Of a stretch of 64,000 nt of DNA, positions 1-64,000 are shown one piece after another. The notes beneath the pieces are model-generated. The model did not search any database, was not told where the DNA came from, and saw only the letters and a program-made list of their open reading frames with translations. Location: the sequence record OR352953.1; one strand, 5' to 3'. Within the stretch, counting starts at the first letter, position 1. The number at the start of each line of letters is the position of its first letter. The position numbers and the translations under genes are program-made. The DNA comes from Escherichia phage AV123.

Positions 1-582
1 ATAATACTCCTCAAACAGTTTAGTAAATGTTTTTACATCAACTACAAACCGATCTTTCCTATATGGAGAATTCTTATGTGCACCATTAATACCACTATTT
101 TCATCGAAGAAAGTAATGTTTTCTTCAGTTGAATACATTAGATAATGATCTGCATTTTTCCAATGTGGTTGTGGACAATGAGGATTACAAACGGAAAGCA
201 AGTAATTAATATTTTCCTCCGTGGCCTCAGTATCCAGGAAACACGTATTATGCACAGTCAGTTGTACTTTTTCAGCCATATCTTTTTCTTTATCCTCTTT
301 AGCAAGATATTCAGTACGAATAATCTCCAGAAAACCTTCAGGTGTTACTTCCATAAATGTATATTCAGGATGAAGCTCCATATATTCAAATCCACAACCA
401 TCTAATTGCTGTAGAAAGTTAGGGTAGAAGAACAAGTCATTAACACTGTGAATCAGATCATTGATTTCTGCTTCGGTTGTGTAACCAAAACTCTTGTGAA
501 TTGCTTCGTTAAGAATATGCAGGATACCCATCTCTTCTGCTGCTTTTTTAACTTCCAGTTTATTAGCGTAAAATGCAATCAT
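1..582 (-). CDS. hypothetical protein, partial (C-terminus beyond window start)
   Basis: ATG at 580-582 with AAGGAG RBS; minus-strand frame open for 194 codons to position 1. Confidence 0.55.
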   Translation of the reverse strand, partial: MIAFYANKLEVKKAAEEMGILHILNEAIHKSFGYTTEAEINDLIHSVNDLFFYPNFLQQLDGCGFEYMELHPEYTFMEVTPEGFLEIIRTEYLAKEDKEKDMAEKVQLTVHNTCFLDTEATEENINYLLSVCNPHCPQPHWKNADHYLMYSTEENITFFDENSGINGAHKNSPYRKDRFVVDVKTFTKLFEEYY

Positions 583-599
583 TATGTTCTCCTTCTAAA

Positions 600-1034
600 T
601 TAGTTTAAAATTTCTTTTGCAATGGTAGAAGCAAGTTTTCCATCATATTGATTCGGATACTCTGCTTTAAGGTGTTTCATCATATCTGGCATTTTCTTGC
701 CTGTCAAGGCAAATTCTTCAGCAATAGCTCGAAGATCATCTTCAGATAGCATTTCTGGCAAATATTTTTCCAGAGTGGTGATATCACGCATAGCTCGCTC
801 ACACTTGCTAATGGAGGCATTAACTTTCTTAAGTGAGTCTAGTTCCTCTTTAGCATGTGCAATACCAATCTTAACAATGTTAATCATAATATCGTCTTCT
901 GATTTATTCAGATTTGCCTTTTGAGTACGAGCAAGGTCAAACTCACCAATAATATTAGTTAACAAAGCAAAAGCACCCTTATCGGTTGTACGTGCTAAGA
1001 TACGATCTGCTTTCATTTGTGTCACAATAGACAT
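600..1034 (-). CDS. GatB/YqeY-domain protein
   Basis: 144 aa ORF; YLP..LSE and DGK..S motifs recalled from YqeY/GatB C-terminal domain proteins. Confidence 0.5.
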   Translation of the reverse strand: MSIVTQMKADRILARTTDKGAFALLTNIIGEFDLARTQKANLNKSEDDIMINIVKIGIAHAKEELDSLKKVNASISKCERAMRDITTLEKYLPEMLSEDDLRAIAEEFALTGKKMPDMMKHLKAEYPNQYDGKLASTIAKEILN

Positions 1035-1046
1035 TCTATTCTCCTC

Positions 1047-1619
1047 TTATTTGCTAATGCTTTGAATCTTATTTACAACACGGTTTATTGCCAGTGAAGC
1101 CCTAGGCTCCGCAATACCTGTTGCATAGATATAAGGATGACCTTTTGGAGACTCCCTCATACCGAATGAACCTAATTCTAAACCATATTCATCCTCTACG
1201 TCAACCCCAATATTAGTGGGTACTAAATATGTTTTAACTCCATAATAAGTAGAGAAGAAACAGCGCATAGAGTTAGCATACTCTTCAATTGTAGCATCAG
1301 GGTAGAACTCAATCAACTCCAATTTCAAGAAAATATTAAAATGGGTATCATCTAAATTTTCTTCTGTGCGGTAACATGGTGTTAGTGCCATATAAGGATT
1401 ACCTGCTGCAAATTCAAAACCATCCTTCTCCATTTGCAGGAAAGATTGTTCTGCACTAGCTACATAGTATTTACCGTTAGGATGCCCTAATGGGCGATCC
1501 TCTTTATTTTCTGGTAGTGTGTACGCCAGTATATCAGCATCCACGAGATATGGAACTTCCAACATTTGTGCAAACCGACCATAGTAATCAATAGCTTGAG
1601 CTATTACTGCAACATTCAT
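1047..1619 (-). CDS. class II aminoacyl-tRNA synthetase-like catalytic core protein (truncated paralog)
   Basis: 190 aa; CYRTEE...HFNIFLKLELIEFY resembles class IIb aaRS motif 2 (FRNE..H..EFT.lEfY); no anticodon-binding domain. Confidence 0.4.
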   Translation of the reverse strand: MNVAVIAQAIDYYGRFAQMLEVPYLVDADILAYTLPENKEDRPLGHPNGKYYVASAEQSFLQMEKDGFEFAAGNPYMALTPCYRTEENLDDTHFNIFLKLELIEFYPDATIEEYANSMRCFFSTYYGVKTYLVPTNIGVDVEDEYGLELGSFGMRESPKGHPYIYATGIAEPRASLAINRVVNKIQSISK

Positions 1620-1867
1620 GATCGACCTCCATTGCGGAATGCACGTTTAGTAATGTTCGACATAGTGATCAAATCTTGAAGCGTCATATCAGGAAAATGC
1701 TGTTCAAGAACACCTTCAACAGCGCCTACAATATCTGATAACTCAATAAGTTGCATCAGCTTGCAATCTTGATCAATAGCATCCTGAAGTTCATAAAGCT
1801 CTTCTTGAATTTTAGCAATAGAACCATATTCCTCTTTGCTAATCTCCTTCAAATGATACCCTGCCAC
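1616..1867 (-). CDS. small acidic helical protein, possibly MazG-like NTP pyrophosphohydrolase
   Basis: 83 aa; EE..E..D helical motif; stop/start overlap with neighbour. Confidence 0.35.
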   Translation of the reverse strand: MAGYHLKEISKEEYGSIAKIQEELYELQDAIDQDCKLMQLIELSDIVGAVEGVLEQHFPDMTLQDLITMSNITKRAFRNGGRS

Positions 1868-1877
1868 TTTAACCCCC

Positions 1878-3614
1878 TTAGTTTACCAGTTTATTTATGT
1901 CTGGTAAAAGATTTATTTCACCTAAAAAATCACCTTCACCTTCCTCTAGCCAACTCTCATATGCTTGTGCATGATTATAGTTACCATCAAAAGAATCTGC
2001 AACAAATTTTTCTACAGTTTTTCGAGATGTGCCAGCGCCAAATACACCAAGTTTAATACCATTGATCGGTAAAGTGGTACTTGTGGGTACTTTCTCTGTT
2101 GCAACACGGTTGATATCTATAATCTCCTGTACGGTTGTGTTCCATTGTAAGCATTTAACACAACGGGTATGCGCTACATACAGTAGGTTTCGCTCTGCCT
2201 CTTCCAGTCCTACCCATTCACCAGTCTTTTTATCATAGTTGGAAGGAAAATCATTAGCAACAATAACCTGATCCCACTCCAAACCTTTAGACTTGTGTGC
2301 TGTAGTCAGTGTGACTTTTGCTGTAGGAGAATTTCTATGCGTTCTAAGTGTATGTGCTATAGTGTTTGCCTTACCAGAAACTACGATGTTTAACAAGCGT
2401 TTAGCATCTGGATCAGCCTCTGCACACTCAACAAATTCATCCCAGTCTGCGTAAGGTAATACAGTTTCATGTTTTACTTTCTCAATATCTCCTCTACGAA
2501 GAGCATTAACACTATCTACCATAGAGATAAAATCCCTGGTATCTACGTTAATAATAATTTCTTCCCCATCTGCAATACGATCCATTGCCTCCATAAGCAA
2601 GGTTAAATTCTTGCGAAAGATGATAGTGTAAGGTTTTGTATAGTCTACAACATCTGATTTGTAGCTACCTACTACAGTATCAAAGCCTTTACCAACCAAA
2701 GGATGACGCAAAGGTTCTTTATCGCTTAAAATCATATTGGCAATGTTTGCCACTTTGGGGCCAAAACGGAAGCAAGCAGTTAATGGAAGCTCTGCCCCAT
2801 ATGTAGAGGTTTCCTTCATCATATTTTGGCTTCCACGGAACTGGTAGATGCTCTGATATTCGTCACCCACCACTACTACTTGTTTTGCAGATTTAGCATT
2901 TCGCAGAATAGACAAGAATGCAGGGTTAACATCCTGGAATTCATCCCCAAAAATAATGTCATAACCAAGATCAGCACCAGACAATTCAAACAATTTTACA
3001 TAGGTGTCATGCGTCATCAAAGTATCTGTATTAGGATCAATGCGCTCTCGCCACAATTGTTTTGCATACTTAACTACTTCTGTAATTAGTTTGTGTTCGT
3101 TAATACCTTTTCTTTTAATATCTGCAAGATGTACACCAGGAAAATGTTTACGGCTGATAAAAGGATCATCCGAAAATTCAAACTTACCTACGGTTTGCTT
3201 GATCATTAAACCAATCATAGCACGAGTTAAAAGTGTTTTCCCTCGCTTATCAATAAGATTATTAATCTTAAATTTCTTTGCTATTTCACTACCTGTACCT
3301 GCAACGTTAACATACTGTCCTTCTGGTCGTGACAGTTTTGCACGTAAACGATGATCCAGGAATTGATAGCAAATAGAATGCAATGTACGGCATTCTACAT
3401 TTAGTGGCATCTTACGTCGTGCTTCTTCTGCCATGCTTTTATTGAAAGCTAAGTAAAGAATGCGATCTTCTGTACTGTTAGCCAGCAAATAAAGTGTTGA
3501 CGTTTTGCCTGATCCAGATTTAGCTTGGATAGTTAAAAAGCGATGGTCTGGAAAAGCCTCCTTAATAGCTGTTTGCTCTTCTGTTGGAGTGAAGCTCAAC
3601 TCTTTCTTAGCCAT
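1878..3614 (-). CDS. UvrD/Rep-like SF1 DNA helicase
   Basis: Walker A AKSGSGKTST, DEFQD, VVVVGDEYQSIYQFRG; start reset to ATG 3612-3614 with GAGAGG RBS. Confidence 0.8.
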   Translation of the reverse strand: MAKKELSFTPTEEQTAIKEAFPDHRFLTIQAKSGSGKTSTLYLLANSTEDRILYLAFNKSMAEEARRKMPLNVECRTLHSICYQFLDHRLRAKLSRPEGQYVNVAGTGSEIAKKFKINNLIDKRGKTLLTRAMIGLMIKQTVGKFEFSDDPFISRKHFPGVHLADIKRKGINEHKLITEVVKYAKQLWRERIDPNTDTLMTHDTYVKLFELSGADLGYDIIFGDEFQDVNPAFLSILRNAKSAKQVVVVGDEYQSIYQFRGSQNMMKETSTYGAELPLTACFRFGPKVANIANMILSDKEPLRHPLVGKGFDTVVGSYKSDVVDYTKPYTIIFRKNLTLLMEAMDRIADGEEIIINVDTRDFISMVDSVNALRRGDIEKVKHETVLPYADWDEFVECAEADPDAKRLLNIVVSGKANTIAHTLRTHRNSPTAKVTLTTAHKSKGLEWDQVIVANDFPSNYDKKTGEWVGLEEAERNLLYVAHTRCVKCLQWNTTVQEIIDINRVATEKVPTSTTLPINGIKLGVFGAGTSRKTVEKFVADSFDGNYNHAQAYESWLEEGEGDFLGEINLLPDINKLVN

Positions 3615-3615
3615 T

Positions 3616-4092
3616 TCAACCTCTCTTAATTTGTTTAACAAGCATAGGAACAAAATCTCGTTTTAAAATTTGTTCAATAATATGATCAGGTAGCTGTTGG
3701 AAATTATAATTAAAAGCTACTGTCTCACCTTTAGGTGTTTCTACCCGCACATATAACATGTTACGAAGTTTATCCACTTGTGCTGTATATTCTAAACCAT
3801 GTAATTGATGCATTGCAAACATCAAATCATCAGTTTCAGTTTGTAATCTATCATTTGCTTGCATCAAGGACAAGGTAAAAGGTAGATTTTCCCTAAGAGC
3901 CACCTTCTTAGGAACTAGTGAAGGAAAATACTCACCAATAACTTCCTGTGTAAGCTGGATACACTCTTTTTCAAGTTGGTTTTGTTCCTTAAGTTCACAA
4001 ACACTTTTTTGTAAAGTGTTAACCTCTTTTTGCAAAGCTGCTAGTTGAGCACTTAACTTTCTTTTTTGATTACGACCAAAACGTTTAGACAT
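3616..4092 (-). CDS. hypothetical protein (coiled-coil N-terminus)
   Basis: 158 aa ORF tightly packed between neighbours. Confidence 0.55.
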   Translation of the reverse strand: MSKRFGRNQKRKLSAQLAALQKEVNTLQKSVCELKEQNQLEKECIQLTQEVIGEYFPSLVPKKVALRENLPFTLSLMQANDRLQTETDDLMFAMHQLHGLEYTAQVDKLRNMLYVRVETPKGETVAFNYNFQQLPDHIIEQILKRDFVPMLVKQIKRG

Positions 4093-4100
4093 ATTTCCCC

Positions 4101-4616
4101 CTAGTAAAACCCTTTAACAATCTGTATTAACTCGGCACAACGGTTGACCAACTTTTCCTCATACAATACACGTTGTGGCATATGTTGTATAATATACTCC
4201 ATTTGCTCATGCCATGTCCACTTTTCTTTTTTGTCTGGGATAACATCACTAGCACGAGAATTATCTTTTAATGTTTGTATAATCCAATTGCTTGGAAAGT
4301 GCTCTCCACCTTTCTTAAATGGTTTATAGTGGCCTAGAGTAAATTGAGAATCCCCTGTTAGAGCACCCAATTTATTTAGATGGATAATCAAACTACGAAA
4401 CACATAGTATTCATAGATGTTATCCACCGTATAGCAAGCATAATATTTCAAGATGCCCTTATCTCGCGGATACTTACCAACATCCAGATTGCACCAGTTG
4501 ACATTTTCTGGATCATAGTGGTGTTCCTTAAGCCATATTTCTCTTTCATCAAAGTCTGGATATATTACCGCTCTGCTTACAGAGTCAACAAGTGGAGATT
4601 GAGCATCAAAAAACAT
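4101..4616 (-). CDS. hypothetical protein
   Basis: 171 aa ORF. Confidence 0.55.
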   Translation of the reverse strand: MFFDAQSPLVDSVSRAVIYPDFDEREIWLKEHHYDPENVNWCNLDVGKYPRDKGILKYYACYTVDNIYEYYVFRSLIIHLNKLGALTGDSQFTLGHYKPFKKGGEHFPSNWIIQTLKDNSRASDVIPDKKEKWTWHEQMEYIIQHMPQRVLYEEKLVNRCAELIQIVKGFY

Positions 4617-4637
4617 TATATTTTCCTTATTGGTTTG

Positions 4638-5003
4638 TTAAACGTTTTCTAAATCTTTTAAGGCATTACCCAACGTTAGAACAATAACATCATTTGCTGC
4701 CTCTTCCCCATTGATATTGGTGAAATTTGGTGTTACAAAAGTAACCATATAAAACTCGTCCACCTGGAAGATAGCAATAACACCATCCATCTTAACATCT
4801 TGACGAAAGGAAAAACCAATCATCTTCTCTTGCAAAGGCATATCCCCTTCCTTCATTACTGCCAGGGAGTCTTCAGGAATGTTATATTTATCTGCTCCGA
4901 TGTAGATGTATGTAATGTTATCTTTATCGTGATGATACAGGGTTGCTTTTTCCATATCTAAACCTGACAGATCAAATACGTTAATTTCTTGTGTAGTCTT
5001 CAT
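4638..5003 (-). CDS. hypothetical protein
   Basis: start reset to ATG 5001-5003 (GGGAGGA RBS); track N-extension overlaps upstream gene. Confidence 0.55.
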   Translation of the reverse strand: MKTTQEINVFDLSGLDMEKATLYHHDKDNITYIYIGADKYNIPEDSLAVMKEGDMPLQEKMIGFSFRQDVKMDGVIAIFQVDEFYMVTFVTPNFTNINGEEAANDVIVLTLGNALKDLENV

Positions 5004-5367
5004 AAATATCCTCCCAAATCCAATAATCATCTGTGTAAGTAGGATGCCTTTTATCCCACTCTGTTCTAGCCCAAGCAACCGCTGCTACCAACACATCACC
5101 ATGACAAGGTTGAGGTGCGCAGAAGCAAACTAAGTCTTTCCCTTCTAATTCTAACAAATCCTCAAGAGTGATTTTACCACAACGAATTTGTTCCCACAAC
5201 CACTCTTTATATCTTTGTATAGTTGACCCTCGTGGTTCATCATCCTTTAACTTAAAAGGATTTGCAAACTTTGAGGCTTTTAACCCCATATGAGGCATAG
5301 CTCTGCCAATGTAAACTGCACCTTCAGGTATTACTTTACCTAAGTGGTAAAAATTTAATACTTTCAT
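4981..5367 (-). CDS. DUF4326-family protein
   Basis: YIGR...NPF...C.C.P.PCHGDVL motifs; start reset to ATG 5365-5367. Confidence 0.5.
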   Translation of the reverse strand: MKVLNFYHLGKVIPEGAVYIGRAMPHMGLKASKFANPFKLKDDEPRGSTIQRYKEWLWEQIRCGKITLEDLLELEGKDLVCFCAPQPCHGDVLVAAVAWARTEWDKRHPTYTDDYWIWEDIYEDYTRN

Positions 5368-5368
5368 A

Positions 5369-5719
5369 TTAACCCAAACACATCTGTGCAATCAAGCCCT
5401 GTATAAATTTATTAGCTTCTTTACTGTCGTAGTCAGTCTCTTCTGGATATCCATCTTCATCGTACACAACTGTACCTTCAATATACCCTGCCTCAATTAA
5501 GGCGCGGATCATATCAAATTGCCAGCATGAGTTACCAAATGGACGTTTACCATTAAAACACTCTTCTTCTCTCCATAACGTAGAGAGTAGTTGTCGGAAA
5601 TATTCCCGTACAGTGACAGTACCAAGATCTGAATCCTCAAACATAACATCCAAGGCATCAGGATTGCTTTTCTCTACATAAGGAATATATTTAACACCAT
5701 TAATAGTTACATCAAGCAT
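5369..5719 (-). CDS. hypothetical protein
   Basis: 116 aa ORF. Confidence 0.5.
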   Translation of the reverse strand: MLDVTINGVKYIPYVEKSNPDALDVMFEDSDLGTVTVREYFRQLLSTLWREEECFNGKRPFGNSCWQFDMIRALIEAGYIEGTVVYDEDGYPEETDYDSKEANKFIQGLIAQMCLG

Positions 5720-6082
5720 TTATTTCTCCTTATCATCATATTCTAGGAACATATCTGCACGATATGCTTTACGCTCTTCAAACTTAGCAGGATCTACAAC
5801 AATAAGCAATACAAGGTTAACATCTAAATACTTCTTAACAAATAGAAATAAATCTTTTCCACAGTTAAAACCTACACCAGTATAGGCATCCCCATATTGA
5901 TCTACTGATTTAATCTTCTTACTAACCGTACACTCTATGCTATTCTTTTCTTCTTGGTATAAGGCTTTCCCACCCCAATATGTAAAGAATTTAGTACCGT
6001 CAGCACCAAGTTTAAAACCCTCTGTTGCATGTCCCGCAAATGAAAGTAAACATAACCAAGTGATCATCAGGTACTTTAGCAT
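5720..6082 (-). CDS. secreted protein with N-terminal signal peptide
   Basis: MLKYLMITWLCLLSFAGHA signal-like N-terminus; ATG 6080-6082 with GGGTGG RBS. Confidence 0.55.
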   Translation of the reverse strand: MLKYLMITWLCLLSFAGHATEGFKLGADGTKFFTYWGGKALYQEEKNSIECTVSKKIKSVDQYGDAYTGVGFNCGKDLFLFVKKYLDVNLVLLIVVDPAKFEERKAYRADMFLEYDDKEK

Positions 6083-6083
6083 T

Positions 6084-6566
6084 TTAACCACCCAATTGTA
6101 AATGTTTAGAAAGAACAATATCCCATTGATCACCACAGCCGTTATCTATGCGGAACATAATGTACGTATCATCTTCTTCTACGACATATAATACCTCATA
6201 GGAATTACAACAACCTTCCCAATTTTTAACAGCCTCTGGTGTATCATGTGTAAGAATTTCATTACCATCGTATGACCAAAACAAAGGGGTAAGGTTTTCG
6301 AAGGTCAGTGAAGTAGGGTTTACTTCATCTTTAACTGCTTCCTCATATTCTTTATGCGTTTGTACTGCTTTAGTTAGTGTACTCATGTCTATCTCCTTTT
6401 CTCCTTCTTGACTATGGAGGATAGCGAACTCTCTAAACTCCACTTCACGCCATGTTTTTAGGTAGTGCTTTATAATTTTATCAACATCTGCCTGTTCAAC
6501 ATTACTTTTCAAGCAATAGTAATCATGGTCTTCGCCCATTCTACCCCATATGCTATACCTTGTCAT
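6084..6566 (-). CDS. hypothetical protein
   Basis: 160 aa ORF. Confidence 0.5.
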   Translation of the reverse strand: MTRYSIWGRMGEDHDYYCLKSNVEQADVDKIIKHYLKTWREVEFREFAILHSQEGEKEIDMSTLTKAVQTHKEYEEAVKDEVNPTSLTFENLTPLFWSYDGNEILTHDTPEAVKNWEGCCNSYEVLYVVEEDDTYIMFRIDNGCGDQWDIVLSKHLQLGG

Positions 6567-6834
6567 CTGATTGATCCTTTACATTGCTCTTGGTATACAC
6601 AGGAATAACATCGTGTTGATCTTTATTACTTTCATCTGTTAAAGCCCAAAACAACTTACCTGCTGGATGTTTAAAGATGTAGGCAATAGGTTCCTCTTCC
6701 TGTGCTTCTTTGCTACGGATACCATCCCGCCAGGCAAGCCAAGTGTAGATCATCACTTCTTGACGTTCTTCTTCGTTAGGCCACATATGTGGTGGGAAGG
6801 TTTTATCAAACCATTGCTTAAATTCTTCGGTCAT
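6553..6834 (-). CDS. hypothetical protein
   Basis: 93 aa ORF. Confidence 0.5.
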   Translation of the reverse strand: MTEEFKQWFDKTFPPHMWPNEEERQEVMIYTWLAWRDGIRSKEAQEEEPIAYIFKHPAGKLFWALTDESNKDQHDVIPVYTKSNVKDQSDDKV

Positions 6835-6844
6835 AATCTACTCC

Positions 6845-7009
6845 TTAACGTACAAAGTTAACCTCTGCTTCTTTCAGCTTTGACACTTCTACATAACCAC
6901 CATGATCATCTTTAATCCATTCTTTTCCTTTACGGATGATAACAGGGTAGGTAGAGTGAGTAAGTTTAGGTACAGATCTTTTTGTTTTAGTGATAGAAAT
7001 GTTTTGCAT
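6845..7009 (-). CDS. small hypothetical protein (54 aa)
   Basis: hand-translated ORF below track threshold; AGGAG RBS 6 nt upstream of ATG 7007-7009. Confidence 0.45.
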   Translation of the reverse strand: MQNISITKTKRSVPKLTHSTYPVIIRKGKEWIKDDHGGYVEVSKLKEAEVNFVR

Positions 7010-7069
7010 AATAATCTCCTTAGTAAACTTTACATAGAGTCTAGATTATTTAGTAGATAGAGTCAATAA

Positions 7070-7336
7070 CTAATTACTGTTAGATCTGTATTCTGTCTTC
7101 CATTCACAATGGTAAACTTCAACAGGTTCTAACTTCCAGTGTTCAGGAACTAGTTCAGGACAATATCTACAAAAGAGAAATAGATAGATAACTAAGACAG
7201 GTATTAAATAGTAAAATGGTATACGATCATAACCATACTTACGAGATAACATGTAGACATATAGATATGGTATAACAATTAAACCTATAACTATAAGTAA
7301 GAAGAGAAGTATAAACCTTAGTGTAGTAACATCCAT
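7070..7336 (-). CDS. small membrane protein
   Basis: 88 aa, two hydrophobic segments. Confidence 0.5.
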   Translation of the reverse strand: MDVTTLRFILLFLLIVIGLIVIPYLYVYMLSRKYGYDRIPFYYLIPVLVIYLFLFCRYCPELVPEHWKLEPVEVYHCEWKTEYRSNSN

Positions 7337-7414
7337 AGTATTCTCCTATACAGTAATATACTCTGTTCCTGCCCCTCCATGAGTGACAGGAACAATATCT
7401 ATAGAGAATACTAA

Positions 7415-7468
7415 CTCGCTTCGCTCGTCACCTTTCAGGTTTAGGGTAGCATGTTTTTCTGAAAAAGT
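7415..7468 (+). other. conserved intergenic element, copy 1 (CTCGCT-CGCTCG...TTAGGGTAGCATGTTTTT..GAAAAAGT)
   Basis: second copy at 34586-34638 with an 18-nt identical core; hairpin immediately upstream in both copies. Confidence 0.5.
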
Positions 7469-7500
7469 CAATACTCTCCACAAAACTTTACAAAATACTT

Positions 7501-7773
7501 TTACATAGGTACAACAGAATCTGTTTTGAAGTCGTACATATGATTTACACCTGTGATTTTTGACATAGAGATTGCACGTTTAGCACCTGCAATTACCTGG
7601 TCTGTCTTCTTAATCTCTTCACGGAACTTACGTACAGTTAAAGAGAAGAAACGATGATCCATCCATTGACGATTCACACGATCACGCTTGAAGTGACGGA
7701 AATCTTCAATCTGCTTATTGCGCAATCGGCGCAGTACATGCAATAGTTGATAGTAAGGGTGTTTATTTTTCAT
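7501..7773 (-). CDS. hypothetical basic protein
   Basis: 90 aa ORF. Confidence 0.5.
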   Translation of the reverse strand: MKNKHPYYQLLHVLRRLRNKQIEDFRHFKRDRVNRQWMDHRFFSLTVRKFREEIKKTDQVIAGAKRAISMSKITGVNHMYDFKTDSVVPM

Positions 7774-7776
7774 AAA

Positions 7777-8205
7777 TTATTCTCCAAATCGAAAATCGTC
7801 AATATCATCAAACCATACACAATGGCGAGTCCTTTCTTTTTCTGTTGCAGACATTGTTTCAACAGCTTTAGGACTAAGCACAACAGGAGTGTAACGAATA
7901 GGTCGTTCATAATAGTAGCCATACTTTTCTGTATTAGCTGCCTCAAAGACTTTACGGCGTTCTTCAAGATCTTCTATGGTGAATCCTACCATATAACCAT
8001 CATGTTTGCTACCCCATCCTTCCTCACTTTCAACAATCGGGATATAAAAGCCGTTACGCGTCCCTGACACTGGTTTTTCTTGAGCCTGAAGGCAAGCCTC
8101 CCATCCTGCTTTAAAGACGTTATAGAGCGATTTACGCACGTTATGAGTGCCGCTTTCGCTTGCTGGATAGAGTTCATTAAATTTGTCTTGAATTTGTTGT
8201 GTCAT
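7777..8205 (-). CDS. hypothetical protein
   Basis: 142 aa ORF. Confidence 0.5.
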   Translation of the reverse strand: MTQQIQDKFNELYPASESGTHNVRKSLYNVFKAGWEACLQAQEKPVSGTRNGFYIPIVESEEGWGSKHDGYMVGFTIEDLEERRKVFEAANTEKYGYYYERPIRYTPVVLSPKAVETMSATEKERTRHCVWFDDIDDFRFGE

Positions 8206-8348
8206 ACTCGCCCCTTAGTGATTATTTGACCAGCTAAACAAATAGCTTGTAGTACAATAAAGAAGTAGCCTAATTTTACACTACCTAATACCCAGAATGC
8301 AATGTTTGCAAACAAACAGAAAGCAATATTAAGTTTAAAGAATAACAT

Positions 8349-8549
8349 TTAATCCCCTTCATATTTAGGTAAAGGCATATATGCCACAATAGGAGGGTAA
8401 TCAAAGTGAAAATGATGGTTCACCACAATAATCTTACCAGACATACTTTTATGCACTTCACAATACCCTTTTTCACCATCTTCCATTACCACCACATACT
8501 CACCTAGTGGGATATCGTATGGATCTTCTACTTTTACCCATCCTGTCAT
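8349..8549 (-). CDS. hypothetical protein
   Basis: 66 aa ORF; ATG overlaps stop of upstream small ORF. Confidence 0.45.
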   Translation of the reverse strand: MTGWVKVEDPYDIPLGEYVVVMEDGEKGYCEVHKSMSGKIIVVNHHFHFDYPPIVAYMPLPKYEGD

Positions 8550-8698
8550 TTTGTAAACTCCTCATAGTAAGGTAAAGCCTTGATCAGTTGTTCTGAAGTG
8601 CCATTTTGCACCCACGTAACACCATTGTCAACAGAAACATACCCTTTTTTGTCAATAAATTTACGCAGACAACCAGTGAACTTATTTTTGTAGATCAT
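8546..8698 (-). CDS. small hypothetical protein (50 aa)
   Basis: hand-translated; stop/start overlap with neighbours on both sides. Confidence 0.4.
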   Translation of the reverse strand: MIYKNKFTGCLRKFIDKKGYVSVDNGVTWVQNGTSEQLIKALPYYEEFTK

Positions 8699-8862
8699 TT
8701 CTTCTTTCCTTTTTTGATTACAGCCCCATCACTTCCTTGCCAAACTTCCGCTCTAAATTCCATCTCAAACCACTCACCACCGCAAAAACGGCTGTGTTCA
8801 ACACGTCTATCTTCCTTCATTGCTTCTTTAGCTTCGATAGAAGTTAGTTCGATGTTTTGCAT
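8695..8862 (-). CDS. small hypothetical protein
   Basis: start reset to ATG 8860-8862 with AAAGGAG RBS; first gene of minus block. Confidence 0.45.
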   Translation of the reverse strand: MQNIELTSIEAKEAMKEDRRVEHSRFCGGEWFEMEFRAEVWQGSDGAVIKKGKKK

Positions 8863-8893
8863 TTGCTTTTCTCCTTTCATTTGGTATGCGCTA

Positions 8894-8921
8894 ATCTTAA
8901 CAAAATAAAAATGTATGTCAA
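8894..8921 (-). promoter_or_regulatory. sigma70-like promoter for the minus-strand block
   Basis: minus strand TTGACA-16-TAAGAT upstream of 8862 gene in the divergent region. Confidence 0.45.
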
Positions 8922-8980
8922 TACTTGATTTGAAATTAGTTTCTGGTACTCTGTGTGTATCGTAACAAAAGAGGTTAGAT

Positions 8981-9271
8981 ATGAACATCACACTAGCAAC
9001 TAAGAATATTACAGAAACTTTCGATGGTTTTGGCATTATTATTGCTGTTCATGGGCATAACGAAAAATGGTTAGCCTCTTTTGAAGAGGACAAAGAACGC
9101 AATGTACGTTTGAATGCACCAATCAAAGTTTTACACCAGGTAGGTGAGAATAAGAAACAATGGAGATCATACAAAGAGTGGAACATTACAAACGAATTAA
9201 TACACAAACTTGACAAAGTGCTAAACATGTTCGACAATGCACCAAGCAGTGCAAAACGTGTTTTACTATAA
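8981..9271 (+). CDS. hypothetical protein
   Basis: 96 aa; AGAGG RBS. Confidence 0.55.
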   Translation: MNITLATKNITETFDGFGIIIAVHGHNEKWLASFEEDKERNVRLNAPIKVLHQVGENKKQWRSYKEWNITNELIHKLDKVLNMFDNAPSSAKRVLL

Positions 9272-9282
9272 AGGAGAGTGAT

Positions 9283-9636
9283 ATGAAAATTGTACACGAT
9301 GAAATTCAATTTGAAGAGAGTGATCTTCTTGATCTGGATGTGACACTAAGTAAACTGATCTACAACGCACTTTCTGCATATCGTGCAAAAGTGATAGCCA
9401 CAAACAATGTTAAAATTCCTAGCGGGTTACTTCGTCGGATGTACCCACACGCTAAAGGTGACTATCTACCTTATATGGAAGAACGAGCAGCAGAACACTG
9501 GTTAGAAATTCTTGAAAAAATGGAGTCCTCTTTTAAGGATTCAACTCCACCTGAAGAAGTTAATGAAAAACAACGGCAAGAGCGTTTAGAAGGTCGTATT
9601 TTGTTTGCTAAGTATTTCCATAATTTGTGGAGCTAA
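9283..9636 (+). CDS. hypothetical protein
   Basis: 117 aa; AAGGAG RBS. Confidence 0.55.
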   Translation: MKIVHDEIQFEESDLLDLDVTLSKLIYNALSAYRAKVIATNNVKIPSGLLRRMYPHAKGDYLPYMEERAAEHWLEILEKMESSFKDSTPPEEVNEKQRQERLEGRILFAKYFHNLWS

Positions 9637-9716
9637 ACATATCTGGTAAAATCACTTATATGTTCTTAGTATACTTGTGTAAAGAAGTTATCGGTCTAAT
9701 TAATTAAGGGGAAGAT

Positions 9717-9968
9717 ATGATTCAGTTTCAAAAAGGTCAAAAGATGACAGTTCACGATGCAGAGGAAATGGAGTTTGCACTTAAACTTCTCGAAAATGCT
9801 GGGTTTGTGTGGATCAACGGTGGAGAGAAGCCTACAGCTTGGCTTCCGCATGAGAAAATAGCCAACCACACCTTCCCTGATAGTATCAATTGGCATTCTG
9901 ATGGTAAGATTTGCCGTGGAAGTTACCCAACAGGTGTTGAGTGGACTATTAAATTAGGAGGGCTTTAA
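9717..9968 (+). CDS. hypothetical protein
   Basis: 83 aa; AAGGGG RBS. Confidence 0.5.
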   Translation: MIQFQKGQKMTVHDAEEMEFALKLLENAGFVWINGGEKPTAWLPHEKIANHTFPDSINWHSDGKICRGSYPTGVEWTIKLGGL

Positions 9969-9969
9969 T

Positions 9970-10308
9970 ATGTTTAGTAAAGAAATGAGAGAAGTAATTG
10001 CCACTTTGGTAGTTGATCATGGTGTTGAAGTTGAGCGTCACGTTTGGAACGATGAACCTCCTTTCTTCGATTTGGCATCACGAGCTAAAAGTCATATGCA
10101 CCTGCTGGAAGACGGTAATGAGTTTGTTCTCCGTATGCGTTATGATCGAGAGTTTCGAATTCCGCTTGACACTGAACCAGATGGTGTAGTAATGTGGTTG
10201 GCAGAACATTTCGCATACGATGCACTACATGGAAGAAGTTTTGGTAATGAGCGTTGGGATGCCATTTGTCGTAAGCATAATATTGAACCAGAGTACGGAG
10301 TTTTATAA
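9970..10308 (+). CDS. hypothetical protein
   Basis: 112 aa. Confidence 0.5.
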   Translation: MFSKEMREVIATLVVDHGVEVERHVWNDEPPFFDLASRAKSHMHLLEDGNEFVLRMRYDREFRIPLDTEPDGVVMWLAEHFAYDALHGRSFGNERWDAICRKHNIEPEYGVL

Positions 10309-10559
10309 TGTTAAGTATCAAACCTAAAATGATAACAGCAGATGAAGCAGACTTTATTTTCAAATGTGGACGTGTATGGAGAGAATTCACAAAAGGGAAT
10401 GAAGTGGTGGTTGTTGTCGAACACAAGATATCTATCCAGGATCTGTTTGGACAATATGTTGATGTTATTAAATTAGGTATTGACAAGGGTTTAGTTGAGG
10501 TGTTAACATTAGATCAAGTTGAAGCAGAGCACCTCGACAAAGTAGTGGTTGAATTTTAA
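10308..10559 (+). CDS. hypothetical protein
   Basis: 83 aa; ATG overlaps upstream stop. Confidence 0.5.
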   Translation: MLSIKPKMITADEADFIFKCGRVWREFTKGNEVVVVVEHKISIQDLFGQYVDVIKLGIDKGLVEVLTLDQVEAEHLDKVVVEF

Positions 10560-10579
10560 AATACAGATGGGAGAAAGGT

Positions 10580-10753
10580 ATGAGTTTCTTTGTTACAGTA
10601 TTTATGGCTATCTGGATTGTAGTCTCACTCGTTCTTTTCCTGGTGGGTTGTCTGGAAGAGATTAAGAAAGCGGTTATTTGCGGTTTCTTTGGCTTTATTA
10701 TCTCTCCTGCCTGGATGTGGTTCTTCATTATGATTGGTTTCCTTAAAAGGTAA
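10580..10753 (+). CDS. small membrane protein (57 aa)
   Basis: hand-translated; GGGAGAAAGG RBS; two hydrophobic helices. Confidence 0.45.
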   Translation: MSFFVTVFMAIWIVVSLVLFLVGCLEEIKKAVICGFFGFIISPAWMWFFIMIGFLKR

Positions 10754-10767
10754 GTGAGGAATAAAGA

Positions 10768-11205
10768 ATGAGTAAAACAAACGCAATCGCAGATAAAGCA
10801 ACTGATGTACTTCTGAACATGGTTAACGTCACTATTCAAACAATGAGTGATGTTGTAGAGTTTGGAAAACAACAAATTCCAGAAGTAATTCATCAATTAT
10901 TAATGTGGAAAGCAGTATCCGCAGGTTTATGGCAACTTTTTAGTATTTGCTTTATGTTTATTACTTTTATTGTTGTGCGGAACCTCATAAAAGCAATTAA
11001 AGATAAAGAATGTCTGTGGTCACGAGATCGCTATGGTGAGGTATCTGCTTTGCCTATTGTTGGTCTTGTTGTCTGTGCTTTCTTTTTCTTTTTAGGATTT
11101 GTTATTTTCTTTTCGAATTTCGATTGGCTAAAAATTATTATTGCACCAAAAGTGTATCTGATTGAATTTGCTGCTGATTTAATTCGTTCATCTCAACAAA
11201 GATAA
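10768..11205 (+). CDS. membrane protein
   Basis: 145 aa, three hydrophobic segments. Confidence 0.55.
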   Translation: MSKTNAIADKATDVLLNMVNVTIQTMSDVVEFGKQQIPEVIHQLLMWKAVSAGLWQLFSICFMFITFIVVRNLIKAIKDKECLWSRDRYGEVSALPIVGLVVCAFFFFLGFVIFFSNFDWLKIIIAPKVYLIEFAADLIRSSQQR

Positions 11206-11217
11206 AAGGGGTTTAAA

Positions 11218-12345
11218 ATGAAATACACGATTTATGGTGATATTGTAAGTGTAAATAAAGATATGGGCGTGGAATCTAACTATCTTCCACCTGGATTCTA
11301 TACTGTTAGTCGTGATCCCCTTGGCAATTACTTTTTAAGCCGTGGTAATCTAACAGGTGTACCGGATGTTCTGTATGGTGAAACAGAAAAACGAGCAAAT
11401 CACGTTATTCGTACATTCCATCGCCGGAGTGCACAAGGTAAAAATACAGGTTTGCTCCTGACAGGCACTAAGGGCAGTGGTAAAACTATGTTAGCCAAAC
11501 TCATTAGTCGTGACCTTGTAGAAGAAGGTATTCCAACTATTATGGTTACTCAAGCCTACAGCGATGCTAATTTCATTGAACTTATTAGCAAGATCACCGA
11601 CAAAGCAGTGATTATTTTTGACGAGTTTGATAAAGTATATGAGAAGAAACAAGATCAAGAAGCACTTCTCACTTTGTTAGATGGTACTGGCAGTGGTAAT
11701 AAACTGTTTATTCTAACTAAAAACAGTGGCTTTATCTCTGAATTCTTTCTAAATCGTCCTAGTCGTGTGTTTTATAATTTTAATTATGATAAAATCTCAC
11801 TAGAAACTATGATTGACTATTTAGATAAAAACCTGGATAACAAAGCACACTTTGATAATTTCCAAAGGCTTTGGGATGTAAGTTTAGAGTTGTCCTTTGA
11901 TGTGATCCAAGGTATAGTAGAAGAACTTAATTTCTACCCTGATTTATCCTTTAAAGAATGCATCTCTATGATGGGCGTTTCTTTGGGTGGTGGTAATAAG
12001 TGGGATATCAGCAGCGTTGTTATTAATGGGAAACTTCAGAAAGTTAGCTGGGTATCTAGTTGGCATAACTTCACACCTGCAATCTTTTTAGGTGGCTCGT
12101 GCACACTAGACGTGTACTTGTCATCTCCAAGTGATGCAGACTCTAAAGAAGCCCTTGCTAATAGCTCTTACGTGGTTTTTGATGATGAAGGAGATGCTCG
12201 AATTCCATTGAATGCGACAAAAATGAAAGCAGATCTTATTACAGGCGGTAAAATCGTTGTGTTTAGTGATGATCCAGAAGATTCTTTCCGTATTGTTCTG
12301 GAACCAACTATCACCAATGGTGCAACTTTGGCAAGCGTGTTTTAA
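11218..12345 (+). CDS. AAA-type ATPase domain protein
   Basis: Walker A GTKGSGKT, Walker B IIFDEFD; 375 aa. Confidence 0.65.
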   Translation: MKYTIYGDIVSVNKDMGVESNYLPPGFYTVSRDPLGNYFLSRGNLTGVPDVLYGETEKRANHVIRTFHRRSAQGKNTGLLLTGTKGSGKTMLAKLISRDLVEEGIPTIMVTQAYSDANFIELISKITDKAVIIFDEFDKVYEKKQDQEALLTLLDGTGSGNKLFILTKNSGFISEFFLNRPSRVFYNFNYDKISLETMIDYLDKNLDNKAHFDNFQRLWDVSLELSFDVIQGIVEELNFYPDLSFKECISMMGVSLGGGNKWDISSVVINGKLQKVSWVSSWHNFTPAIFLGGSCTLDVYLSSPSDADSKEALANSSYVVFDDEGDARIPLNATKMKADLITGGKIVVFSDDPEDSFRIVLEPTITNGATLASVF

Positions 12346-12361
12346 GTAAGCCAGCAAATAA

Positions 12362-12390
12362 AAACCCGCTCCGGCGGGTTTTCTTGTATT
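12362..12390 (+). terminator. rho-independent terminator
   Basis: CCCGCTCCGGCGGG hairpin followed by TTTTCTTG. Confidence 0.6.
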
Positions 12391-12419
12391 GATGCCAGAT
12401 TTAATAAGAGGAGTAATAG

Positions 12420-13409
12420 ATGACAGCACCAAAATCATGGGAACAATATAAAGAAGAGTGTATACCAATAGCAGAGAGTAAGCAAATCCAAATCTTAGGA
12501 TGGACGGGACAATGGAAAGGGGTCCACACAAAACTTGATTTGTTGTGCCATTGTGGTTATAAATGGGATACTACAAGTATTAACAGTTTTAAATGTGGTA
12601 GCGGTTGTCCACAATGTAGGAGGAAGAATATAAGGAAGTCACAAACAATGTCCGACGATCAACATATTGCAGATTTCTTTTCTACAGGGGAATTTAAGGA
12701 AGGCACTATCTTCACTAACACAGGAACACGGGGTAAAGGATGTAGGAATATTATCTGGATGGTTGAATGTCCTGTTTGCTCTCATGATGAATATGTTCAA
12801 GCAGGTGTTTGTGATGGTAAATTTTACTCTGAAGGAGATAACCTTAAACGAGGGTATATTCCGTGTCGTTGTGGGAACTATCGGTATACAGAAGACCAGA
12901 TCACCTATAGGGTAAAAAAGGAAGTAGAAGGGAAAGGGTATGTCTGGGTAGATTGGATTACCAAACCCTCTTCTATAGGTAAGTTTAAATATCTTTGTCT
13001 TGTGCATGGTGAGCAGATAGGGAGTGCTAATAATTTATTAAGCCTCGGTCGAGGTTGTCCTATGTGTGCTGGTCATAGTCAGCAGCAGTTATATATTAAT
13101 ATTGTTAAGGATGATAATATTATAGTTGCTCTTAAGTTTGGTATAGCTAAAGATAGTGATAGGCGATTAAACATTCAAAATAGCCGTAATCTGTTTTTTA
13201 TGGAACGTATTTGTTTATATGATTTTAGCACAGTGAAACAGTGTAAGGCTGCTGAAAGAGCTATAAAGAAAAAATTAAAAACTGGTATTTTAACAGCAAG
13301 AGAGTTGAAAGACGGTCATACAGAAACAGTAAGTGTTTCTGATTTGGAAAATCTTCAAAAAATTATTACACAATATGGTGGCAAGTTAGTATACAATAAG
13401 GAGGTGTAA
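12420..13409 (+). CDS. zinc-ribbon repeat protein with C-terminal T5orf172/GIY-YIG-like domain
   Basis: four C..C pairs; C-terminal YINIV..ALKFGIAKDSDRRL fits T5orf172 pattern. Confidence 0.45.
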   Translation: MTAPKSWEQYKEECIPIAESKQIQILGWTGQWKGVHTKLDLLCHCGYKWDTTSINSFKCGSGCPQCRRKNIRKSQTMSDDQHIADFFSTGEFKEGTIFTNTGTRGKGCRNIIWMVECPVCSHDEYVQAGVCDGKFYSEGDNLKRGYIPCRCGNYRYTEDQITYRVKKEVEGKGYVWVDWITKPSSIGKFKYLCLVHGEQIGSANNLLSLGRGCPMCAGHSQQQLYINIVKDDNIIVALKFGIAKDSDRRLNIQNSRNLFFMERICLYDFSTVKQCKAAERAIKKKLKTGILTARELKDGHTETVSVSDLENLQKIITQYGGKLVYNKEV

Positions 13410-13961
13410 ATGCGGATTACTGATAAGTATGTGTTCTTCTTTTCAGCAAAAGATGAATTTAGCAACTGGTATCTATCATCTTTTATTGAACCTTTAGCAC
13501 CCAAGTATAATAATTCTATTACAAGTTCTGTTGAATTTACTTGTGTGGAACAATATATGATGTGGAGAAAAGCATGTTTGTTTTATGATTACAGTATTGC
13601 ATCTTCTATTTTAACCGGAGATCTAAGATATACAGGAGAAAAAGAACAAGCATATTATAAGCGACTAGGCAGATTAGTTAAAGATTATGATGAAGATACC
13701 TGGACTTCTTTACGGGAGAAGATTGTCAAACGTGGTTTGTATCTTAAATACACACAAAATGAAGATCTCAAAAATAAACTTATAACCTACGCAGATAAGG
13801 AGTTCGTAGAGGCAAGCCCTTATGATTCTATTTATGGTATCAAAATGGGGATGTGGGATCGTGACGTGGAAAATAAGGACTGTTGGAAAGGACAAAATCT
13901 TTTAGGAAAATGGCATACAGACCTTGCTGTTTATCTAAAAGCACAATCTGATATTTCCTGA
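13410..13961 (+). CDS. NADAR (YbiA-like) domain protein
   Basis: 183 aa; FF.S..EFSNW, VEQYMMW.KA, SPYDSIYGIKMG, NLLGK motifs recalled from NADAR/DUF1768. Confidence 0.6.
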   Translation: MRITDKYVFFFSAKDEFSNWYLSSFIEPLAPKYNNSITSSVEFTCVEQYMMWRKACLFYDYSIASSILTGDLRYTGEKEQAYYKRLGRLVKDYDEDTWTSLREKIVKRGLYLKYTQNEDLKNKLITYADKEFVEASPYDSIYGIKMGMWDRDVENKDCWKGQNLLGKWHTDLAVYLKAQSDIS

Positions 13962-14175
13962 TATTTTGAAAATTTTTATTTTTATAAAAAGGGGTGTGGG
14001 TTTCATGTACGGAAATTCACCCTCTGAATAATATATTCAGAGTAAATATTATTTTGTACTCTGTTAATAAATTATTTAATTTGTTTGTTGGATTATGATA
14101 TCTGGTTTTTAAAAGGCATACTATCTCTTAACTACTATTTATAACAGAACAGTAAAATCATTTTTATAAAAAGGA

Positions 14176-14382
14176 CAAAATTATTTAAAGTTTTTACAGA
14201 TTTTTGGATACAAATTTTGAAAATGAAAAGTTCAAGTTTGGTCAAAATTATTTAAAGTTTTTGTATGTATTTCTATCCAGATTTTGAAAATGAAAACTTC
14301 AATTTTTTAAAAATTCCCCAGTTTATTTAAAGTTTTTTTGCCTTTTTCCGTAGAAAAATCAAAAATGAAAAGTTCAATTTCG
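14176..14382. repeat. three tandem ~65 bp AT-rich direct repeats
   Basis: units at 14176, 14243, 14320 sharing ATTTAAAGTTTTT...ATTTTGAAAATGAAAAGTTCAA. Confidence 0.7.
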
Positions 14383-14400
14383 TGTTTTTATAGGTGTGTT

Positions 14401-14513
14401 AATGAGAATCATTTTCGTTTGTAAATGAGAATCATTATCATTTAACTATGTAAGTGATAATCATTCTCACTAAGAGAATGAGAATCATTAGCAAATGAGA
14501 ATTTTTCTCATTT
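14401..14513. promoter_or_regulatory. cluster of five Fur-box-like palindromes (ATGAGAAT-C-ATTCTCAT family)
   Basis: copies at 14401, 14424, 14454, 14474, 14493; one symmetric substitution from E. coli Fur core TGATAATCATTATCA. Confidence 0.5.
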
Positions 14514-14774
14514 AGAGAATAACGCGCAGGGGTGGTGTTTGTCTCGCGCTCCCGTGTCCCCTCGCCATACAATAAGAATAGCATAACCAACAACAAAAGC
14601 AAGCGATTATTTTTATCTTTACATTTCTTTACAAATTTATTTTAGACGAGCTACCAGCGATCAACCTTCCAACCAGTGCCCCCTGGTATGTTAGCCCCGC
14701 CTTTACGCCGTGGGGATGGCGCTTCCTCTTCTGTATGTAAAACAGTATAAGCCCGATCCCTGGGCTTGTCAAGA

Positions 14775-15041
14775 TTATTTTTTGTTTTCTTGCCAGGATA
14801 GGACACCTAACCAAAAATACATGTCGCCCCGCGCCCCTGGCGGGATCTTGCTTTCCCCGCCGCCACTGCAAGCCCATAGATAACCATTTGCGAACGTATC
14901 AAAATGATCTATTTCTTCCACCTTATGATCGCCCAGGTTGAGAACGGTTTCAACCTTTAAGCCCGTTGCGCTTGCTACCTGGTGCACCGTGCCGCCTTGC
15001 CAGCCTAATGAGTGCATGAGGTGTGAAGTAGTATTTGTCAT
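14775..15041 (-). CDS. hypothetical protein in GC-rich island
   Basis: 88 aa; ATG 15039-15041 with AAAGGG RBS; GC-rich unlike surroundings; overlaps a second ORF (14629-14877) in another frame. Confidence 0.35.
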   Translation of the reverse strand: MTNTTSHLMHSLGWQGGTVHQVASATGLKVETVLNLGDHKVEEIDHFDTFANGYLWACSGGGESKIPPGARGDMYFWLGVLSWQENKK

Positions 15042-15152
15042 GGTATCGCCCTTTCTTTGATGTGCGCCCTGGTTGGCGCGGTAGAAAGATAATAGCCCTT
15101 TCCTTTATAGATAGCAAGCAAAAAAGAAATGAAAAAAAGATTAAAAAAGGGG

Positions 15153-15181
15153 TTGACGGTTGGAACGATTAACGCTATTTT
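15153..15181 (+). promoter_or_regulatory. candidate sigma70 promoter
   Basis: TTGACG-17-TATTTT upstream of 15247 ORF. Confidence 0.3.
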
Positions 15182-15246
15182 GTTAGCCGTTCCAGTGTGG
15201 ATCACTGTAGCAATTGTTGTTTCAATCATTCTATAAGGCGCACACT

Positions 15247-15387
15247 ATGAGCAAGGTAATTAATCATAAAGAGTTAAACCCTACCCTTTCAATGAGTGAA
15301 TGTACCGATGGTTTTTGGCTGTATGATGATACGCGCGGTATGAATTTAGCCATGCGTGAAAAAAACAGAAGAGGCGGCGTATATTAA
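15247..15387 (+). CDS. small ORF (46 aa), possibly 5' part of a frameshifted gene
   Basis: ATG 15247; ends shortly after an A7 tract (15359-15365). Confidence 0.35.
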   Translation: MSKVINHKELNPTLSMSECTDGFWLYDDTRGMNLAMREKNRRGGVY

Positions 15388-15529
15388 AGCCCTGGGCTAC
15401 TATCAGGAGCGATTAAAGGAAGTAGAAAACAATTATAATAACCTAAAAGCAAAAGTAGATCACTTTATCAGCCAGGTAGCTCATGACGACGATGATCACT
15501 ACTGCGAACAATGTGGATCATATAGTTAA
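15356..15529 (+). CDS. small ORF in +1 frame, possibly 3' part of a frameshifted gene
   Basis: open from 15350; GTG at 15356; coiled-coil-like sequence; overlaps upstream ORF at the A7 tract. Confidence 0.35.
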   Translation: MKKTEEAAYIKALGYYQERLKEVENNYNNLKAKVDHFISQVAHDDDDHYCEQCGSYS

Positions 15530-15547
15530 AATTATCTAAAAATATTC

Positions 15548-15607
15548 TTGACAACGTTTTTTAATCTGATAAGATGTAACAAATAAGGCGGGAAGTGGTT
15601 TCCCACC
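15548..15607 (+). promoter_or_regulatory. promoter plus leader stem-loop cassette 1
   Basis: TTGACA-16-TAAGAT then GGCGGGAAGTGGTTTCCCACC hairpin, RBS, ATG 15633. Confidence 0.6.
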
Positions 15608-15632
15608 AGGCAATCAAAGAAAGGGTAACACA

Positions 15633-15995
15633 ATGAGCAAGCAAATCAATACTATCATGTTAAACCTGGTATCTTTCCGCGATGACGTGAAAAACCTTCC
15701 GCGTGATGCAGTGGATGCACGGATCGAAAGCTATCGCACACAGATCGCAACATTACCGTTAAAACGTGATCAACATGCCGCTAATATGATGCTTGATGCT
15801 ATGATTAAAAAGATGATTCAGTGTGATATTACCCTGGCTTATGAATATGCTGGCGATCTATTTGTAACATACAATAAACCCGTTCCAGGTATGAGCACAA
15901 CCGAAGAATTGCATGCCTTAAATCTGAGACAAGATGCATGGGATAACATGCGCCGTGTTATGGTATGGGTAGAAAGCGGCAAAATTTACGCGTAA
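15633..15995 (+). CDS. hypothetical early protein
   Basis: 120 aa; AAAGGG RBS. Confidence 0.6.
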   Translation: MSKQINTIMLNLVSFRDDVKNLPRDAVDARIESYRTQIATLPLKRDQHAANMMLDAMIKKMIQCDITLAYEYAGDLFVTYNKPVPGMSTTEELHALNLRQDAWDNMRRVMVWVESGKIYA

Positions 15996-15998
15996 AGA

Positions 15999-16052
15999 TT
16001 GACATTGCACTAAAACCTGATAAGCTATCTTAAAGCGGGAACTATTCCCGCT
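15999..16052 (+). promoter_or_regulatory. promoter plus leader stem-loop cassette 2
   Basis: TTGACA-16-TAAGCT then AGCGGGAACTATTCCCGCT hairpin. Confidence 0.55.
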
Positions 16053-16070
16053 TACATAGGATAAAACTTT

Positions 16071-16217
16071 ATGAAACAATATGTAATGAGTATTCACACC
16101 AAAAACGGCGCTACTGTTACGACTCCGGCACGGTTTGCACTTGTAAACCGTTGCAAAAGACTAAAACGAGAGCTAAAAAACAACCGTGCAACGGGCTTTA
16201 AACGCTGGGGAGGATAA
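16071..16217 (+). CDS. small basic protein (48 aa)
   Basis: hand-translated; AGGA RBS. Confidence 0.4.
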   Translation: MKQYVMSIHTKNGATVTTPARFALVNRCKRLKRELKNNRATGFKRWGG

Positions 16218-16219
16218 TC

Positions 16220-16480
16220 TTGTTTTTTCTAAAAGTTTTTGATAATGTGATCGCTTTTGAACATGCTACAACGTTCGACCTGGCGAGATACGCTATCAGG
16301 TTTAAAGATAATGTTTATCCCCGTGCTGGCGGCGGTTACACTATTTTTAATCATCGCAACGCGCAACTAACTGATATAACTAATCCAGATCCTGGAGTGT
16401 ATCGGATAGGCTGGCTACCGTCAAAAGATGCGGCAAGCATGTTTAAGGTATGTAAACTACTAACAGAAGAGGCGAACTAA
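16220..16480 (+). CDS. hypothetical protein (TTG start)
   Basis: 86 aa; GGAGGA RBS 5 nt before TTG; no in-frame ATG near N-terminus. Confidence 0.4.
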   Translation: MFFLKVFDNVIAFEHATTFDLARYAIRFKDNVYPRAGGGYTIFNHRNAQLTDITNPDPGVYRIGWLPSKDAASMFKVCKLLTEEAN

Positions 16481-16481
16481 C

Positions 16482-17036
16482 ATGGGGCGTGAATATGTGA
16501 TCCAGTCCTGGGTAAAGCATGATGCTAATGATCCGCGCATAATACCAGATGACATGATCGATCACATGGTAGGGTATAGCGGGGAGCAGATAGGAAATCG
16601 AGCGGCAAAGAGCAACGGCAACACCAGGACGCGATCCGTTCGCCCTGGATGGCTGGCAAATGGTAACGCTGACATTGCAAGCGCCGCAGATCCAAGCGAT
16701 GACGCTAAAAATAATCCCTTATACAGTATTGATCCGGCTTTTAAGGTGTTGGAAGAGTATCCCGCTAAATTAGCCGCACTAGATAAAGCATACGAAGAAA
16801 AACGGGTGGCATGGACTGTATACAACACCGCTAAAATGGTGCTAGATGCAAAATTGATTAAAGCCCAGGAGAAGATCAATAAACTTGTTACCATAGCGCG
16901 AGAGGAAGACCAGGACGACCAGGAGGAAGAGGAAGAAATCATGCCTAACCTGGAAGAGGAAGAGATCCAGCCATACACGCCGACAGAAGAGGAAAAAATA
17001 CAAGCCTTAAAAAATTATAAAAATTGTATTGTGTAA
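16482..17036 (+). CDS. hypothetical protein with strongly acidic C-terminus
   Basis: 184 aa; EEDQDDQEEEEEIMPNLEEEEIQ tail. Confidence 0.55.
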   Translation: MGREYVIQSWVKHDANDPRIIPDDMIDHMVGYSGEQIGNRAAKSNGNTRTRSVRPGWLANGNADIASAADPSDDAKNNPLYSIDPAFKVLEEYPAKLAALDKAYEEKRVAWTVYNTAKMVLDAKLIKAQEKINKLVTIAREEDQDDQEEEEEIMPNLEEEEIQPYTPTEEEKIQALKNYKNCIV

Positions 17037-17117
17037 GGCTTGACATATGCAAACAAGCCCCGTAATATGTACCACATAAAGCGGGGCAACGCCCCATAAG
17101 GTGAAATAAAAAATCAC

Positions 17118-17145
17118 TTGACACCTGAAATCAGTAAGCTATAAT
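17118..17145 (+). promoter_or_regulatory. sigma70 consensus promoter
   Basis: TTGACA-16-TATAAT. Confidence 0.6.
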
Positions 17146-17182
17146 GCTTATATAGATTGAAACATTACTAAGGAATAAAAGC

Positions 17183-17362
17183 ATGGCTATTATTGCAAAG
17201 ACTGAGATCGTAGGTTTAGATTCTATCATCCTGGCATATGAGGAAGCTATAGAAATGTATGTGGTTTCCTATGGTGATTATATCCGTGAATATAAATCTA
17301 TTGATCTAGCTTTTGAATGCTATATTCGCCAGGTCAATAAAGCATATGATGATTATCGTTAA
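17183..17362 (+). CDS. small hypothetical protein (59 aa)
   Basis: hand-translated; AAGGAA RBS. Confidence 0.45.
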   Translation: MAIIAKTEIVGLDSIILAYEEAIEMYVVSYGDYIREYKSIDLAFECYIRQVNKAYDDYR

Positions 17363-17457
17363 AAGTTTTAGTCTTGTGCTATTGACAACGAACGATAGTA
17401 CAAGCATAATAACTTTTATCGGGAATACTCCTAACTAATCAAAAGAGATTAAAGACT

Positions 17458-17823
17458 ATGGCTAAAAATATCAATGTTTCTGCTTATGCTACCCTGGCTA
17501 ACACTGCTAAAATTGAACTATCCAGCATTGAAGCGGTACATATTAGCGCCCGTCGCTGGTTTCAAAAGTCTTATGGTAATACTTATTTCTCTTTGATGGT
17601 TGACGTTGAGATCGGCGGTAAACTGATTGAAGTCGTTAACGTTCCGTTTCAATATGGTTATGGTGATCATTTTGATACCGTTGCCCTAGAAGAGTTTAGC
17701 AAGGTTATCAACCTGGAAGGTAAAGAGTTTTCAAATTATGCATACCTTTCCCGTTTTTGCCGTGATAATGGGATCGCTGTATACAGTCATGCAAGCGATG
17801 TTAAACGTAAAAAAGATTTATAA
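17458..17823 (+). CDS. hypothetical early protein
   Basis: 121 aa; own promoter TTGACA-18-CATAAT at 17382. Confidence 0.55.
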   Translation: MAKNINVSAYATLANTAKIELSSIEAVHISARRWFQKSYGNTYFSLMVDVEIGGKLIEVVNVPFQYGYGDHFDTVALEEFSKVINLEGKEFSNYAYLSRFCRDNGIAVYSHASDVKRKKDL

Positions 17824-17829
17824 AAAGCA

Positions 17830-17887
17830 TTGACAGCACGAATAAAAAGCATATAATACTTATATCGAGAGCGGGAATAGTTCCCGC
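17830..17887 (+). promoter_or_regulatory. promoter plus leader stem-loop cassette 3
   Basis: TTGACA-16-TATAAT then GCGGGAATAGTTCCCGC. Confidence 0.6.
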
Positions 17888-17911
17888 CTCACTGAAAAAG
17901 AGATTAACATC

Positions 17912-18151
17912 ATGGCTAAATCTAAAATGTTCTTAGGTCACAAAAACAAAACTCATTGGAATGTAAGCCTTTGGATCAACAACGATGAAGGTTTTTATAA
18001 TCTTGCGCGTGAATTTATCGCAGCTAACACCAATAAGAATGACGCAGCGCGGGATATGATGTTATTTCTTGAAAGTATGGATCAAGATAAAACGCCAGAC
18101 GGATTCAAGTTCAGTAAAACCGCGATCCGTGCCGCTATGGTTGGAATGTAA
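17912..18151 (+). CDS. hypothetical early protein
   Basis: 79 aa. Confidence 0.55.
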   Translation: MAKSKMFLGHKNKTHWNVSLWINNDEGFYNLAREFIAANTNKNDAARDMMLFLESMDQDKTPDGFKFSKTAIRAAMVGM

Positions 18152-18246
18152 AGGAGGTATAAAAATGAAACATCGTTCGACCTATCTCACAAAACGTTTT
18201 AGCTTAGATCATAAGTTAGGCTATTACGGAAGAAATAGAAAATAAT

Positions 18247-18306
18247 TTGACACTGTTTAAAATTCTGGTATAGTTTATCACATAGGGCGGGAAATGGTTT
18301 CCCGCC
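18247..18306 (+). promoter_or_regulatory. promoter plus leader stem-loop cassette 4
   Basis: TTGACA-16-TATAGT then GGCGGGAAATGGTTTCCCGCC. Confidence 0.6.
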
Positions 18307-18328
18307 AAATCAAAGAAAGGTTATCATT

Positions 18329-18556
18329 ATGGCTATCGTTATTGTTCGCGTATCCGGTACGGTTGGAAGCTCCCAGGTAGTAGCAGTTATCACAGAGAAG
18401 AAAGGGGATGATCTTCACTCCTCCTTGAATAGCTGGGCGGTCGCTAACTTTGGGCAATGGTCGAGCGTTGAGTACATCGAATCCTACCAGGTGCCAACGA
18501 TTAGCCTAACCGATCTAAATGTTGATCGCTTGTTGTGCCTGGATCAATTAAACTAA
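18329..18556 (+). CDS. hypothetical early protein
   Basis: 75 aa. Confidence 0.55.
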   Translation: MAIVIVRVSGTVGSSQVVAVITEKKGDDLHSSLNSWAVANFGQWSSVEYIESYQVPTISLTDLNVDRLLCLDQLN

Positions 18557-18564
18557 AAATAATA

Positions 18565-18620
18565 TTGACAAGATAACTAAAATCAGTAAAATGTAATGCA
18601 TAGGGCGGCAATAGTGCCGC
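18565..18620 (+). promoter_or_regulatory. promoter plus leader stem-loop cassette 5
   Basis: TTGACA-16-TAAAAT then GCGGCAATAGTGCCGC. Confidence 0.55.
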
Positions 18621-18643
18621 TCCTAGTGAGAGAGATTATCAAG

Positions 18644-18859
18644 ATGGCTAATATCCGCACACTGTTAAAAAATGCAAGTCAAGTTTTATTTTCAGATGAC
18701 GAGTATTTCAACAAAGACATTACAGGCGTGAAAAATTTAAAAGACGTGAAGGATGTTATCGGTATCCGTGGATCTTTACGTAAAGGTGACATATACGGTA
18801 ACAAGGTGCAATATAAACTGTCAAAAGATTATGATTTTACTTTGACATTTATTTCATAA
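18644..18859 (+). CDS. hypothetical early protein
   Basis: start reset to ATG 18644 downstream of the hairpin. Confidence 0.5.
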   Translation: MANIRTLLKNASQVLFSDDEYFNKDITGVKNLKDVKDVIGIRGSLRKGDIYGNKVQYKLSKDYDFTLTFIS

Positions 18860-18864
18860 AACCG

Positions 18865-18926
18865 CTTGCAATACTGCAAAAATAAAGTAAACTGTATTCA
18901 TCAAGGCGGTGGAATAGCCCACCGCC
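18865..18926 (+). promoter_or_regulatory. promoter plus leader stem-loop cassette 6
   Basis: TTGCAA -35-like, weak -10, GGCGGTGGAATAGCCCACCGCC hairpin. Confidence 0.4.
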
Positions 18927-18949
18927 TAACAAAGAGAAGAGGAAACATC

Positions 18950-19120
18950 ATGATCACTTTCGCTACCCGTGAAGCCGCTCGCAACGTTGCACGTAAAGTT
19001 AACGCCGCCAACCTGGGCGCTACGCTTAAAGCCCCGGTAAAAGATGAATCAGGTAAATGGATCTTCCCTGGTCTGCGTCACGCTGATAAGCTGGGAACGT
19101 TAACGCTAAAAAATAAATAA
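18950..19120 (+). CDS. small hypothetical protein
   Basis: start reset to ATG 18950 after hairpin; AGAGGA RBS. Confidence 0.5.
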   Translation: MITFATREAARNVARKVNAANLGATLKAPVKDESGKWIFPGLRHADKLGTLTLKNK

Positions 19121-19127
19121 AATCCGC

Positions 19128-19186
19128 TTGACAGTAGCATCATTTATAAGTAAAGTAACAACAACGGCGGGAAATGGTTTCCCGCC
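19128..19186 (+). promoter_or_regulatory. promoter plus leader stem-loop cassette 7
   Basis: TTGACA-17-TAAAGT then GGCGGGAAATGGTTTCCCGCC. Confidence 0.6.
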
Positions 19187-19206
19187 ATCAATAAAGAGAT
19201 AAGATC

Positions 19207-19566
19207 ATGAAATCAGTAAAAGCAATTAAAACTTACATTGTGTCGGCTATTTCTTTTGATGGTACTACAACCGAAAAAGAAAAGATCACCGAACTGATGC
19301 GCCGTTTTAACTCTGAATACTGGTATCCCGATAATCAAAAACGTTACAATTATAACGTGATCAAGGCGATAGCCTCATGGTTACAAGGTTTACCGTCAGA
19401 CATTAACATCGCCTTTGATTATAACGAGATTGATCATTTATTAATTGAATGGAAGTACATAAAAGAAACAAGCAAAGAAACAACCGTTACCCGTGAGCGG
19501 GAAAATTATTGGTTATATATTGCAAGCATGATCGTAATCCTGGCAAAACAGCATAACGTGGCGTAA
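19207..19566 (+). CDS. hypothetical early protein
   Basis: 119 aa. Confidence 0.55.
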   Translation: MKSVKAIKTYIVSAISFDGTTTEKEKITELMRRFNSEYWYPDNQKRYNYNVIKAIASWLQGLPSDINIAFDYNEIDHLLIEWKYIKETSKETTVTRERENYWLYIASMIVILAKQHNVA

Positions 19567-19581
19567 TTAAGAGGAAGAAAC

Positions 19582-19719
19582 ATGAACGCATCACAGCAGA
19601 TCGAAAAATTCAACCGCAGCAAGGCGCGTAAAGATTGGAACGAAGAGATCACCAAAAAAGGCGACAAGCGGAACAAAACAAAGAGAGATCGCAGCACAAA
19701 AAGATACTGGAACGAATAA
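19582..19719 (+). CDS. small lysine/arginine-rich protein (45 aa)
   Basis: hand-translated; AAGAGGAAG RBS. Confidence 0.45.
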   Translation: MNASQQIEKFNRSKARKDWNEEITKKGDKRNKTKRDRSTKRYWNE

Positions 19720-19723
19720 CAAA

Positions 19724-19747
19724 AAAGGGCGCAATAAGCGCCCTTTT
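19724..19747 (+). terminator. rho-independent terminator
   Basis: GGGCGCAATAAGCGCCC then TTTTAGC. Confidence 0.55.
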
Positions 19748-19838
19748 AGCTTATATAGAGGCTTGTTACCCATAGGCAATGGTAACGCCAGGATAAGCCT
19801 ATAAATCAACGTTAGACGGCTTTACAGGAGCTTTAAAA

Positions 19839-20021
19839 ATGAAATTAGACGAAATAAGCAAGGCACTAGCCCAGGGGCAAAGGTTATGCGCCCGATATCG
19901 TGATCAATATGGCTTCATAACTAGCGGCGTGATCCTGGGGATTGAAGGCAATAAGATTTTTATTGACACGTTGAAAAACGTTGTATATAGTGACAATATA
20001 ATCTCAATAAAACATATATGA
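19839..20021 (+). CDS. hypothetical protein
   Basis: 60 aa; AGGAG RBS. Confidence 0.45.
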   Translation: MKLDEISKALAQGQRLCARYRDQYGFITSGVILGIEGNKIFIDTLKNVVYSDNIISIKHI

Positions 20022-20029
20022 GGCAAGAA

Positions 20030-20431
20030 ATGAAAAAATTATTGATCGCTGGTTTAATCTCTTTTGGCATGGTTGGAACATCTAGCGCGGCGATATCCTC
20101 CACAGTAGCAGAATTAAGCGCCGTTGATGCAATGGAAAACGTCATGCTTATTAATAATGCGATCCCCGATGAAATCATGGAGGATTCACACATGATCGCT
20201 TATGGTGCTGTTACACAACTAACGGCAAAAATAGATAAATCTATTGTTAACGGCTTAAATGAAGATGTGCCATGTGAAATTATTACCAGTGTGCTGACTA
20301 CTCAAAATTTTACGCCGTGGTTAAAAAGTATTCAAAAAGTACACAGTACAGCCGCAGATCGTAGCAATGAAAAACTAGTGTCAGCACTTGCAACGTATAC
20401 CCTAGCAAAATGCACCGAGATAAAAGATTGA
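20030..20431 (+). CDS. secreted protein with signal peptide
   Basis: MKKLLIAGLISFGMVGTSSAA; start reset to ATG 20030. Confidence 0.55.
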   Translation: MKKLLIAGLISFGMVGTSSAAISSTVAELSAVDAMENVMLINNAIPDEIMEDSHMIAYGAVTQLTAKIDKSIVNGLNEDVPCEIITSVLTTQNFTPWLKSIQKVHSTAADRSNEKLVSALATYTLAKCTEIKD

Positions 20432-20478
20432 CAACATAGAAAGCACGTTATAAGATACACACAACAAAGGAGAACTAC

Positions 20479-20781
20479 ATGAACGGCATAGCTAAAACGT
20501 TTTTTCTTTTTTCTGGTGTAAATGATCCATCAATAAAAGTCGATAGTGTAAAAGAAAACAATACTATCACCGCTAAATTGTTTCAAGATGAAACAAATAA
20601 CGTGCTAATCATTAATCTTAAAGAAATAACGAAAGGTTATTATACTATTGCTTACCATGCAATCTATCGTGCTGGTACTAGTGAGGAAGTGCAAACAAGC
20701 AACAACGAAAGCGCGGCACTACCTGGTGATCTGGTGCTGGGCGTTATCAGTTTAATTGTCAATGATTTTTTTAAGGAGTAA
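20479..20781 (+). CDS. hypothetical protein
   Basis: 100 aa; promoter TTGACA-17-TAAGAT at 20428. Confidence 0.55.
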   Translation: MNGIAKTFFLFSGVNDPSIKVDSVKENNTITAKLFQDETNNVLIINLKEITKGYYTIAYHAIYRAGTSEEVQTSNNESAALPGDLVLGVISLIVNDFFKE

Positions 20782-20785
20782 AACC

Positions 20786-20881
20786 ATGCCCTATTTACAT
20801 TTATTTTTCGGTATCTTATTGACAGGATCTTTTTTCTTCTGTATGCTTGTTTCTATTGTAAACCACGTTTTAAGACATTAA
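20786..20881 (+). CDS. hydrophobic micro-protein (31 aa)
   Basis: hand-translated; strong TAAGGAG RBS. Confidence 0.4.
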   Translation: MPYLHLFFGILLTGSFFFCMLVSIVNHVLRH

Positions 20882-20890
20882 GGAAACAGC

Positions 20891-21010
20891 ATGAAAATTA
20901 TTCCCGTACAATATAGCGTAATAAATCCAGCATACGAGGAAGGAAGGAAAACAAGCATGGCTTTATGTTGTATTGCTACTATAGCCATGTTGTTATACAT
21001 TGTGTTTTAA
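20891..21010 (+). CDS. hydrophobic micro-protein (39 aa)
   Basis: hand-translated; AAGGAAA RBS. Confidence 0.35.
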   Translation: MKIIPVQYSVINPAYEEGRKTSMALCCIATIAMLLYIVF

Positions 21011-21110
21011 TAGGTTTTATAGTTGTACGCTTTAAAGGCTTGACAATTTTTTGTTATGCTTTAAACTATATCTTGAAAACGGCAAAGGCCGCAAACAAAA
21101 GGGTAAAATT

Positions 21111-21434
21111 ATGAAATCTGTGATCGGTGTTTATTTGGATAACTCTGATTTTTTCTATCATCGCGCGCGTTTACTTGATGCTATTGAAATGATAGAATCA
21201 GGCTTTAAAGAGTATCGCCTTGCACATGATGACCTGGAAGCATTACAGGGCAATAGTGTTTTTACATTGCAAGCGAAAGCACTATGCAAAAGCCGGATCG
21301 AGATTGCAAGTAAAAAGATACAACGCGGCATGTCCTGGTTGCGCACCGCAGAAATCAACATGGGGCAATGGTACGGCGAAAACTTAGAAAATAAACGCAC
21401 TTTTGTAAATGTAGAAAATCTTAAAGATTATTGA
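21111..21434 (+). CDS. hypothetical protein
   Basis: start reset to ATG 21111. Confidence 0.5.
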   Translation: MKSVIGVYLDNSDFFYHRARLLDAIEMIESGFKEYRLAHDDLEALQGNSVFTLQAKALCKSRIEIASKKIQRGMSWLRTAEINMGQWYGENLENKRTFVNVENLKDY

Positions 21435-21496
21435 TTGACAGCACACCTAACAGATAGTATATTGTATCTCATAGAGCGGGGAAATGGTTTCCCCGC
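21435..21496 (+). promoter_or_regulatory. promoter plus leader stem-loop cassette 8
   Basis: TTGACA-17-TATATT then GCGGGGAAATGGTTTCCCCGC. Confidence 0.6.
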
Positions 21497-21516
21497 CTTA
21501 ACAGAAGAGATAAGCT

Positions 21517-21801
21517 ATGAAGATCACAAAAGCACTTTCCAACTATGCAGCACGTCGCGGATTATGTTTAACCGTTGAAAATTTAGGGAAAGAAGATTTT
21601 TTGTGCTTTTGGGAGCTTGAGAATGATAATGAGTGGATCTTCTCTTATTCTATCTGCGAAGATCAAAACGGTTGTTTATTAACCTGGCGCGGTAATATCT
21701 ATCTACCGGAAGAAATCAAAGAAGAATTACCAGGCACGATCATGACTGAGAAACAGCTTAAGGAAGTGATCAATTTTGTAGGGCAAAACATTAAAAAATA
21801 A
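21517..21801 (+). CDS. hypothetical early protein
   Basis: 94 aa. Confidence 0.55.
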   Translation: MKITKALSNYAARRGLCLTVENLGKEDFLCFWELENDNEWIFSYSICEDQNGCLLTWRGNIYLPEEIKEELPGTIMTEKQLKEVINFVGQNIKK

Positions 21802-21802
21802 T

Positions 21803-21862
21803 TTGACACTAGGCAAACAACGTAGTAAAGTTTATCACATAGGGCGGGAAATGGTTTCCCGC
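21803..21862 (+). promoter_or_regulatory. promoter plus leader stem-loop cassette 9
   Basis: TTGACA-17-TAAAGT then GGGCGGGAAATGGTTTCCCGC. Confidence 0.6.
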
Positions 21863-21885
21863 TCACAACAGAAGAGAAACAAATC

Positions 21886-22056
21886 ATGATCCCAACTATG
21901 TTTTATGTATCGCGCAAAGGTCACAATATTTTTTGGTCTGAAGATTTAAATGAAGCCATGACGTTTGCCCGTGATCGTGTTGCTATCGGTGGCGTTAACA
22001 TTACTGTAACCGATGAAAACGGCATTGAATACTATAACGGCGACGATGAAGAGTAA
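21886..22056 (+). CDS. small hypothetical protein (56 aa)
   Basis: hand-translated; follows cassette 9. Confidence 0.45.
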   Translation: MIPTMFYVSRKGHNIFWSEDLNEAMTFARDRVAIGGVNITVTDENGIEYYNGDDEE

Positions 22057-22063
22057 TTAATAA

Positions 22064-22084
22064 GGCGGGGGAGTATTCCCCGCC
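22064..22084 (+). promoter_or_regulatory. leader stem-loop 10 (no obvious promoter)
   Basis: GGCGGGGGAGTATTCCCCGCC just upstream of RBS of 22104 gene. Confidence 0.5.
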
Positions 22085-22103
22085 GTCAATAAAGAGGTAA
22101 ATC

Positions 22104-22373
22104 ATGAAAATATCTTTGGACGTTGCAATCAAGGCCATTGAATCCGGTTACACCCTGGTAAAAGATGATAAGGCTAAAACCGTGCACCACGTTAACAAGG
22201 AAACAGGCGAAAGCATGATCACATATAAAACCGCCTATTTTCTCCAATCAGTAGCAGATCCGCGCGTACAACGCCAGGTTACGGCGGCTATTGCTAAAAA
22301 ATTATGTGCTTTACAGGGTACAAGTTTTAACGAGATCGCCCCGTGTTTTGACTGGTCGAGCTTGAAAAAATAG
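22104..22373 (+). CDS. hypothetical early protein
   Basis: 89 aa. Confidence 0.55.
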   Translation: MKISLDVAIKAIESGYTLVKDDKAKTVHHVNKETGESMITYKTAYFLQSVADPRVQRQVTAAIAKKLCALQGTSFNEIAPCFDWSSLKK

Positions 22374-22374
22374 T

Positions 22375-22430
22375 TTGACAACAATTATAAATCGGGTAGA
22401 ATGTATTTCGTAGGGCGGCAATAGTGCCGC
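22375..22430 (+). promoter_or_regulatory. promoter plus leader stem-loop cassette 11
   Basis: TTGACA-17-TAGAAT then GGCGGCAATAGTGCCGC. Confidence 0.6.
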
Positions 22431-22453
22431 TCACAACTAAAAGAGAAATCAGC

Positions 22454-22648
22454 ATGGCGCTTAAAAAACTAACAAGCAATACTCGTTGGGATGAAATCGA
22501 CGGAGAAGTTTACATTTTCGCCCGTAAACCAGGTGATCAAAAATGGTCTAAGGCTTTTACTTGCCACCCTGCAACAATAGACCTGATAAAAAGGGAAGGT
22601 TTACGTGAAGCGGTAGCAAGAAGTTTACTGATCCCTTATAAAAAATAG
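22454..22648 (+). CDS. hypothetical early protein
   Basis: start reset to ATG 22454 after hairpin. Confidence 0.5.
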   Translation: MALKKLTSNTRWDEIDGEVYIFARKPGDQKWSKAFTCHPATIDLIKREGLREAVARSLLIPYKK

Positions 22649-22649
22649 T

Positions 22650-22711
22650 TTGACAATACGCGGTTATCTGGTAAAGTGTACGACATAGGGCGGGGCAATA
22701 AGGCAACGCCC
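22650..22711 (+). promoter_or_regulatory. promoter plus leader stem-loop cassette 12
   Basis: TTGACA-16-TAAAGT then GGGCG...CGCCC hairpin. Confidence 0.55.
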
Positions 22712-22729
22712 ATTAATGAGGGTAGAATC

Positions 22730-22834
22730 ATGTTAGAGAAAATTTTCACGGTTGTAATAGTTGGCCTGGCGTTATCGGTTGGATTGGTTGCAACTATGGC
22801 TAACATGATCCTATCTTCCCACGGTATTGGATAA
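22730..22834 (+). CDS. hydrophobic micro-protein (34 aa)
   Basis: hand-translated; GAGGG RBS. Confidence 0.4.
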   Translation: MLEKIFTVVIVGLALSVGLVATMANMILSSHGIG

Positions 22835-22844
22835 GGTGAATCAA

Positions 22845-23060
22845 ATGATCACGAATAAGACAGGTAAAACAGAATTTTTACGCGGCTTGCAAATAGGTAA
22901 ACCTGAGATCTGGCATTGCACTAAATCCGCGCATAATGAAATGAAAGATTTTACCGCTACTTTACAACGTGTTAAAATATCTATCACGCAGAAAAAAGCC
23001 TTGTTAGTAGTAGAAAACGAGATACCGCAAACCATTATTATTGTCGAGCGTACAGCATGA
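22845..23060 (+). CDS. hypothetical protein
   Basis: start reset from TTG 22827 to ATG 22845. Confidence 0.45.
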   Translation: MITNKTGKTEFLRGLQIGKPEIWHCTKSAHNEMKDFTATLQRVKISITQKKALLVVENEIPQTIIIVERTA

Positions 23061-23443
23061 AAACTGAAATCATTATTGAAATCATCAACGGTTATAAAGA
23101 AGCCTTTATTTTTGCTGAATCAGCCAGGGATCATGAAGGCTATTTTATTGATAACTTAGACGATTATGATTTTTCAGATCAAGCCCATCAGCGGATCATT
23201 CATGACGTAGCGGCTTATTGTGATGCCAATGATGCTGCTATCTCTGAGGCAATGAGCGACGGCGCTACAGCAAACCAGATCGGGAATGATTTACATTTTA
23301 CCCGTAACGGTCACGGCGTAGGCTTTTGGGATCGCCCTGAAATATACACTACTAACACCGCCAACCGCCTAACAAATGCAGCTAAATTAATGCCATCGGT
23401 GCATGCTTACATTGGTGAAGATAATTTGATTTATATTGAATAA
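23057..23443 (+). CDS. hypothetical protein
   Basis: 128 aa; ATG overlaps upstream stop. Confidence 0.55.
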   Translation: MKTEIIIEIINGYKEAFIFAESARDHEGYFIDNLDDYDFSDQAHQRIIHDVAAYCDANDAAISEAMSDGATANQIGNDLHFTRNGHGVGFWDRPEIYTTNTANRLTNAAKLMPSVHAYIGEDNLIYIE

Positions 23444-23449
23444 AAAGTA

Positions 23450-23508
23450 TTGACACCGATCCCCAATATGTTATTATTTACCACGTAGGCGGGAAATGGT
23501 TTCCCGCC
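23450..23508 (+). promoter_or_regulatory. promoter plus leader stem-loop cassette 13
   Basis: TTGACA-16-TATTAT then GGCGGGAAATGGTTTCCCGCC. Confidence 0.6.
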
Positions 23509-23531
23509 AGGTAATCAAAAAGGTAAATACT

Positions 23532-23921
23532 ATGCGCAACCTGGTTTCTGTTTCTAACGTTGAAAAATTCCAATCTTTACAGGGTATCGTTAACAACGTA
23601 GCGCCTTTTTTAGTCAATGGCTTGATTGCAAAGATGAAAAATAAACATCATGCGGCATGGTCTGCTTACTGCTTTGATAATGATGAAAAAGCGGCTGAAA
23701 TGATGTTAAATATGCTGTTAGACAGTGTAGAATCATCTTTACCGGAAAACATCGCAGAAGAGATCACCTATCGTTATAATATGGCGATCACTTACCAGGA
23801 GGTTGCGCAATTTAATATGATGGATGATGACGAACAACAGGATCAGGAAATGTTCTGGGAGTATGCAGATCGTCAATCGGCTTTTGATGAAAAGTTAGCG
23901 ATGTATTATAACGAATATTAA
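23532..23921 (+). CDS. hypothetical acidic protein
   Basis: start reset to ATG 23532; track start lay inside the hairpin. Confidence 0.55.
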   Translation: MRNLVSVSNVEKFQSLQGIVNNVAPFLVNGLIAKMKNKHHAAWSAYCFDNDEKAAEMMLNMLLDSVESSLPENIAEEITYRYNMAITYQEVAQFNMMDDDEQQDQEMFWEYADRQSAFDEKLAMYYNEY

Positions 23922-23933
23922 TACACGGTAAAA

Positions 23934-23961
23934 GAAAGGGGCGCACTAAGCGCCCTTTTTT
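23934..23961 (+). terminator. rho-independent terminator
   Basis: GGGCGCACTAAGCGCCC then TTTTTTG. Confidence 0.65.
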
Positions 23962-24305
23962 GTATTCTTTTTCACAATGGAAGCGACACGTAAAGAATAG
24001 GCGTAAAGGTGGCGTAAAACCATCTAAAACCGACTGTAACCGCTTAAACAAGGTAGGAATGATTAATCACCTTACCAGGATGAAAAAGCTGTTATAAAGC
24101 TATCTAGAGCGTTTAAAGCACATAGGAAATAATTTGCTTTTTATCTTGCCTTTTATCCTGCTTTTGATTATTATTATGGAACGGGCGGCACCTGGGGACA
24201 GGGGAAGATAATCACCGGAAGATCCCGCTATATATTAATAGCTAATACCTATCAAACAACAAAACATCAAAGGAATAAACTATCAAATCTTTACAATCCT
24301 ACCTA

Positions 24306-24365
24306 TTGACACCGGATCGCCCTTATACTAAGATGTATCACGTAAGGCGGGAAGTGGTTTCCCGC
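24306..24365 (+). promoter_or_regulatory. promoter plus leader stem-loop cassette 14
   Basis: TTGACA-17-TAAGAT then GGCGGGAAGTGGTTTCCCGC. Confidence 0.6.
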
Positions 24366-24384
24366 TCAATATAGGAATCATATC

Positions 24385-24615
24385 ATGATCGAACAAATTA
24401 AACGCGCTGAAGCTATTAACGGCAATGTGATCTATTCTGTCAGCAATAACGAAAAAGGCGTACCCTATGCAGCGGTGATAGTACAGCCTGACGGTGATTA
24501 TTGGTTTACTGTATACGGATCTTATTCTTTTGGGCGTCCAGTACATGATAAAATTTTGAAAGTAGCTAATCCCACTGGGAAGAATATCACAGTAGAAAAA
24601 TTTTTTGAAAAATAA
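24385..24615 (+). CDS. hypothetical early protein
   Basis: 76 aa. Confidence 0.55.
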   Translation: MIEQIKRAEAINGNVIYSVSNNEKGVPYAAVIVQPDGDYWFTVYGSYSFGRPVHDKILKVANPTGKNITVEKFFEK

Positions 24616-24690
24616 CTTGCTTTATAGCCTCTGTTAACTTATAGTTATCGTGTAGGGCAAACAATTTTAAACGGTAAACGAGGAATCACC

Positions 24691-25074
24691 ATGAGCAATA
24701 TCATCAACCTGGCGGCTACTGTAAACGGTAAAGACTTTAACGGCGCTGTAGACCGTGATCCTATGTGGTGCTTGTCAGTGTTTAAAGGTGACTTGGTTGA
24801 AGTTAGAACAACCGAAGGGTATAGCGATGATTATAAATGCGAGATCCATTTACACAACTGGTACACGGGTAAAACTTATGCACTGAATCATGCGTTTATC
24901 GGCAAGGTTGAATATAGAGAAATGATCGACGAAGAAACGGGGCAAGATTTTAGCGAGCATGTTTATATTCGTTCAGAAACATTAGCCGAACGTTTGATCG
25001 AGAAAATGAAAGCAAAAAATAAAATTAATTTATCTCATTGGATTGATATAACAAACGATCCAGCTTATCAGTAA
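24691..25074 (+). CDS. hypothetical protein
   Basis: 127 aa; promoter TTGCTT-17-TATAGT at 24617; GAGGAA RBS. Confidence 0.55.
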   Translation: MSNIINLAATVNGKDFNGAVDRDPMWCLSVFKGDLVEVRTTEGYSDDYKCEIHLHNWYTGKTYALNHAFIGKVEYREMIDEETGQDFSEHVYIRSETLAERLIEKMKAKNKINLSHWIDITNDPAYQ

Positions 25075-25087
25075 ATAACATTTCAAA

Positions 25088-25116
25088 CAAGGGCGCTTAT
25101 TGCGCCCTTTCTTTTT
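25088..25116 (+). terminator. rho-independent terminator
   Basis: GGGCGCTTATTGCGCCC then TTTCTTTTT. Confidence 0.65.
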
Positions 25117-25321
25117 ACCTAAATAAAGATGATAGCTTTTACCTATCAAAAACGTTCACCGAAAAAAGTGAATAGATCGCGGTATCGAGCTAATCAAGGA
25201 GCAGATGAACAACCATACCATGAAGATCATAAGGCGCTTACAACGTGTTTTAGACCGCTTATTTTTAATTTCTTCATGTAATTACCTGGCAAAAACAGCC
25301 TTTTTCTTGTCTTTCCTCTTA

Positions 25322-25392
25322 AATGATAATCATTCTTATTTATAGCTGATTATTTATGCAATAAATTGCATAATGCAATAATGAGAATCATT
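25322..25392. promoter_or_regulatory. two Fur-box-like palindromes
   Basis: AATGATAATCATTCTTAT at 25322 and AATGAGAATCATT at 25380. Confidence 0.45.
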
Positions 25393-25801
25393 CTTAACTT
25401 AAGACCATCTAACCTATAAAATAATAAGTTATCTAACTAAATTAAAACTAATTATCTCACCTTTATTTATAACTTACTGTTACTATCTCATTGATAACAT
25501 TGTATTAAACAATAATAACTAATATAAATCATTACTAAGCTAAATATAATCTATCTAACCCTTAAAACTACAATTATAATCTATCGAATTGTTGCACAAA
25601 GTAACTATTAAATTGTTAGTAACATTACTAAATAATTCACATCCTATCTATTTATGATCTAATCTTTACCTTCCTATCTATTACTTAGATAATCATTTCA
25701 TACAGTAACCATTTCATGTAGTAATCATTCCATACAATAACTATAACAAGAAATATAATTCGCAAGCGTATCATTAGCAGCCTATGCCGGACACATAGGC
25801 G

Positions 25802-25948
25802 GCTAATAATAACGCAACTACACACCCCACATAATAACCATCACCGATAGTTATTATTTGTGCTTATGTAGCTTGCAACAATTGCAAGCGCAACAATATA
25901 CTAGGGTATATTGTATCCCTTACATTGTTGCGGTGCGTTATTATTAGC
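25802..25948. repeat. long-range inverted repeat with internal palindromes
   Basis: GCTAATAATAACGCAAC at 25802 versus GTTGCG(GTG)CGTTATTATTAGC at 25927; inner ACAATATAC..GTATATTGT. Confidence 0.6.
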
Positions 25949-26241
25949 TAATGTTTAGAACATTGGCTATAATATAAGCTATCCAATAATAAACATGGTG
26001 AATAATGACACTGATGATCATAATGCGCCACCCTCCAGGGGGCGCTATGTGAACACAAAGAAATCTTTCTTGTCAAGAAAAATATCACCATTATTGCGCA
26101 AAATTATTTATATCTGAATAGATGATTTTTCATACTATTGCCCCCTTGATTATTACCATTTGTTGAGCCTACTTTCTTAAAAGCGCAATAAAATAGAATT
26201 ATATTGATTTTTAGTCGGTTTTATAGTACAGAAAGTATGCA

Positions 26242-26456
26242 AATGATAATCATTATCAGCTATCTTCCACGGGTGGCACTATTTCACACCAGATCATTTC
26301 ATTTGGCAAGGTGTATATAGATGTTTAGACTTGCCAAGCCATTGATTTCCTTAGAATTTATCTGTTTTGTTGTGAGTAGTACCTTTCTTGCTTAGAAAAT
26401 AATCAAAAGTCTTATAAGTCATTGAATGATAATACAAATGATAATTATTCTCATTG
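26242..26456. promoter_or_regulatory. Fur-box-like sites
   Basis: AATGATAATCATTATC at 26242 (15/15 to Fur core) and GAATGATAAT..ATGATAATTATTCTCATTG at 26424. Confidence 0.5.
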
Positions 26457-26814
26457 ATATTTGAGGGGGACGGTCGGCAGAAATCGGGGGGTGCTGAAAA
26501 TCGCGTTAAGCACCTCTCGCAAGCGAGCAGTATTTTGCGGCAAGTTATTGATATTATTGACTTTACGCTTATGAAAAGGGGGTGTGTCGAAATAAATCGG
26601 GTATACCGGAAAATTTTTGTGGCATAGATATTTATTTGTCTATATTATGTACAAAGGGGTGTGTTAAAAATAATAGGTATATATAGAATAATTGATAGGG
26701 AATATCTATACTAATTCCTCCATTAATGATATTCCTATGCTACTGCTCTTGTAATAGATGAAAAGACGCTGTATGATGTGTGGCATGAAACGTAAACTTA
26801 TAAAGGAGTCTGAT

Positions 26815-27180
26815 ATGTGTGTTCCTCTTAGCAGTCCACTGCTGTTAGAATTTTACAAAGCATGGATGCAAGATCATTCCTCAATGCATCGTGAGAATGT
26901 TGGTTTGTGTATTTGCCTTATGGATTATCTGGCAACCACTATGTCAAAGAAAAAACCTACGCGAGAAGATATAGAACATTTCAAAATGGTTCGCAGTAAA
27001 ACGCTGGAAGAGATGAAATTGCAATTCACGTGTGCTGGGCTATCCTCCTTCCTGCCCTTTAATGATGATCTTCTGTGTTATGAAGATGAAGGTAAGAAAC
27101 ATTCTTGCCATACTAACCCAGGGAGATTGCAGTGGGTGAAAGACAGACTCGAAGATGCAAATAATGCTTGCATTGAATAG
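26815..27180 (+). CDS. paralog family A protein (copy 1)
   Basis: LLEFY, GLCICL, PFN, RLQWVKDR motifs shared with 28961 and 29953; start reset to ATG 26815 (AAAGGAG RBS). Confidence 0.6.
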   Translation: MCVPLSSPLLLEFYKAWMQDHSSMHRENVGLCICLMDYLATTMSKKKPTREDIEHFKMVRSKTLEEMKLQFTCAGLSSFLPFNDDLLCYEDEGKKHSCHTNPGRLQWVKDRLEDANNACIE

Positions 27181-27250
27181 AAATGCCTGTACACTGTGTT
27201 CCATAAGATATGCAATATCGCGCATAACAAACTACTAATGAGAGGTGTAA

Positions 27251-27568
27251 ATGAGAACCTTAGCTTTGTATATTGATCCTCACTCCATTCGAGAAATGCG
27301 AGATGTACAACAGGATTATGAATTCTACCCAGAAATTTGTGAACGCTATGAAACTATTCTTAGTTCTGTAGAAGATCCAGATACTAGTGAAACAGGTGTT
27401 TCCCACTTACTGTGGATGTTGAATGAAATTCAGGATGGGTGTAATGATATGTCTGAAACCAAACGCCATCGTTGGCTAGGCTATATTCAGGGTGTTATGG
27501 TTATGAAAAACCTTATTACAGTGAATGATGAACGTAATGCTACACGCCCCGTCTTTAATGGAGCATAA
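27251..27568 (+). CDS. hypothetical protein
   Basis: 105 aa; GAGAGG RBS. Confidence 0.55.
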   Translation: MRTLALYIDPHSIREMRDVQQDYEFYPEICERYETILSSVEDPDTSETGVSHLLWMLNEIQDGCNDMSETKRHRWLGYIQGVMVMKNLITVNDERNATRPVFNGA

Positions 27569-27569
27569 C

Positions 27570-27785
27570 ATGAAAAGCATTCAGGTGTGTATTGAAAATA
27601 ATTGTGGTTATCTGGGATTGACACATGTTGCTTTCCCTCTTATGTTAGATGCCGATATCGCTTACAGCGGAGTTGCTTATGTGTCATTCAAGACAATGAG
27701 CCAAGTACCTGGCTGGAAGTGGGAAGTAGTTGATGTTGTTGAAGGAGAAGACTATGTTTTCCTTCCACACGAATATACTGTTTAA
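27570..27785 (+). CDS. hypothetical protein
   Basis: start reset to ATG 27570. Confidence 0.5.
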   Translation: MKSIQVCIENNCGYLGLTHVAFPLMLDADIAYSGVAYVSFKTMSQVPGWKWEVVDVVEGEDYVFLPHEYTV

Positions 27786-27799
27786 AAGAGGAAAAGAAG

Positions 27800-27976
27800 A
27801 TGGATAAAGAGACTACTGTGTACTTAGTAACAAAGAATACCCCAGGCTGGAGCCAATGCAGCACTGTACCTTACAAAATCTGTGCAACACTAGAACTAGC
27901 ACAACGTGCAGAAGCAGAAGTGAATGCCATGCAATACAGCTATGGTGAAATCATTCCTTTTACTCTTGAACAATAA
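27800..27976 (+). CDS. small hypothetical protein (58 aa)
   Basis: hand-translated; AAGAGGAAAAG RBS. Confidence 0.45.
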   Translation: MDKETTVYLVTKNTPGWSQCSTVPYKICATLELAQRAEAEVNAMQYSYGEIIPFTLEQ

Positions 27977-27987
27977 GGAGTTGTGTA

Positions 27988-28440
27988 ATGTTTGAAATTG
28001 GTAAAGTGTATCGTTTTAAAAACCCATCTTATATCCGTAAGTTTGCTAACGTGTCTGAGTGCAATAGCAGGATTGCTTCTTTTTTAGGTGATTCCTATTT
28101 TCGTGTATTAGATGTGGATGATTGGTATGGTGTCACTGCTTTGCAATCCTTAGCAGGAGAACAAGAAATTATCGCTCAAAATGAAGGAGACTTTCTTCAG
28201 TGTTACACGTTGCTTGCAAAAAGTGAGTTTGAGTATTTTGTAGAAGTTTTAGAGGAAGCACCAAAAAGTAAACACGAAGAGAAATACCTGCTTGTAGTGG
28301 ATGGAGTTCCGATCATGGAAACCATCTCCCGTGAGGAAGTTGAAAAAGAGGCGAAACGTTACAAGCTGAATCGTACACAGAGTGTAGTTGAAGTCTATTC
28401 TCTTGTTGGTGTTGCAGATATTAGTGTGAACATTGTATAA
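27988..28440 (+). CDS. hypothetical protein
   Basis: 150 aa; AAGGAG RBS. Confidence 0.6.
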   Translation: MFEIGKVYRFKNPSYIRKFANVSECNSRIASFLGDSYFRVLDVDDWYGVTALQSLAGEQEIIAQNEGDFLQCYTLLAKSEFEYFVEVLEEAPKSKHEEKYLLVVDGVPIMETISREEVEKEAKRYKLNRTQSVVEVYSLVGVADISVNIV

Positions 28441-28651
28441 TATATGTGTAATGACAGATACATTCTTCGTGTATCTGATAAGTCCCCTATGTTTGACTGG
28501 CGGGCTGGTGGCTACTAGCTCCGATGCAAGGTCTGACAGACGTGGAAAAGGAGGCTTATGTGTATACAAAAGAAGAGATAGAAAGTAGCCTTTATTTGAC
28601 AGATAACATTAAGAATGGTATCTTTGAGTGTAAATTGAAAGGAGAGGAAGA

Positions 28652-28951
28652 ATGACTATTACAGAAAAACTGCGCTGTATTGCAAAGCAAAGTGGAGAAG
28701 GCTTATGGTTTCCTATTGAGGAAATTATTCAGGACTGTTATGATCAGGCTAAGACTGGCAAATACTCCAAAGCATTTAAACCATCTGTTTTCGGTTTGGA
28801 TGATTATCCAAAAAATGAACAAGCAAAGAAACGACAAGTTGATTTGATTGATCTGGCTATGGAAGCACTACGAGAGCATGGACTTAGTAAGGTGTATGCT
28901 TTAAACACCAAAGAGGGCTTTGTAGATTCAGTGATCGTAGACTGGTATTAA
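28652..28951 (+). CDS. hypothetical protein
   Basis: 99 aa; AGGAGAGGAAG RBS. Confidence 0.55.
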
Positions 28952-28960
28952 GGAGAAGTC

Positions 28961-29329
28961 ATGCAAGAGAATAGTAAAGTGTGTAGCATGAAAAGCAGCC
29001 CCTATTTGCTACAATTTTATGAGTGGTGGTTAGAACAAGAAGATACAAACTTTAGCAAAAAGCATTATGGTCTTTGCACGTGTCTTGTAGACTTCTTATA
29101 CAATATTGCTTGGATAAAAGATGTTGAGAATGTAGCAAACCTCCAGTCCTCTGTACGAGAGGAAATGAAGGAACAGTTTAAGAAAGCGGGTTTGAACCAT
29201 TTACACCCATTTAATACAGATTTCTCACATTACTTTACGGAAACAGAGTTAGGCATTGCACACCTTAACAAAGAACGTGTACAATGGGTGATTGATCGTA
29301 TTCGTGATATGGAGGAATACAATGGTTAA
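28961..29329 (+). CDS. paralog family A protein (copy 2)
   Basis: YLLQFY, GLCTCL, HPFN, RVQWVIDR. Confidence 0.6.
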   Translation: MQENSKVCSMKSSPYLLQFYEWWLEQEDTNFSKKHYGLCTCLVDFLYNIAWIKDVENVANLQSSVREEMKEQFKKAGLNHLHPFNTDFSHYFTETELGIAHLNKERVQWVIDRIRDMEEYNG

Positions 29330-29540
29330 GTTTAAAACTTTCTGTGCGATTACTGTTTGCCTTATTCTTGCATACGTGTTATTCTCTGGTATCGTTCGTT
29401 TAGGCGAGTATATGGCAAGAGAAGCTCGTGAAAGTGCAGCTAAAAAAGAACAGTGTATTGTGTTCAAGCATCAAAGAGATGCTGAAAAGTTTCTCGCACT
29501 TGATTGTAATCGCTATGTATCTTATCAAATGTATGAGTAA
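29322..29540 (+). CDS. paralog family B small membrane-anchored protein (copy 1)
   Basis: TM helix then KEQCIVFKHQRDAEKFL; start reset to ATG 29322 (GGAGG RBS). Confidence 0.5.
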   Translation: MVKFKTFCAITVCLILAYVLFSGIVRLGEYMAREARESAAKKEQCIVFKHQRDAEKFLALDCNRYVSYQMYE

Positions 29541-29549
29541 GGAGGATTT

Positions 29550-29774
29550 ATGGTAAAACGTCTGGAATGGGATGCGTGTACTGCTCACGCTTGTCACTGT
29601 GATATTGTTGAAGACCCTAATGGAGAAATGGTGTATTATGAGGATTACGAAGCATTGCATAATGCTGTGATCGCTTTACTGGATGATATTAGCTCACGCT
29701 ATCCAGGACAACAGTTTACGTGTCCACATATCCAACTGTTAGCCAAACTTACGGAGTATCCAAGTGTTCCATAG
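29550..29774 (+). CDS. paralog family C protein (copy 1)
   Basis: CDIVEDPNGEMVYYEDYEAL shared with 34910 ORF. Confidence 0.5.
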   Translation: MVKRLEWDACTAHACHCDIVEDPNGEMVYYEDYEALHNAVIALLDDISSRYPGQQFTCPHIQLLAKLTEYPSVP

Positions 29775-29775
29775 T

Positions 29776-29943
29776 ATGGGTATCCCTGAACAACTGCTAT
29801 TTATTGTAGGATTAGTAGGTTTATTGGCGGCTGGCGCTAAAGCCGCTTCTCACACGCATCACATAATGTTAAGATTTCTATTCCTACTCCCTTCTATCCT
29901 TGTATTATTAGTCATACTGATTGATAACATTTTTCACAATTAA
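29776..29943 (+). CDS. small membrane protein (55 aa)
   Basis: hand-translated; two hydrophobic helices. Confidence 0.4.
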   Translation: MGIPEQLLFIVGLVGLLAAGAKAASHTHHIMLRFLFLLPSILVLLVILIDNIFHN

Positions 29944-29952
29944 GGAGAGGCT

Positions 29953-30537
29953 ATGAGTAAAGTTATACCAAGCAGTTATGAATTATTACAGTTTTATGTG
30001 TATTATATAGACTGGGTTAGTAGATCGAATGTTAAAGACAATGCGATGTTTAGTAAAAACATCTGTTTAACAGAAAGTATCTTCCGTTACTGGCACACAG
30101 GTAGAAAGTGTACACACAGTGAAGCTATGCGCATTGTAGGAGAATATCTGGAGCAATTGCAAAAAGCAGAGCTACCTGTCCTTCACCCATTCAATGAATC
30201 TAAAGAAGAATTAGAACAAGAATGTAGGGAAGGTAAGTGCCATTTGAATGAAAAACGTATCGAATGGGTGAGGCAACGTTTAGCCGATGCAGGGAATCCT
30301 CCTAGTGACTCTGACTATACGTGGTATGATGTAGAGGGTTTAGTTCAAGGTTTTGAGGCTTGTGCTATAGGTAATACCAACTTTGCCAAAGTTTTATGCG
30401 AGGTTTATGATCTGGCAGATAAAATCCGAAATCACGGATGGAAACAAGAGCATAAAGAATCATATGAACGCCTTGACAAGATTTTCAAACAGATCTATTC
30501 TAACCACAAAGAGATGTTCCAAATGGAGGATGTGTAA
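29953..30537 (+). CDS. paralog family A protein (copy 3, extended C-terminus)
   Basis: LLQFY, HPFN, RIEWVRQR; 194 aa. Confidence 0.6.
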   Translation: MSKVIPSSYELLQFYVYYIDWVSRSNVKDNAMFSKNICLTESIFRYWHTGRKCTHSEAMRIVGEYLEQLQKAELPVLHPFNESKEELEQECREGKCHLNEKRIEWVRQRLADAGNPPSDSDYTWYDVEGLVQGFEACAIGNTNFAKVLCEVYDLADKIRNHGWKQEHKESYERLDKIFKQIYSNHKEMFQMEDV

Positions 30538-31223
30538 TGAAAGAGATTATGTTTGAAGGGCATCGTTACGAAGTTCCAGACAATGCAAATTTCATGGCTC
30601 GTGATATCACTGGAGATGTGTTCTGGTTTGAAGATGAACCTGTGTTTTCTTCGAACAAACACTGGTTTTCACAACAATCTTCTTCGGAAAATATGACTTT
30701 TGGCTACGTAGAGCCTAAAGTGCGCTGCAAAGCAGCTTCTTCTTTGGTAAAAATTTCCCAAGATGATCAAGAAAATACTCCAGATGTTGTTAGTGCACTA
30801 CTGAAATACATTGCAGAACTTGAGAATAAAATTAAAGAAGCAGAAACTAAGGTGAAAGCACGATCAGCCATCATTGAAGCTATGTCTGAACGTATCTTAG
30901 AGCTAGAAGATTTGTGTGGAGAGGCTTATCAAGTGGTCGGTGCACTGGCTTATGAAGCACAAATGTTTGAAACTTCAGAACAAGTTTCACATATGTTAGA
31001 TAATTTAAGTGAATGTAAAATGATTCATGATGATGTATTGCCATTTTGTTGCAATGTTAACAAAACAGAGCAAACAGAAGATTCAGAAACAGTTTATGTT
31101 CCGCTGATGTGTGTTCCAGATCATTTAAAAGGTGTATTCTCTTGTAAATGGTCACTGTTGAGCGTTACTAATTGTGGTGAAAACTATTCTGCCAACATTG
31201 AATTGCTAAAACACGTTAAATAA
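30537..31223 (+). CDS. hypothetical protein with central coiled coil
   Basis: 228 aa. Confidence 0.6.
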   Translation: MKEIMFEGHRYEVPDNANFMARDITGDVFWFEDEPVFSSNKHWFSQQSSSENMTFGYVEPKVRCKAASSLVKISQDDQENTPDVVSALLKYIAELENKIKEAETKVKARSAIIEAMSERILELEDLCGEAYQVVGALAYEAQMFETSEQVSHMLDNLSECKMIHDDVLPFCCNVNKTEQTEDSETVYVPLMCVPDHLKGVFSCKWSLLSVTNCGENYSANIELLKHVK

Positions 31224-31233
31224 GGAGAGTAAT

Positions 31234-31638
31234 ATGTGGTCTGTTAAAATCAAATATAATGCGCAGTATTATGGTGGAAAGCCTTACGAAGTTGTTATTT
31301 GTGACTGTATCTCTAAAGAAGTTGCACAGCTTTGTGGCACTGGTGTTAGTGAAGCTATGAACAAAATGCATAACTCGACTGTGCGTTACCTGGATCAAGA
31401 TATTCCAGAAGATGTAAATGACTATGCTTACGAAGTTATTTACAGTGAAGGTAAGAAGCTCTCTATTGAAGATGCACTTAAAGCACTACCTGCTATGTGC
31501 AGCCCAACACCAGAAGCAGTTAAAGAGATTTTACCAGAATCCAACCCCGATGAATATGCCTCTATGGTTGCTTCAGACATGTGGAATCTCTGTCGAGAAA
31601 CTATGATTAAAAATCTTGTGGAAATGGCGCATGAGTAA
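31234..31638 (+). CDS. hypothetical protein
   Basis: 134 aa; AAGGAGAG RBS. Confidence 0.6.
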   Translation: MWSVKIKYNAQYYGGKPYEVVICDCISKEVAQLCGTGVSEAMNKMHNSTVRYLDQDIPEDVNDYAYEVIYSEGKKLSIEDALKALPAMCSPTPEAVKEILPESNPDEYASMVASDMWNLCRETMIKNLVEMAHE

Positions 31639-31849
31639 AACACACTTTATACATCCGTTTGATCCAAAGAACAAGGCGGTTATACACCGCCGTTGGACTG
31701 AAACGCGCATTACAAAATGTCCTGTGCCAGCAGCACAGGAATATAACAAAACATATAAAGCAGAATTTGTGGAGTACACCTTTGTAAATAACAAAGGGAA
31801 GGAGGTTTATGTTCCAGAATACTGCCTTTGGATAAAATGGGAGGAATAA
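31631..31849 (+). CDS. hypothetical protein
   Basis: start reset from TTG 31616 to ATG 31631. Confidence 0.45.
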   Translation: MSKTHFIHPFDPKNKAVIHRRWTETRITKCPVPAAQEYNKTYKAEFVEYTFVNNKGKEVYVPEYCLWIKWEE

Positions 31850-32016
31850 TGCAAACATTTTTTATCGACAAGTTCAATAAAAGTATGAATACGTGGATGG
31901 CAACATTCACTATGCAATTTGCGTCATTTAAAGAAGCTCAAGAATGGTGCGATCAACACAAGGATTTTGATTTTTACTATCAAGTTAATGCAAACCTTTC
32001 TCCAGAGGAGAAATAA
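31849..32016 (+). CDS. small hypothetical protein
   Basis: start reset to ATG 31849 (GGGAGGAATA RBS). Confidence 0.45.
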   Translation: MQTFFIDKFNKSMNTWMATFTMQFASFKEAQEWCDQHKDFDFYYQVNANLSPEEK

Positions 32017-32017
32017 T

Positions 32018-32362
32018 ATGTTGGCTGATATTGAAATCCTTATGTACCGACAAGGTATGATCAAAATGTGGCTAGATTCTTTTAGCAACATATACTGCAC
32101 AGTACGATCAGCAGACGAGCGTAAAACGCTTATTTTATCTGCTATTGTTGACAAACAACGTTTCTTCAAAGAAGTTTTGCAAACAGGCTTCTCCGATGCA
32201 GGAGTAGAGATTGCAACGCTTAGTCTTGGAGTGCTGTCTTACTTGGAATCCGTTGTTTTATATGTCTTCTCTTTAGAAGAACACTTGCAATTCAAAGCAT
32301 TAAAACTTATCTTAGATGCTGCAATTGACATAGAACAAAATCGAATTGATTCTTTTGAATAA
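32018..32362 (+). CDS. hypothetical protein
   Basis: start reset to ATG 32018 (GAGGAG RBS). Confidence 0.5.
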   Translation: MLADIEILMYRQGMIKMWLDSFSNIYCTVRSADERKTLILSAIVDKQRFFKEVLQTGFSDAGVEIATLSLGVLSYLESVVLYVFSLEEHLQFKALKLILDAAIDIEQNRIDSFE

Positions 32363-32378
32363 AAATAAGGAGGAAACT

Positions 32379-32837
32379 ATGCAAGAGGTTAAACATTATC
32401 CACATGGTCGTAGTTTTGTAGCTGTATGGCATGTTCCTGCTCGTAATGAACTATTTTGTGCATCTTTTCATTACAAAGATGGACAATATTTCACCTATGA
32501 CGAAACGATGGATGATTTTATCCCAGAGTGCGATCATGGGTATACACCAATGTTCTTTAAACGTATGAAAGCTCGTTTCTTCGTTACAGATGTTGATGGT
32601 GAACCTACTTGGCACATCGAAGAAGATTGGCAAGATTCTGTAGATATTAAAGAAGCCCCAGAATGGGCTACATTACTGGTACACGTCAAAACCCCTACTC
32701 TTGACGTTATGGCGTGGGTTAATCATGATGATACCCATTACCAATACATAAATGGTAGCACAGAGATTTCTGGTGAGATTATTGGTCGTTGGAAGCCTAC
32801 GAATCAGGTTGCTATTGTCGGGTATAAGACAGTATAA
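32379..32837 (+). CDS. hypothetical protein
   Basis: start reset to ATG 32379 (AAGGAGG RBS). Confidence 0.55.
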   Translation: MQEVKHYPHGRSFVAVWHVPARNELFCASFHYKDGQYFTYDETMDDFIPECDHGYTPMFFKRMKARFFVTDVDGEPTWHIEEDWQDSVDIKEAPEWATLLVHVKTPTLDVMAWVNHDDTHYQYINGSTEISGEIIGRWKPTNQVAIVGYKTV

Positions 32838-32838
32838 T

Positions 32839-33033
32839 ATGAAAAATAGTGTAGATTGGGATGATTTATCCGATTTTGAAAAATGGTTCTTAGGTAGTGG
32901 TTGTTATGCAGATGGGGATCTCGAAAGAGATCCTTCTGGAAATTACATTATGCCATTAACCCAAGGTTTTTATGAGTGCTGGTGCGCAGCACAAAACAAC
33001 GTACTGAATAAGGAGACAACACAATGCAATTAA
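32839..33033 (+). CDS. small hypothetical protein
   Basis: start reset to ATG 32839. Confidence 0.45.
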   Translation: MKNSVDWDDLSDFEKWFLGSGCYADGDLERDPSGNYIMPLTQGFYECWCAAQNNVLNKETTQCN

Positions 33034-33263
33034 ACATCGGACAACCAATTTTTGATGCAGATACTGGTCAATATGCAGTGATTGTTGCTCGTATGAGCGG
33101 TGATGACCTTATTGTTTCAGAACTACTCGGATCAGATCCGCAACTGCGCGTAGTATGTGATCTATATCTTCGAGACGAAAGTGATCGCATTGCACTGAAA
33201 GAAGATGGTATGCTCTACTATACCTGGACTAGAGATCCTGGGGTAACGGAGGTAGAGGTATAA
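33024..33263 (+). CDS. hypothetical protein
   Basis: 79 aa; AAGGAG RBS. Confidence 0.55.
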   Translation: MQLNIGQPIFDADTGQYAVIVARMSGDDLIVSELLGSDPQLRVVCDLYLRDESDRIALKEDGMLYYTWTRDPGVTEVEV

Positions 33264-33562
33264 TGGTAAGGAATAGGGGTTTACATAAAAGAAGACACCT
33301 TACTTACTGGCATCGTAAAGTACATGAACCTGTATCAAAGAAAGAATGGCAATATCTGCCTTATGGGAAGGAGCGAAGAAAGTATCTGTTAGCTCACTTA
33401 AGGGTACATGGTTCTCTTCCTGTTAACAGTAAGTGGCAATTGCAAACAGCTTATGACGAAGATATGAAATATCTGTTAAAGAGAGGCATTATTTGCCTTG
33501 TTAAGATCGGACGATGGAAATCTCGTCAATCTTATATCGTACTTAAACAGGAGAAACGATGA
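33263..33562 (+). CDS. highly basic small protein
   Basis: 99 aa, K/R-rich. Confidence 0.5.
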   Translation: MVRNRGLHKRRHLTYWHRKVHEPVSKKEWQYLPYGKERRKYLLAHLRVHGSLPVNSKWQLQTAYDEDMKYLLKRGIICLVKIGRWKSRQSYIVLKQEKR

Positions 33563-33810
33563 ATATCAAAGATGTTGTAGCATACGTAGAAGATGAAGTT
33601 AAAAACCATACAAGTTTACTGAAAGTAATGGTTGTGGTTAAAGATGGTATTGGACAAGTAAACGTACAACATGTCTTATCTGACACTGTATACAATGTGT
33701 TTGAATGTAAAGAAACACCTCATGGAGTACGTGTGGTTTATATTGATAACAATTTCAAAGAATGTGTGAGACATACCTTAGAAAATGAACTAAGGATCAC
33801 AATCTTATGA
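33559..33810 (+). CDS. hypothetical protein
   Basis: 83 aa. Confidence 0.5.
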   Translation: MNIKDVVAYVEDEVKNHTSLLKVMVVVKDGIGQVNVQHVLSDTVYNVFECKETPHGVRVVYIDNNFKECVRHTLENELRITIL

Positions 33811-33980
33811 GTTATTATGTTGTACCTTATGCCAATAAGTGGAGAGTAAGAGAAACTTGTTTTCTATTCTCCTGGTGGGCTACGTTCGGAGATGGTTGTG
33901 GAAATGATACAGGAAAGCCTGTAGAGTACGACACAAAAGAAGAATGTGAACAATGGATAAAATTAACACAAAGATGTTGA
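33807..33980 (+). CDS. small cysteine-containing protein (57 aa)
   Basis: hand-translated; overlapping stop/start. Confidence 0.4.
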   Translation: MSYYVVPYANKWRVRETCFLFSWWATFGDGCGNDTGKPVEYDTKEECEQWIKLTQRC

Positions 33981-34033
33981 CACGATCTTAACTTCTTGTT
34001 AGTATCAATGTGTACTAACGATAAGGAGGGTTT

Positions 34034-34258
34034 ATGAAGTCTGTAAACAAGTTGCAACAATTTTTGTTATCAACAGCAATCTTTTTGCTTTTGTTAATTG
34101 GTATTCTGTATGGTGCATCTAACTTATACAATCTACATAGTGATGTAGAACAGAATAAAGAGAAGTGCATCATTCTAAAACACAAGAAACAAGCAGAAGA
34201 TTTCTTAAAGAATAAGTGTTACAACTACATTGATTATGAGGAGACAAACAATGATTAA
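34034..34258 (+). CDS. paralog family B small membrane-anchored protein (copy 2)
   Basis: TM helix then KEKCIILKHKKQAEDFL. Confidence 0.5.
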   Translation: MKSVNKLQQFLLSTAIFLLLLIGILYGASNLYNLHSDVEQNKEKCIILKHKKQAEDFLKNKCYNYIDYEETNND

Positions 34259-34493
34259 AGAATTAGGTATGCGAGTATACAGTGAGTGGACTCCAAGCAA
34301 TGGCCCAGGAGTTGTTGCAGCTAAATGTATCAATGGTCGTATTGAGTACCTGGAAGGGTATGAAGATAATGAAGAGTTAGTAGATTATGCTAAATCTTTT
34401 ATTGAAGATGATACAGACTTTATTGTATTATATGATACAGGAGAGTTAGAGTATGGATATGATGGAGATGGGGATATCTTTGAACTTCAATAA
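34251..34493 (+). CDS. acidic hypothetical protein
   Basis: start reset to ATG 34251 (GAGGAG RBS). Confidence 0.5.
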   Translation: MIKELGMRVYSEWTPSNGPGVVAAKCINGRIEYLEGYEDNEELVDYAKSFIEDDTDFIVLYDTGELEYGYDGDGDIFELQ

Positions 34494-34585
34494 GAGTAGT
34501 AAGTAAGGTATAAAGAGTATATAGTTAGTTATAGAGTTAGTAACATTACATATACTCTTTCCATGTATAACATGGAATATTCTCT

Positions 34586-34638
34586 ACCTCGCTATCGCTC
34601 GGTATATAAGATTAGGGTAGCATGTTTTTTACGAAAAG
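34586..34638 (+). other. conserved intergenic element, copy 2
   Basis: matches 7415-7468 including identical TTAGGGTAGCATGTTTTT. Confidence 0.5.
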
Positions 34639-34700
34639 TAAAACTGTTTATACCGATTGATAGCAGGTTTTTAATAGATTCTATCTATGAGGAGTAGAAA

Positions 34701-34919
34701 GTGTACAAATTATATAAAGGAAAAGATAAGTTTACGGGTAATACATCTGGTTTCTATGTAACACCACGTGGCGTTGCCGTATTTGATTGGATTCCTGGTA
34801 CTCCAGATCGTGAAATGATCTCTCTTGTAAAACTGTCGGAACAAGAGTACACTTACGGTGACATTACAACATTCTATTCTCGTGCAGAAAATCCAAAACT
34901 GATTGCGGAGTGGGAATAA
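34701..34919 (+). CDS. hypothetical protein (GTG start)
   Basis: 72 aa; GAGGAG RBS 7 nt upstream of GTG. Confidence 0.45.
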   Translation: MYKLYKGKDKFTGNTSGFYVTPRGVAVFDWIPGTPDREMISLVKLSEQEYTYGDITTFYSRAENPKLIAEWE

Positions 34920-35182
34920 TGGTTACACGATATGATTTAGAGGTGTACAGCCAAGGTGCTGCTGGTCAATGTGATATTGTACCAGATCCAGAAGGAGACT
35001 ATGTTCTTCTTGCTGATTACAACAAGCTAGAAGAAAGACTTCTGGCTGTGTATGCTAAAGAGAACAAAACAATCTGTCCTTATTGCAATGGAATGGGTTG
35101 GGTTGTTGCAGATGTTGGACAAATGTATGAATGTGTGCCTTGTAAAACCACAGGATTTATTGAAAAGGATACTGACAAATGA
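34910..35182 (+). CDS. paralog family C protein (copy 2) with C-terminal Cys cluster
   Basis: CDIVPDPEGDYVLLADYNKL; CPYCNG..CVPC. Confidence 0.5.
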   Translation: MGIMVTRYDLEVYSQGAAGQCDIVPDPEGDYVLLADYNKLEERLLAVYAKENKTICPYCNGMGWVVADVGQMYECVPCKTTGFIEKDTDK

Positions 35183-35427
35183 CTGTAGCAGATAAAATGA
35201 GAGAACTGGCAGAAAACGCAGAACTTAACAAAGCAAAGGAGAGTTTACAAAATATCTACGCGTATATTGAGAGAGCAGCTAAAGATGGAGACAGAGAAGT
35301 TGCTATATACACGCTTTATCCAACTTTCGCAAAAGTTAGCTTGGATGCTGAAGGTTTTTCAACTTTTATTGATACAGAAACATCTCATTACGATGAAAAC
35401 TTTACTCGAATAGTTATTCGATGGTAA
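35179..35427 (+). CDS. hypothetical protein
   Basis: 82 aa. Confidence 0.5.
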   Translation: MTVADKMRELAENAELNKAKESLQNIYAYIERAAKDGDREVAIYTLYPTFAKVSLDAEGFSTFIDTETSHYDENFTRIVIRW

Positions 35428-35532
35428 ATTTCTGATATTTATGCGCCCTGGCTACCTGGGCGTAATAAATTCAGCTTATATTTGATCCGCGCCTTCGGCG
35501 CTTAGGCAAAGCCACGCCACACAGGAGAGTTT

Positions 35533-35943
35533 ATGTTCAAATGGTTAAAAGAGTTTCTAACATCTTTGGCAGAACCTAAGCAAGATGTTATTAAAAGCTC
35601 TATCACAGGAAAACCGCTTGTTATAGTTACAGGCGGTTTTGGTCATGGGTTTTCTCTTAAACAAACAGATATAGGTTTACAGGGATCTTTGATTAGTTTT
35701 AGAATCACCCAACTAGGAGATAATAGACAAACAATCTTAGACCTTTTCAATGGGGAATTTGATGACTATTTATCCAAGAGTGGTAAAGAACGTCTGATCG
35801 AGCATATAAAACACCGCTATGAGCATGGTGGTTACTACTTAGATACAAAACGTAATGCACAAGGTGATCTTGACATAGTTCGTATAGCGTGGGATAATGA
35901 ATTTAAAACTAAACTTGGTAAACTTCTGGAGGAGTTATGGTAA
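35533..35943 (+). CDS. hypothetical protein
   Basis: 136 aa; AGGAGAG RBS; preceded by two GC hairpins. Confidence 0.55.
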   Translation: MFKWLKEFLTSLAEPKQDVIKSSITGKPLVIVTGGFGHGFSLKQTDIGLQGSLISFRITQLGDNRQTILDLFNGEFDDYLSKSGKERLIEHIKHRYEHGGYYLDTKRNAQGDLDIVRIAWDNEFKTKLGKLLEELW

Positions 35944-36119
35944 ATATTAAAACAGGTGATATTGTACGTCTTGCCAGTGAAGAAATGTTAATGACTGTAA
36001 TGGTATCTACCTATGATACTTGCGAAGTGGTATGGTTTGATGTTAATGAACAACTACAGAAAGCTACATTTGATAAACGTATGCTTCGTAAAGTTGAAGA
36101 AGTGAAGGAGGAAGAATAA
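35937..36119 (+). CDS. small hypothetical protein
   Basis: 60 aa; GGAGGAG RBS. Confidence 0.45.
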   Translation: MVNIKTGDIVRLASEEMLMTVMVSTYDTCEVVWFDVNEQLQKATFDKRMLRKVEEVKEEE

Positions 36120-36120
36120 T

Positions 36121-36333
36121 ATGACAATGTTGCTTCGTATGTTTGTGTTTCTTATGTTCTGGATTATCGTTGGTAACGGTATTGTGTTTTTGATTTTTCC
36201 TGAAGTAATGACAGGTAATGAAAATAAGGCAGTGCCTTACATTATGCTTATCGGTTACGGTATTGGTACACTTGGATTACTGTTTGCTGACTGGTTAGTC
36301 AATACTTTGTTCTCTAAGTACAGGAACAACTAA
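36121..36333 (+). CDS. small membrane protein
   Basis: 70 aa, two hydrophobic helices. Confidence 0.5.
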   Translation: MTMLLRMFVFLMFWIIVGNGIVFLIFPEVMTGNENKAVPYIMLIGYGIGTLGLLFADWLVNTLFSKYRNN

Positions 36334-36334
36334 T

Positions 36335-36607
36335 ATGTCGGAAAAATTACCTAATGTTTTCTTTTGTTTTGTAGATTGTGTTACACAAGAAATTATAGTT
36401 GACGAAGAAGGTATGTTTACTTATTTTGCATCTGAAGAAGAGGCAAAACTATCAGCTATGAAATGTATAAGCCAATTGTCAGTACCTGCTGTCAACAGGT
36501 TCGGTATTGCACAGGTGTATAAAACAGTAACAGAGTTTACACCAGATCGAAAACTAACTTTTCTTAACGTTCACTTTGTTTGTAAGTTTAGTGAACTACG
36601 ACATTAA
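36335..36607 (+). CDS. hypothetical protein
   Basis: 90 aa. Confidence 0.5.
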   Translation: MSEKLPNVFFCFVDCVTQEIIVDEEGMFTYFASEEEAKLSAMKCISQLSVPAVNRFGIAQVYKTVTEFTPDRKLTFLNVHFVCKFSELRH

Positions 36608-36620
36608 ATCAGGAGTAAAA

Positions 36621-37220
36621 ATGAAAGAATATTGGAGTGGTGAGAAGGGCTTACTAAAGCCAGGAATGCTTTTGCGAGTGAAGAACATGTTGATCACACA
36701 AGATTACATAATGCCTAATCCTGGAGCATTAGTAGAATTCCTTACTGCGCGAGATCAACCTGGGGTTGGTGAAATGTGGATAGTAACGTGGATATCTCTC
36801 GATGGTAAATTGCGCGTTGCTCCTATTGACCCAAAACACCTAGAATCTCCTTACGCCAGTATTGATCCTCGGATCATAGATTTGGCTAGAGTTTATAAAG
36901 CTCGTACTGGTGTAGAATTAAATGTGGAAATTTTAAATCAATGTATTGACTTCTTACCGGAAAAAGTGCATAATGCACAACAAGAAGGTAACGGTTTAGA
37001 AGTTGTTCTTCTTAATGATGGGATGTTCTCTGGTTTGGCATCCGTAGATTTTCCAATAACATTAAGATTGTTACCTGGAGAATATGTACTGGATGAAGAT
37101 ACTATTGCTATATCCTCTAAAATTTTAGAACTCATTCCAGGTGCAAGGTGTGTTGGTGATACATCTTCCTTGCTGTTTACTCTGAATGAAGAAGCCATTA
37201 TAGTTAAAAAGGAGAAGTAA
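36621..37220 (+). CDS. hypothetical protein
   Basis: start reset to ATG 36621 (AGGAG RBS). Confidence 0.55.
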   Translation: MKEYWSGEKGLLKPGMLLRVKNMLITQDYIMPNPGALVEFLTARDQPGVGEMWIVTWISLDGKLRVAPIDPKHLESPYASIDPRIIDLARVYKARTGVELNVEILNQCIDFLPEKVHNAQQEGNGLEVVLLNDGMFSGLASVDFPITLRLLPGEYVLDEDTIAISSKILELIPGARCVGDTSSLLFTLNEEAIIVKKEK

Positions 37221-37325
37221 ATGATGACGTTTATTGTTGGTGTTGTTGTTGGTTATTTTGGTCACAAGTACCAGGATGTTATCATCGCTAAAGTTGACGA
37301 AGTAATCGAAAAATTTAAACACTAA
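37221..37325 (+). CDS. hydrophobic micro-protein (34 aa)
   Basis: hand-translated; AAAGGAGAAG RBS. Confidence 0.35.
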   Translation: MMTFIVGVVVGYFGHKYQDVIIAKVDEVIEKFKH

Positions 37326-37333
37326 TTTTTTAA

Positions 37334-37362
37334 AAGGCTGTACTGCTGTGCAGCCTATCTTT
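37334..37362 (+). terminator. candidate terminator or RNA hairpin
   Basis: GGCTGTACTGCTGTGCAGCC then TATCTTTC. Confidence 0.35.
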
Positions 37363-37376
37363 CAAAGGAGAGTAAA

Positions 37377-37550
37377 ATGTTCAAAGATACCAATTATAAA
37401 TGTGTACATTGTGGTAAATCTTTTGGTGATCACAAAGCTAAAACATTCAATTGTCCACGAAAAGGGCGGGGTAGCTTTAAAGGTTTTAATCCATCCCACG
37501 TTTATTCTCCCAACTACGAGAAACCAGAAGAAGAAAAATTTGTAATCTGA
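37377..37550 (+). CDS. small zinc-ribbon protein (57 aa)
   Basis: hand-translated; CVHCG...NCPRKG; AAAGGAGAG RBS; track ORF 37348-37545 is the wrong frame. Confidence 0.45.
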   Translation: MFKDTNYKCVHCGKSFGDHKAKTFNCPRKGRGSFKGFNPSHVYSPNYEKPEEEKFVI

Positions 37551-37559
37551 GGAGGCAAT

Positions 37560-37847
37560 ATGGAACTAGTGCAAGAAGTTTATGAAAAACTGAAAGAAGA
37601 GAATCTTGATTGGCCTGAACATGCTCTTATTGTCGTCAAAGATACTAATGGTGAAATAAAATTCTCAAGTGTAAGTGAAGATGATGTTGTTTTAAGTCCT
37701 ACAGGATATTATATGAGAGGTGTTACGTGTCTATTCAACACCAAAGTGTATCCTGAAATTAAACTTAGTTACGGTGAACCTGATCATCCAGAAATCGTTA
37801 CACGTAATGAATATGAAAATTATTATTTTGCTCGTGAAAGCAAATAA
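37560..37847 (+). CDS. hypothetical protein
   Basis: 95 aa; GAGGAGG RBS. Confidence 0.55.
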   Translation: MELVQEVYEKLKEENLDWPEHALIVVKDTNGEIKFSSVSEDDVVLSPTGYYMRGVTCLFNTKVYPEIKLSYGEPDHPEIVTRNEYENYYFARESK

Positions 37848-37855
37848 GGAAAACT

Positions 37856-38179
37856 ATGCAAAAAATAAACACTGGTTCTCGTCATAAACAGAAGCAAACA
37901 AAAGCAAGGGTATCTTATGTTGACAACTCTTGTTATAATTTCAAAAATGTTAAAGAAGTTATCATTGATGAAAAAGAAGGTTTGATTCACATTTCATCTG
38001 AACGTTTGAAAGGTAGTGTTACTCTTCGTGAGAATGTATCTATACCTATGAAAGTTGTGGCTACACTCTGTGTTGATAAACCAGATGTTGTTAACTACTA
38101 TGTGTTCCGTGATAGTTGTATTTCATTACATAATAAGATTTTTAAATCTTCGCACGTTAAAACAAAACACATTGTATAA
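37856..38179 (+). CDS. hypothetical protein
   Basis: 107 aa. Confidence 0.55.
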   Translation: MQKINTGSRHKQKQTKARVSYVDNSCYNFKNVKEVIIDEKEGLIHISSERLKGSVTLRENVSIPMKVVATLCVDKPDVVNYYVFRDSCISLHNKIFKSSHVKTKHIV

Positions 38180-38185
38180 CACATA

Positions 38186-38208
38186 AACCCGCTTCGGCGG
38201 GTTTTCTT
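38186..38208 (+). terminator. rho-independent terminator
   Basis: CCCGCTTCGGCGGG then TTTTCTT. Confidence 0.65.
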
Positions 38209-38253
38209 GTATGTGTGTTTTTATTTGTCTTAGCATAAACAATAGGAGGTATT

Positions 38254-38475
38254 ATGTCTGTAGTTGTAGAAGGTAGTATTGGTTTCTTAGTAGATAACCC
38301 TCACCCTTTCGTGGTTAAGGTTCATATTCAAGAAAAGGTAAGCAACAATACGTGGTTGTGCTTGTTAGATAGTAAGATACACTCTTATACAGAGGTTTAT
38401 CTTCATACTTGGCAAATTGGTACGATAACAGCAGAGGATGAATTGATAATTGAATTATATGAACGAGATCTATAG
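38254..38475 (+). CDS. hypothetical protein
   Basis: 73 aa; AGGAGG RBS. Confidence 0.55.
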   Translation: MSVVVEGSIGFLVDNPHPFVVKVHIQEKVSNNTWLCLLDSKIHSYTEVYLHTWQIGTITAEDELIIELYERDL

Positions 38476-38549
38476 ATGACTTTACTAGAGAGTATCGTAG
38501 TGTTAATCATCTTTATCATTGTTGTCATAGGATATTTTACAGAGGACTA

Positions 38550-38588
38550 AAATAAAGCCCCTAGAATCACTTCTAGGGGCTTTTGTTT
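38550..38588. terminator. bidirectional terminator between convergent blocks
   Basis: AGCCCCTAGAATCACTTCTAGGGGCT flanked by A-run and T-run. Confidence 0.6.
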
Positions 38589-38650
38589 GCATTAGATAGG
38601 GAAACGTATTACTAAAATAAAAAGTGCGTTAGAATGCGTTACAGGAGGTT

Positions 38651-38908
38651 TTAGGAATGCATAAAATCTTCTTCAGGGCAGGTTGAGAGATAAGAGATGC
38701 ACGTTGGGACAACAACAACATTATCTTTAAGGTTTGCAACCAAGCCTTTTGTAATTCCAGCCACTGCTCCGTTAATATCTGCTTGACGGATACCAAAACC
38801 TTGTTGTGCGGATAGATAACAAAATCCCTCACCTTTCTGTTGATTATTATTGAAGTAATAAACGTAGTGCATCATAAAATGGTCTTTAACGATTTGTTCT
38901 GTGGTCAT
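38651..38908 (-). CDS. hypothetical protein
   Basis: 85 aa; AGGAG RBS. Confidence 0.5.
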   Translation of the reverse strand: MTTEQIVKDHFMMHYVYYFNNNQQKGEGFCYLSAQQGFGIRQADINGAVAGITKGLVANLKDNVVVVPTCISYLSTCPEEDFMHS

Positions 38909-38917
38909 AATATTCTC

Positions 38918-38945
38918 CTATAAGAAAAGGGGCTTTCGCCCCTTG
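38918..38945 (-). terminator. rho-independent terminator (minus strand)
   Basis: GGGGCGAAAGCCCC then T-run on minus strand. Confidence 0.5.
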
Positions 38946-38951
38946 GTCAAG

Positions 38952-39764
38952 TTACTTAGTCAAATGATCTTCTATCATTTTTATGAAAGCAGGATTGCTA
39001 AAAGCATCTGCTGCCTTTTCTCTATAAACAAAGACTCCTCTATCTTCGTAAAGAAGAGTTTCTTCGTAATTAATTCCTGGGTTAACAACAATCATTTTTG
39101 TACCCATAGTAAGTGCAGGGAATAATTCCCAATTAAAATTGATAACTTGGTTTGAACATCCTACTACAACAACCAAATCTTGCATGGTCAAAGTATCAAA
39201 CAAGTGAGCCATATCTGCATACAAAGGTGCAGCCTCACCAAAAAATACAACATTAGGCTTCACCCAGTTATAATCATCTATGTTTATACTATTGTAACCA
39301 ATGTCTACCAGTGTTTTGTAATCTCCAGGATGCATACGGTAAACTACTTCAGGGAGATACCCGTGCACGTGAATAACAGAATCCCTGTCCACACCTGCTC
39401 GCTCTAGTAGATCATCGACGTTTGTTGTCAAGTTTACTACTTGGTTAGGATATTCCTTAAACCACTTTGCTATTTGAATATGTGCAGCATTAGGTTGTAC
39501 ATCTTTAAGCTCAACACGTCTTTTGTTATAAAATTCGTGTGTTTTGGCATATAAGTCCATACCGTTCTCGTCTACACCACCGACCACTGGAAGATCTGGA
39601 GATGTTCTCACACGATAACCTGCTTGGAAAGCTCCAATATCGCAGACCTCTTCTAAGTCATATTCTTCCCATAAGGCACGACCACTATCTGTGTCTGTTC
39701 GGAACGTTCGAATCCCACTGTCTGCACTTAAACCTGCGCCACTAACAAAAATTACTCTTCGCAT
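38952..39764 (-). CDS. Sir2-family NAD-dependent deacylase/ADP-ribosyltransferase-like protein
   Basis: GAGLSADSGIRTFR, TTNVDDL, HVHG, VVVVGCS sirtuin motifs; 270 aa. Confidence 0.7.
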   Translation of the reverse strand: MRRVIFVSGAGLSADSGIRTFRTDTDSGRALWEEYDLEEVCDIGAFQAGYRVRTSPDLPVVGGVDENGMDLYAKTHEFYNKRRVELKDVQPNAAHIQIAKWFKEYPNQVVNLTTNVDDLLERAGVDRDSVIHVHGYLPEVVYRMHPGDYKTLVDIGYNSINIDDYNWVKPNVVFFGEAAPLYADMAHLFDTLTMQDLVVVVGCSNQVINFNWELFPALTMGTKMIVVNPGINYEETLLYEDRGVFVYREKAADAFSNPAFIKMIEDHLTK

Positions 39765-39775
39765 TCAATATCCTC

Positions 39776-40306
39776 TTAGTAATCATCATCCCAAGAAGAT
39801 GCGTCGTAACGCTCTTCCTCTTCGAAATCCCAATTAATTTCTACTCCAAAATCTAAAAACAATTTAACAATGTTTTCTGTAGAGTAGTATTTATCATAAG
39901 CATTAGCTAGTTCCCAATACTTGTCACTCAATTTTTTATATTTAGGATCATTATAGTCATAATCTACTTTATAACCATAATCATACATCTCTTGTTCAGC
40001 TTTAAGCATAGCTTCTGGTGTAAGAAGATTAGGGAACGGACGATTTCTTTCTTTTAACTTAGAAGCAATCCAGTTTGCAACATTCGCCACTTCACCATCT
40101 CGATTATCACCTAAACAACTTGCATAATCTCCATCTTCGTAAGTGCCTAAATCCCCACTAACTTCATGTACAATAGACGAATACGATCCACACGTTTCAC
40201 AATCTGAAAAAGTGTCTACTGTTGTAATATCAATAGATAAAACTGGTAAAGCCATAGCTTCTTTCACACAAGCCTCCTCATATAATAACATGTCATCAAA
40301 ACCCAT
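39776..40306 (-). CDS. acidic hypothetical protein
   Basis: start reset from TTG 40321 to ATG 40304-40306 (GGAGGA RBS). Confidence 0.5.
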   Translation of the reverse strand: MGFDDMLLYEEACVKEAMALPVLSIDITTVDTFSDCETCGSYSSIVHEVSGDLGTYEDGDYASCLGDNRDGEVANVANWIASKLKERNRPFPNLLTPEAMLKAEQEMYDYGYKVDYDYNDPKYKKLSDKYWELANAYDKYYSTENIVKLFLDFGVEINWDFEEEERYDASSWDDDY

Positions 40307-40320
40307 ATATCCTCCAGACA

Positions 40321-40345
40321 AATAAAGCCCCTGCTTGGGGCTTTG
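40321..40345 (-). terminator. rho-independent terminator (minus strand)
   Basis: AGCCCCAAGCAGGGGCT then TTATTT on minus strand. Confidence 0.5.
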
Positions 40346-40360
40346 GTTAAGTTTTACGGA

Positions 40361-40972
40361 TTATACCAGACTTTTAAGGTACTTGTCAAGGGCTTCTTGA
40401 TCACCTTGACAAACATAGCAACGGAAGTCTTGAGCAGAAGGTTCTTTGTCCTCGTCCCAATCCCAATAGACAGTACCTTTATAGCGTGAGCCTGGGAACT
40501 CGAAGTATGCCACATGAGTAATATGGTGTGGGCCACCCCAAAATTCTGTAAAAGTAAATTGAGGATACGCTGCTTTAACTGTATTCTCAAACCAAGTTTT
40601 ACGATCTAATGCTTCGTTTATAAAATAAGCATGGCGTTCCATTTCATCCCAATCTTTCCAAACGCATTTTTCATCCAGAGAAAAAACAAAATCTTCACTG
40701 TTAAAATCGTCTGTATCTGATTCCAAAATATCATAATCATGTGCACTAGGTATCCACCATCCAGCTTCTAATAGTGCTTTTGCAGGTACAAAACCTTTTT
40801 CAGCATATTGATCAAATTCTTTTACTCTACGTACAGTGCAGTATTCATCTTCACCACCAATGTCCAGTAGACAAGCACCTTTGCGTCTTGCTGCAAGACC
40901 ATGTGTATCAAAAACTACAACACTACCTTCACCGTCTTCACGATCTACTTGATATGCAACTTTTTGAGTCAT
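40361..40972 (-). CDS. hypothetical protein
   Basis: 203 aa; GGGGG RBS. Confidence 0.6.
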   Translation of the reverse strand: MTQKVAYQVDREDGEGSVVVFDTHGLAARRKGACLLDIGGEDEYCTVRRVKEFDQYAEKGFVPAKALLEAGWWIPSAHDYDILESDTDDFNSEDFVFSLDEKCVWKDWDEMERHAYFINEALDRKTWFENTVKAAYPQFTFTEFWGGPHHITHVAYFEFPGSRYKGTVYWDWDEDKEPSAQDFRCYVCQGDQEALDKYLKSLV

Positions 40973-40973
40973 A

Positions 40974-41111
40974 TTACCCCCAATGTATATGGGAAATTAA
41001 CCAAAAGATAAATTCCCAAAAACACCAACCAAGAAAAGTTAATGGAATTATAAAGGCTATCAGAGCAGTCTTCCAGCCTTTCCACAATGTTTCCACTATT
41101 CCTCCATACAT
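40974..41111 (-). CDS. small membrane protein (45 aa), tentative
   Basis: hand-translated; overlaps 3' end of methyltransferase gene by 16 nt; weak RBS. Confidence 0.3.
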   Translation of the reverse strand: MYGGIVETLWKGWKTALIAFIIPLTFLGWCFWEFIFWLISHIHWG

Positions 41112-42085
41112 TTAAGAATATGTGCAATGACAGGTATAGTCCAACCGTTACCTAACATCTTATATGCTTGTGTGTTACTACTCACTTTAAAGTAGTCATC
41201 TGGCACACCTTGCAAACGGCAACACTCTTTAACGGTTAACTTTCTATAATGTACGCCTTCACTCAATTTTTCAAAAGCATCTAAATATCTTCCAGGTGGA
41301 ATGTAAGCTAATAGTACGTCTTTCGGCACAGTCGTGAGGCAACGAGTTTTTTCACTGTCCTGAACTTCCAAACAATGTACCAAACGATCAGTTTTAGATG
41401 TACTACGTTTGCCATTTTCATTAATTCTACGCCCATATATTGCTGCTGGATAAAAAACCAGTTGTCTGCGACTCTTTTCAAAATACTGTTCTATATTGCC
41501 ACCTTTGGCATAATTTGCATCTATGCAATAAGCCTTATCTCTGTCTACAATACTATCATCTTCAATGATATCTTGCAATACTTCATTGGTAATCTCCCAG
41601 GGTTTTATTTCCCAGTTGCACCAGTATAAACGTTGTCTATTCTGTGCCGTGAAATCTGCGGAGTTAATGAATACGGGATCAACACCTAAGTAACTTGTGA
41701 TCACGTTTTCCCACTCCACTTTCATCTTAACGTTTTCAAGCATGAACTTAACATTAGGGTTAAACTTTTTAATATGTTCAAGAATTTCAACATATTCGAA
41801 GAATAGCTTAGATCGCGGATCTTGAAAGTTCAAACCCTTACCAGAAGAAGAGAAGCCTTGACACGGACTACCACCTAACAAAAGATCAATTTCTCCCCAC
41901 GGGATATCCCATTCTCTCCATTTTGTAACATCACCTAACTGAATAATATCTGGAAAATTTGCTTGGCTTTCAGCTATGGCAAATTTGTCTAATTCTGAAG
42001 CATAATATGTATCTACTTCAATACCTGCACTTTTTAGCGCAAGCATTCCTCCTGACATACCATCAAAAAGACTTAAAACTTTCAT
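41096..42085 (-). CDS. DNA cytosine-5 methyltransferase
   Basis: motif I LFDGMSGG, motif IV GGSPCQGFS, motif VI ENV; 329 aa. Confidence 0.85.
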   Translation of the reverse strand: MKVLSLFDGMSGGMLALKSAGIEVDTYYASELDKFAIAESQANFPDIIQLGDVTKWREWDIPWGEIDLLLGGSPCQGFSSSGKGLNFQDPRSKLFFEYVEILEHIKKFNPNVKFMLENVKMKVEWENVITSYLGVDPVFINSADFTAQNRQRLYWCNWEIKPWEITNEVLQDIIEDDSIVDRDKAYCIDANYAKGGNIEQYFEKSRRQLVFYPAAIYGRRINENGKRSTSKTDRLVHCLEVQDSEKTRCLTTVPKDVLLAYIPPGRYLDAFEKLSEGVHYRKLTVKECCRLQGVPDDYFKVSSNTQAYKMLGNGWTIPVIAHILKCMEE

Positions 42086-42087
42086 TA

Positions 42088-42498
42088 TTACTTCTTCTCC
42101 TTAACACTAGCTGGTAATTCTGCCTTGAGGCAGAAGTTTAAACGGTAAGCCTCATTCTCATTTAAAAGTACAGATTCACACGATAACCAGAACAAGAGAT
42201 CCTCAATACTAGGACTGTTAAGCCAACAGTGCAGAAGAGAATGTTGTTCTATATCAATGTAATTTAGTAACAAGGCTTGTAAGGCGTAACTAGTTCCTGT
42301 CGTTTTTGCTTTTTCAAGGATGATATTGTGTTTATTAACAACTTTCTTCCTAAGACCAAACCATTTATTAACAACAACAGTCTCTTCTTGTAGTTGTTTT
42401 CTTATTTTCTCACATTCTTTAACTACAATCTGCATCTTATCCACTGCTGATTGAAGTTGTTCTTTTGTTGGGTTTACAAAATAATCACTATAATACAT
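42088..42498 (-). CDS. hypothetical protein
   Basis: 136 aa; GAGGAG RBS. Confidence 0.55.
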   Translation of the reverse strand: MYYSDYFVNPTKEQLQSAVDKMQIVVKECEKIRKQLQEETVVVNKWFGLRKKVVNKHNIILEKAKTTGTSYALQALLLNYIDIEQHSLLHCWLNSPSIEDLLFWLSCESVLLNENEAYRLNFCLKAELPASVKEKK

Positions 42499-42551
42499 GC
42501 TAATCTCCTCTTCTGTTTTTCTGTAGTTTATTCGAAAAAACTGGTGTTGTC

Positions 42552-42578
42552 AACAAAAAACCCGCCGAAGCGGGTTTA
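42552..42578 (-). terminator. rho-independent terminator (minus strand)
   Basis: AACCCGCTTCGGCGGGTT then TTTTTT on minus strand. Confidence 0.65.
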
Positions 42579-42580
42579 TA

Positions 42581-42838
42581 TTATTCTACAGGAACTTCTT
42601 CACCAAAAGAAACTTCTAAACGGAATGCTTTACTTTCAATACACTCACTACCTTTTAGAAAATCAAATTGCACTATAGACTGACTTAATAGGATAGATAG
42701 AATCACATCGCAATCTTCACTAGGAGCTAGATGTTTGTATTCTTCCTTCAAGGTAACATCATAAAAACATAAATCCCCTACTCCTAGTTCATCCCATCCT
42801 TCCCACGCATCTACAAAGTTAAACTCTAAACCTTTCAT
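42581..42838 (-). CDS. hypothetical protein
   Basis: 85 aa; GAGGAGG RBS. Confidence 0.55.
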   Translation of the reverse strand: MKGLEFNFVDAWEGWDELGVGDLCFYDVTLKEEYKHLAPSEDCDVILSILLSQSIVQFDFLKGSECIESKAFRLEVSFGEEVPVE

Positions 42839-43359
42839 ACAACCTCCTCGTAGTTGTTATTGTGTTTTACTGTCTCAACATACAATAAAGATTCCATCTG
42901 TAATACATTACCAGAAATAATAAACCCATAAGCCATTTCAGATGTGTCTATATCATATGCCCCGTCTTCCGGTTTAGCAAAGTGTAAAACTATTTCATCC
43001 GGGTTTTCTTCATCCCATAGTTTAGAAATTTTCCGAACCAGAATGTTAGCTAAAATAGTTGACATTCGGGATAAAGCTGTATCCTCATATCTTTTAAAAC
43101 CTAGCCAATAGAGGTTAAGAATTTCTACTTCTTCTTGTGTTAAGTTTTTGTCTAAAGTAATCAGATCTGTAGAGCACGGCGTTTTTGTTGAACCTACTGT
43201 TACAAAACCTGGAGTGTTATGAAAAACAATCTTAACTTTATCACGTATAAAGTTTAAACCTTGTGCCTCAACTATATATTGTATTGTAGGTACAATATCG
43301 TTTGTTACATCAATAAAACTATCTTTAATGACGCTTATATTATTTCTGGACAAGACCAT
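42835..43359 (-). CDS. hypothetical protein
   Basis: 174 aa; AGAGGAGA RBS. Confidence 0.55.
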   Translation of the reverse strand: MVLSRNNISVIKDSFIDVTNDIVPTIQYIVEAQGLNFIRDKVKIVFHNTPGFVTVGSTKTPCSTDLITLDKNLTQEEVEILNLYWLGFKRYEDTALSRMSTILANILVRKISKLWDEENPDEIVLHFAKPEDGAYDIDTSEMAYGFIISGNVLQMESLLYVETVKHNNNYEEVV

Positions 43360-43918
43360 TCTCCTCTAAAATAGGCTTAATAAACTCGAAAATTTGTTTT
43401 TTACTTTTACCTCTAATATTAAAACAAGGAACATTAAACTTTTTAGCCAACATCCAAGCTGTTCTTGTACCACCTAAAGGATCTCCATTTTTATCTGTAT
43501 TTGCACAAGCTAAAAGAAAACAAGATGGTTTTGGATTCTCAAGATCTCTGCCAAGAACTTGGTGGATATTCCTTTGATGTAATTTTTTAGCACCTTGAGA
43601 TAATCTGTCCCAAGCCGGATGCAATTCTTTTGCATATTGTAAGGTTAAAGCATAGTTTACACTATCTGGTCTGTCAAGAACAATAACCTCTCCCTCTATT
43701 TCATTACCTTTAAACGAGAGCCAAGGGATGTATATTTCTTTCTTTGTATTGTTCCCACTATCATATACCCCGCATTCAAATGCGGAATCTGCACCTTCTG
43801 CTTTACCAGATCGCAAAATGAACCATGTAGATAACCATTTTGCAACAGATACCATAGTATCCCATTCTTCGTCTGTAATATCTCTGCTACCAACACCTGT
43901 GTAGAATAAATCGCTCAT
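43340..43918 (-). CDS. DprA/Smf-like Rossmann-fold (SLOG-type) protein
   Basis: GVGSRD...SGKAEGADSAFECG resembles DprA SGgA.G.D motif; start reset to ATG 43916-43918 (AAGGAG RBS). Confidence 0.4.
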   Translation of the reverse strand: MSDLFYTGVGSRDITDEEWDTMVSVAKWLSTWFILRSGKAEGADSAFECGVYDSGNNTKKEIYIPWLSFKGNEIEGEVIVLDRPDSVNYALTLQYAKELHPAWDRLSQGAKKLHQRNIHQVLGRDLENPKPSCFLLACANTDKNGDPLGGTRTAWMLAKKFNVPCFNIRGKSKKQIFEFIKPILEENGLVQK

Positions 43919-43928
43919 GGTTTTCTCC

Positions 43929-44249
43929 TTAACAAGTAATATTGGGAGTAACAATTGGATTAACAATTGGAGTAATAGGGTACGTAAACCAAGGGCTTCC
44001 AATTTCCCAAGGATTATAAGGTCTACGAGGATCAAATGGGGGAGTTACTTCAGGCTTTTTCCAAATCTCCGCTAGTTGTTTCTTCCATTTATCCCTTGCT
44101 GTCTCATTATCTTCATCCAACTGTTCATCATTATCTTTTATTTCTGGTTTTGGAAATAAAAGCTCTTTGACTAACTCAACATCTTCCGTCTCAATAGTAG
44201 TTTCTTTCGTAAGTTCTCCTACTGTTTCTTTAATTGTGATTTTATACAT
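43929..44249 (-). CDS. hypothetical protein
   Basis: 106 aa; GAGGAGG RBS. Confidence 0.55.
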   Translation of the reverse strand: MYKITIKETVGELTKETTIETEDVELVKELLFPKPEIKDNDEQLDEDNETARDKWKKQLAEIWKKPEVTPPFDPRRPYNPWEIGSPWFTYPITPIVNPIVTPNITC

Positions 44250-44992
44250 TAGTCCTCCTCTAAAGTAGAATAAAATTGTAACGTATTTGAATCATCAAAA
44301 TATGCAAAGGTTAAATTACCATTGAAGCAAGATCCTGTGTCCATATATACCCTATTACTGCTAATCACAGGTTTAGGAACATAAGAATGCCCGTGAAATA
44401 CATAATCTACTCCTGAAACCCTAGGAAGAAGAATTCCTTCAAGTGCGCAATCTATCATATCACGATCCCACATTAAAGATTCTGTGAATCGAGAAACTTG
44501 CTCTTTATTCATATTCAAACAAAATGGCAAAACTTCTGTCACTGGTAAATGTTCCAAAACTGAAGGATACCCACCGTGAATAAAGCCTAGTTTCATATTA
44601 CGATAATTGACAACAAGTACAACAGGTAAATCTTCTAGCATCAAAGCAAGAGCAGTTGCACCCTCTTCTCCACACTCGTCTAGAACTGTATGGCCTCCGT
44701 TCTGAAACCAACATTCGTAATATCGTCTATCACCTTCTAGCAACCCTTTAATCATCATATCTTCATGATTTCCACGAATACCATAACGATTTAGCTTTCT
44801 GGTGAATTCAACAACACAACGAAAATTCTGCTTGCCGCGATCTGTAAGATCTCCTAAAGATACAACAACATCTTGATCTCGGATACCTAAAGTATTAACA
44901 CCTTTCTGGTACAAATCAAAGCAACCATGTAAATCACCAATAATAAACAGGTCTTGATCATCTTTTACACTAATTTCTTGATATACTAGCAT
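44249..44992 (-). CDS. lambda-type Ser/Thr metallophosphatase
   Basis: GDLHG, GDLTDRG, GNHE motifs; start reset from TTG to ATG 44990-44992. Confidence 0.8.
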   Translation of the reverse strand: MLVYQEISVKDDQDLFIIGDLHGCFDLYQKGVNTLGIRDQDVVVSLGDLTDRGKQNFRCVVEFTRKLNRYGIRGNHEDMMIKGLLEGDRRYYECWFQNGGHTVLDECGEEGATALALMLEDLPVVLVVNYRNMKLGFIHGGYPSVLEHLPVTEVLPFCLNMNKEQVSRFTESLMWDRDMIDCALEGILLPRVSGVDYVFHGHSYVPKPVISSNRVYMDTGSCFNGNLTFAYFDDSNTLQFYSTLEED

Positions 44993-45318
44993 CAACTCTC
45001 CTCAAAATCCATAAGTATAAAGATATTAACTTTACCTTCTATATTATGTTCTACAACAAGATCTGCAAATTCTTTGTAGGCTTTTTCTTCTATTTGTTCA
45101 ATGTGAGACGCTACATCTTTGTATATAGCGTCACCATCTACTTTAACAAGGAGGAATAGAGATCTTACTTCAATCTCTTTATTTTTGCGGGGTAGAAAAT
45201 CGACGGCTTCTTGTATACGCCAGCCGAGATACCCTGGAGTCCTTTGAATATCCTCCAAATGACTTTCTAAGATTTCCCTTCCTTTGTCTATTAAAGCCTG
45301 TTCTGTCGTTATTTTCAT
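44992..45318 (-). CDS. hypothetical protein
   Basis: 108 aa. Confidence 0.5.
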   Translation of the reverse strand: MKITTEQALIDKGREILESHLEDIQRTPGYLGWRIQEAVDFLPRKNKEIEVRSLFLLVKVDGDAIYKDVASHIEQIEEKAYKEFADLVVEHNIEGKVNIFILMDFEES

Positions 45319-45328
45319 CCCCTTCTCC

Positions 45329-45901
45329 TTAATGTGTTAATGAAACTGCGTAGCTAAACACAGGTTCAGATATTACATCGGCTACAGTAATAAAAACGTC
45401 TTCGTCTTGAGTTGTTTCTACACGACATACAGTTACACCATTCACCACAAATTCAACGCAATGTGGAATATCTTCACAAACGAAGGTAGTGTAAGTAACA
45501 CCCAAAGCATCATACAAAGATTTAACAGTGTTTGCAAGTGCCGCAGTTTCTTCTTTTTCTGAGACAATGAATGCTGTAACAATAAGATTGTTTGCATAGT
45601 TTAAACTGTCCTCTATAGCCAATGATTTACAAGGTAGTAATGCAAAATATTTACCTGGTTTAATCAGACCTGCTTCCCATTGATTCAAAATTGCCTGGGA
45701 TGGTTTAGTAATATAAAACAGATTTTCACTTGGGTTATCAATATTACTTCTGGCGATACAACGTGAAGGATTATTAATATCAAATACATGATCAAAATCT
45801 ACACAAACAGGTAAACTGAAAGGTGTGAATTTTTTACCTAATAATCCTATGGCTGATAATATGTTTGCTGTGCTTATCTTCCCGTTAAAAGCTAAACGCA
45901 T
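45329..45901 (-). CDS. hypothetical protein
   Basis: 190 aa. Confidence 0.55.
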   Translation of the reverse strand: MRLAFNGKISTANILSAIGLLGKKFTPFSLPVCVDFDHVFDINNPSRCIARSNIDNPSENLFYITKPSQAILNQWEAGLIKPGKYFALLPCKSLAIEDSLNYANNLIVTAFIVSEKEETAALANTVKSLYDALGVTYTTFVCEDIPHCVEFVVNGVTVCRVETTQDEDVFITVADVISEPVFSYAVSLTH

Positions 45902-45912
45902 ACTTAACTCCT

Positions 45913-46116
45913 TTAACTAGCAACCGTAACTTCCGAACTTTCTTCTTTCGTACTGTCTACGATATGCCTGGTGGCAATATACGAGACTTGCCAGTTACCA
46001 TCTGGTGTAGTCTCAATAAGTACCCTATCTACTTCGAGAAAATGCAAAAATTCAACCATCGCTCGCTTCGATAGGAATTGTTTTTTAACAGTCTCCTCAA
46101 AAGATTGAACTGCCAT
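45913..46116 (-). CDS. small hypothetical protein
   Basis: 67 aa. Confidence 0.45.
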   Translation of the reverse strand: MAVQSFEETVKKQFLSKRAMVEFLHFLEVDRVLIETTPDGNWQVSYIATRHIVDSTKEESSEVTVAS

Positions 46117-46125
46117 GTTTCCTCC

Positions 46126-46788
46126 TTATTTAATATTCAATTTTGCACAAAGACGTTGTACCGCTTTGGCATCGAACAAACTCCCACGAATAGTTCTCTT
46201 TCCTGATTCATTCAGATGCTTTGCAATCGTCATATATGGCGTTTTACAAGCTCTGTATGCAACTAAAGAATCTTTTAAAGAAAGCGCAAACTCTCTTGAG
46301 CGTTTTGCTTCTTCCGTTTTCGTATAATCTGTTCTTTTGTATTTAGGGTTTGCTGCACCAAGAAGCGTTCCCTTCGCTTTTGCTACCTTAAGGCTCTTCT
46401 TAACACGATCAGATATTGCACGAGCCTCTTCTTCTGCCAGAACTGCTAAAATATTTATTATCATATTTTCAGCGGAGGGCATAGTTGCTATTCGTACATT
46501 AATCATCTCTAATAAGGTTGCAACAGAGGCTGTGTTACGTCCAAGACGGTCAACCTTAGCAACAACAAGTGTAGCACCTGTTTCTTTGCAAAGATTAACA
46601 GCTTTTACAAGCTCTCTACGTTGCTTCCAATCGCCTTTACCCGAATAAAACTCTGCAAAGCTACCTACAATAGTATAATTTTCTTGTGAATCCAGGAAGC
46701 GTTGAATATCTGCTTCCTGTGATTCTATACCATACTGGTTGCCTTGTTGTTTCTTCTTAGAAAGTCGATGATATAGTACAAACTTCAT
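46126..46788 (-). CDS. serine recombinase (resolvase/invertase family)
   Basis: N-terminal YHRLSKKKQ catalytic-Ser context, resolvase-like core; GGAGGG RBS; 220 aa. Confidence 0.7.
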   Translation of the reverse strand: MKFVLYHRLSKKKQQGNQYGIESQEADIQRFLDSQENYTIVGSFAEFYSGKGDWKQRRELVKAVNLCKETGATLVVAKVDRLGRNTASVATLLEMINVRIATMPSAENMIINILAVLAEEEARAISDRVKKSLKVAKAKGTLLGAANPKYKRTDYTKTEEAKRSREFALSLKDSLVAYRACKTPYMTIAKHLNESGKRTIRGSLFDAKAVQRLCAKLNIK

Positions 46789-46845
46789 AATACCCTCCTG
46801 TTCTGTTACAGGAAGTATGCACTACCTTAATGTTAAAGTCAACAG

Positions 46846-47049
46846 TTAAGTAGTGGTAATATCATCCTCTTGAATACTAGGGTCAACTTCTGCAAAGATA
46901 GCCTCTACAGGAATTTCTTCACCTGCTATTCTAGAAAGAAGCACTGAACCAATAGCTTTTGCGTGTTCTTCGGATTCCGCATAAACATTAGTTCCTGTGT
47001 CTTTTTTCTTAGTTTCGTTAAAATATACCAGATAGTAATTGTATGCCAT
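46846..47049 (-). CDS. small hypothetical protein
   Basis: 67 aa. Confidence 0.45.
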   Translation of the reverse strand: MAYNYYLVYFNETKKKDTGTNVYAESEEHAKAIGSVLLSRIAGEEIPVEAIFAEVDPSIQEDDITTT

Positions 47050-47300
47050 TATTCATCCCAATCGCCGTTACGAGCACTTTCAAGAACCTTGACAACTTCT
47101 GCATACTCTACAGCTAAACCAGCACATACTTCAGCTTGTTTTGCAATTGCTTGTTTAAAGAACATAGCGATTGCAACACTCTGTGTTGTGTGAATGTTAT
47201 CTGCTTTAGTTGATACATGAAGATCAAAATCTTCTTCATCAAAGGTGAGTTCCATAGTAACAATAAATTTCTCGGTCATAAAAATGCTCCTCTTAAACAA
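47049..47300 (-). CDS. small acidic protein
   Basis: 83 aa. Confidence 0.45.
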   Translation of the reverse strand: MFKRSIFMTEKFIVTMELTFDEEDFDLHVSTKADNIHTTQSVAIAMFFKQAIAKQAEVCAGLAVEYAEVVKVLESARNGDWDE

Positions 47301-47802
47301 AATAGAAAGGTTGAGTTAAACCCAGCCTGTTTTTTGGGTCGTAGACGTACCAAGCATATGCTGTCTTATCAGTACCACCTGCAACAAAAGATGGTCGTTC
47401 AGAAAGAACAATTAAATTTGTTGGTGGATTCTGTTTATGGAATTCCCTTCGTTTAATAGACTCTAGGAACCCAAGACGCAACAAGTATATGCAAACGTCT
47501 GCTTCTTTTAAGCTCTTTTGCAAGAACTCAAGTGCAAGTTTGAATGGGGGATTTGTGATTATAATATCCGGCTTAGTATGCCATTCGTGGTTAAAATAAT
47601 CTTTCCCTTCTTCTAACTCACAATATTCTGATCCTTCTGGAAAATGTTGATAAATTGCAGCAGCAGCGCCTTTACACGGTTCTGCAAAAATAAAACCTTC
47701 TTCTTTAAGGTTATTAAAATCTATTACACTAAATAATGCATTTATACATTTTTGTGGAGTAGGATAGTAATCAGTTGGTGGACGATCATACTTATTTGCC
47801 AC
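47293..47802 (-). CDS. DNA N6-adenine (or N4-cytosine) methyltransferase
   Basis: DYYPTP near N-terminus and NPPF motif IV; GTG start per track. Confidence 0.6.
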   Translation of the reverse strand: MANKYDRPPTDYYPTPQKCINALFSVIDFNNLKEEGFIFAEPCKGAAAAIYQHFPEGSEYCELEEGKDYFNHEWHTKPDIIITNPPFKLALEFLQKSLKEADVCIYLLRLGFLESIKRREFHKQNPPTNLIVLSERPSFVAGGTDKTAYAWYVYDPKNRLGLTQPFYFV

Positions 47803-48220
47803 TACTTAAAATCTCCTCTTTTGTGATTTCAGGGTCTTCTTCAAAAACCATAATATCTCTTAAGAACGTTAATTCTTCCATAGATACTGGTATTGTATCT
47901 TCTTCTGTTTTTCGTTTACATAAATCGTCAAGAAAGTTTTTAAAGTTTTCTGACAAATCGTAAAATTTTAACAGTTGATAATCACAGGAGGAGATCCTAT
48001 CTAGTTCTAACATTCTTTCTAAGATATTTTCTGTGTTGCCGTACAACACACGAACTTCTCCGAAAGGGTTAACTGAATATTGTGAAGTTCTGAACCATCC
48101 CTTTTTAGATACAGTGTAACGCTGTTCTGCTAAACTTTCAATAAAATTTTTAGCTCTTTTACAGTTTTGTTCTAAAGAGTAGTAGGCTTTTTCTACAAAG
48201 GTTACAGGTACTGGTAACAT
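47792..48220 (-). CDS. hypothetical protein
   Basis: 142 aa; AGGAGG RBS. Confidence 0.55.
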   Translation of the reverse strand: MLPVPVTFVEKAYYSLEQNCKRAKNFIESLAEQRYTVSKKGWFRTSQYSVNPFGEVRVLYGNTENILERMLELDRISSCDYQLLKFYDLSENFKNFLDDLCKRKTEEDTIPVSMEELTFLRDIMVFEEDPEITKEEILSSGK

Positions 48221-48231
48221 ATCTCCTCCTA

Positions 48232-48252
48232 ATAACCCCCTTGCGGGGGTTT
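48232..48252 (-). terminator. candidate terminator (minus strand)
   Basis: AACCCCCGCAAGGGGGTT hairpin; weak T-run. Confidence 0.4.
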
Positions 48253-48260
48253 ATACTAGA

Positions 48261-48914
48261 TTAATTATCAGAGGACACTTTATCAAGTTTTTCAGAGACT
48301 GTCAATACTTTTTCTTGTGATTCTTTCATTTCTGCTAAAATACTTTCAGCTTCATCACTATCAGGATCACCAGTCAACAGCATACTAATTAGTTGCTCCT
48401 TGCTGAAGTTCAGAATATCTTCCGCTGTTAACTCCAGTTGTTCTTCGATCTCTTCGATAAAAGTTTCACCGCCTGAAAAAGCATCTCGCAGTTTTGCAAC
48501 TTCCATCGCTTCTTCTGGGGTTGCCCCAGCGTCTAAAGCTGCTAAAGCAAAATCTGCCCCACTACCAACAGCATAATAATCTTCAGTTAAAGGATATGCT
48601 CGCGTTGGATTGTTACCCTCGTGCATATAAATTTTACCGTCTGGGTGAACAACTAATGCCACAAACTCTTCATCTTCTTTATCAGGATCTGACTGGATCA
48701 CCAAACCTGGGATTGTCTCTTGTGCTGCTTGGCATTGTAAGTTTTGTTCGAACCAAGAAAAGAAAGTCAGGATAGAAGACAGACGTCCTGCACCACCAAC
48801 AAGGTAATCCCCAATTTTACGCACTTTCTTGAAATTTAAAGTGTCTACACGACTACCTACTGTTACTTTACCATCAGATAGAATTTTGTTATGTGTTGCA
48901 ATAATTGTTGTCAT
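48261..48914 (-). CDS. hslV: HslV-like N-terminal-Thr peptidase with acidic C-terminal extension
   Basis: MTTII N-terminus, KKVRKI, LVGGAG, GSGADFALAA align to HslV/ClpQ pattern; about 45 aa acidic tail. Confidence 0.6.
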   Translation of the reverse strand: MTTIIATHNKILSDGKVTVGSRVDTLNFKKVRKIGDYLVGGAGRLSSILTFFSWFEQNLQCQAAQETIPGLVIQSDPDKEDEEFVALVVHPDGKIYMHEGNNPTRAYPLTEDYYAVGSGADFALAALDAGATPEEAMEVAKLRDAFSGGETFIEEIEEQLELTAEDILNFSKEQLISMLLTGDPDSDEAESILAEMKESQEKVLTVSEKLDKVSSDN

Positions 48915-49405
48915 TGTACTTCCTCCTGTAGTGTTTTAAGGACTGCTTTACCACCGCTTACATATTTACGGAGGTAATCAATAGCTCTTAGTGTTTCTTT
49001 ATCCACAAGAATTTTATTAGTTCTTGTCAATGGATGATTCAGTAAGTCACTGCAATTTCTTACTAACATAGATTTCTTGTGAAAGATACTGCTAAGAAAA
49101 AGAAGTTTAGAATCTTCTTCATCAATCAGGAGTAATTCTGAATTAGACCCAGCTACATTTATTATACACTCAAACAAGCCTTCTTGACTATCAGATAATT
49201 CCTGGTAATATTTAGTTAGCCAATCCTCTCCTTTTAACCAACTAAAAAACATCTGAACTTTTTGCAAAGTTGTCATGTTCTCTAAACGAAGAGATATTTC
49301 TTTTTCAATCTTGTCAATATAAATCTGTCTAAACTCATTCGGCTTAACTAAGCCAGCTTGATAGCATTCATCAATACCATTGCGATCAATCTCAATTAGC
49401 GTCAT
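48911..49405 (-). CDS. hypothetical protein
   Basis: 164 aa. Confidence 0.55.
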   Translation of the reverse strand: MTLIEIDRNGIDECYQAGLVKPNEFRQIYIDKIEKEISLRLENMTTLQKVQMFFSWLKGEDWLTKYYQELSDSQEGLFECIINVAGSNSELLLIDEEDSKLLFLSSIFHKKSMLVRNCSDLLNHPLTRTNKILVDKETLRAIDYLRKYVSGGKAVLKTLQEEVQ

Positions 49406-49441
49406 TTAACCTCCATAATAGGCATCCTTGCCTTGTAATTA

Positions 49442-50194
49442 TTAATATACTTCCGTGATGAACTGAGACAAACGGGAACGTTGGTTATCAGCAGTTGTCA
49501 TTTCAACATAACCAATAAAATCTACAATAGCTTCCCTTTCTCCTTCTTCGTTAATAGGAACAACACGATCTAACAAATCACCTAACCCGTTAGCTCTTCG
49601 TTTAATTGCATATGTTTGATTAACATCGCCCATAATGACAATACGTGTATTAAGACCTGCTCGCTCAAGGAGAAGTTTTACTGTGTTTGGTGACATAAGT
49701 TGAACTTCATCAATAAGAATAATGCTGTTATCCCACGTAGCACCTAGTGCATAGTTCGGAATATTAAGTTCAATTTTGCCACTTGCAATATCGTTTTCCA
49801 ATTTATTTGCAGTCATAAACTGTTGGAAAATTCTTTTAGTTGACTCGTAGTGTGCTGCTAGTTTATCAGTCTTATCTCCAGATAAGAAACCGATTTGGTC
49901 ATCACCTACTTCTGTCGGGTTTTTAAGGAAAATCAACTTTCTGAAGTCACCAGCTTTAAGCATTTGCAATGCTTTCCATAGTGCTGTTGTCGTTTTTCCT
50001 GTTCCTGCTGGGGCATTAACAATGGTTAAATCATTCCAAACCATGCTTCTTACAATAGCTTCTTGATTCCCAACAGGGGTAAATTCATCAAGACGGTAAT
50101 CATCATTTCCTACTGCTTTAGCCGCATAACGACTGGCACGTTTGTCATCATTGGCTGTTGATTGACGACGAGCCTTTGCGGTTTTATTTCCCAT
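49442..50194 (-). CDS. phoH: PhoH-like ATPase
   Basis: Walker A APAGTGKTT, Walker B ILIDEVQ; 250 aa. Confidence 0.8.
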   Translation of the reverse strand: MGNKTAKARRQSTANDDKRASRYAAKAVGNDDYRLDEFTPVGNQEAIVRSMVWNDLTIVNAPAGTGKTTTALWKALQMLKAGDFRKLIFLKNPTEVGDDQIGFLSGDKTDKLAAHYESTKRIFQQFMTANKLENDIASGKIELNIPNYALGATWDNSIILIDEVQLMSPNTVKLLLERAGLNTRIVIMGDVNQTYAIKRRANGLGDLLDRVVPINEEGEREAIVDFIGYVEMTTADNQRSRLSQFITEVY

Positions 50195-50207
50195 GTTTGC
50201 ACTCCTT

Positions 50208-50231
50208 ATAAAAGGGGCTTTCGCCCCTTTG
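50208..50231 (-). terminator. rho-independent terminator (minus strand)
   Basis: AAAGGGGCGAAAGCCCCTTTT. Confidence 0.6.
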
Positions 50232-50232
50232 T

Positions 50233-50733
50233 TTAGTTATAAGCGTCTAATGTTCCAGTTTTAAGCACCTGAATTACACGCTCTGCGCGATTAGGCGTTT
50301 GGCGATACCATTTACTTTTACGTAAATTTATAGAGGCTTGAGTATAATATGAATTACTCACTAAAGTCAAGCTATTTTTGAAAGATTCTGCACCTTTCAA
50401 TCCCATTTGAAATACCATATTAATAATAGCCATTTTACGATTAGGACTTACTTTATCGTAAATAGGAGATAATATGGTGCTTGAATGGATTTGTTGTATC
50501 GCTTTCTTTACGTCACTCTCAAAGATTCTTCTAGCTTCCGCTTCAGTAATAACTCCATTGGTTTTTCTACCTACTAAGTTATCAAGAATGCGTATAGCTT
50601 CTGCTTTATCTTTGAGTTTTGTCAGAAGGTGTCCAATACCAACTGTCCAATACCCTTCGGTATCAGGATATACAGTTAGCTTTAGTCCTTCATCAAAACG
50701 TAACATATCAAACACATCAACTACTTTAGCCAT
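50233..50733 (-). CDS. T4-type lysozyme (GH24 endolysin)
   Basis: FDMLRFDEGLKLTVYPDTEGYWTVGIGHLL matches T4 lysozyme catalytic region. Confidence 0.85.
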   Translation of the reverse strand: MAKVVDVFDMLRFDEGLKLTVYPDTEGYWTVGIGHLLTKLKDKAEAIRILDNLVGRKTNGVITEAEARRIFESDVKKAIQQIHSSTILSPIYDKVSPNRKMAIINMVFQMGLKGAESFKNSLTLVSNSYYTQASINLRKSKWYRQTPNRAERVIQVLKTGTLDAYN

Positions 50734-50745
50734 GTTTTCCTTATA

Positions 50746-50889
50746 TTAGTCGCCCTCCCCATGATCTAGCTCTTGAAACAGTAGGTGTTCAGGAGACATT
50801 TCACGTTTAGGCTTCGTCTTTTTAGTTTGGGACTTAAGCTCTGTTGCCAAAGCACGAGAAAAGATCTTACGTTTCTGTTTACCTTTCAT
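50746..50889 (-). CDS. small basic protein (47 aa)
   Basis: hand-translated; GGAG RBS. Confidence 0.4.
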   Translation of the reverse strand: MKGKQKRKIFSRALATELKSQTKKTKPKREMSPEHLLFQELDHGEGD

Positions 50890-50893
50890 ATTG

Positions 50894-51154
50894 TTACTCC
50901 GCAATCTGAGCCATGAATTCACGTAGTTCAGAAAAACCTCCTACGTGGGTTAGCTGTTCACCATCTTCCACAAAAATCTGAGGAAATGTGCGTGGTAGAA
51001 CACCTGTTTTCTCTACAACCAGATTCTGAATCTGATCTAAAGAATAGTCTTCATCTAAGGTAAGATATTTAAAATCCTGTTCACGCTGTTCTAGTAGAAT
51101 CTTAGCGTTAGTGCAGAAAGGACAATTTGGTTTACCGTAGATAATAAAATTCAT
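50894..51154 (-). CDS. glutaredoxin/thioredoxin-like redoxin
   Basis: CPFC active site; start reset from GTG to ATG 51152-51154 (AAGGAG RBS). Confidence 0.75.
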   Translation of the reverse strand: MNFIIYGKPNCPFCTNAKILLEQREQDFKYLTLDEDYSLDQIQNLVVEKTGVLPRTFPQIFVEDGEQLTHVGGFSELREFMAQIAE

Positions 51155-51156
51155 TT

Positions 51157-51987
51157 TCACTCCTTGTTTAAAAGTATAGTTAAAGTTCTTACAATACCGC
51201 TATCAACACTTCGCGGATTTAAAGTAGGATCTGTTTTTAAATAAGATGTTGCTGGTCTGACTGCTTTGGAATTATAGGTTGAAGCAGATACAGGATTAAC
51301 TGTAACAGACAAATCTACAACAAGAAATATCTTTCGTGCAAAATCATACCAAGAAATATAATCTGCACCTGCATAGTGTACAATTTTACTATTTACACCA
51401 TCTTTTACAAGTTTAAAAATTGTTTCTGCAAGATCAGGTGCATAAGTAGGACATGATAAATGATCACATACTACATTAAATTCTTTTTGACCACCGTTGT
51501 AGCGTTCCAACATAGTTTTCAAAAAGTTATGTCCAAATTCACTATAAACAGAAGCTGTTCTGATAATAAGTGCTGTAGGACAAACTGTTTGTACTAAAGT
51601 TTCACCTAATTGTTTACTGTAACCGTAGGTGTTCAAGGGGTTTGTTTTACTATCTTCTGTGCCAGCAACATGCCCATCAAAAACATAGTCTGTTGAAATA
51701 TGTACAAACTGTATCAGTAAATCATTACATGCTTTGGCAATGTTTGTTGCACCGTATGCATTAACATTTATACAGGTGTTAACATCTTCTTCAGCTTTAT
51801 CTACTGCCGTGTAAGCCGCACAATTCACAACAACATCAGGCACATGCTGTACAAGACTATTCATAACATCTTTAAAGTTGGTAATGTCTACATCACTTGC
51901 TTCAATCAAAATAACATCTTCGGGCGCAACTTTTGCCAAAGACTGTCCTAATTGACCTTTTGAACCAAAGATTAAAAATTTTGTCAA
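51157..51987 (-). CDS. rmlD: dTDP-4-dehydrorhamnose reductase
   Basis: FGSKGQLG Rossmann motif, RmlD-like length; TTG start overlapping rmlC stop. Confidence 0.75.
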   Translation of the reverse strand: MTKFLIFGSKGQLGQSLAKVAPEDVILIEASDVDITNFKDVMNSLVQHVPDVVVNCAAYTAVDKAEEDVNTCINVNAYGATNIAKACNDLLIQFVHISTDYVFDGHVAGTEDSKTNPLNTYGYSKQLGETLVQTVCPTALIIRTASVYSEFGHNFLKTMLERYNGGQKEFNVVCDHLSCPTYAPDLAETIFKLVKDGVNSKIVHYAGADYISWYDFARKIFLVVDLSVTVNPVSASTYNSKAVRPATSYLKTDPTLNPRSVDSGIVRTLTILLNKE

Positions 51988-52538
51988 AATATGATCTCCT
52001 TTAGTGTTTTGGCTTGCTGATCTTTTTGTGACAAGATAGGTTTAAAATTAATATCATTAAAGATTAAATCAAAACCCCAATCAATATTGATATCTGGATC
52101 ATTCCACGCAAGACTACACTCTGAAGTCGGATCGTAATACTCTGTACATTTATATTCAAAATCAGCAATGTCACTAATCACAACAAAGCCATGAGCGAAA
52201 CCAGGAGGAATCCAAAATTGTGTTTTATTCTTTTCAGATAAGAGAACACCTACCCATTCTCCAAATGTTGGACTACCAACCCTAATATCTACAGCAACAT
52301 CATAAACTTCACCACGAACACAACGTACTAACTTCCCTTGTGGGTTTTTCTTTTGAAAATGAAGCCCACGTAGAACTCCTCGAATAGAACGTGAATGGTT
52401 GTCTTGGACAAAGTTTTGTTTACCTATGTATTGATCATATAAAGCCTGATTAAAACTTTCTAAGAAAAAACCACGTTCATCTCCGTAAACGTCAGGTTGA
52501 ATGATCAACAAATCTTCGATTTTTGTTGCTTGAATCAT
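51984..52538 (-). CDS. rmlC: dTDP-4-dehydrorhamnose 3,5-epimerase
   Basis: GDERGFF..F and RGLHFQ cupin motifs; 184 aa. Confidence 0.8.
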   Translation of the reverse strand: MIQATKIEDLLIIQPDVYGDERGFFLESFNQALYDQYIGKQNFVQDNHSRSIRGVLRGLHFQKKNPQGKLVRCVRGEVYDVAVDIRVGSPTFGEWVGVLLSEKNKTQFWIPPGFAHGFVVISDIADFEYKCTEYYDPTSECSLAWNDPDINIDWGFDLIFNDINFKPILSQKDQQAKTLKEIIF

Positions 52539-52550
52539 TTAATTCCCCCT

Positions 52551-53420
52551 TTATTTTAATTTAAGTAAATACTTACCGTAGTCTGTTTTACTTAAAACCT
52601 CTCCAGAACTTTTTACAGAGTCTAAAGTAATCCATTCATTTTTAAAAGCAATCTCTTCCAGGCATGCAACCTTCATACCTTGTTGCTTTTCTATTGCATG
52701 AACAAATTGAGATGCTTCCATAAGACTTTCATGTGTTCCTGTATCCAGCCAAGTGAAACCTCTTCCTAGTTTACAGACACGTAAAGCCTTTTCTTTCCAG
52801 TACATATCATTTATATCTGTAATCTCTAACTCCCCTCTAGCAGAAGGTTTAACGCTTTTAGCTTTCTGTATAACAGAATTATCGTAAAAGTACAAGCCTG
52901 TGATTGCATAGTTGCTTTTTGGTGCTTTTGGTTTTTCTTCAATACTCACCACTGTACCTTCAGAATCAAACTCAACAACACCAAATCTTTCAGGATCATT
53001 TACGTGATACCCAAAAATATTAGCTCCACCATTCTTCTCAATATGTTCTTTAGCAGAATCTAAAATGCTACCAAAACTCTGACCAAAGAATAAATTATCA
53101 CCTAGCACAAGTGCTACAGAATCTTCACCAATAAAGTTCTCACCAATAATAAACGCTTCTGCTAAACCTCTTGGGCTATCCTGTATTGCATACTGTAGGG
53201 AAATACCAAAAGAGGAACCATCACCTAGAAGATTTACAAAATTAATTTGATCTTCTGGTGTTGTAATTATTAGTATTTCCCTAATTCCAGAAAGCATTAG
53301 GACAGAGAGTGGATAATAAATCATAGGCTTATCATAAATTGGTAATAGTTGTTTACTAACCCCTTTAGTAACTGGGTAAAGTCTTGTTCCACTACCACCT
53401 GCTAAGATAATACCTTTCAT
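52551..53420 (-). CDS. rmlA: glucose-1-phosphate thymidylyltransferase
   Basis: [19 protein letters not shown]-terminus; 289 aa. Confidence 0.85.
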
Positions 53421-53428
53421 ACTCCTCC

Positions 53429-54418
53429 TTAAACTTTATTTTCCCACCACTCTTTGTTATCTACATACCAATCAATGGTTGAATAAAGTTTTTCTTCAAA
53501 TGTGCCTTTAGCTTTCCACCCTAATTCCTTTTCAATCTTATAAGGATTCACTTCATATCTTAGATCATGTCCAGGTCTATCTGTAACCATCTCAATTAGG
53601 CTACAAGCATCTGTTTCAGATGGATACACCGCATCCATATAATCACAAATCATATAGATTACATCAATATTAGTTCTAGGGTTTCTGCTCCCAATATTAT
53701 ATGTTTCTCCAGATTTGCCTTTAGTTACTACTAGGTGTAATGCTTCTGCGTGATCGTCAACGTATAACCAGTCTCTTACTTGAAGACCATTGCCATAAAC
53801 AGGGATTGGTTTATTCATCAAGATATTTGTTATCGTTTTAGGTATTAGTTTTTCTGGATGATGATATGCTCCAAAATTATTTGAACAATTTGTTATAACT
53901 GTCGGAATACCATAAGTACGATGCCACGCTCTTACCAAATGATCGCTTGCTGCCTTAGATGCAGCATATGGACTACTTGGCTTATAAGGATTCTGTTCTG
54001 TAAACGGATAATCCCCTTCTTCCATATCACCATATACTTCATCTGTTGAAATATGATGGAACATTTTAAGATTTGATTTATCTCCCATTAAACGAACAGC
54101 TTCTAGGAGATTAAATGTCCCAACAATATTTGAATTTATAAAAACACTCGGTGATGCTATTGAATTATCTACGTGACTTTCTGCTGCAAGATGCATTATA
54201 TAATCTGGATTAACATCTGCCACAATCTTAGCAGTTAACTGCGCATTTGTCAAGTCAACACGACAAAACTTTACATTGGGTGTTTCTGATAAATTTCTAG
54301 GGTCTGAAGCGTAACCCCATTTATCTATAACGTAAATATCATTTTTAGTATTTTTAGCCAGGAAACGAACTACCGCACTTCCAATAAAGCCTAAACCACC
54401 TGTTACTAAGTATTTCAT
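53429..54418 (-). CDS. rmlB: dTDP-glucose 4,6-dehydratase
   Basis: TGGLGFIGS Rossmann motif, YAASKAASD catalytic YxxxK; 329 aa. Confidence 0.85.
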
Positions 54419-54612
54419 TTAGTCTCCTTCCAATTATTCCCTTCAGTAAAAATAATACCTTCATAAAACAACCATCTGGAACCTTTTTCAACAGGAACAG
54501 GAAGCTCTTCTTCAGTAAAGTTATAAACCTCTCTAGCATCTTCTAAAAGTGATGCAAATGTTTTTGGACTTACTGTTACGCGAGGAGCATTGATCAGTTG
54601 ATCTAGCATCAT
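54415..54612 (-). CDS. small hypothetical protein
   Basis: start reset to ATG 54610-54612 (AAGGAGG RBS). Confidence 0.45.
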   Translation of the reverse strand: MMLDQLINAPRVTVSPKTFASLLEDAREVYNFTEEELPVPVEKGSRWLFYEGIIFTEGNNWKETK

Positions 54613-54625
54613 TCTACTATCCTCC

Positions 54626-54952
54626 TTACCAAACGTGTTGAGAAATAATAGTTTCCGTTTCAATGTTATATTTTTCAAGAAGTTGTGCATAGGCTTCTTT
54701 TGCATTCTTATTTAGTTGCTCAAGATCTACAGCTACACTTCCTTCGCCACCTTCTAAATAAATGCCATATATGCAATAAGATTCATCAGCGTCATAGAAA
54801 GGAGAGATACGACTTAAATCAAGACCTTCTTGTAAGAACCAGTTAAAATCTCCATCAAATTCTTCTTCAATTCTAGGATCTTCTCCTACAGCCTCTTCCC
54901 ATTTATTAAAAGGCGCACCCTGTAACATACGCCATTCAATATTAGTTCCCAT
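54626..54952 (-). CDS. acidic hypothetical protein
   Basis: start reset to ATG 54950-54952 (AGGAGG RBS). Confidence 0.5.
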   Translation of the reverse strand: MGTNIEWRMLQGAPFNKWEEAVGEDPRIEEEFDGDFNWFLQEGLDLSRISPFYDADESYCIYGIYLEGGEGSVAVDLEQLNKNAKEAYAQLLEKYNIETETIISQHVW

Positions 54953-55088
54953 TATCTTCCTCCTCTTCTTTTTCTTCCGTATGAACGAAACATAAACCGT
55001 TACAATTCCAACAAGGAATAAATTGTTCCATACTAACAATAAAATTCCCAGTGCCACCACAGACAGGACAAATACTTACATCATCCAT
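54942..55088 (-). CDS. small zinc-ribbon protein (48 aa)
   Basis: hand-translated; CPVCGG...CWNC; GAGGAG RBS. Confidence 0.4.
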   Translation of the reverse strand: MDDVSICPVCGGTGNFIVSMEQFIPCWNCNGLCFVHTEEKEEEEDNGN

Positions 55089-55090
55089 TA

Positions 55091-55273
55091 TTAAAGCTCC
55101 TCAATCTTTTCTAACATCTGTTTTAACTCGTTCTCTGTTAACAGAATTTCTGTGATACCATCATAAGTTTCTACCATCAGAGTAAAACATTTTTCCCCAT
55201 CTGAACACACAAAAGCGCCACCTTCATCTTCTGTTAAGTCAGAATTAATATCTACATCAACAAAATCAATCAT
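55091..55273 (-). CDS. small acidic protein
   Basis: start reset to ATG 55271-55273 (AAGGAG RBS). Confidence 0.45.
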   Translation of the reverse strand: MIDFVDVDINSDLTEDEGGAFVCSDGEKCFTLMVETYDGITEILLTENELKQMLEKIEEL

Positions 55274-55484
55274 CTTTTTCTCCTTTGATAATTTCAAACT
55301 TGGCTACACCATTAACTATGATATGACCGCAAGACATAACTCCTAGCCAATGATCACCATTCTTTTTTAAACGTTTGCCGTAAACATCACAGAAACCATT
55401 CTGTAATTCGGAAGCCTCGTAAGAGGCTCCCTTTTCGAAAACGTCTTTGAAGTCAGAAATTAATCCAACACAAAGTAGTTTCAT
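55266..55484 (-). CDS. small hypothetical protein
   Basis: 72 aa. Confidence 0.45.
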   Translation of the reverse strand: MKLLCVGLISDFKDVFEKGASYEASELQNGFCDVYGKRLKKNGDHWLGVMSCGHIIVNGVAKFEIIKGEKDD

Positions 55485-56569
55485 TAAAAGTCTAACTCCT
55501 CGTCATCACTTACATCTTTATTTGCTGAATTCAGTTTGTAAGCTGTAATTTGGATCTCCTGTGCTGCTGCTTGAATTTGATCTGGGTTTAACCAAACATC
55601 CATCCAAGGCAGTGGACTTTTCTTCGGTGCACGGAATTTGTGTTTCATTTTCAGTCTGCGATAGATAGGTGCAGCATTGAAGTAAACCCAAAGTTTGAAC
55701 AACTCTGCGTTACCACCAACGATAACCCTTCCTTCACTAAACAGATAGTCACACCAATCTTCCTCTTGTCCAACTACCGTGTCAAGAATTTCTGTCAGAA
55801 CGTCGATATTATCTTCGTATACTTTTCTCCAAACAGGATCTTTCAGCAGTGCATCAATAATAGCATAATCCATTTTAACGTGCAATAGTTCATCCAACAT
55901 AATTTTTTGAATGAGTTTAGCTGCACCTACAAACAATTGCTGCTCTGCTAAGGCAAATGTTGCAGCAAAAGAGGAGATGAACTGAATACCTTCCAGACCG
56001 ATAAGTGCAATCATTCCTTTCAGGATCAGTAGACGAAGGTTATCATCCTTCTCAATCAGACCTAGAGCATATTTATGTCCTGCCTCTGCCAGATCACTCA
56101 TTATCTCTTCAACTATACCCATCCTCTGGAAGATTCTTTCATTCTCCATGATCTGATCGATAACTTCATTTGGATTAGGGATACACTGACGAATAATTTC
56201 AGAATATGTTAAAGCGTGTAAAACTTCCATTTCTGATTGCTTCATCATCATTGCACATGCTTCGTTGTTGCTTAAAAATGGTGCAAACAAAGTGATGATT
56301 GATTTAGCAAGTGAATCATTTTCCCATTGGAAAGATAGGTTTTTGATCATAACATCATAGTTGCTTTTAGAACAAGCTACGAAATCTTTTCGTGTCTGAT
56401 CTAAGTTTACTTCGTTTTCATCCCAATCTTGCTGTTTTTGTAGTTTGTACAGACGATGCATTTCTGGGTATGTTACGTTAATAGAATCAAAAATACCTAA
56501 CTGTTCGCCCAAAAATACAGGGTAGAAACCTTCTTTGTAAGTGTCGTTGTATAAATTAATTGCTGCCAT
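55484..56569 (-). CDS. nrdB: ribonucleotide reductase class Ia beta subunit
   Basis: 361 aa; di-iron ligand context and C-terminal acidic tail typical of R2. Confidence 0.8.
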   Translation of the reverse strand: MAAINLYNDTYKEGFYPVFLGEQLGIFDSINVTYPEMHRLYKLQKQQDWDENEVNLDQTRKDFVACSKSNYDVMIKNLSFQWENDSLAKSIITLFAPFLSNNEACAMMMKQSEMEVLHALTYSEIIRQCIPNPNEVIDQIMENERIFQRMGIVEEIMSDLAEAGHKYALGLIEKDDNLRLLILKGMIALIGLEGIQFISSFAATFALAEQQLFVGAAKLIQKIMLDELLHVKMDYAIIDALLKDPVWRKVYEDNIDVLTEILDTVVGQEEDWCDYLFSEGRVIVGGNAELFKLWVYFNAAPIYRRLKMKHKFRAPKKSPLPWMDVWLNPDQIQAAAQEIQITAYKLNSANKDVSDDEELDF

Positions 56570-56891
56570 TTAAATCCTCCACAATATCACACATTGCTTT
56601 TATTGTATCAATGTGTTCTCTCTCCATACCATTCTCTATGTAAGCCTTCTCTAATGCGTTCCATACACTCTTTGTGAGTAGTACAGTAACCTCTCCCTCA
56701 TATCTTGCCCTGGTTAAAGCATACCAGGTAGCTTCGGGATCATTGGAAGCCCATATTTCAACACTGGAAAATTGAAAACCTGCAATATGATGACAACACC
56801 AATCGAATGTAAAATCTTTACTATCTACCAGTGTATAATTGCCCCAACGCCTTTGTGGTGTTGCCCCAGGTAATACAACTAATGTAGGCAT
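56556..56891 (-). CDS. hypothetical protein
   Basis: start reset to ATG 56889-56891 (AAGGAGG RBS). Confidence 0.5.
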   Translation of the reverse strand: MPTLVVLPGATPQRRWGNYTLVDSKDFTFDWCCHHIAGFQFSSVEIWASNDPEATWYALTRARYEGEVTVLLTKSVWNALEKAYIENGMEREHIDTIKAMCDIVEDLNGSN

Positions 56892-56904
56892 ATTCCTCCT
56901 TAAG

Positions 56905-56926
56905 AAATGGGGGACAAAGCCCCCTA
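56905..56926 (-). terminator. candidate terminator/attenuator (minus strand)
   Basis: GGGGGCTTTGTCCCCC then ATTTCTT on minus strand. Confidence 0.45.
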
Positions 56927-56932
56927 GCTTCA

Positions 56933-59194
56933 TTACATCTTACAAGCCTCACAACCGGATTCTTCATCCTCTTGAGCGAGTGAGGTTGCTGATTTTGTTC
57001 GACTATTTAGATAGTACAAAGATTTACCACCAAGTTTTGCAAACTGAAGGATATATTGCATTTCTGATTTAATGGATAAACGACCACCTTCCATCTTAGA
57101 ATAGTCAATCCACTTGTCACATGATGCACCTTGATCTAAGAATTTAGTCAACAGTCCATATGCTTCAGCCATATCTTTATCTGGCGTATCCCAAGCCGAT
57201 TGGTAAATATCTTTTAGTTTATCGTAATCTGGCACAATAAACAAGACATTACCTTTTTGGCTTTGTTTATAAACTATAGTATCACGTACAGGATACACAG
57301 AGTTAGTCGTATTACTTACAAGACTACTGGACTCATTCGGAGCAATAGCTGCTAATACACTATTTCGGATACCACCTTGTGCAATTATATCTTGTCGTAA
57401 ACCTTCCCAATCCATTTTAAGTTTAAAATTGCCAATATCGTCTACAGCTTTAGCGTAGGTATCAATAGGCAACCATCCTTCAGGCCATTTGGTTTTATGC
57501 ATCCATTCTGCATTACCTTTCTCTTTTGCCAAACGAAGAGAAGCTCTTGCTAACCAGTAATAATGTCTTTCTGCTAATTCGTGAATTAGTTTTTTGCCGT
57601 AAGGATCTGAATAAGTAACAAAATTACTTGCCAGATAATGTGCCAGGTTTGTAATACCTACACCGATAGACCTACGTGCTTTAGCAGTGATTTCGTTATG
57701 TTTAAACGGATACTGCATTGTTTCAATAACATTATCAATAGTTAGAACGGTATAATATGCAACATCTTCATATTCTTCTGGTGTAACACGACCAGCTACA
57801 ATAGAAGACAGGAAACATAATGCCAATTCTTGATCTTCTGTATTCTCACCTGTGAAAAGATCAGTCATACTGTGAAATGCTTTCGTAGGCAAGAAAATTT
57901 CTTGGCACAAGTTTGACTGATAAATAACATCCTTAAACGGAGTATGCTTATTAGCATTATCCGCAAAGAACATATAAATACGTCCTGTCTCTGCTCTTTG
58001 TGTAATAATTTCTGCCAGAAGATCTCGTGCTTTTACAAACTTCTTCTTAATTCGTTTGCGACTAACTTTTTCATATACTTCTTCAAACTCTTCCTCGCTT
58101 TTATAAAGCGCCTCATAGAGTTCTGGTGCTTCGTCATAACTAACTAGCATCCAATCTTTACCTTTTGCTGCACGGCGCAGGAAAGCATTGTTTACTACGA
58201 TAGAGTAATCAAGTTTATCTACTCGTTTTTCACTAACAGTAGTTGGGTTTTTCAAACGTACCAGATCTTCAAAATCAGGTTCTAATATTGTAAACGTTAC
58301 TGTTGCACTTCCACCACGACTTGCTTGTTTTGATGCTCCAACACTTGTCTCCATCCATTTCAGATATGGTAAAAGACCACCGTGAACAATACGGTTGTTC
58401 TTAACACCTTGTCCTGTAGCACGGGTTTGGAGGTTAACACCAATACCTGCATTATTCAATGTATATTCATGAGCAAGATAGTTAGCAATTGCTAAAGATT
58501 CTGCTGTATCATCTGCTCTAAACAGACAACAAGAAGCACTACCTTTAATCTTAGTACGCAACGTTGTTAAATAAGGTGATGGTAAATTAATCTTAAGATC
58601 ACTTACGTAGGTATATAGACGTTTAATGTCTTCTACTCTGCGATCTTTTGGTTGGATTTCCATTACCTTCATTGCTACACCAATGAATAAAAATTGTGGT
58701 GATTCAAAAACCACATCATTGATCGCATCTTTCACAAGATACTTATCAACCATCTGGCGCAGTACGGAATAACCATAAGTTAGGTTTTTATCATGATTGA
58801 TAATTTTACCAATCTCAATAATTTCTTCTTCTGTATAATTCATTTTCCCCCAATAGCCTTTACTTACAGACATATTGTAGAAATCCAGGAGGGAGGGGAT
58901 ATTGTGATATCCCCCATGAGCCTGTTTATAGATCATACCAAGAAGTAACCGACCTGCCATATCACTATATGCCTGATCTTTCTTATCAATACATGCTGCT
59001 ATCATAGCTTTATGTAAATCACGAGTAGGCACACCGTCGTAACAACGTTTAACAGCTTCGAGTTCGATTTCAGACCAATTTAATTTACCAGCAGCAAACT
59101 CTGACCATTTACGAAGTTTTTCTGGATTAAATTCTTCTTTCTTGCCGTTTGTTTTTGTTACATAACGGATAGATTTGCTTAGATACTGAGTCAC
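56933..59194 (-). CDS. nrdA: ribonucleotide reductase class Ia alpha subunit
   Basis: 753 aa, N-terminal ATP-cone-like region, C-terminal CEACKM tail; GTG start with AGGAGAGG RBS. Confidence 0.85.
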   Translation of the reverse strand: MTQYLSKSIRYVTKTNGKKEEFNPEKLRKWSEFAAGKLNWSEIELEAVKRCYDGVPTRDLHKAMIAACIDKKDQAYSDMAGRLLLGMIYKQAHGGYHNIPSLLDFYNMSVSKGYWGKMNYTEEEIIEIGKIINHDKNLTYGYSVLRQMVDKYLVKDAINDVVFESPQFLFIGVAMKVMEIQPKDRRVEDIKRLYTYVSDLKINLPSPYLTTLRTKIKGSASCCLFRADDTAESLAIANYLAHEYTLNNAGIGVNLQTRATGQGVKNNRIVHGGLLPYLKWMETSVGASKQASRGGSATVTFTILEPDFEDLVRLKNPTTVSEKRVDKLDYSIVVNNAFLRRAAKGKDWMLVSYDEAPELYEALYKSEEEFEEVYEKVSRKRIKKKFVKARDLLAEIITQRAETGRIYMFFADNANKHTPFKDVIYQSNLCQEIFLPTKAFHSMTDLFTGENTEDQELALCFLSSIVAGRVTPEEYEDVAYYTVLTIDNVIETMQYPFKHNEITAKARRSIGVGITNLAHYLASNFVTYSDPYGKKLIHELAERHYYWLARASLRLAKEKGNAEWMHKTKWPEGWLPIDTYAKAVDDIGNFKLKMDWEGLRQDIIAQGGIRNSVLAAIAPNESSSLVSNTTNSVYPVRDTIVYKQSQKGNVLFIVPDYDKLKDIYQSAWDTPDKDMAEAYGLLTKFLDQGASCDKWIDYSKMEGGRLSIKSEMQYILQFAKLGGKSLYYLNSRTKSATSLAQEDEESGCEACKM

Positions 59195-59205
59195 TTCCTC
59201 TCCTA

Positions 59206-59466
59206 TTAATTGTGCATGTTTAGAACATCTACATCATAACCGCCACGCATCTCATTATATAAGCCATTTGCGTATAGAAAACCTTCAAAATGATCTATAC
59301 CTTCAAAACCTTTTGCCTTTGCTTTGCGGTCTGCTTCTTGTCTTTTTGGGGATAATCTTTTAGATGTATCAAGGATAACTGTTACATTGCAACCTAATGT
59401 TTCATCAAAATAGACTTCAATTTCACAGCCTTCATATTTATTACTTTCTGTCATTTGGCCTCTCAA
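59206..59466 (-). CDS. hypothetical protein
   Basis: 86 aa. Confidence 0.5.
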   Translation of the reverse strand: MRGQMTESNKYEGCEIEVYFDETLGCNVTVILDTSKRLSPKRQEADRKAKAKGFEGIDHFEGFLYANGLYNEMRGGYDVDVLNMHN

Positions 59467-59877
59467 TTAGAATTCAGAATCATCATCTCGTGATGGATCA
59501 TGTTCATTTCCGAAGTCTTCCATTTTGATATGAGAGCTACCCCAACCTGTAAAATCTTCTTCTCCAAAGTGCAAAATATCTACACCTTGATAGATTCGCT
59601 TATATTTATAGTCTTGTCGAACTGGGAAAGTATACAATGTAGTATTTGCAAACACCACACGTCGATTGTTGTTACTACGAATATTAACACCACGTTCTAC
59701 TGTATAATGTCCATCGGTAGACATACCAAGCATTACTAATGCTGCTCTCAATGTAGTGTTATGATACTCGTGAGGAATTTTTCCTCCGTGCTTTTTAGCC
59801 ATTTCTTTCCAGATCGGTGTAGCCTTAATGGTAGACATACTTACGGTCGCCCAAATGGTTGTATTAATTAGTGACAT
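59467..59877 (-). CDS. hypothetical protein
   Basis: 136 aa; GAAGGAGAA RBS. Confidence 0.55.
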   Translation of the reverse strand: MSLINTTIWATVSMSTIKATPIWKEMAKKHGGKIPHEYHNTTLRAALVMLGMSTDGHYTVERGVNIRSNNNRRVVFANTTLYTFPVRQDYKYKRIYQGVDILHFGEEDFTGWGSSHIKMEDFGNEHDPSRDDDSEF

Positions 59878-59899
59878 AAATTCTCCTTCTCTCTTTTAA

Positions 59900-59957
59900 G
59901 GAGAGCATAGCTCTCCTAACGTTAGCCTATACTACACGAATCTCAATTAAAAGTCAA
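59900..59957 (-). promoter_or_regulatory. minus-strand promoter with leader stem-loop
   Basis: minus strand TTGACT-17-TAGTAT followed by AGGAGAGCTATGCTCTCCT hairpin upstream of 59877 gene. Confidence 0.4.
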
Positions 59958-59974
59958 CTATAATTTTAAGTTGA

Positions 59975-60946
59975 TCACCATTTTGTATGGTTAGTCAAAA
60001 GTTGACGATGTTGAATCCAACCACAGAAGTTTCCACTCCACAAACGATGTTTACGATCCATATGTGTAATACCTTCTTCCCAAGAAGTAGGGAACGGAGG
60101 AATATTAATACCACCTTTCTGTTGTTTTAATCCTGACAAATCCATTTCTTTCATTGGTGTTGCCTGGTGTTCAAACGGAGATGCATGTACCTTCTGTCCA
60201 GACAGCAAACGAGAATAGATATCCAATGCTTTATCTTTAGTATCATTCAATTTACGATAACTTACCTGAGCGCAACAAGAAGCTGAGATAGCTTTTGCTT
60301 CATCTTCTGTCAACATTTTCTCGTTGGAGAAGGTTTCACCCAAGAAATAACGGATCATACCAGTTTCTGGATCTCGATCACGATTAACGTAAGGTGTATG
60401 CCATTCCCCTGGGAAAAGAAGATATGGTTCAGAAGATTCATACAATTTTTTAATTTCTTTAGCAAGAGCCTCAATAGTAGGATCTGCATCAGCATCTACG
60501 CGCAACCACAAGAAGTTTTCTAGCTCTGTAGTGGTTACTACAGTCTTCATACGCTGGAATGGTTCTAGTAGGCGGTTTGCAACCTGTTTATGATAACCAG
60601 CAAGGGCAAACTCTTCTGCAAAACGTGCAGCACTTAGCGCAGCCAAGTCCCACCATTCTTTTGCAGTGTAACCTGCATCAATCAGGGCATCGTGATCTGT
60701 GCCTTTATCTTGCATACCTGGTTGGTTAGCACCAAAACGATAAGGACGTGCTGGAGATTGCCGTACCATTTCAATTAGAGTTTTAACAGGGATAGCTCGA
60801 CTTGATGCGGCATTACGAGAAAACAAACGATGCGTCATCAATTCAGAGTGAATGATTCGAGGATATTCAAGTTCAAAGGTAACAATATCCTTACCTTCAG
60901 ATGTTTGAGAGTGTGCAATAATTTTTGCTGAAATAGAATTTGTCAT
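59975..60946 (-). CDS. thyX: flavin-dependent thymidylate synthase
   Basis: ThyX motif HRLFSRNAASSRA (RHR...S.R); 323 aa. Confidence 0.8.
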   Translation of the reverse strand: MTNSISAKIIAHSQTSEGKDIVTFELEYPRIIHSELMTHRLFSRNAASSRAIPVKTLIEMVRQSPARPYRFGANQPGMQDKGTDHDALIDAGYTAKEWWDLAALSAARFAEEFALAGYHKQVANRLLEPFQRMKTVVTTTELENFLWLRVDADADPTIEALAKEIKKLYESSEPYLLFPGEWHTPYVNRDRDPETGMIRYFLGETFSNEKMLTEDEAKAISASCCAQVSYRKLNDTKDKALDIYSRLLSGQKVHASPFEHQATPMKEMDLSGLKQQKGGINIPPFPTSWEEGITHMDRKHRLWSGNFCGWIQHRQLLTNHTKW

Positions 60947-60955
60947 TATTTCTCC

Positions 60956-61546
60956 TTAAGGTAGTAAAATACTTTCAATTTCTTCCCACTGATTATCTAA
61001 ACCAGTGATAATTACATTAGGAAGTTTCTTTAACTCTTCCAAGTATGGATCTTCGTAAATAGTGTTGAAATATATTTTCAACGTTTCATCTGGAAATAGG
61101 ACAAGATTTTCAGCCCTATCGTCAATAGTTACGTCGCAAGGTAATAAGTATTTTTCTTTTGTTGCGAAAAAGCCATTACCAGATGTTCTACTAAAGTCCA
61201 CTTTATCTAAAGATCGTGTTACGTGTCTATATTTAGAACTAAGGTGTCCACCCTTAGTGTGGCTTGCTATAGATATATTAGCTCCATTTGCAATTATACG
61301 ATGAACAACATCTGTACTATTAGGTACTACTCCCATAGTATCATATAGATGTTGGTTATCCCAAAAAGAGTAAGGATCTACACCAAATTGCTTTTTAAAA
61401 TCAGGAAAATATTTCGTAATATCATAATGCACAGTCTTTTGTGTCTTATCAAACTTGATATTAGATCTACTTACCGCATTTAACCAACTCAACCATTCTA
61501 CATCGGCAGGGGCTATTACTAAATCCCAATCACATACTAGACGCAT
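60956..61546 (-). CDS. HAD-family 5'(3')-deoxyribonucleotidase-like protein
   Basis: DWDLV (DxDxV) and downstream IDDRAEN motifs; start reset to ATG 61544-61546 (AGGAG RBS). Confidence 0.5.
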   Translation of the reverse strand: MRLVCDWDLVIAPADVEWLSWLNAVSRSNIKFDKTQKTVHYDITKYFPDFKKQFGVDPYSFWDNQHLYDTMGVVPNSTDVVHRIIANGANISIASHTKGGHLSSKYRHVTRSLDKVDFSRTSGNGFFATKEKYLLPCDVTIDDRAENLVLFPDETLKIYFNTIYEDPYLEELKKLPNVIITGLDNQWEEIESILLP

Positions 61547-62093
61547 TATTTCTCCTGTTATAACATTTTCTACACATTGTTTCGTAAATGTCTTCTCCTC
61601 CAATAACAATCTGTTCTTTAGAGTCGATAAGTCTAGCATTGAAAATAGCTTTTCTTCCACATTTACAAATGCTTTTCAATTCTGTAATTGAATCTGCTAT
61701 GGCTAATAACCGTTCAGAACCTTCAAACAATTCTGTAGCAAAATCTGTTTTAAGCCCATAACAGAATACAGGAATATCGTAATTATCTACCACATCTCCA
61801 AGAATGTCAACCATATCTTTAGTTAGGAATTGTGATTCGTCCACAAATACTGCATCTACTGGATTTTCTTTAAGTTGTGTATAAATTTCCAGCATATCTT
61901 CTTTTGTTTTAACTGGTTTTGCTTCCTCTTTAATACCTATCCTAGAAGCAATAGCACAACCAGATCTGGTATCTAAAGCTGAAGTTAAAAGAAGAACTTT
62001 CATATTTCTTTCTTTATAGTTCCAAGCTGTTTGTAGCAGATGTGTGCTTTTACCACTGTTCATCGGACTATATCGGAAATAAAGTTTAGCCAT
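61530..62093 (-). CDS. tdk: thymidine kinase
   Basis: MAKLYFRYSPMNSGKST P-loop, C-terminal CxxC zinc motif; 187 aa. Confidence 0.85.
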   Translation of the reverse strand: MAKLYFRYSPMNSGKSTHLLQTAWNYKERNMKVLLLTSALDTRSGCAIASRIGIKEEAKPVKTKEDMLEIYTQLKENPVDAVFVDESQFLTKDMVDILGDVVDNYDIPVFCYGLKTDFATELFEGSERLLAIADSITELKSICKCGRKAIFNARLIDSKEQIVIGGEDIYETMCRKCYNRRNNASSM

Positions 62094-62138
62094 ATTTTCT
62101 CCTCTAACGCTCCCATTTGTGGGAGCGATAATACTTTA

Positions 62139-62714
62139 TTATTTCTCTTCGTCAAGAAGAATTTTTACTATTTGTTTTCTTCGCTTACTTACTGTACTTT
62201 CTGGTGAAATTCCGCGCTTCGTTAGCCAATTTTTATCCTTTTTAGACTGGCATAAAGCTATCGCTTCCTTCTCCGCTTTTGCTTCCCTGAATGTCATATC
62301 GTGCTTGTCAGCATAAGCCAGGATAGCGTTACACTGCTTACAAACTACACGCAGGTCGTCTTCTGTTACGTACAATAAGCGTAAAACAAAACTTGGAATA
62401 TCTTCATAACAGGTTAATGTACCTGCTGCATTAATATGGTCTACTTGAAAGTCTTTCATACCTCCTGTATGTCCACACAATTCACATTTACAATTCCAAA
62501 CCTGTTTCGGTTTGCCTGTTTTCTTATCTAAGACTATATTTCCATCTTTATCCAACCTATCCGCTTTAAATCGTACAGATTGGATCTTTTTTATCTTATT
62601 CGGGTGTCTCACCCATGCTTTCCTTAAGCAACCCCTTAAATATGTATAAAAGGCTGCTTGAGTTTTCCAAGGTGTTCCATCTCCCCAAATAACTTTAGGT
62701 TCTTTATTTTCCAA
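62139..62714 (-). CDS. HNH endonuclease
   Basis: CELCGH...VDHIN...CKQCN HNH motif; TTG start per track. Confidence 0.65.
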   Translation of the reverse strand: MENKEPKVIWGDGTPWKTQAAFYTYLRGCLRKAWVRHPNKIKKIQSVRFKADRLDKDGNIVLDKKTGKPKQVWNCKCELCGHTGGMKDFQVDHINAAGTLTCYEDIPSFVLRLLYVTEDDLRVVCKQCNAILAYADKHDMTFREAKAEKEAIALCQSKKDKNWLTKRGISPESTVSKRRKQIVKILLDEEK

Positions 62715-62898
62715 TAGTGCTCACCTTTTTAGCTACATAATCTCCTGGTGGAATGTTATATTTAAAGAAAAGCATACGGTCTAAACCAGCCTTACACATG
62801 TTTTCTGGGATTGTGATTGTATATAAGAGTTTATCTCCACGTTTATTGTATATTTTATATACTTCACCCTCTCCGTATTGTTTACCGTGAGAAGCCAT
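62704..62898 (-). CDS. small hypothetical protein
   Basis: 64 aa. Confidence 0.45.
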   Translation of the reverse strand: MASHGKQYGEGEVYKIYNKRGDKLLYTITIPENMCKAGLDRMLFFKYNIPPGDYVAKKVSTIGK

Positions 62899-63283
62899 CT
62901 ACGCTCTCCTTCAATGTTTCAATAGCATCTGCTGCTTCAATATACTTACCTTTGTACATTGCTTTTAAAGCCTTACGAACAAGATCATCGTCTGTGTATA
63001 AATCAATTAGCTGATTAGCTAACTCAATTTTTACAGGATTTTTTAAGTTAGGGTAGGCTTCATACAACATATTGTAATACTTATCACTTAATTCTTTTTC
63101 AATATGAATAACGTGAATCGCTTTGTTTAGGTTGATCACACGATCACCTTTGTTTCGACAAGCATACTTAGCTAACTTAGTGAAACAAGGAGTTGCACCA
63201 ATTAGATATGCAAGTTCCAAAGGTTGCATACGCATACGTTTGTAGTGATCACCATCAATTTGAATATCCAGTGCTGTAGTCAT
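62882..63283 (-). CDS. DUF3310-like phage protein
   Basis: DHYK, KYACRNKG, NLNKAI motifs recalled from DUF3310. Confidence 0.45.
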   Translation of the reverse strand: MTTALDIQIDGDHYKRMRMQPLELAYLIGATPCFTKLAKYACRNKGDRVINLNKAIHVIHIEKELSDKYYNMLYEAYPNLKNPVKIELANQLIDLYTDDDLVRKALKAMYKGKYIEAADAIETLKESVDGFSR

Positions 63284-63294
63284 AAATCCTCCAA

Positions 63295-63322
63295 AAATAA
63301 AGGGGCTTTCGCCCCTTTTTTA
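63295..63322. terminator. bidirectional terminator-like hairpin
   Basis: AAAGGGGCTTTCGCCCCTTTTTT. Confidence 0.55.
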
Positions 63323-64000
63323 TTAAATTCCAATAACAGTGTTTACACGCTTCTCTTTGCTACGCAAATTAACACGTCCACGAGACAGGCTATTACATGA
63401 TGTGCATCTTAGCACTTGGAATGTACTAACCGCTGTTGTGTAAACCTTACCAGGAACAACTTCAAGGTGCTCTTTACCGCAACGAGGACAACGAAGTTTT
63501 TCATCGTCATAGAATGCAGATACGTTAGGATGTTGTGGAATCCATGCACGAAGTTTGATGTAAAGATCTCTAAGAGAAACAACATCACCATCATTGTATG
63601 TTTGCATACGGAAGAAGGCATGTCTATCTCCTTCACAACATGCTTTCCACAAAGGAAAACCTTCATTGTCAAGTTTAAAGTTTTCTGTATCAAAATACAA
63701 ACACATTTCTTTAAGCGCATTAGAAGGTAGTGCAAACTGCTTCTTAGCTGCCTTGAGTGTATCAATTACAACATAATGTGATGGTGGCTCCATACCGTGA
63801 AAAGCAAAACGTTGGTTAATATAAGCCTTATCAAACTTAATACCGTTGTGCGCGATCACAATATCTGCATCGTCAAGCAAGTGCCAGAGATCTTGACATA
63901 ATTCCCAATCATCTGTATGATCTATGTCAAACAAAGGGTAATTGCTAAGGTTCTTACCTTCTACTTCCCCTGTTTCTAAATCAGCAGATGAATAGGAAAG
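63323..64000 (-). CDS. DnaQ-like (DEDD) 3'-5' exonuclease with C-terminal zinc ribbon, partial (N-terminus beyond window end)
   Basis: frame open to window edge; ADLETG (Exo I) near edge, HNGIKFDKAYI (Exo II), C-terminal CPRCG...CTSCN. Confidence 0.6.
   Translation of the reverse strand, partial: LSYSSADLETGEVEGKNLSNYPLFDIDHTDDWELCQDLWHLLDDADIVIAHNGIKFDKAYINQRFAFHGMEPPSHYVVIDTLKAAKKQFALPSNALKEMCLYFDTENFKLDNEGFPLWKACCEGDRHAFFRMQTYNDGDVVSLRDLYIKLRAWIPQHPNVSAFYDDEKLRCPRCGKEHLEVVPGKVYTTAVSTFQVLRCTSCNSLSRGRVNLRSKEKRVNTVIGI

Follow-up and report, generated by a model that had tools for sequence, protein, structure and literature searches.

A small serine recombinase of virulent phi92-like phages with a predicted half-integrase architecture and a possible resolvase-like role

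The virulent phi92-like phages of Escherichia have, to judge from its conservation, retained a gene for a small serine recombinase for a long time. Our tentative explanation, which combines the different lines of evidence, is that the product is a recombinase of half-integrase type and that it would act on phage DNA in replication in the manner of a resolvase. Three statements on this enzyme are new. The proposed half-integrase architecture falls outside all named subfamilies. The protein would be neither an integrase nor a tail-fibre invertase of the Hin/Gin type. The genome structure of the genus appears to be stable apart from one ancient dimorphic inversion.

Results

The recombinase gene and its family

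The gene was studied in a stretch of 64,000 nucleotides from Escherichia phage AV123 (OR352953.1), the whole of which is referred to as the window. The window is 97–99% identical to the phi92-like Escherichia phages (Justusliebigvirus, Stephanstirmvirinae), which are virulent myoviruses of ~148 kb, and maps to ~121.3–148.6 kb plus 0–37.4 kb of phi92. The tail module of phi92 (70.7–93 kb) falls outside this span, in agreement with a preliminary description of the DNA according to which the window has no tail-fibre genes.

The open reading frame occupies 46126..46788 on the minus strand and codes for 220 residues, from the ATG at 46788 to the stop codon included at 46126 (ORF list). A ribosome binding site, AGGAGG, can be read at 46794..46799 (minus strand), 5 nt 5' of the ATG, and is annotated in phi92. 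The protein matches Pfam PF00239 (Resolvase) over residues 4–141 with E = 8.4e-22 and 78.3 bits, the cutoff being 23.3 bits. Among the PHROG profiles it matches PHROG 125 'DNA invertase' (1.5e-31) and, over profile positions 88–307 of 651 only, PHROG 95 'integrase' (1e-25); the PHROG category of the family is DNA metabolism. By sequence, the open reading frame is a real gene, far beyond chance, and the encoded protein is a member of the serine recombinase superfamily. The small serine recombinase of 220 residues that had been postulated at this place is thus borne out by the open reading frame, the Resolvase match and PHROG 125.

The protein is the orthologue of phi92 gp053, which the reference record calls 'DNA invertase; putative recombinase, resolvase family', and it is 99–100% identical to the products of genes annotated as 'DNA invertase / serine recombinase' in Justusliebigvirus phages. 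Serine recombinase, resolvase and site-specific recombinase are further labels in the records of relatives. The observation is already public at the annotation level, for phi92 and many of its relatives; the family assignment, although correct, repeats existing annotation and concerns a familiar enzyme superfamily. In the accessible literature we found annotation-level mentions of the gp053-type recombinase and one speculation (PMC10282059), and no experiment.

The catalytic domain

The catalytic domain together with the alpha-E helix (residues 4–141) is encoded at 46366..46779 on the minus strand, as delimited by Pfam, alignment, AlphaFold2 and Foldseek. Profile comparison with structures of small serine recombinases (the Sin, Tn3, gamma-delta and Gin set) gave E-values of 1e-16 to 1e-15. 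The catalytic serine is present: in the profile-to-PDB alignment S10, with its codon TCT at 46759-46761 (minus strand) inside the catalytic domain, is part of the sequence Y6-x-R8-x-S10 (YHRLS) and pairs with the nucleophile serine of Sin. The motif D80-R81-x-x-R84 (VDRLGRN), also within 46366..46779, pairs with D67-R68-x-x-R71 (LDRLGRD) of gamma-delta resolvase. Among 28 homologues with identities down to 31%, the residues D80, R81, R84, E121 and R128 are invariant, and Y6, R8 and S10 are retained in at least 90%. In the alignment of homologues the catalytic serine is followed by an insertion, S-x3-Q-x9-Q, which we take to be typical of large serine recombinases.

The AlphaFold2 model computed from the alignment has a mean pLDDT of 87.6. 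It consists of a beta-alpha catalytic core (residues 1–100), a long alpha-E helix (108–138, with pLDDT values of ~86–92) and the C-terminal part described below. Foldseek aligned the catalytic part with the catalytic domain of Sin at a TM score of 0.70–0.75 (normalised to the target). The conservation of Y6/R8/S10, D80/R81/R84, E121 and R128, the Pfam, PHROG and PDB matches and the confident structure model together indicate that the gp053-type recombinase is apparently an active, catalytically competent and stand-alone enzyme.

The C-terminal module

In the model, a poorly defined linker of low confidence (residues ~139–161) is followed by four short helices (residues 162–216, encoded at 46141..46305 on the minus strand), which probably form the C-terminal DNA-binding module, as assigned from profile, Foldseek and the Pfam matches of divergent members. 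A Pfam scan of the whole recombinase at E <= 1 returned Resolvase alone and no HTH_7, and the C-terminal 79 residues had no Pfam match at E <= 10. The sequence profile, though, aligned residues 24–219 to residues 39–245 of the SPbeta integrase SprA/YokA, and the Foldseek alignments that span the whole protein (235–283 columns) were those with the large serine integrases of Bxb1, PhiC31 and SPbeta (SprA). In addition, three divergent members of the family (P0076, P0077 and P0079) exceed the cutoff of Pfam PF07508, with a match to positions ~5–50 of 102 that falls in their last ~45 residues. On the basis of the SprA alignment, the full-length Foldseek alignments and the PF07508 matches, the DNA-binding module is predicted to correspond to the first half of the 'recombinase domain' found in large serine integrases, and not an HTH_7 of the Hin/Gin/Tn3 type.

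The zinc-ribbon and coiled-coil parts of the integrases are missing from the 220 residues according to Pfam and the structure model. The protein ends after the four short helices, so that the absence of a large C-terminal integrase domain, remarked on earlier, is confirmed. Judged by its NCBIfam scores, the recombinase is well under the cutoff of every named subfamily: 35.6 bits were obtained for CcrB (cutoff 900), 32.6 for the Mpi invertase (272), 29.8 for YneB (175) and 25.6 for XisF (375). An N-terminal MerR domain of the IS607 type is absent, as the catalytic domain begins at residue 4. Nor were other IS607-type features seen; there is no transposase partner, and the gene is single-copy and syntenic instead of multi-copy and mobile. 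PADLOC gave no match for the recombinase and thus no link to a defence system.

Distribution and neighbourhood of the gene

All 55 Justusliebigvirus records, which include some RefSeq/GenBank duplicates, carry the recombinase with at least 99% amino-acid identity. Elsewhere the identity is 78% in Klebsiella phage FKP3, ~57% in Phapecoctavirus, 50% in Citrobacter phage Tr1, 33–50% in Vibrio and Shewanella phages and 27% in Cellulophaga phages, and metagenomic homologues are found on contigs of 135–157 kb. The Escherichia matches of a phage-wide tblastn search comprised 106 records, all of them Justusliebigvirus or Phapecoctavirus-like with ~57% identity. The related Vequintavirus (rV5-like) phages had no match in this search and appear to do without the recombinase, the function of which would therefore not be essential to the phi92-like type of virus. 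Within the genus, 5–8 synonymous codon changes stand against 1–2 non-synonymous ones. A sensitive blastn search with the gene region gave no match in E. coli (5,426 complete genomes, both chromosomes and plasmids). According to these comparisons the recombinase gene is present in single copy and has been inherited vertically in the Stephanstirmvirinae and in some marine relatives.

The gene is located inside a long co-oriented block of early and DNA-metabolism genes. Its neighbours are phage early genes, coding for a methyltransferase, an HslV-like peptidase, a phosphatase and a DprA-like protein, and the phage being virulent, the term lytic-type block in the preliminary description is appropriate. 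There is no plasmid replicon or transposase among the neighbours, no repressor or partition gene was seen annotated among them in the phi92 record, and the published description of these phages reports no lysogeny genes (PMC12210895). Gene order is loosely preserved, as PhoH ... recombinase ... DprA-like, between phages as far apart as phi92 and Shewanella phage 1/4. Since the immediate neighbours are not conserved between genera, nothing suggests an accessory or directionality factor.

Downstream of the recombinase, the gap to the next gene is 9 bp, while the upstream spacer measures 57 bp. In four distant phages the tightly packed operon widens in this way, to 57–88 bp, just 5' of the recombinase gene. 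The spacer in the window contains a sigma-70-type promoter-like element, TTGACT-17-CATACT (46814..46842, minus strand), found by a consensus scan in which promoter-like matches across the region were not above chance overall. Spacers of 67–88 bp in Phapecoctavirus nieznany, Shewanella phage 1/4 and Vibrio phage vB_CoeS_P1 contain TTGACA-17-TAnnnT; the motif TTGAC(A/T)-17-(T/C)AnnnT is thus found in all four phages. We infer that the element may serve as a dedicated host-type (early) promoter of the recombinase.

Collinearity of related genomes

A segment that is being flipped should show both orientations among independent assemblies. We screened ~96% of the genome in ~55 records by megablast, using as queries the window (1–64 kb) and the regions 37.4–62.4, 68–105 and 105–121.4 kb of phi92. 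Each record proved to be collinear, with matches in two places only where the arbitrary ends of a record fall inside the query. The one exception was an inverted block of 0.95 kb (window 8696–~9650). The 25 kb around the recombinase are collinear in all relatives, and the collinearity was seen again when phage alia was compared locally over its whole genome. The whole tail-fibre/tailspike module is collinear in all relatives, and a tail-fibre switch was rejected for this reason. Tailspike diversity comes from cassette replacement, the endosialidase gene being unique to phi92. No inverted repeats flank the recombinase, and hence there is no adjacent invertible segment with inverted sites of ~26 bp.

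The preliminary description had considered that the enzyme might drive inversion of a switch region elsewhere in the genome. This is disfavoured by the collinearity of ~96% of the genome, including the tail-fibre/tailspike module, and further by the missing Hin/Gin-type DNA-binding domain and by the linkage of the sole inversion to diverged haplotypes. The search for inversion isomers, run on assemblies, did reveal one 0.95-kb orientation polymorphism, but no signature of active switching.

The 0.95-kb orientation dimorphism

The 0.95-kb block is situated at a divergent strand-switch point and bears a divergent early promoter region. Its orientation is that of the window in 23 records and the opposite in 32 records, including phi92; it is inverted in alia. 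The breakpoint at window 8695/8696 is identical to the base in all records. The ends of the block are free of inverted repeats, the best match being 10 bp with E > 2. The junctions are non-conservative, each orientation having its own junction sequence and RBS. A 50-aa gene has its start codon at one breakpoint. The other interrupts a coding sequence: the 183-aa fusion gp217 of phi92 corresponds to ORFs of 59 aa and 112 aa, which lie on opposite strands of the window.

There is a perfect association between orientation and deeply diverged haplotypes. Sequence identity between the orientation classes is ~80% in the promoter-bearing sub-block and ~90% in the right flank, as compared with 97–99.5% within a class. 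No class structure is seen in the left flank or in orf96, the latter being 100% identical between PD211 and alia. A single metagenome sample contained both orientations, each in a distinct strain. If the whole block flipped repeatedly, its sequence would become homogeneous; the observed divergence thus indicates an old rearrangement that has persisted as two stable alleles, the middle part of which undergoes ordinary homologous exchange. Junction anatomy and haplotype linkage led us to reject the inversion as a product of active switching. The recombinase may conceivably have brought about the initial rearrangement, but there is no indication of this.

Search for target sites

In the whole window, the inverted and direct repeats were terminator hairpins, promoter/stem-loop families and Fur-type boxes only, and no repeat of either kind flanks the recombinase. 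No multi-subsite res site was found near the gene, its 57-bp spacer consisting of one promoter-like element and the RBS. When the upstream spacers of four genera were compared, the sigma-70-type promoter alone was common to them, with no shared dyad. The leader contains a dyad, TTCCTGT-N6-ACAGGAG, which overlaps the RBS; its left arm presumably resembles a gix half-site. In a complete genome 6 matches with <=5 mismatches were counted, against 2–3 in shuffles, and there is no second copy proper. We regard the leader dyad as a coincidence, since it has no partner, is mutated in alia, is absent in Phapecoctavirus and overlaps the RBS.

Genomes with short direct terminal repeats have been described (PMC12210895, PMC12695924), and for BME3 a direct terminal repeat of 342 bp has been determined with PhageTerm (PMC12210895). 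This repeat maps to window 26166–26507; the records of phi92, PHB05, PD114, W22, VEcB and UAB_1 begin exactly at window 26166. The repeat holds Fur-type 9-1-9 palindromes. It has no dyad with a 2-bp centre, the kind on which serine recombinases act, and no 12-2-12 dyad at >=9/12, in a search that is weak for degenerate sites of ~26 bp, and a lox-like site in the terminal repeat was rejected for want of such a 12-2-12 dyad. In the window as a whole, 12-2-12 dyads were not in excess (4, as compared with 1–7 in shuffles).

De novo search for degenerate sites of ~26 bp in 148 kb of AT-rich DNA has low power, and its negative outcome is weak evidence. Crossover sites with inverted repeats, which the preliminary description had led one to look for, did not emerge in convincing form from the repeat, spacer, leader-dyad or terminal-repeat searches. 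That no candidate site was found in the spacer, the flanks, the terminal repeat or the leader dyad is a point against a resolvase role.

Discussion

Proposed role of the recombinase

Serine recombinases bind as dimers to two short dyad sites, which synapse in a tetramer. As a member of this family, the phage enzyme would bind two short dyad sites as dimers and bring them together in a tetramer. All four strands would be cut with 2-bp staggers through phosphoserine links to Ser10, and the subunits would rotate by 180 degrees before religation. The recombinase would be made early, from its own host-type promoter, and would carry out a resolvase-like reaction (deletion/monomerisation or cyclisation) on phage DNA during replication of the terminally repeated genome. 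That it is expressed early and acts in resolvase-like fashion on replicating phage DNA, being neither a Gin/Hin-type invertase nor an integrase, is a proposal to which we give somewhat less than an even chance.

Resolvase-type recombination of replicating phage DNA is the role that we consider most likely, and this preference comes from plasmid homologues, viral neighbourhoods and the PHROG category of DNA metabolism. Homologues of the same size and ~35% identity over the full length occur in rep/par modules of small plasmids; examples beside rep and parA-type genes are found on Phaeobacter pP18_i (7.3 kb) and on a 19-kb Spirosoma plasmid. A site-specific recombinase in a plasmid rep/par module normally resolves multimers. 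At 65 distinct viral loci with relatives of 30–40% identity, a YqaJ-like exonuclease is a neighbour in 22, and PDDEXK/Hjc-like nucleases and an AAA_25 primase-helicase are other recurrent neighbours. Both the plasmid and the viral argument are guilt by association with ~35% identical proteins of putative function. On the other side, we know of no requirement for a resolvase in genomes with short direct terminal repeats. The earlier idea that the enzyme resolves replication dimers or concatemers is thus plausible from the occurrence of the same architecture in plasmid rep/par modules and viral replication neighbourhoods; a res-like site to go with it was not found.

More specifically, the early recombinase might act at a short site to close the incoming linear genome into a circle, or to monomerise or convert replication intermediates, as a programmed step of the lytic cycle. 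In this definite form the proposal is rather unlikely. If it were true, programmed recombination would explain why the recombinase is at least 99% identical in every phi92-like phage, and a function like that of P1 Cre/lox or 2-micron FLP would be exerted by a truncated serine recombinase of the integrase type.

Alternative explanations

According to its GenBank label of DNA invertase, the enzyme would flip a phage segment in cis or in trans. The block at window 8696–9650 would be an example, where flipping would swap the pairing of promoter and early operon, as in the Mpi system of Bacteroides. The orientation polymorphism is real, with 23 against 32 records and the shared break at 8695/8696, both forms of the block occur in one metagenome sample, orf96 inside it is up to 100% identical between the orientation classes, and the NCBIfam model of the Mpi 'master DNA invertase' aligns over nearly the full length, although with 32.6 bits instead of 272. 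However, the block ends have no inverted repeats (10 bp at best, E > 2) and the junctions are non-conservative, as seen in the 183-aa gp217 of phi92 and the 59-aa and 112-aa ORFs of the window. Orientation is locked to haplotypes of ~80%/~90% identity, a difference that recurrent flipping would erase. No further inversion exists in ~96% of the genome among ~55 records, and the enzyme is without an HTH_7 of the Hin/Gin type. We therefore regard invertase function as improbable. Failure to find a site in the phage genome would be accounted for if the enzyme had its target in non-phage DNA (the host chromosome, prophages or satellites, or plasmids), in the service of host takeover or counter-defence, where a resident element might, for instance, be excised or scrambled; the early host-type promoter and the isolated position of the gene, which has no co-conserved partner, would fit as well. 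Nothing speaks positively for such a target, PADLOC gives no link to defence, and with hosts as diverse as Escherichia, Klebsiella, Vibrio, Shewanella and Cellulophaga it would have to be conserved or to co-evolve, so that this explanation is unlikely.

An integrase, or a maintenance resolvase of a hidden temperate, pseudolysogenic or plasmid-like carrier state, might be suspected from the PHROG 95 'integrase' match (1e-25), from the integrase-derived C-terminal module and from the plasmid homologues beside rep/par genes. The protein corresponds to only the first ~220 of the ~450–650 residues of an integrase, however, and is missing the att-selecting zinc-ribbon and coiled-coil. Neither the chromosomes nor the plasmids of the 5,426 complete E. 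coli genomes gave a blastn match. A carrier state is contradicted by the lack of a repressor or partition gene among the neighbours seen and of lysogeny genes in the published description (PMC12210895). Identity as an integrase was rejected on the missing domains and the lack of a prophage or episome form in E. coli genomes; the whole reading is already largely refuted and has a very small probability. It is also doubtful, with only a slender chance of being right, that the protein is mainly a sequence-specific DNA-binding regulator, for instance of replication or early transcription, or else that the gene is a passenger, selfish or relic, and that recombination has no relevance to the phage. 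No pair of sites was found, Vequintavirus relatives appear to do without the gene, and resolvases commonly autoregulate by binding to their own promoters. The conservation of all catalytic residues over identities of 31–100% would, though, be unexpected in a protein that only binds DNA or in a relic that is decaying. In 55 records the gene is syntenic, single-copy and at least 99% conserved, and it has neither the N-terminal MerR domain of the IS607 type nor a transposase partner.

Significance

Because of the recombinase, automated lifestyle and safety screens flag therapeutic phages of the phi92-like and phAPEC8-like types as carrying a 'recombinase/integrase'. That it would not be an integrase is indicated by the missing att-selecting domains, by the lack of a copy in 5,426 E. 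coli genomes and by the stable genomes of the relatives. The recombinase is a well-conserved enzyme of a much-studied phage group. If its site were found, it would become clear for what purpose a virulent phage employs site-specific recombination. At the same time, a widespread class of half-integrase-like small serine recombinases, which also occurs on plasmids, would be characterised. Such compact enzymes could serve as tools for genome engineering.

Comparison with known recombination systems

With Sin (pI9789/Tn552), Tn3, gamma-delta and Gin/Hin the phage recombinase has the catalytic domain and the alpha-E helix in common, and its size is similar (~185–220 aa). It differs from them in its C-terminus, which is not an HTH_7, and in having no adjacent res, gix or hix site, transposase or invertible segment. 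The N-terminal ~220 residues of Bxb1, PhiC31, SPbeta SprA, CcrB and XisF are co-linear with the whole of the phage recombinase, and this extends into the first helices of the 'recombinase domain'. In contrast to the large serine integrases, the phage enzyme does not have the second half of the 'recombinase domain', the zinc-ribbon and the coiled-coil (220 aa as compared with >400 aa), nor was an attP/attB or prophage form of it found in E. coli genomes.

Mpi of Bacteroides, also a small serine recombinase, works in trans on promoter-bearing segments at a distance. Its NCBIfam model aligns over residues 6–196, yet the score of 32.6 bits against 272 indicates that the phage recombinase is not a member, and unlike in the Mpi system no segments flanked by inverted repeats were found. 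Cre of phage P1 cyclises the incoming terminally redundant genome and resolves dimers. The likeness to P1 Cre/lox is a functional analogy only, in that we propose a similar role in a phage whose genome has terminal repeats of 342 bp. Cre belongs to the tyrosine recombinases and comes from a temperate plasmid-prophage, and no lox-like site was found in the terminal repeat here.

For the plasmid-borne 'recombinase family proteins' (Phaeobacter pP18_i, Spirosoma, Synechococcus, Hymenobacter) and their counterparts on many, small viral contigs, which are ~215–235 aa long, we found no tested function in the accessible literature. They have the same two-part architecture as the phage recombinase and, with ~35% identity over the full length, likely belong to the same subfamily. 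Their genes have rep/par modules or exonuclease/primase genes as neighbours, whereas the recombinase described here is encoded by a virulent myovirus of 148 kb.

A two-orientation block at the early strand switch

At the point where the early genes diverge onto opposite strands, the window carries a dimorphic inversion block of about 0.95 kb (8696–9650), flanked by the segments 8546–8698 and 9970–10308. Its orientation is as in the window in 23 Justusliebigvirus records and as in phage phi92 in 32, and the breakpoint at 8695/8696 is common to all records of both orientation classes. The block contains a 59-aa ORF, a divergent promoter region and the ORFs orf96 and orf117. A single gene of phi92, gp217 (183 aa), corresponds to a fusion of the 59-aa ORF with the 112-aa ORF. 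Terminal inverted repeats were looked for at the block ends and none were found.

The orientation is an ancient and stable dimorphism, since it is linked to haplotypes which share just 80–90% identity with each other. Between the two forms, the promoter sides change places with respect to the early operons they face. Both forms occur in a single metagenome sample (IMG/VR 3300045988), on the separate contigs L101 and L103. Across the 3.3 kb compared, L101 matches the window at 100% identity, and the window may derive from this contig.

Between orf117 and the 112-aa ORF of the window lies an 83-aa ORF (9717–9968) for which no PHROG match was obtained. It is a small strain-specific insertion, as it has no counterpart in the annotation of phage VEcB, where a 98-bp spacer takes its place, or in the alignment with phage alia.

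Repeated non-coding elements and Fur boxes

A repeated element of about 40–50 nt is present in seven copies between 15565 and 24382, with further coordinates at 18555–18622 and 22365–22432. It corresponds to families D1, D2, D4 and D6 of the window repeat search and has the form TATCACATAGG-GCGGGAAATGGTTTCCCGC, combining a conserved motif with a GC-rich hairpin downstream of it. The element is located upstream of small plus-strand genes, and two copies are preceded by a promoter of the form TTGACA-17-TAAAAT. It probably forms a stem-loop at the promoter-proximal 5′ end of early transcripts.

Repeat family D3 consists of three tandem AT-rich repeats of about 67–79 nt each (14160–14380). They are located within a large non-coding stretch, directly upstream of tandem Fur boxes, and could serve as an origin or in regulation.

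Boxes close to the E. coli Fur consensus were found at 14398–14492 (three in tandem), 25319–25342, 26005–26041, 26239–26257 and 26432–26468. Allowing up to three mismatches, the motif GATAATGATAATCATTATC gave five matches compared with 0.09 expected, a number reached in none of 100 shuffles. On the basis of these sites, we suggest iron/Fur-responsive control, or titration of Fur by the phage. Two of the boxes are contained in the terminal repeat described below.

Genome end, paralogues and neighbouring genes

Phage BME3 has a direct terminal repeat of 342 bp (PMC12210895), which maps onto the window at 26166–26507. The records of phi92, PHB05, PD114, W22, VEcB and UAB_1 all start exactly at position 26166. 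The genome's physical end falls within the window, the assembly of which therefore runs through the collapsed terminal repeat.

Extra places in similarity searches are due to a pair of AAA ATPase/FtsH-like paralogous segments (window 11609–11943 versus alia 60584–60918; phi92 117690–118101 versus alia 77050–77461). The paralogues are about 65% identical, in opposite orientation and about 16 kb apart, and do not represent a rearrangement.

Unverified GenBank records titled ‘Campylobacter phage’ (MG065639, MG065645, MG065656, MG065689 and also MG065650) are 96–98.5% identical to these E. coli phages in the regions screened, and probably represent coliphage contaminants or mislabelled entries.

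Among the neighbours of the 220-aa serine recombinase gene, only the DprA-like gene (phi92 gp047; 43340–43921, minus strand) is found again close to the recombinase of a distant relative. In this phage, Shewanella phage 1/4, its match S14_15 (phmmer E = 5e-26) is located two genes downstream of the recombinase.

Follow-up and report, generated by a model that had tools for sequence, protein, structure and literature searches.

We propose that the gene at positions 48,261..48,914 (minus strand) of the 64-kb stretch of phage DNA analyzed here (the window) encodes a propeptide-less threonine hydrolase of a phage-specific, H2-less branch resembling PPH and RPC, which carries a C-terminal module of its own, works independently of HslU, and is accessory to the phage. 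The probability of this composite reading is put at roughly 0.55; for the enzyme class alone it is much higher, and for the physiological role much lower. The peptidase is no ortholog of HslV but a member of a phage-specific branch lacking helix H2.

The source DNA comes from an Escherichia myovirus of the phi92-like type (genus Justusliebigvirus), and positions 47,000–51,000 of the window are 99.2% identical to phage phi92 and 98.6–99.4% identical to dozens of relatives. The ORF beginning with MTTII, as described in the initial annotation, is real and has exactly the span given above on the minus strand. It encodes 217 amino acids plus a stop codon, and the N terminus of the product is MTTIIATHNK. 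The ribosome-binding site AGGAGG (48,922–48,927, minus strand) is located 7 nt upstream of the ATG, and an RBS is also annotated in phi92. This site is within the 3′ end of the upstream ORF (gp59), whose stop codon shares 4 nt (ATGA) with the start of the peptidase gene. The product is the ortholog of Phi92_gp058, which RefSeq labels "peptidase HslV family" and further describes as "putative 20S proteasome." An identical protein (100%) from Escherichia phages inny and arall was deposited as "hypothetical protein," and further members of the cluster carry the names "20S proteasome" or "HslVU peptidase subunit." The presence of an HslV-family gene in phi92-like phages is already known from the phi92 gp058 annotation, PHROG 1040, and the survey by Fuchs et al. 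(2021). The peptidase gene is separated from gp57 by a 40-nt spacer, in which a GC-rich sequence (CCCCC-TTG-GGGGG; 48,237..48,249, no strand assigned) may form a hairpin that ends or stabilizes the transcript. A scan for promoters and terminators gave counts indistinguishable from those of shuffled sequences.

The proteasome-like core consists of residues 1–155 (48,450..48,914, minus strand), as delimited by an AF2 model (pLDDT of 88–98), Foldseek, invariant alignment columns, and hhalign. Residues 1–212 matched phrog_1040 ("peptidase HslV family") with an E-value of 9e-62, and the score against the Pfam Proteasome family (PF00227) was 25.0 bits, above the gathering score of 22.4. A phmmer search of the PDB retrieved HslV chains (best E-value of 9e-8; ~35 bits), and hhalign of Escherichia coli HslV against the peptidase family alignment gave a probability of 97.9% and an E-value of 6e-13. 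The AF2 model, which was built with 34 homologs, had a mean pLDDT of 89 and a pTM of 0.72. Its core elements are a β-sandwich, H1 (residues 45–67), H3 (120–128), H4 (133–143), and the last core strand (152–155). The best Foldseek matches in the PDB were HslV (1e-10; TM score of ~0.66 on the target), 20S β subunits of both archaeal and eukaryotic origin, and BPH, with E-values ranging from 1e-10 to 1e-8. The HslV/ClpQ pattern that the initial annotation had recognized at several positions is therefore borne out by the PHROG, hhalign, and Foldseek results, which place the resemblance to HslV and the proteasome well outside what chance would give. That annotation had made its proposal depend on an Ntn-hydrolase fold; because this fold is present in the AF2 model and its Foldseek matches, the observation stands.

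Two alignments, of 34 and of 38 homologs that include some only ~30% identical, show no or almost no variation at T2, D14, K30, G41/G43, and G117-S118-G119. Aligned with these positions in HslV are Thr1, Asp17, Lys33, the Gly45 region, and Ser124, respectively. The model, Foldseek, and the alignment thus find in the peptidase both the αββα Ntn fold and the set of Thr, Asp, Lys, oxyanion Gly, and GSG. Codon 2 (48,909..48,911, minus strand) encodes the Thr predicted, from its invariance in homologs, to be the N-terminal nucleophile after removal of Met. The MTT start is found in 118 of the 150 family representatives, and a Thr/Ser-type second residue in 135 of them. E. coli HslV has the N terminus VTTIV... 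without a propeptide, the phage peptidase is likewise propeptide-less, and the HslV chains in the PDB begin at Thr. The specificity of methionine aminopeptidase is well established and forms the basis for the expected removal of Met1. Exposure of Thr1 by this enzyme is expected since the MTT start is common to the family and E. coli HslV, and crystallized HslV begins at Thr. Judging from the sequence and the model, the peptidase is likely an active Ntn hydrolase with a complete catalytic set.

The similarity to HslV does not extend to HslV proper. The scores against the two NCBIfam HslV equivalogs were below both cut-offs (33.3 versus 137 bits for NF003964 and 31.1 versus 157.75 bits for TIGR03692). 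A tblastn search of 50,697 phage records with E. coli HslV (E ≤ 1e-3) retrieved none of the 166 records bearing this gene; the matches in phage records were only host-derived fragments and Gram-positive records. When the family profile was searched against the PDB, HslV (2e-14) and 20S β5 (1e-13) were matched about equally, and no solved structure closer than these two was found. An exhaustive search of 1.84 billion representatives gave 1993 matches at E ≤ 1e-3. The nearest relatives fall into two groups: ~68 "long" proteins (180–350 amino acids), which align through residue ~185–210, and ~68 "short" proteins (130–165 amino acids, beginning with MTT), which align in the core only, at 55–75 bits. 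The nearest proteins beyond the long-type group are phage proteins of ~130–155 amino acids with the MTT start, at 55–75 bits as opposed to ~35 bits for HslV; these small proteins recall the H2-less PPH/RPC homologs of Fuchs et al. (2021). The missed equivalog cut-offs, the failure of HslV to retrieve the family by tblastn, the equal match to β5, and the closer short phage proteins together show that the peptidase is not HslV proper. Hence, of the "HslV-like N-terminal-threonine peptidase" in the initial annotation, the superfamily, the catalytic set, and the absence of a propeptide hold, whereas an identity with HslV itself does not.

A pattern scan for the long type, able to detect no more than fairly close relatives, covered one genome per species of 185,579 bacterial and archaeal species and yielded one contig of 425 bp; all remaining long-type copies are in phage records or contigs. 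The long-type family looks confined to virulent phages, a distribution that we did not find in earlier descriptions. Known hosts of the phages carrying the gene are E. coli, Klebsiella, Vibrio, Aeromonas, and Shewanella.

The most conspicuous departure from HslV within the core is at H2. In place of H2 and the pore loop, the peptidase has an acidic, proline-containing loop of 17 residues (residues 68–84, ETIPGLVIQSDPDKEDEEF; 48,663..48,713, minus strand), which is non-helical in the AF2 model (pLDDT of ~81–90) and is followed by a strand. The hhalign alignment to E. coli HslV places two gaps, ~14 residues in total, across H2, so that the absence of this helix is read from one AF2 model and one profile alignment. 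In 53 long-type representatives, the loop segment has on average 17 residues, a net charge of −4.2, and 2.2 prolines. HslU's C-terminal tails activate HslV by entering pockets between neighboring HslV subunits, and the pocket is formed by Phe54 and Phe57 (H1), Ala79 and Lys80 (H2), and Gln114 (PMC6429459). In the peptidase, the H2 contributors are missing and Gln114 aligns with Pro108 (hhalign). The H1 side is kept, with I48 and F51 aligning with Phe54 and Phe57, respectively. What is found in the peptidase is thus the H1 part only, and neither H2 nor a complete pocket for the HslU C-terminal tail. In HslU-gated HslV, the pore loop following H1/H2 is very short (Fuchs et al., PMC8665760).

No HslU-like sequence was detected in the window by tblastn with E. 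coli HslU (E ≤ 10), in line with the remark in the initial annotation that no such ATPase is nearby, and none was detected in 64 related loci at E ≤ 1e-3. HslU-like genes exist in other phages, mainly Erwinia and Salmonella jumbo phages. A hybrid protease in which the phage peptidase docks on host HslU hexamers and redirects this ATP-dependent unfoldase would suit a phage that encodes no unfoldase of its own and whose known hosts all possess HslUV, and H1 with its two pocket residues, including the counterpart of Phe57, is present. We nevertheless consider this hybrid unlikely. The H2 residues Ala79 and Lys80 have given way to a loop, the position of Gln114 is taken by Pro, the likeness to HslV is no greater than that to 20S β5, the equivalog cut-offs are missed four- to fivefold, and a long acidic loop occupies the place where HslU-gated HslV has its short pore loop. 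The pairing with host HslU suggested in the initial annotation is therefore not supported by the sequence comparisons and the model, and any use of host HslU by the peptidase would require a different docking mode.

The other role raised in the initial annotation was that of a dominant-negative protein. A decoy that co-assembles with host HslV or titrates HslU, and thereby shuts down host HslUV, would draw on nothing more than an overall likeness within the family and a plausible high level of early co-expression. It fits poorly because every catalytic residue is strictly conserved across the family, which points to an active enzyme. Moreover, the identity of ~25%, the loss of H2, and the reshaped loop make mixed rings unlikely, and the HslU pocket is incomplete. 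We regard such a decoy as very improbable.

The second departure from HslV is at the C terminus. The extension past the last core strand comprises ~60 residues (156–217) with a net charge of −12. The initial annotation had described an acidic C-terminal tail of ~45 amino acids; its acidic character was correct and ~45 is the length difference from HslV, but the extension itself is ~60 amino acids long and contains a conserved, family-specific module. This module, recognized by conservation and AF2, spans residues 156–186 (48,357..48,449, minus strand) and has two short helices after an acidic linker (…LTAEDILNFSKEQLISMLLTG…). It is followed by a variable acidic tail (residues 187–217; 48,264..48,356, minus strand; AF2 and alignment), which is predicted with lower confidence as one long helix. 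The C-terminal helices in the AF2 model are at residues 164–169 and 172–181 (pLDDT of ~84–88) and at residues 188–214. The pattern of the module is an acidic linker followed by L-T-x-E-(E/D)-h-x-x-(M/L)-(S/T)-K-E-(E/Q)-L-h-x-x-h-F-(G/P), or in short form LTxE..MSKEEL..FG, and it is kept in 53 long-type representatives that are 30–60% identical. The strict motif occurs in 38 of 68 long representatives versus none of 68 short ones. The region after the module is variable and is net acidic in 93% of the long-type representatives; many relatives carry additional domains past the module, some of them Cys-rich. When every ORF in the window and in 66 loci was searched with an HMM of the module, the peptidase family alone was matched, and a peptide common to other phage proteins was accordingly rejected. 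Pfam gave no match for isolated C-terminal fragments. HeH/SAP-type nucleic acid-binding motifs were considered for the far C termini of the long relatives, and Pfam at E ≤ 10 returned nothing relevant. The conserved C-terminal module was not found in earlier descriptions.

These two departures also bear on a non-proteolytic Ntn chemistry, in which the protein would be a sequence-specific processing enzyme or a ligase like connectase, possibly as a monomer or small oligomer. The loss of H2 echoes connectase, a monomeric member of the same superfamily without H1 and H2, and the added C-terminal module could give specificity. On the other hand, the model lacks the connectase-type S3–S4 insertion, and the nearest structural matches are the ring-forming HslV, 20S β, and BPH. 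This chemistry appears to us decidedly unlikely, and a peptide-hydrolyzing Thr enzyme is preferred.

The peptidase gene is located within a long minus-strand block of early/middle-type genes, including those for RNR subunits, glutaredoxin, dTDP-rhamnose synthesis, T4-type lysozyme, PhoH, and methyltransferases, and the same block also has a Ser/Thr phosphatase, a DprA-like gene, Sir2, and an invertase. The initial annotation had rightly named PhoH and lysozyme as neighbors. A PhoH-like P-loop ATPase (250 amino acids with a basic N-terminal region of ~40 residues; 49,442..50,194, minus strand) is one gene away, and the T4-type lysozyme (50,233..50,733) is two genes away. Between PhoH and the peptidase is gp59 (164 amino acids, phrog_14834; 48,911..49,405, minus strand; ORF and AF2). 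The grouping with genes of nucleotide metabolism and host takeover (RNR, glutaredoxin, lysozyme, PhoH, and gp59), and not with head genes, suggests an accessory intracellular role. That the gene encodes the prohead (head maturation) protease is extremely unlikely. It is a phage-encoded protein of a protease family, but it is on the opposite strand among nucleotide-metabolism genes, and Eryne, a relative with 98.6% identity, encodes a "head maturation protease" of its own (371 amino acids) at the canonical place between the portal and decoration/major head genes. Furthermore, a genome record without the catalytic N terminus exists (VEcB, MT932211). The absence of a head-maturation context remarked on in the initial annotation is thus confirmed.

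The gene order PhoH–gp59–peptidase is kept in 23 loci in which the peptidase is at least 43% identical. In these loci gp59 is directly upstream of the peptidase gene, with the exception of one (L065), in which a single 92-aa ORF intervenes. PhoH is linked to the long-type peptidase gene, within 3 kb, in 27 of 27 long-type loci and is near the short-type gene in one of 36 loci. In distant Vibrio (qdvp001), Aeromonas (2L372D), and Shewanella (1/40) phages, whose peptidases show 32–35% identity, PhoH is 0.1–3 kb upstream. BLASTP and an iterated profile search found no gp59 homologs in the Vibrio and Aeromonas phage loci, and gp59 is likewise absent from the Shewanella locus and the contig L026. 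The gene order in L026 is peptidase, two small membrane-like ORFs, PhoH (~700 bp away), and a portal-like gene. The gp59 family is narrow (34 clusters, no Pfam match), and its invariant motifs include C14-Y15, VKPNE-RQI, C-S-D, and DKETLRA. The AF2 model of gp59 (pLDDT of 94) is all-helical and gave no informative fold match in the PDB. Homology between gp59 and the peptidase was considered, and the two proved unrelated on comparison. Two PhoH subtypes occupy the linked position, and no C-terminal motif is common to both. A C-terminal docking tail of PhoH (HbYX, GQYL, or HslU-like) was discarded as a candidate, since "…ITE[VLI][YF]" occurs in only one of the two subtypes. The N termini of PhoH are consistently basic, and the tails of the peptidase are consistently acidic. 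The PADLOC defense/anti-defense libraries contained no match for the peptidase, gp59, or gp57. Neither the PhoH linkage of the long-type peptidase nor the gp59 linkage in closer relatives was found in earlier descriptions.

A natural deletion variant of this block, which was also not found in earlier descriptions, is present in a GenBank record of phage VEcB (MT932211). Compared with the window, MT932211 has a 1,121-bp deletion (~48,730–49,850) flanked by a 9-bp direct repeat, AGCAGCACA (microhomology). The deletion takes half of PhoH together with the entire gp59 and the N-terminal catalytic part of the peptidase, and leaves an in-frame fusion of PhoH(1–113) to peptidase(63–217). A second VEcB record is intact. 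If the deleted genome represents a viable stock, the PhoH–gp59–peptidase block would be dispensable in the laboratory, which would be typical of accessory host-interaction genes.

The linkage and the deletion raise the question of whether the PhoH–gp59–peptidase block is one functional unit, in which the peptidase would have PhoH and/or gp59 as its partner, adaptor, regulator, or substrate, perhaps via the acidic module. The contrast between long-type and short-type loci in their association with PhoH, which holds even in the rearranged L026, is consistent with such a unit, as are the position of gp59 directly or almost directly upstream at identities of at least 43%, its translational coupling in this phage, the single deletion that hits all three genes together, and the pairing of basic PhoH N termini with acidic peptidase tails. 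However, the linkage of PhoH is perhaps inherited gene order, because the whole RNR–glutaredoxin–lysozyme–PhoH–…–resolvase module is collinear in related myoviruses. The two PhoH subtypes share no C-terminal docking motif, gp59 is missing from L026 and from the loci of the Vibrio, Aeromonas, and Shewanella phages and offers no informative fold match, and PhoH is helicase-like, not an AAA+ unfoldase. On balance, a functional unit seems to us rather unlikely. A more specific version, a three-part phage protease system in which the acidic module recruits PhoH (a non-AAA+ P-loop ATPase, through its basic N-terminal tail) or gp59 as adaptor or regulator and which virulent myoviruses would use for host takeover or counter-defense, is a speculation to which we give little credence.

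Here, we propose how the peptidase may work as an HslU-independent accessory enzyme. In the first step, host methionine aminopeptidase would strip Met1 and expose the Thr nucleophile, as suggested by the MTTI N terminus resembling that of E. coli HslV. In the second step, peptide bonds would be hydrolyzed by a center of Thr1, Asp(14), and Lys(30), with participation of the oxyanion region (GxxG) and the GSG loop, an activity predicted from the alignments and the model. The loop that appears to replace the HslU-docking H2 recalls the acidic pore loop of BPH, a homolog independent of unfoldases. The enzyme is most likely independent of HslU, because a long acidic loop stands where H2 would be and no HslU-type ATPase is encoded by the phage. 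The acidic loop and the C-terminal helical module may instead control substrate access or partner binding; as judged from ring-forming homologs, the module would point away from the ring. The peptidase would thus be assembled and regulated differently from HslV. Isolated proteasome-type subunits are generally inactive outside the assembled ring (PMC8665760). During infection, the enzyme would probably act as a non-essential, accessory intracellular peptidase on host or phage proteins.

A literature search on phage HslV/PPH proteins or a link between PhoH and HslV returned annotation-level mentions only and no experimental study. Phage-encoded proteasome homologs have been catalogued bioinformatically, and we know of none whose substrate, partner, assembly state, or phenotype has been established. 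Few phage genes of unknown function are as widespread as PhoH, and even a modest functional link of the peptidase to it would be useful. The three-part system of PhoH, gp59, and the peptidase, if true, would provide the first function for a phage PhoH and a new kind of regulated proteasome-like protease. Since the protein is not "a phage HslV," the focus moves from host HslU to the C-terminal module, the acidic loop, PhoH, and gp59. The details of the subfamily (module, linkage, distribution, and deletion) sharpen the question without changing its category. The role of the peptidase is tractable because the E. coli phages that carry it are easy to work with (phi92 and its relatives, many of which were isolated on K-12 hosts) and a naturally deleted genome variant exists.

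Comparison with known systems places the peptidase among proteasome-like proteins as follows. It shares with HslV the (M)TTI N terminus, the lack of a propeptide, the equivalents of Thr1, Asp17, Lys33, Gly45, and Ser124, and the core fold, and HslV chains are its best PDB matches. It differs from HslV in lacking H2, the complete pocket, and an adjacent hslU and in having the acidic loop and the C-terminal module of ~60 amino acids. The 20S β subunit (β5 type) is matched by the family profile about as well as HslV is, and the PF00227 threshold is passed; however, the peptidase has no propeptide, no α-type partner, and no H2, and its core is much smaller. BPH belongs to the group-I proteasome-like proteins; its pore loop is long and highly acidic, and no unfoldase partner is known for it (PMC8665760). 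It is among the top fold matches of the peptidase (PDB IDs: 5OVS and 5OVT), and its pore loop recalls the acidic loop of the peptidase, whereas BPH keeps H2, forms heptameric double rings, is bacterial, and is only 17–18% identical. The resemblance of the loops is an analogy and not an alignment, as the 17-residue acidic loop of the peptidase replaces H2 and does not follow it. BPH, the model for unfoldase independence, is itself without a demonstrated substrate. The proteasome-like homologs PPH and RPC lack H2 (Fuchs, Alva, and Lupas 2021, PMC8665760). RPC was reported only from proteobacterial genomes, whereas the long-type peptidase was found only in phage DNA. PPH has ~140 amino acids, as opposed to the 217 of the peptidase, with a core of ~155 and the conserved extension of ~60. 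The peptidase resembles a PPH-like core joined to a C-terminal region without a match to known structures, as Pfam finds nothing in its extension. Its likeness to PPH and RPC, as judged by features, lies in its phage-borne gene, the lack of a propeptide, the conserved Thr/Asp/Lys center, and the absence of H2.

The PhoH gene (window 49442-50194, minus strand) encodes a P-loop ATPase and is located one gene away from the peptidase gene; it was compared with the PhoH genes of the related phage loci L002-L004 and L063-L065. Two distinct PhoH subtypes, differing between phages, occupy the same position adjoining the peptidase gene in the window and these loci. The N-terminal tails of ~40 amino acids are strongly basic in both subtypes, and their charge is opposite to that of the acidic C-terminal tails of the long-type peptidases. 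The architecture of the peptidase–PhoH region on an 82-kb viral contig (L026, 8001-10017) is unlike that of the window, as a 193-aa long-type homolog, two small membrane-like ORFs, PhoH, and a portal-like gene are arranged in this order. The PhoH of L026 is 50% identical to that of the window, and the PhoH–peptidase linkage is kept despite the rearrangement.

A natural deletion of 1,121 bp, corresponding to window ~48730-49850, was found in the record MT932211 of phage VEcB. Its ends are 9-bp direct repeats (AGCAGCACA), and the remaining parts form an in-frame fusion of PhoH residues 1-113 with peptidase residues 63-217 (MT932211.1, locus L068, 2165-2968). The gp59 gene is lost in this deletion. 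The region is intact in the second VEcB record (OZ035773). Under laboratory conditions, the phage can probably do without PhoH, gp59, and the peptidase. The gp59 gene (window 48911-49405, minus strand), directly upstream of the peptidase gene, encodes a 164-aa protein of a narrow family. Its predicted structure is all-helical with very high confidence (pLDDT 94), and structural and sequence comparison gave no match. Cys14, Cys118, and the motifs VKPNE-RQI, CSD, and DKETLRA are invariant.

GC-rich hairpins are present at window 48237-48249, 49420-49433, and 50211-50230, each in one of three successive intergenic spacers within the lysozyme–PhoH–gp59–peptidase–gp57 run; the overall count of terminator-like elements was not above that of shuffles. 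The dTDP-rhamnose pathway set (thymidylyltransferase, 3,5-epimerase, reductase, and 4,6-dehydratase; window 51157-53420 and upstream, minus strand) shares an early block with a Sir2-like gene (window ~38951-39763), and DprA-like and NinI-type phosphatase genes are also located there. The ORF at window 45329-45901 (minus strand) is annotated as "histidyl tRNA synthetase" in phi92 and ESCO13. Its 190 aa fall far below the length of an entire HisRS, and the ORF may thus be a fragment, paralog, or mis-annotation.

MG065656 (Campylobacter phage C3) and MG065650 (B15) are labelled as Campylobacter jejuni phages. They carry proteins that are identical or near-identical to those of phi92-like and phAPEC8-like Escherichia coli phages, with values of 99% and 72% against the query, and the host labels look doubtful.

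Aeromonas phage 2L372D (L003) has two adjoining proteasome-like genes of different subfamilies (3432-3983 and 4001-4885). The products are a 183-aa protein starting with (M)TCIIA and similar to the ~180-aa proteins P0079 and P0080, and a long-type protein of 294 aa. The two proteins could form a two-subunit arrangement, which the phi92-like phages do not have.

Follow-up and report, generated by a model that had tools for sequence, protein, structure and literature searches.

A pathway for dTDP-rhamnose synthesis has been described for phi92-like phages by Olsen et al. (2020), with the hypothesis that phage DNA is rhamnosylated or glycosylated (PMC7552041). Maffei et al. (2021) also mentioned the rml genes and found phi92-like phages "exceptionally susceptible" to restriction-modification systems (PMC8594841). 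The operon is already known: it has been annotated and discussed in print for this group, including the idea of DNA glycosylation. Our literature search found no report of rml function, of a nucleoside analysis, of rhamnosylated phage DNA, or of glycosylated phi92-like virions. In phi92, phAPEC8, ESCO5 and the Danish wastewater and BASEL phi92-like phages (Stephanstirmvirinae), the locus is identical in kind to the one analysed here and shares its gene order and flanks. The sequence under study, a window of 64,000 nt from Escherichia phage AV123 (OR352953.1), carries the rml genes at 51157-54418 on the minus strand. AV123 is a virulent phi92-like phage of E. coli. The window showed about 99% nucleotide identity to Justusliebigvirus (phi92-like) phages, and 99% to ESCO8, inny, arall and alia. 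In GenBank, no fewer than 54 phage records share the operon with an identity of 95% or higher, and in sister genera it occupies the equivalent genomic site. We saw no substantive difference from the annotated Stephanstirmvirinae operon, and the window represents a further isolate or record of the genus Justusliebigvirus. What goes beyond the published descriptions is a set of glycosyltransferases (GTs) encoded outside the window, a locus in Klebsiella phage KP13-26 with only rmlC and rmlD, the lack of Pfam matches to ThyA-type hydroxymethylases or TET/JBP oxygenases in the genome of a relative, and the pairing of related GTs with nucleotide-sugar enzymes in distant phages. The operon itself is ordinary, and the interest lies in what the donor pathway and the GT set of the subfamily glycosylate. 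Stephanstirmvirinae are broad-host-range, therapy-relevant coliphages, for which the upkeep of pathway and GT set costs five to eight genes.

The four genes are contiguous minus-strand ORFs, exactly where the earlier note had placed them: rmlB (dTDP-glucose 4,6-dehydratase; 53429-54418, 329 aa, ATG start), rmlA (glucose-1-phosphate thymidylyltransferase; 52551-53420, 289 aa), rmlC (dTDP-4-dehydrorhamnose 3,5-epimerase; 51984-52538, 184 aa) and rmlD (dTDP-4-dehydrorhamnose reductase; 51157-51987, 276 aa). The TTG start of rmlD overlaps the rmlC stop, and the annotation of relatives uses matching coordinates for this gene. Upstream of rmlB is a small conserved ORF (54415-54612, minus strand, 65 aa; annotated inny_43 in a relative), whose match to PHROG 27883 corresponds to residues 32-96 of a longer ORF call. 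The proposed translational coupling of the genes could be read from the junctions. An ATGA overlap joins the 65-aa ORF to rmlB, the 8-nt gap between rmlB and rmlA holds the Shine-Dalgarno sequence GGAGG, and the 12-nt gap between rmlA and rmlC holds AGGGGG. A TTGA overlap joins rmlC to rmlD, and AAGGAG precedes the rmlD TTG by 8 nt. The ATG of the glutaredoxin gene (grx) follows at 51154, 2 nt past the rmlD stop. A scan for promoters and terminators yielded no more matches than shuffled sequence and was therefore uninformative on expression timing.

Curated NCBIfam equivalog cut-offs were used as the criterion of enzyme identity, and all four proteins exceeded theirs. RmlB scored 443.3 bits against TIGR01181 (cut-off 365.1), covering residues 2-327 of 329, RmlA 471.9 bits against TIGR01207 (cut-off 360.65), RmlC 260.4 bits against TIGR01221 (cut-off 155.75), and RmlD 254.2 bits against TIGR01214 (cut-off 224.05). 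Pfam agreed, with GDP_Man_Dehyd and Epimerase for RmlB, dTDP_sugar_isom (2.4e-72) for RmlC and RmlD_sub_bind (1.4e-73) for RmlD. The best PDB matches of all four were solved Rml enzymes, with E-values of 1e-44 to 1e-125. RmlB aligned with 1g1a (394 bits) at GGxGFIGS, the STDE triad and YxxxK, including a 17-residue stretch (not shown) and YAASKAASD, and thus has the SDR Rossmann GxxGxxG, the Thr/Asp/Glu triad and YxxxK. In the alignment of RmlA with 1iim (418 bits), a 19-residue stretch (not shown) and WLDTGTH were kept, comprising the G-G-x-G-T-R-L signature and the sugar-phosphate site. RmlC, a cupin whose sequence is 100% identical in relatives, aligned with 1dzr (219 bits) at the catalytic His (RGLHFQ), Lys (QGKLVRC) and Tyr (EYKCTEYY). 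Its C-terminal SQKD, judged by eye, fits the expected position of the acid partner. RmlD aligned with 3sc6 at GSKGQLG (GxxGxLG), ISTDYVF and YGYSKQLGE (YGxSK), and has the Rossmann motif and Thr...YxxxK. Profile scores, alignments to solved enzymes and conservation agree that the four genes form a complete and intact RmlA/B/C/D pathway, predicted to be functional, from glucose-1-phosphate to dTDP-L-rhamnose. The motif-based assignment from which this work started was thereby upheld by profile searches.

The rfb/rml genes of enterobacteria (rmlBDAC of Salmonella and E. coli O-antigen clusters, and the ECA paralogs rffG/rffH) share the four enzyme families and their chemistry with the phage. The best solved matches of phage RmlB, RmlA and RmlC are Salmonella or E. 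coli enzymes (1g1a, 1iim, 1dzr). RmlD matched 3sc6 (154 bits) and 1vl0 (153 bits), which we take to be Firmicute enzymes, better than 1kbz (125 bits), presumably from Salmonella. The enterobacterial gene order is B-D-A-C, whereas that of the phage is B-A-C-D. Unlike the enterobacterial clusters, the phage operon has no adjoining O-antigen glycosyltransferase, flippase or polymerase, and it lies, with phage-like G+C, in the nucleotide-metabolism block of a lytic phage.

The position of the operon between nrdAB/thyX/tdk and glutaredoxin/lysozyme, as first described, was confirmed by ORFs and Pfam. Directly downstream of rmlD is the glutaredoxin gene (50894-51154, minus strand; Pfam Glutaredoxin 9e-12), in an order kept in phAPEC8, KP13-26 and 05F01, and the flanks include the phage lysozyme gene. 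The upstream, co-directional genes nrdA, a small ORF and nrdB (55484-59194, minus strand), identified from ORFs and the annotation of relatives, specify a class Ia ribonucleotide reductase; identity to phAPEC8 is 87% for NrdA and 84% for NrdB. A ThyX-type thymidylate synthase, an NT5C-like nucleotidase and a thymidine kinase are encoded at 59975-62093 on the same strand (Pfam Thy1 3.9e-9, NT5C 7.9e-5 and TK 1.2e-54). The dTTP-supply genes nrdAB, thyX, tdk and grx thus share a long co-directional minus-strand block with rml. A C5-cytosine methyltransferase (Dcm) was also found in the window by Pfam. The earlier note had seen no integrase; the window does encode a serine recombinase of the resolvase family (46126-46788), which is not a tyrosine integrase.

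Within the genus, pN/pS of the rml genes was 0-0.29. In the comparison with phAPEC8, synonymous sites were saturated and amino-acid identity was 55-72%. By these comparisons, all four Rml enzymes are under purifying selection. The order nrdB, small ORFs, rml, grx, lysis enzyme and phoH is common to Justusliebigvirus, phAPEC8 and Klebsiella phage 05F01, and the G+C content of the operon is like that of the remaining window. Because order and site are shared across genera and G+C is window-like, the sequences indicate that the operon is an old, vertically inherited trait of the subfamily Stephanstirmvirinae and not a recent capture from a host. RmlC matches occurred in eight Klebsiella phage records; for RmlA, Klebsiella was not among the ten commonest names. 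The complete genome of KP13-26 has rmlC and rmlD at this site and rmlA and rmlB nowhere. Since this phage keeps rmlC and rmlD only, it would be the end product that matters, not the consumption of dTTP.

The earlier note had reported no O-antigen glycosyltransferase, and the 64-kb window has no glycosyltransferase at all, but relatives with 98-99% identity carry, about 16-19 kb outward from window position 1, four soluble GT genes (GT1-GT4; two of the GT-A and two of the GT-B type). The genes adjoin those for primase/helicase and DNA polymerase, about 70 kb from rml in the genome. In a relative with 98.6% identity, the PHROG glycosyltransferase matches of the four enzymes ranged from 1e-79 to 1e-149. 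No transmembrane segments were predicted in the GTs, NCBIfam held no model for any of the four, and a PDB sequence search with GT1, GT2 and GT4 gave no significant match; GT profile searches gave marginal matches only. By structure searches, GT2 falls into the GT-A class and GT4 into the GT-B class, these fold matches being generic and not discriminating donor or acceptor specificity. GT1, GT2 and GT4 are present in about 131-141 phage records, essentially the rmlC-carrying Stephanstirmvirinae, a co-distribution that largely reflects one lineage and is confounded by phylogeny. KP13-26 retains GT1, a GT3-like enzyme and a GT2-like enzyme. In more distant phages, an RmlB-like 4,6-dehydratase lies within a GT1...GT2-GT3 cluster (contig L010), and a GT-B homolog adjoins a GT2 enzyme, an epimerase/dehydratase, a radical-SAM enzyme and a DegT aminotransferase (contig L017). 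Such pairings of homologous GTs with other nucleotide-sugar enzymes suggest an independent linkage between these GT families and enzymes of this kind. A Burkholderia GT4 homolog adjoins an intimin/invasin-like gene, a context that is uninformative. A small acidic protein encoded after the GT-B gene was considered as an acceptor or carrier and rejected: it is kept only in the myovirus lineage, always before primase/helicase, and is unrelated to its counterpart on contig L011.

We consider it somewhat probable that the operon provides the phage's own GTs with dTDP-rhamnose independently of the host. RmlA would convert glucose-1-phosphate and dTTP to dTDP-glucose, RmlB would convert this to dTDP-4-keto-6-deoxyglucose, RmlC would epimerise the latter at C3 and C5, and RmlD would reduce the product to dTDP-beta-L-rhamnose. 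The operon would thus secure dTDP-L-rhamnose in any host, regardless of its O-antigen genotype, as the donor for the soluble cytoplasmic GTs of the phage. Laboratory hosts such as K-12 make dTDP-rhamnose themselves; the operon would therefore be redundant in hosts of this type, which counts against the proposal. By a rough estimate, the chances fall a little short of even that the acceptor is something other than DNA that is made during infection, i.e. a virion protein, another protein or a glycoconjugate. Together, the rml enzymes and the four dedicated GTs might assemble a rhamnose-bearing oligosaccharide on a macromolecule of the phage (virion proteins or DNA), a suggestion that we make tentatively. 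No Ser/Thr-rich C-terminal tail was seen on capsid, decoration or tube proteins; the C-terminus of the sheath protein is Ser/Asn-rich. If virion proteins were the target, antibody recognition and stability in phage therapy could be affected, and a glycan-shielded virion would be seen for the first time in a coliphage.

Cluster F mycobacteriophages (Che8, Rita) likewise encode a set of several soluble GTs, and capsid glycosylation has been reported for them (PMC11256854). Outside its own lineage, the remote phage homologs of GT2 are confined to mycobacteriophage GTs (66 records, 25-27% identity, E 1e-6 to 1e-8). For phi92-like virions we found no report of glycosylation. The experimentally implicated Che8 enzymes gp108-110 gave no BLASTP match to GT1-4 at E≤1, which counts against the donor proposal. 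Cluster F mycobacteriophages, unlike phi92-like phages, encode no sugar-nucleotide pathway. In giant viruses, donor routes such as the UDP-L-rhamnose route of Mimivirus feed virus-encoded GTs that decorate the virion fibrils. The logic is similar, in that virus-borne donor synthesis and GTs give independence of host glycosylation, but the Mimivirus route is a two-enzyme UDP route of a eukaryotic virus, and the one here is a bacterial four-enzyme dTDP route.

DNA has also been proposed as the target (PMC7552041), and the earlier note listed it among its options. One or more phage GTs would transfer rhamnose from dTDP-rhamnose to a modified phage base and so protect it from nucleases, on the models of T-even glucosyl-hmC and the TET-associated pathways. 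We regard this as unlikely. Known sugar hypermodification of phage DNA (T-even hmC; C5-MTase/5mYOX(TET)/GT/epimerase, bioRxiv 10.1101/2023.12.21.572611) likewise employs phage GTs of both the GT-A and the GT-B type, in some cases alongside a nucleotide-sugar enzyme that supplies the donor, and there is precedent for phage DNA GTs that need a partner sugar epimerase. The genes of these pathways, like the phi92-like GTs, lie near replication genes, and the rml and GT loci are both located in DNA-metabolism or replication modules. Unlike these pathways, the phi92-like donor route is a four-step deoxyhexose route encoded far from the GTs, and no enzyme making a hydroxylated base was detected. The thymidylate synthase is of the ThyX type (Pfam Thy1) and so no candidate for a pyrimidine hydroxymethylase, and no ThyA-type hydroxymethylase was found. 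The 58 uncharacterised proteins of BME3 (98.6% identical) contained no TET_JBP, 2OG-oxygenase or Thymidylat_synt domain in a Pfam scan at E≤0.01, which detects known domains and could be escaped by novel hydroxylating enzymes. Extending the search for a glycosyltransferase and a hydroxymethylase beyond the window, through relatives, uncovered the four GTs but no hydroxymethylase by Pfam. GT2 weakly matched Pfam TAGT, with an E-value of 6.8e-5 that stays below the cut-off, and the PHROG of T-even beta-glucosyl-HMC-alpha-glucosyltransferase (5e-5). Its R...DDD...ED motif pattern resembles the one reported for GT-A enzymes that act on DNA, and its structural neighbours include TarP. However, among the structural neighbours of GT4, T4 AGT comes only 18th and BGT 33rd, three of the four GTs are acidic (pI 5.2-5.6), and phi92-like phages are not among the entries of a DNA-GT survey supplement. 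Although the window encodes a C5-cytosine methyltransferase, this gene is missing from KP13-26, which retains rmlCD and GTs. A route from Dcm through TET and 5hmC to rhamnosyl-hmC was accordingly downgraded, no TET/JBP enzyme having been found in the scan of BME3 either. The susceptibility to restriction-modification (PMC8594841) also conflicts with DNA glycosylation. A DNA version may take the form of sparse or site-specific modification made without a ThyA-type hydroxymethylase or TET, leaving ordinary restriction sites cleavable. Such a target would imply a new base-modification chemistry.

It seems improbable that the phage GTs and dTDP-rhamnose serve to remodel glycans of the host envelope (LPS, O-antigen, ECA or some other surface polymer), which could hinder superinfection or the adsorption of progeny to debris. 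The solved structures closest to GT2 and GT4 are indeed cell-surface glycan enzymes (GlfT2, chondroitin polymerase, RmlT, TarP/TarS, PglA-like, WbnH, PimA and WaaG), but this structural similarity is generic. Surface glycans are also recognised by these phages with many tailspikes (PMC11990801). Against remodelling, the GTs are without membrane segments, the annotations show no flippase, polymerase or Gtr-type component, and the infection cycle of this strictly lytic phage is short. To our knowledge, the known phage seroconversion systems belong to temperate phages.

It is very improbable that the operon is a mere sink or pool regulator for dTTP or glucose-1-phosphate with no donor role, as the earlier note had suggested for dTTP: although the rml genes lie in the midst of nrdAB, thyX, tdk and grx, the sole dTTP-consuming step, rmlA, is missing from KP13-26 and related Klebsiella phages, which retain rmlC and rmlD, and purifying selection acts on all four enzymes where RmlA alone would suffice. 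For the donor role that we prefer, concrete genetic handles are offered by the conserved GT cluster and by these Klebsiella phages that have only rmlCD.

On its minus strand, AV123 encodes four adjacent ORFs (51157-54418) that correspond to rmlB, rmlA, rmlC and rmlD, as the earlier note had proposed from motifs; ORF coordinates, NCBIfam and Pfam all confirmed this. For each Rml assignment, we used a score above the curated cut-off of the NCBIfam equivalog model, and all four proteins exceeded it: RmlB (54418..53429; 329 aa; TIGR01181, 443.3 bits, cut-off 365.1), RmlA (53420..52551; 289 aa; TIGR01207, 471.9 bits, cut-off 360.65), RmlC (52538..51984; 184 aa; TIGR01221, 260.4 bits, cut-off 155.75) and RmlD (51987..51157, TTG start; 276 aa; TIGR01214, 254.2 bits, cut-off 224.05). 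Pfam assignments agreed. The top solved-structure matches were 1g1a for RmlB (394 bits), 1iim for RmlA (418 bits), 1dzr for RmlC (219 bits), and 3sc6 and 1vl0 for RmlD (about 154 bits); judged by sequence matching, the closest solved structures of all four are bona fide Rml enzymes. Alignments to solved enzymes showed that catalytic and cofactor motifs are preserved: GGxGFIGS, the STDE triad and YxxxK of RmlB, GGSGTRL, LGDN, EEKP and LDTG of RmlA, and GSKGQLG, STDYVF and YGYSK of RmlD were intact, and RmlC kept its catalytic His (in RGLHFQ), Lys (in QGKLVRC) and Tyr (in the EYKCTEYY block). The dTDP-L-rhamnose pathway predicted from these matches is real, complete and functional-looking.

The translational coupling previously suggested is tight and visible in the DNA. 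The stop codon of a small upstream ORF overlaps the rmlB start (ATGA), the 8-nt and 12-nt gaps 5′ of rmlA and rmlC each contain a Shine-Dalgarno sequence, rmlC and rmlD overlap (TTGA) with AAGGAG 5′ of the rmlD TTG start, and the rmlD stop lies 2 nt from the glutaredoxin start. ORF and Pfam analysis also reproduced the flanks. Upstream of the operon lie nrdA, nrdB, tdk and genes for a ThyX-type thymidylate synthase and an NT5C-like nucleotidase; downstream of it lie those for glutaredoxin, phage lysozyme and PhoH. The thymidylate synthase (59975-60946, minus strand) is unusually long at 323 aa; Pfam Thy1 covers just residues 22-170, weakly (3.9e-9), and PHROG 85 matches the protein strongly. 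The NT5C-like 5′-nucleotidase (60956-61660) lies between this gene and tdk.

The operon is already known as a documented hallmark of Stephanstirmvirinae, and all four genes are annotated in GenBank records. It is 98.6-99.1% identical in Escherichia phages ESCO8, inny, arall, alia, BME3, PaulScherrer and EmilieFrey, which belong to the genus Justusliebigvirus (phi92-like) of this subfamily, and in others; 55 phage records matched with an identity of at least 95%. In four records titled "Campylobacter phage" and assigned to C. jejuni as host (MG065639, MG065645, MG065656 and MG065689), the operon is about 99% identical and the glycosyltransferase cluster described below is also present; they are probably mislabelled or contaminants. 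Olsen et al. (2020) described the pathway, termed the placement of rml within the DNA-metabolism region "peculiar" and suggested rhamnosylation of hydroxymethylated nucleotides (PMC7552041). Our literature search found no paper establishing the function of the operon.

The order nrdB, small ORFs, rmlBACD, grx, lysis enzyme and phoH occurs at the same site in phAPEC8 and the more distant Klebsiella phage 05F01, and the operon is therefore ancestral to Stephanstirmvirinae. Its G+C content equals that of the remaining window. Within the genus, the rml genes have a pN/pS of 0-0.29. In the comparison with phAPEC8, their synonymous sites are saturated; amino acid identity is 63% (RmlB), 72% (RmlA), 63% (RmlC) and 55% (RmlD), while NrdB and NrdA reach 84-87%. 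The Rml proteins are constrained, yet evolve faster than the nucleotide reductase. In Klebsiella phage KP13-26, the syntenic site holds rmlC and rmlD alone, and tblastn found neither RmlA nor RmlB in its complete 144-kb genome. Among Klebsiella phages, RmlC was matched in eight records, whereas the ten most frequent names for RmlA do not include Klebsiella. Enterobacteria form dTDP-4-keto-6-deoxyglucose via RffH and RffG for enterobacterial common antigen, so RmlC and RmlD would be enough to reach dTDP-L-rhamnose in such a host. The KP13-26 state thus implies selection for the end product, and its retention of rmlC and rmlD without rmlA and rmlB argues against the dTTP sink raised in the earlier note.

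Consistent with the earlier reading, no glycosyltransferase (GT) is encoded in the window. The relative BME3, however, has four consecutive GT genes (GT1-GT4; segment L002, 42077-45253) followed directly by a small acidic ORF, primase/helicase and DNA polymerase; by alignment, this cluster lies 15.7-18.8 kb past window position 1. All four match PHROG glycosyltransferase families (E 1e-79 to 1e-149), none has a transmembrane segment, and their pI is 5.2-5.6 except for GT3 (8.2). GT1 (187 aa) has a DxD motif (RDID) following a hydrophobic strand. At the same place, 05F01 encodes GT1, GT2 and one GT-B enzyme, and KP13-26 encodes GT1 and a GT3-like enzyme, with a GT2-like gene elsewhere. About 131-141 phage records contain the GT genes, and these are nearly the same Stephanstirmvirinae as those with rmlC; this co-distribution is confounded by shared ancestry. 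In distant contigs, an RmlB-like NDP-sugar 4,6-dehydratase lies within a GT1...GT2-GT3 cluster ahead of primase/helicase (L010), and a GT-B homolog adjoins a GT2-family enzyme, an epimerase/dehydratase, a radical-SAM/SPASM enzyme and a DegT aminotransferase in a nine-gene cluster of about 8 kb (metagenomic phage contig L017, 8001-15873). This recurrence of the GT families with nucleotide-sugar-tailoring enzymes supports a donor-consumer relationship. Homologs of the GT-A/GT-B pair are present in unrelated phages (L017, and L011 described below), and cassettes for glycan biosynthesis appear to be common among phages and uncharacterised. The operon would provide dTDP-rhamnose independently of the host, and this would be the donor for the phage's own conserved GT set; we regard such a supply as the likeliest role, with slightly better than even confidence. 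Co-directionally with the GT genes and a few kilobases upstream of them, BME3 encodes an ATPase, a HAD-family protein (annotated haloacid dehydrogenase), a phosphoribosyltransferase, a phosphatase, TerC, a TerD-domain protein and a vWA protein (L002, 29150-39390), a set resembling the predicted bacterial "nucleoside-like metabolite" gene sets associated with Ter.

As for the acceptor, we lean towards a non-DNA target. Virion proteins are suggested by the remote phage homologs of GT2, which outside its own lineage were only GTs of 66 mycobacteriophage records; glycosylated capsids have been reported for related cluster F phages (PMC11256854). In addition, a GT-A and GT-B pair in a small siphovirus-like metagenomic contig (L011, 9216-11199) heads a structural operon, directly before the terminase, portal and capsid genes. 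However, gp108-110 of the cluster F phage Che8 had no BLASTP match to GT1-GT4, and the capsid, decoration and tube proteins lack a Ser/Thr-rich tail. The BME3 tail sheath (segment L003, 29817-31223) has a Ser/Asn-rich C-terminal tail (…NRTANSQNSNSSTVSS), a possible glycosylation site; no other major virion protein examined has a low-complexity, hydroxyl-rich terminus.

Glycosylation of DNA would fit the location of both loci within DNA-metabolism/replication modules, the motif pattern of GT2, which resembles DNA GT-A enzymes, its weak, sub-threshold matches to Pfam TAGT and the T-even second-glucose transferase PHROG, and the precedent of DNA GTs needing a partner epimerase. However, the thymidylate synthase is ThyX-type, and all known pyrimidine hydroxymethylases derive from the ThyA family. 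Pfam scans (E<=0.01) of 58 uncharacterised BME3 proteins detected no TET/JBP or 2OG oxygenase, and the C5-cytosine DNA methyltransferase of the window (41096-42085, minus strand; PF00145, 1.1e-43) is absent from KP13-26 and therefore outside the conserved rml-plus-GT set. Moreover, phi92-like phages are restriction-sensitive, being "exceptionally susceptible" to restriction-modification systems "despite a putative dTDP glycosylation machinery" (Maffei et al. 2021; PMC8594841), and are not listed in a supplement to a survey of phage DNA glycosyltransferases (bioRxiv 10.1101/2023.12.21.572611). Modification of the host envelope is supported by generic fold similarity alone; lytic growth and the lack of membrane/export components speak against it.

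The window aligns to BME3 from 26404 down to 398, across the terminal repeat, and then from 147371 down to 109310. Since 26158-26580 aligns to both BME3 record ends (146957-147371, annotated DTR-L, and a region near 146518), the genome terminus and direct terminal repeat lie inside the window. Positions 8696-10086, 30543-31843 and 39264-39788 had no megablast match in BME3 and are thus variable islets. This virulent phage encodes a resolvase-family serine recombinase (46126-46788, minus strand; Pfam Resolvase, 8.4e-22), whose counterpart is labelled "DNA invertase" in BME3 and "resolvase domain" in 05F01; the enzyme could act on an invertible segment, e.g. in tail-fibre switching. On the plus strand at 11218-13409, the gene for an AAA/STAND-like ATPase (375 aa) precedes that for a 329-aa protein with CapR-homology and T5orf172 domains; the pair has the look of a module for defence or counter-defence rather than of a replication gene. 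A Sir2-family protein (38952-39764; PF02146, 1.3e-22) and an HslV/proteasome-like peptidase (48261-48914; weak Pfam match) lie in the minus-strand block that contains the rml operon, and both are conserved in relatives.
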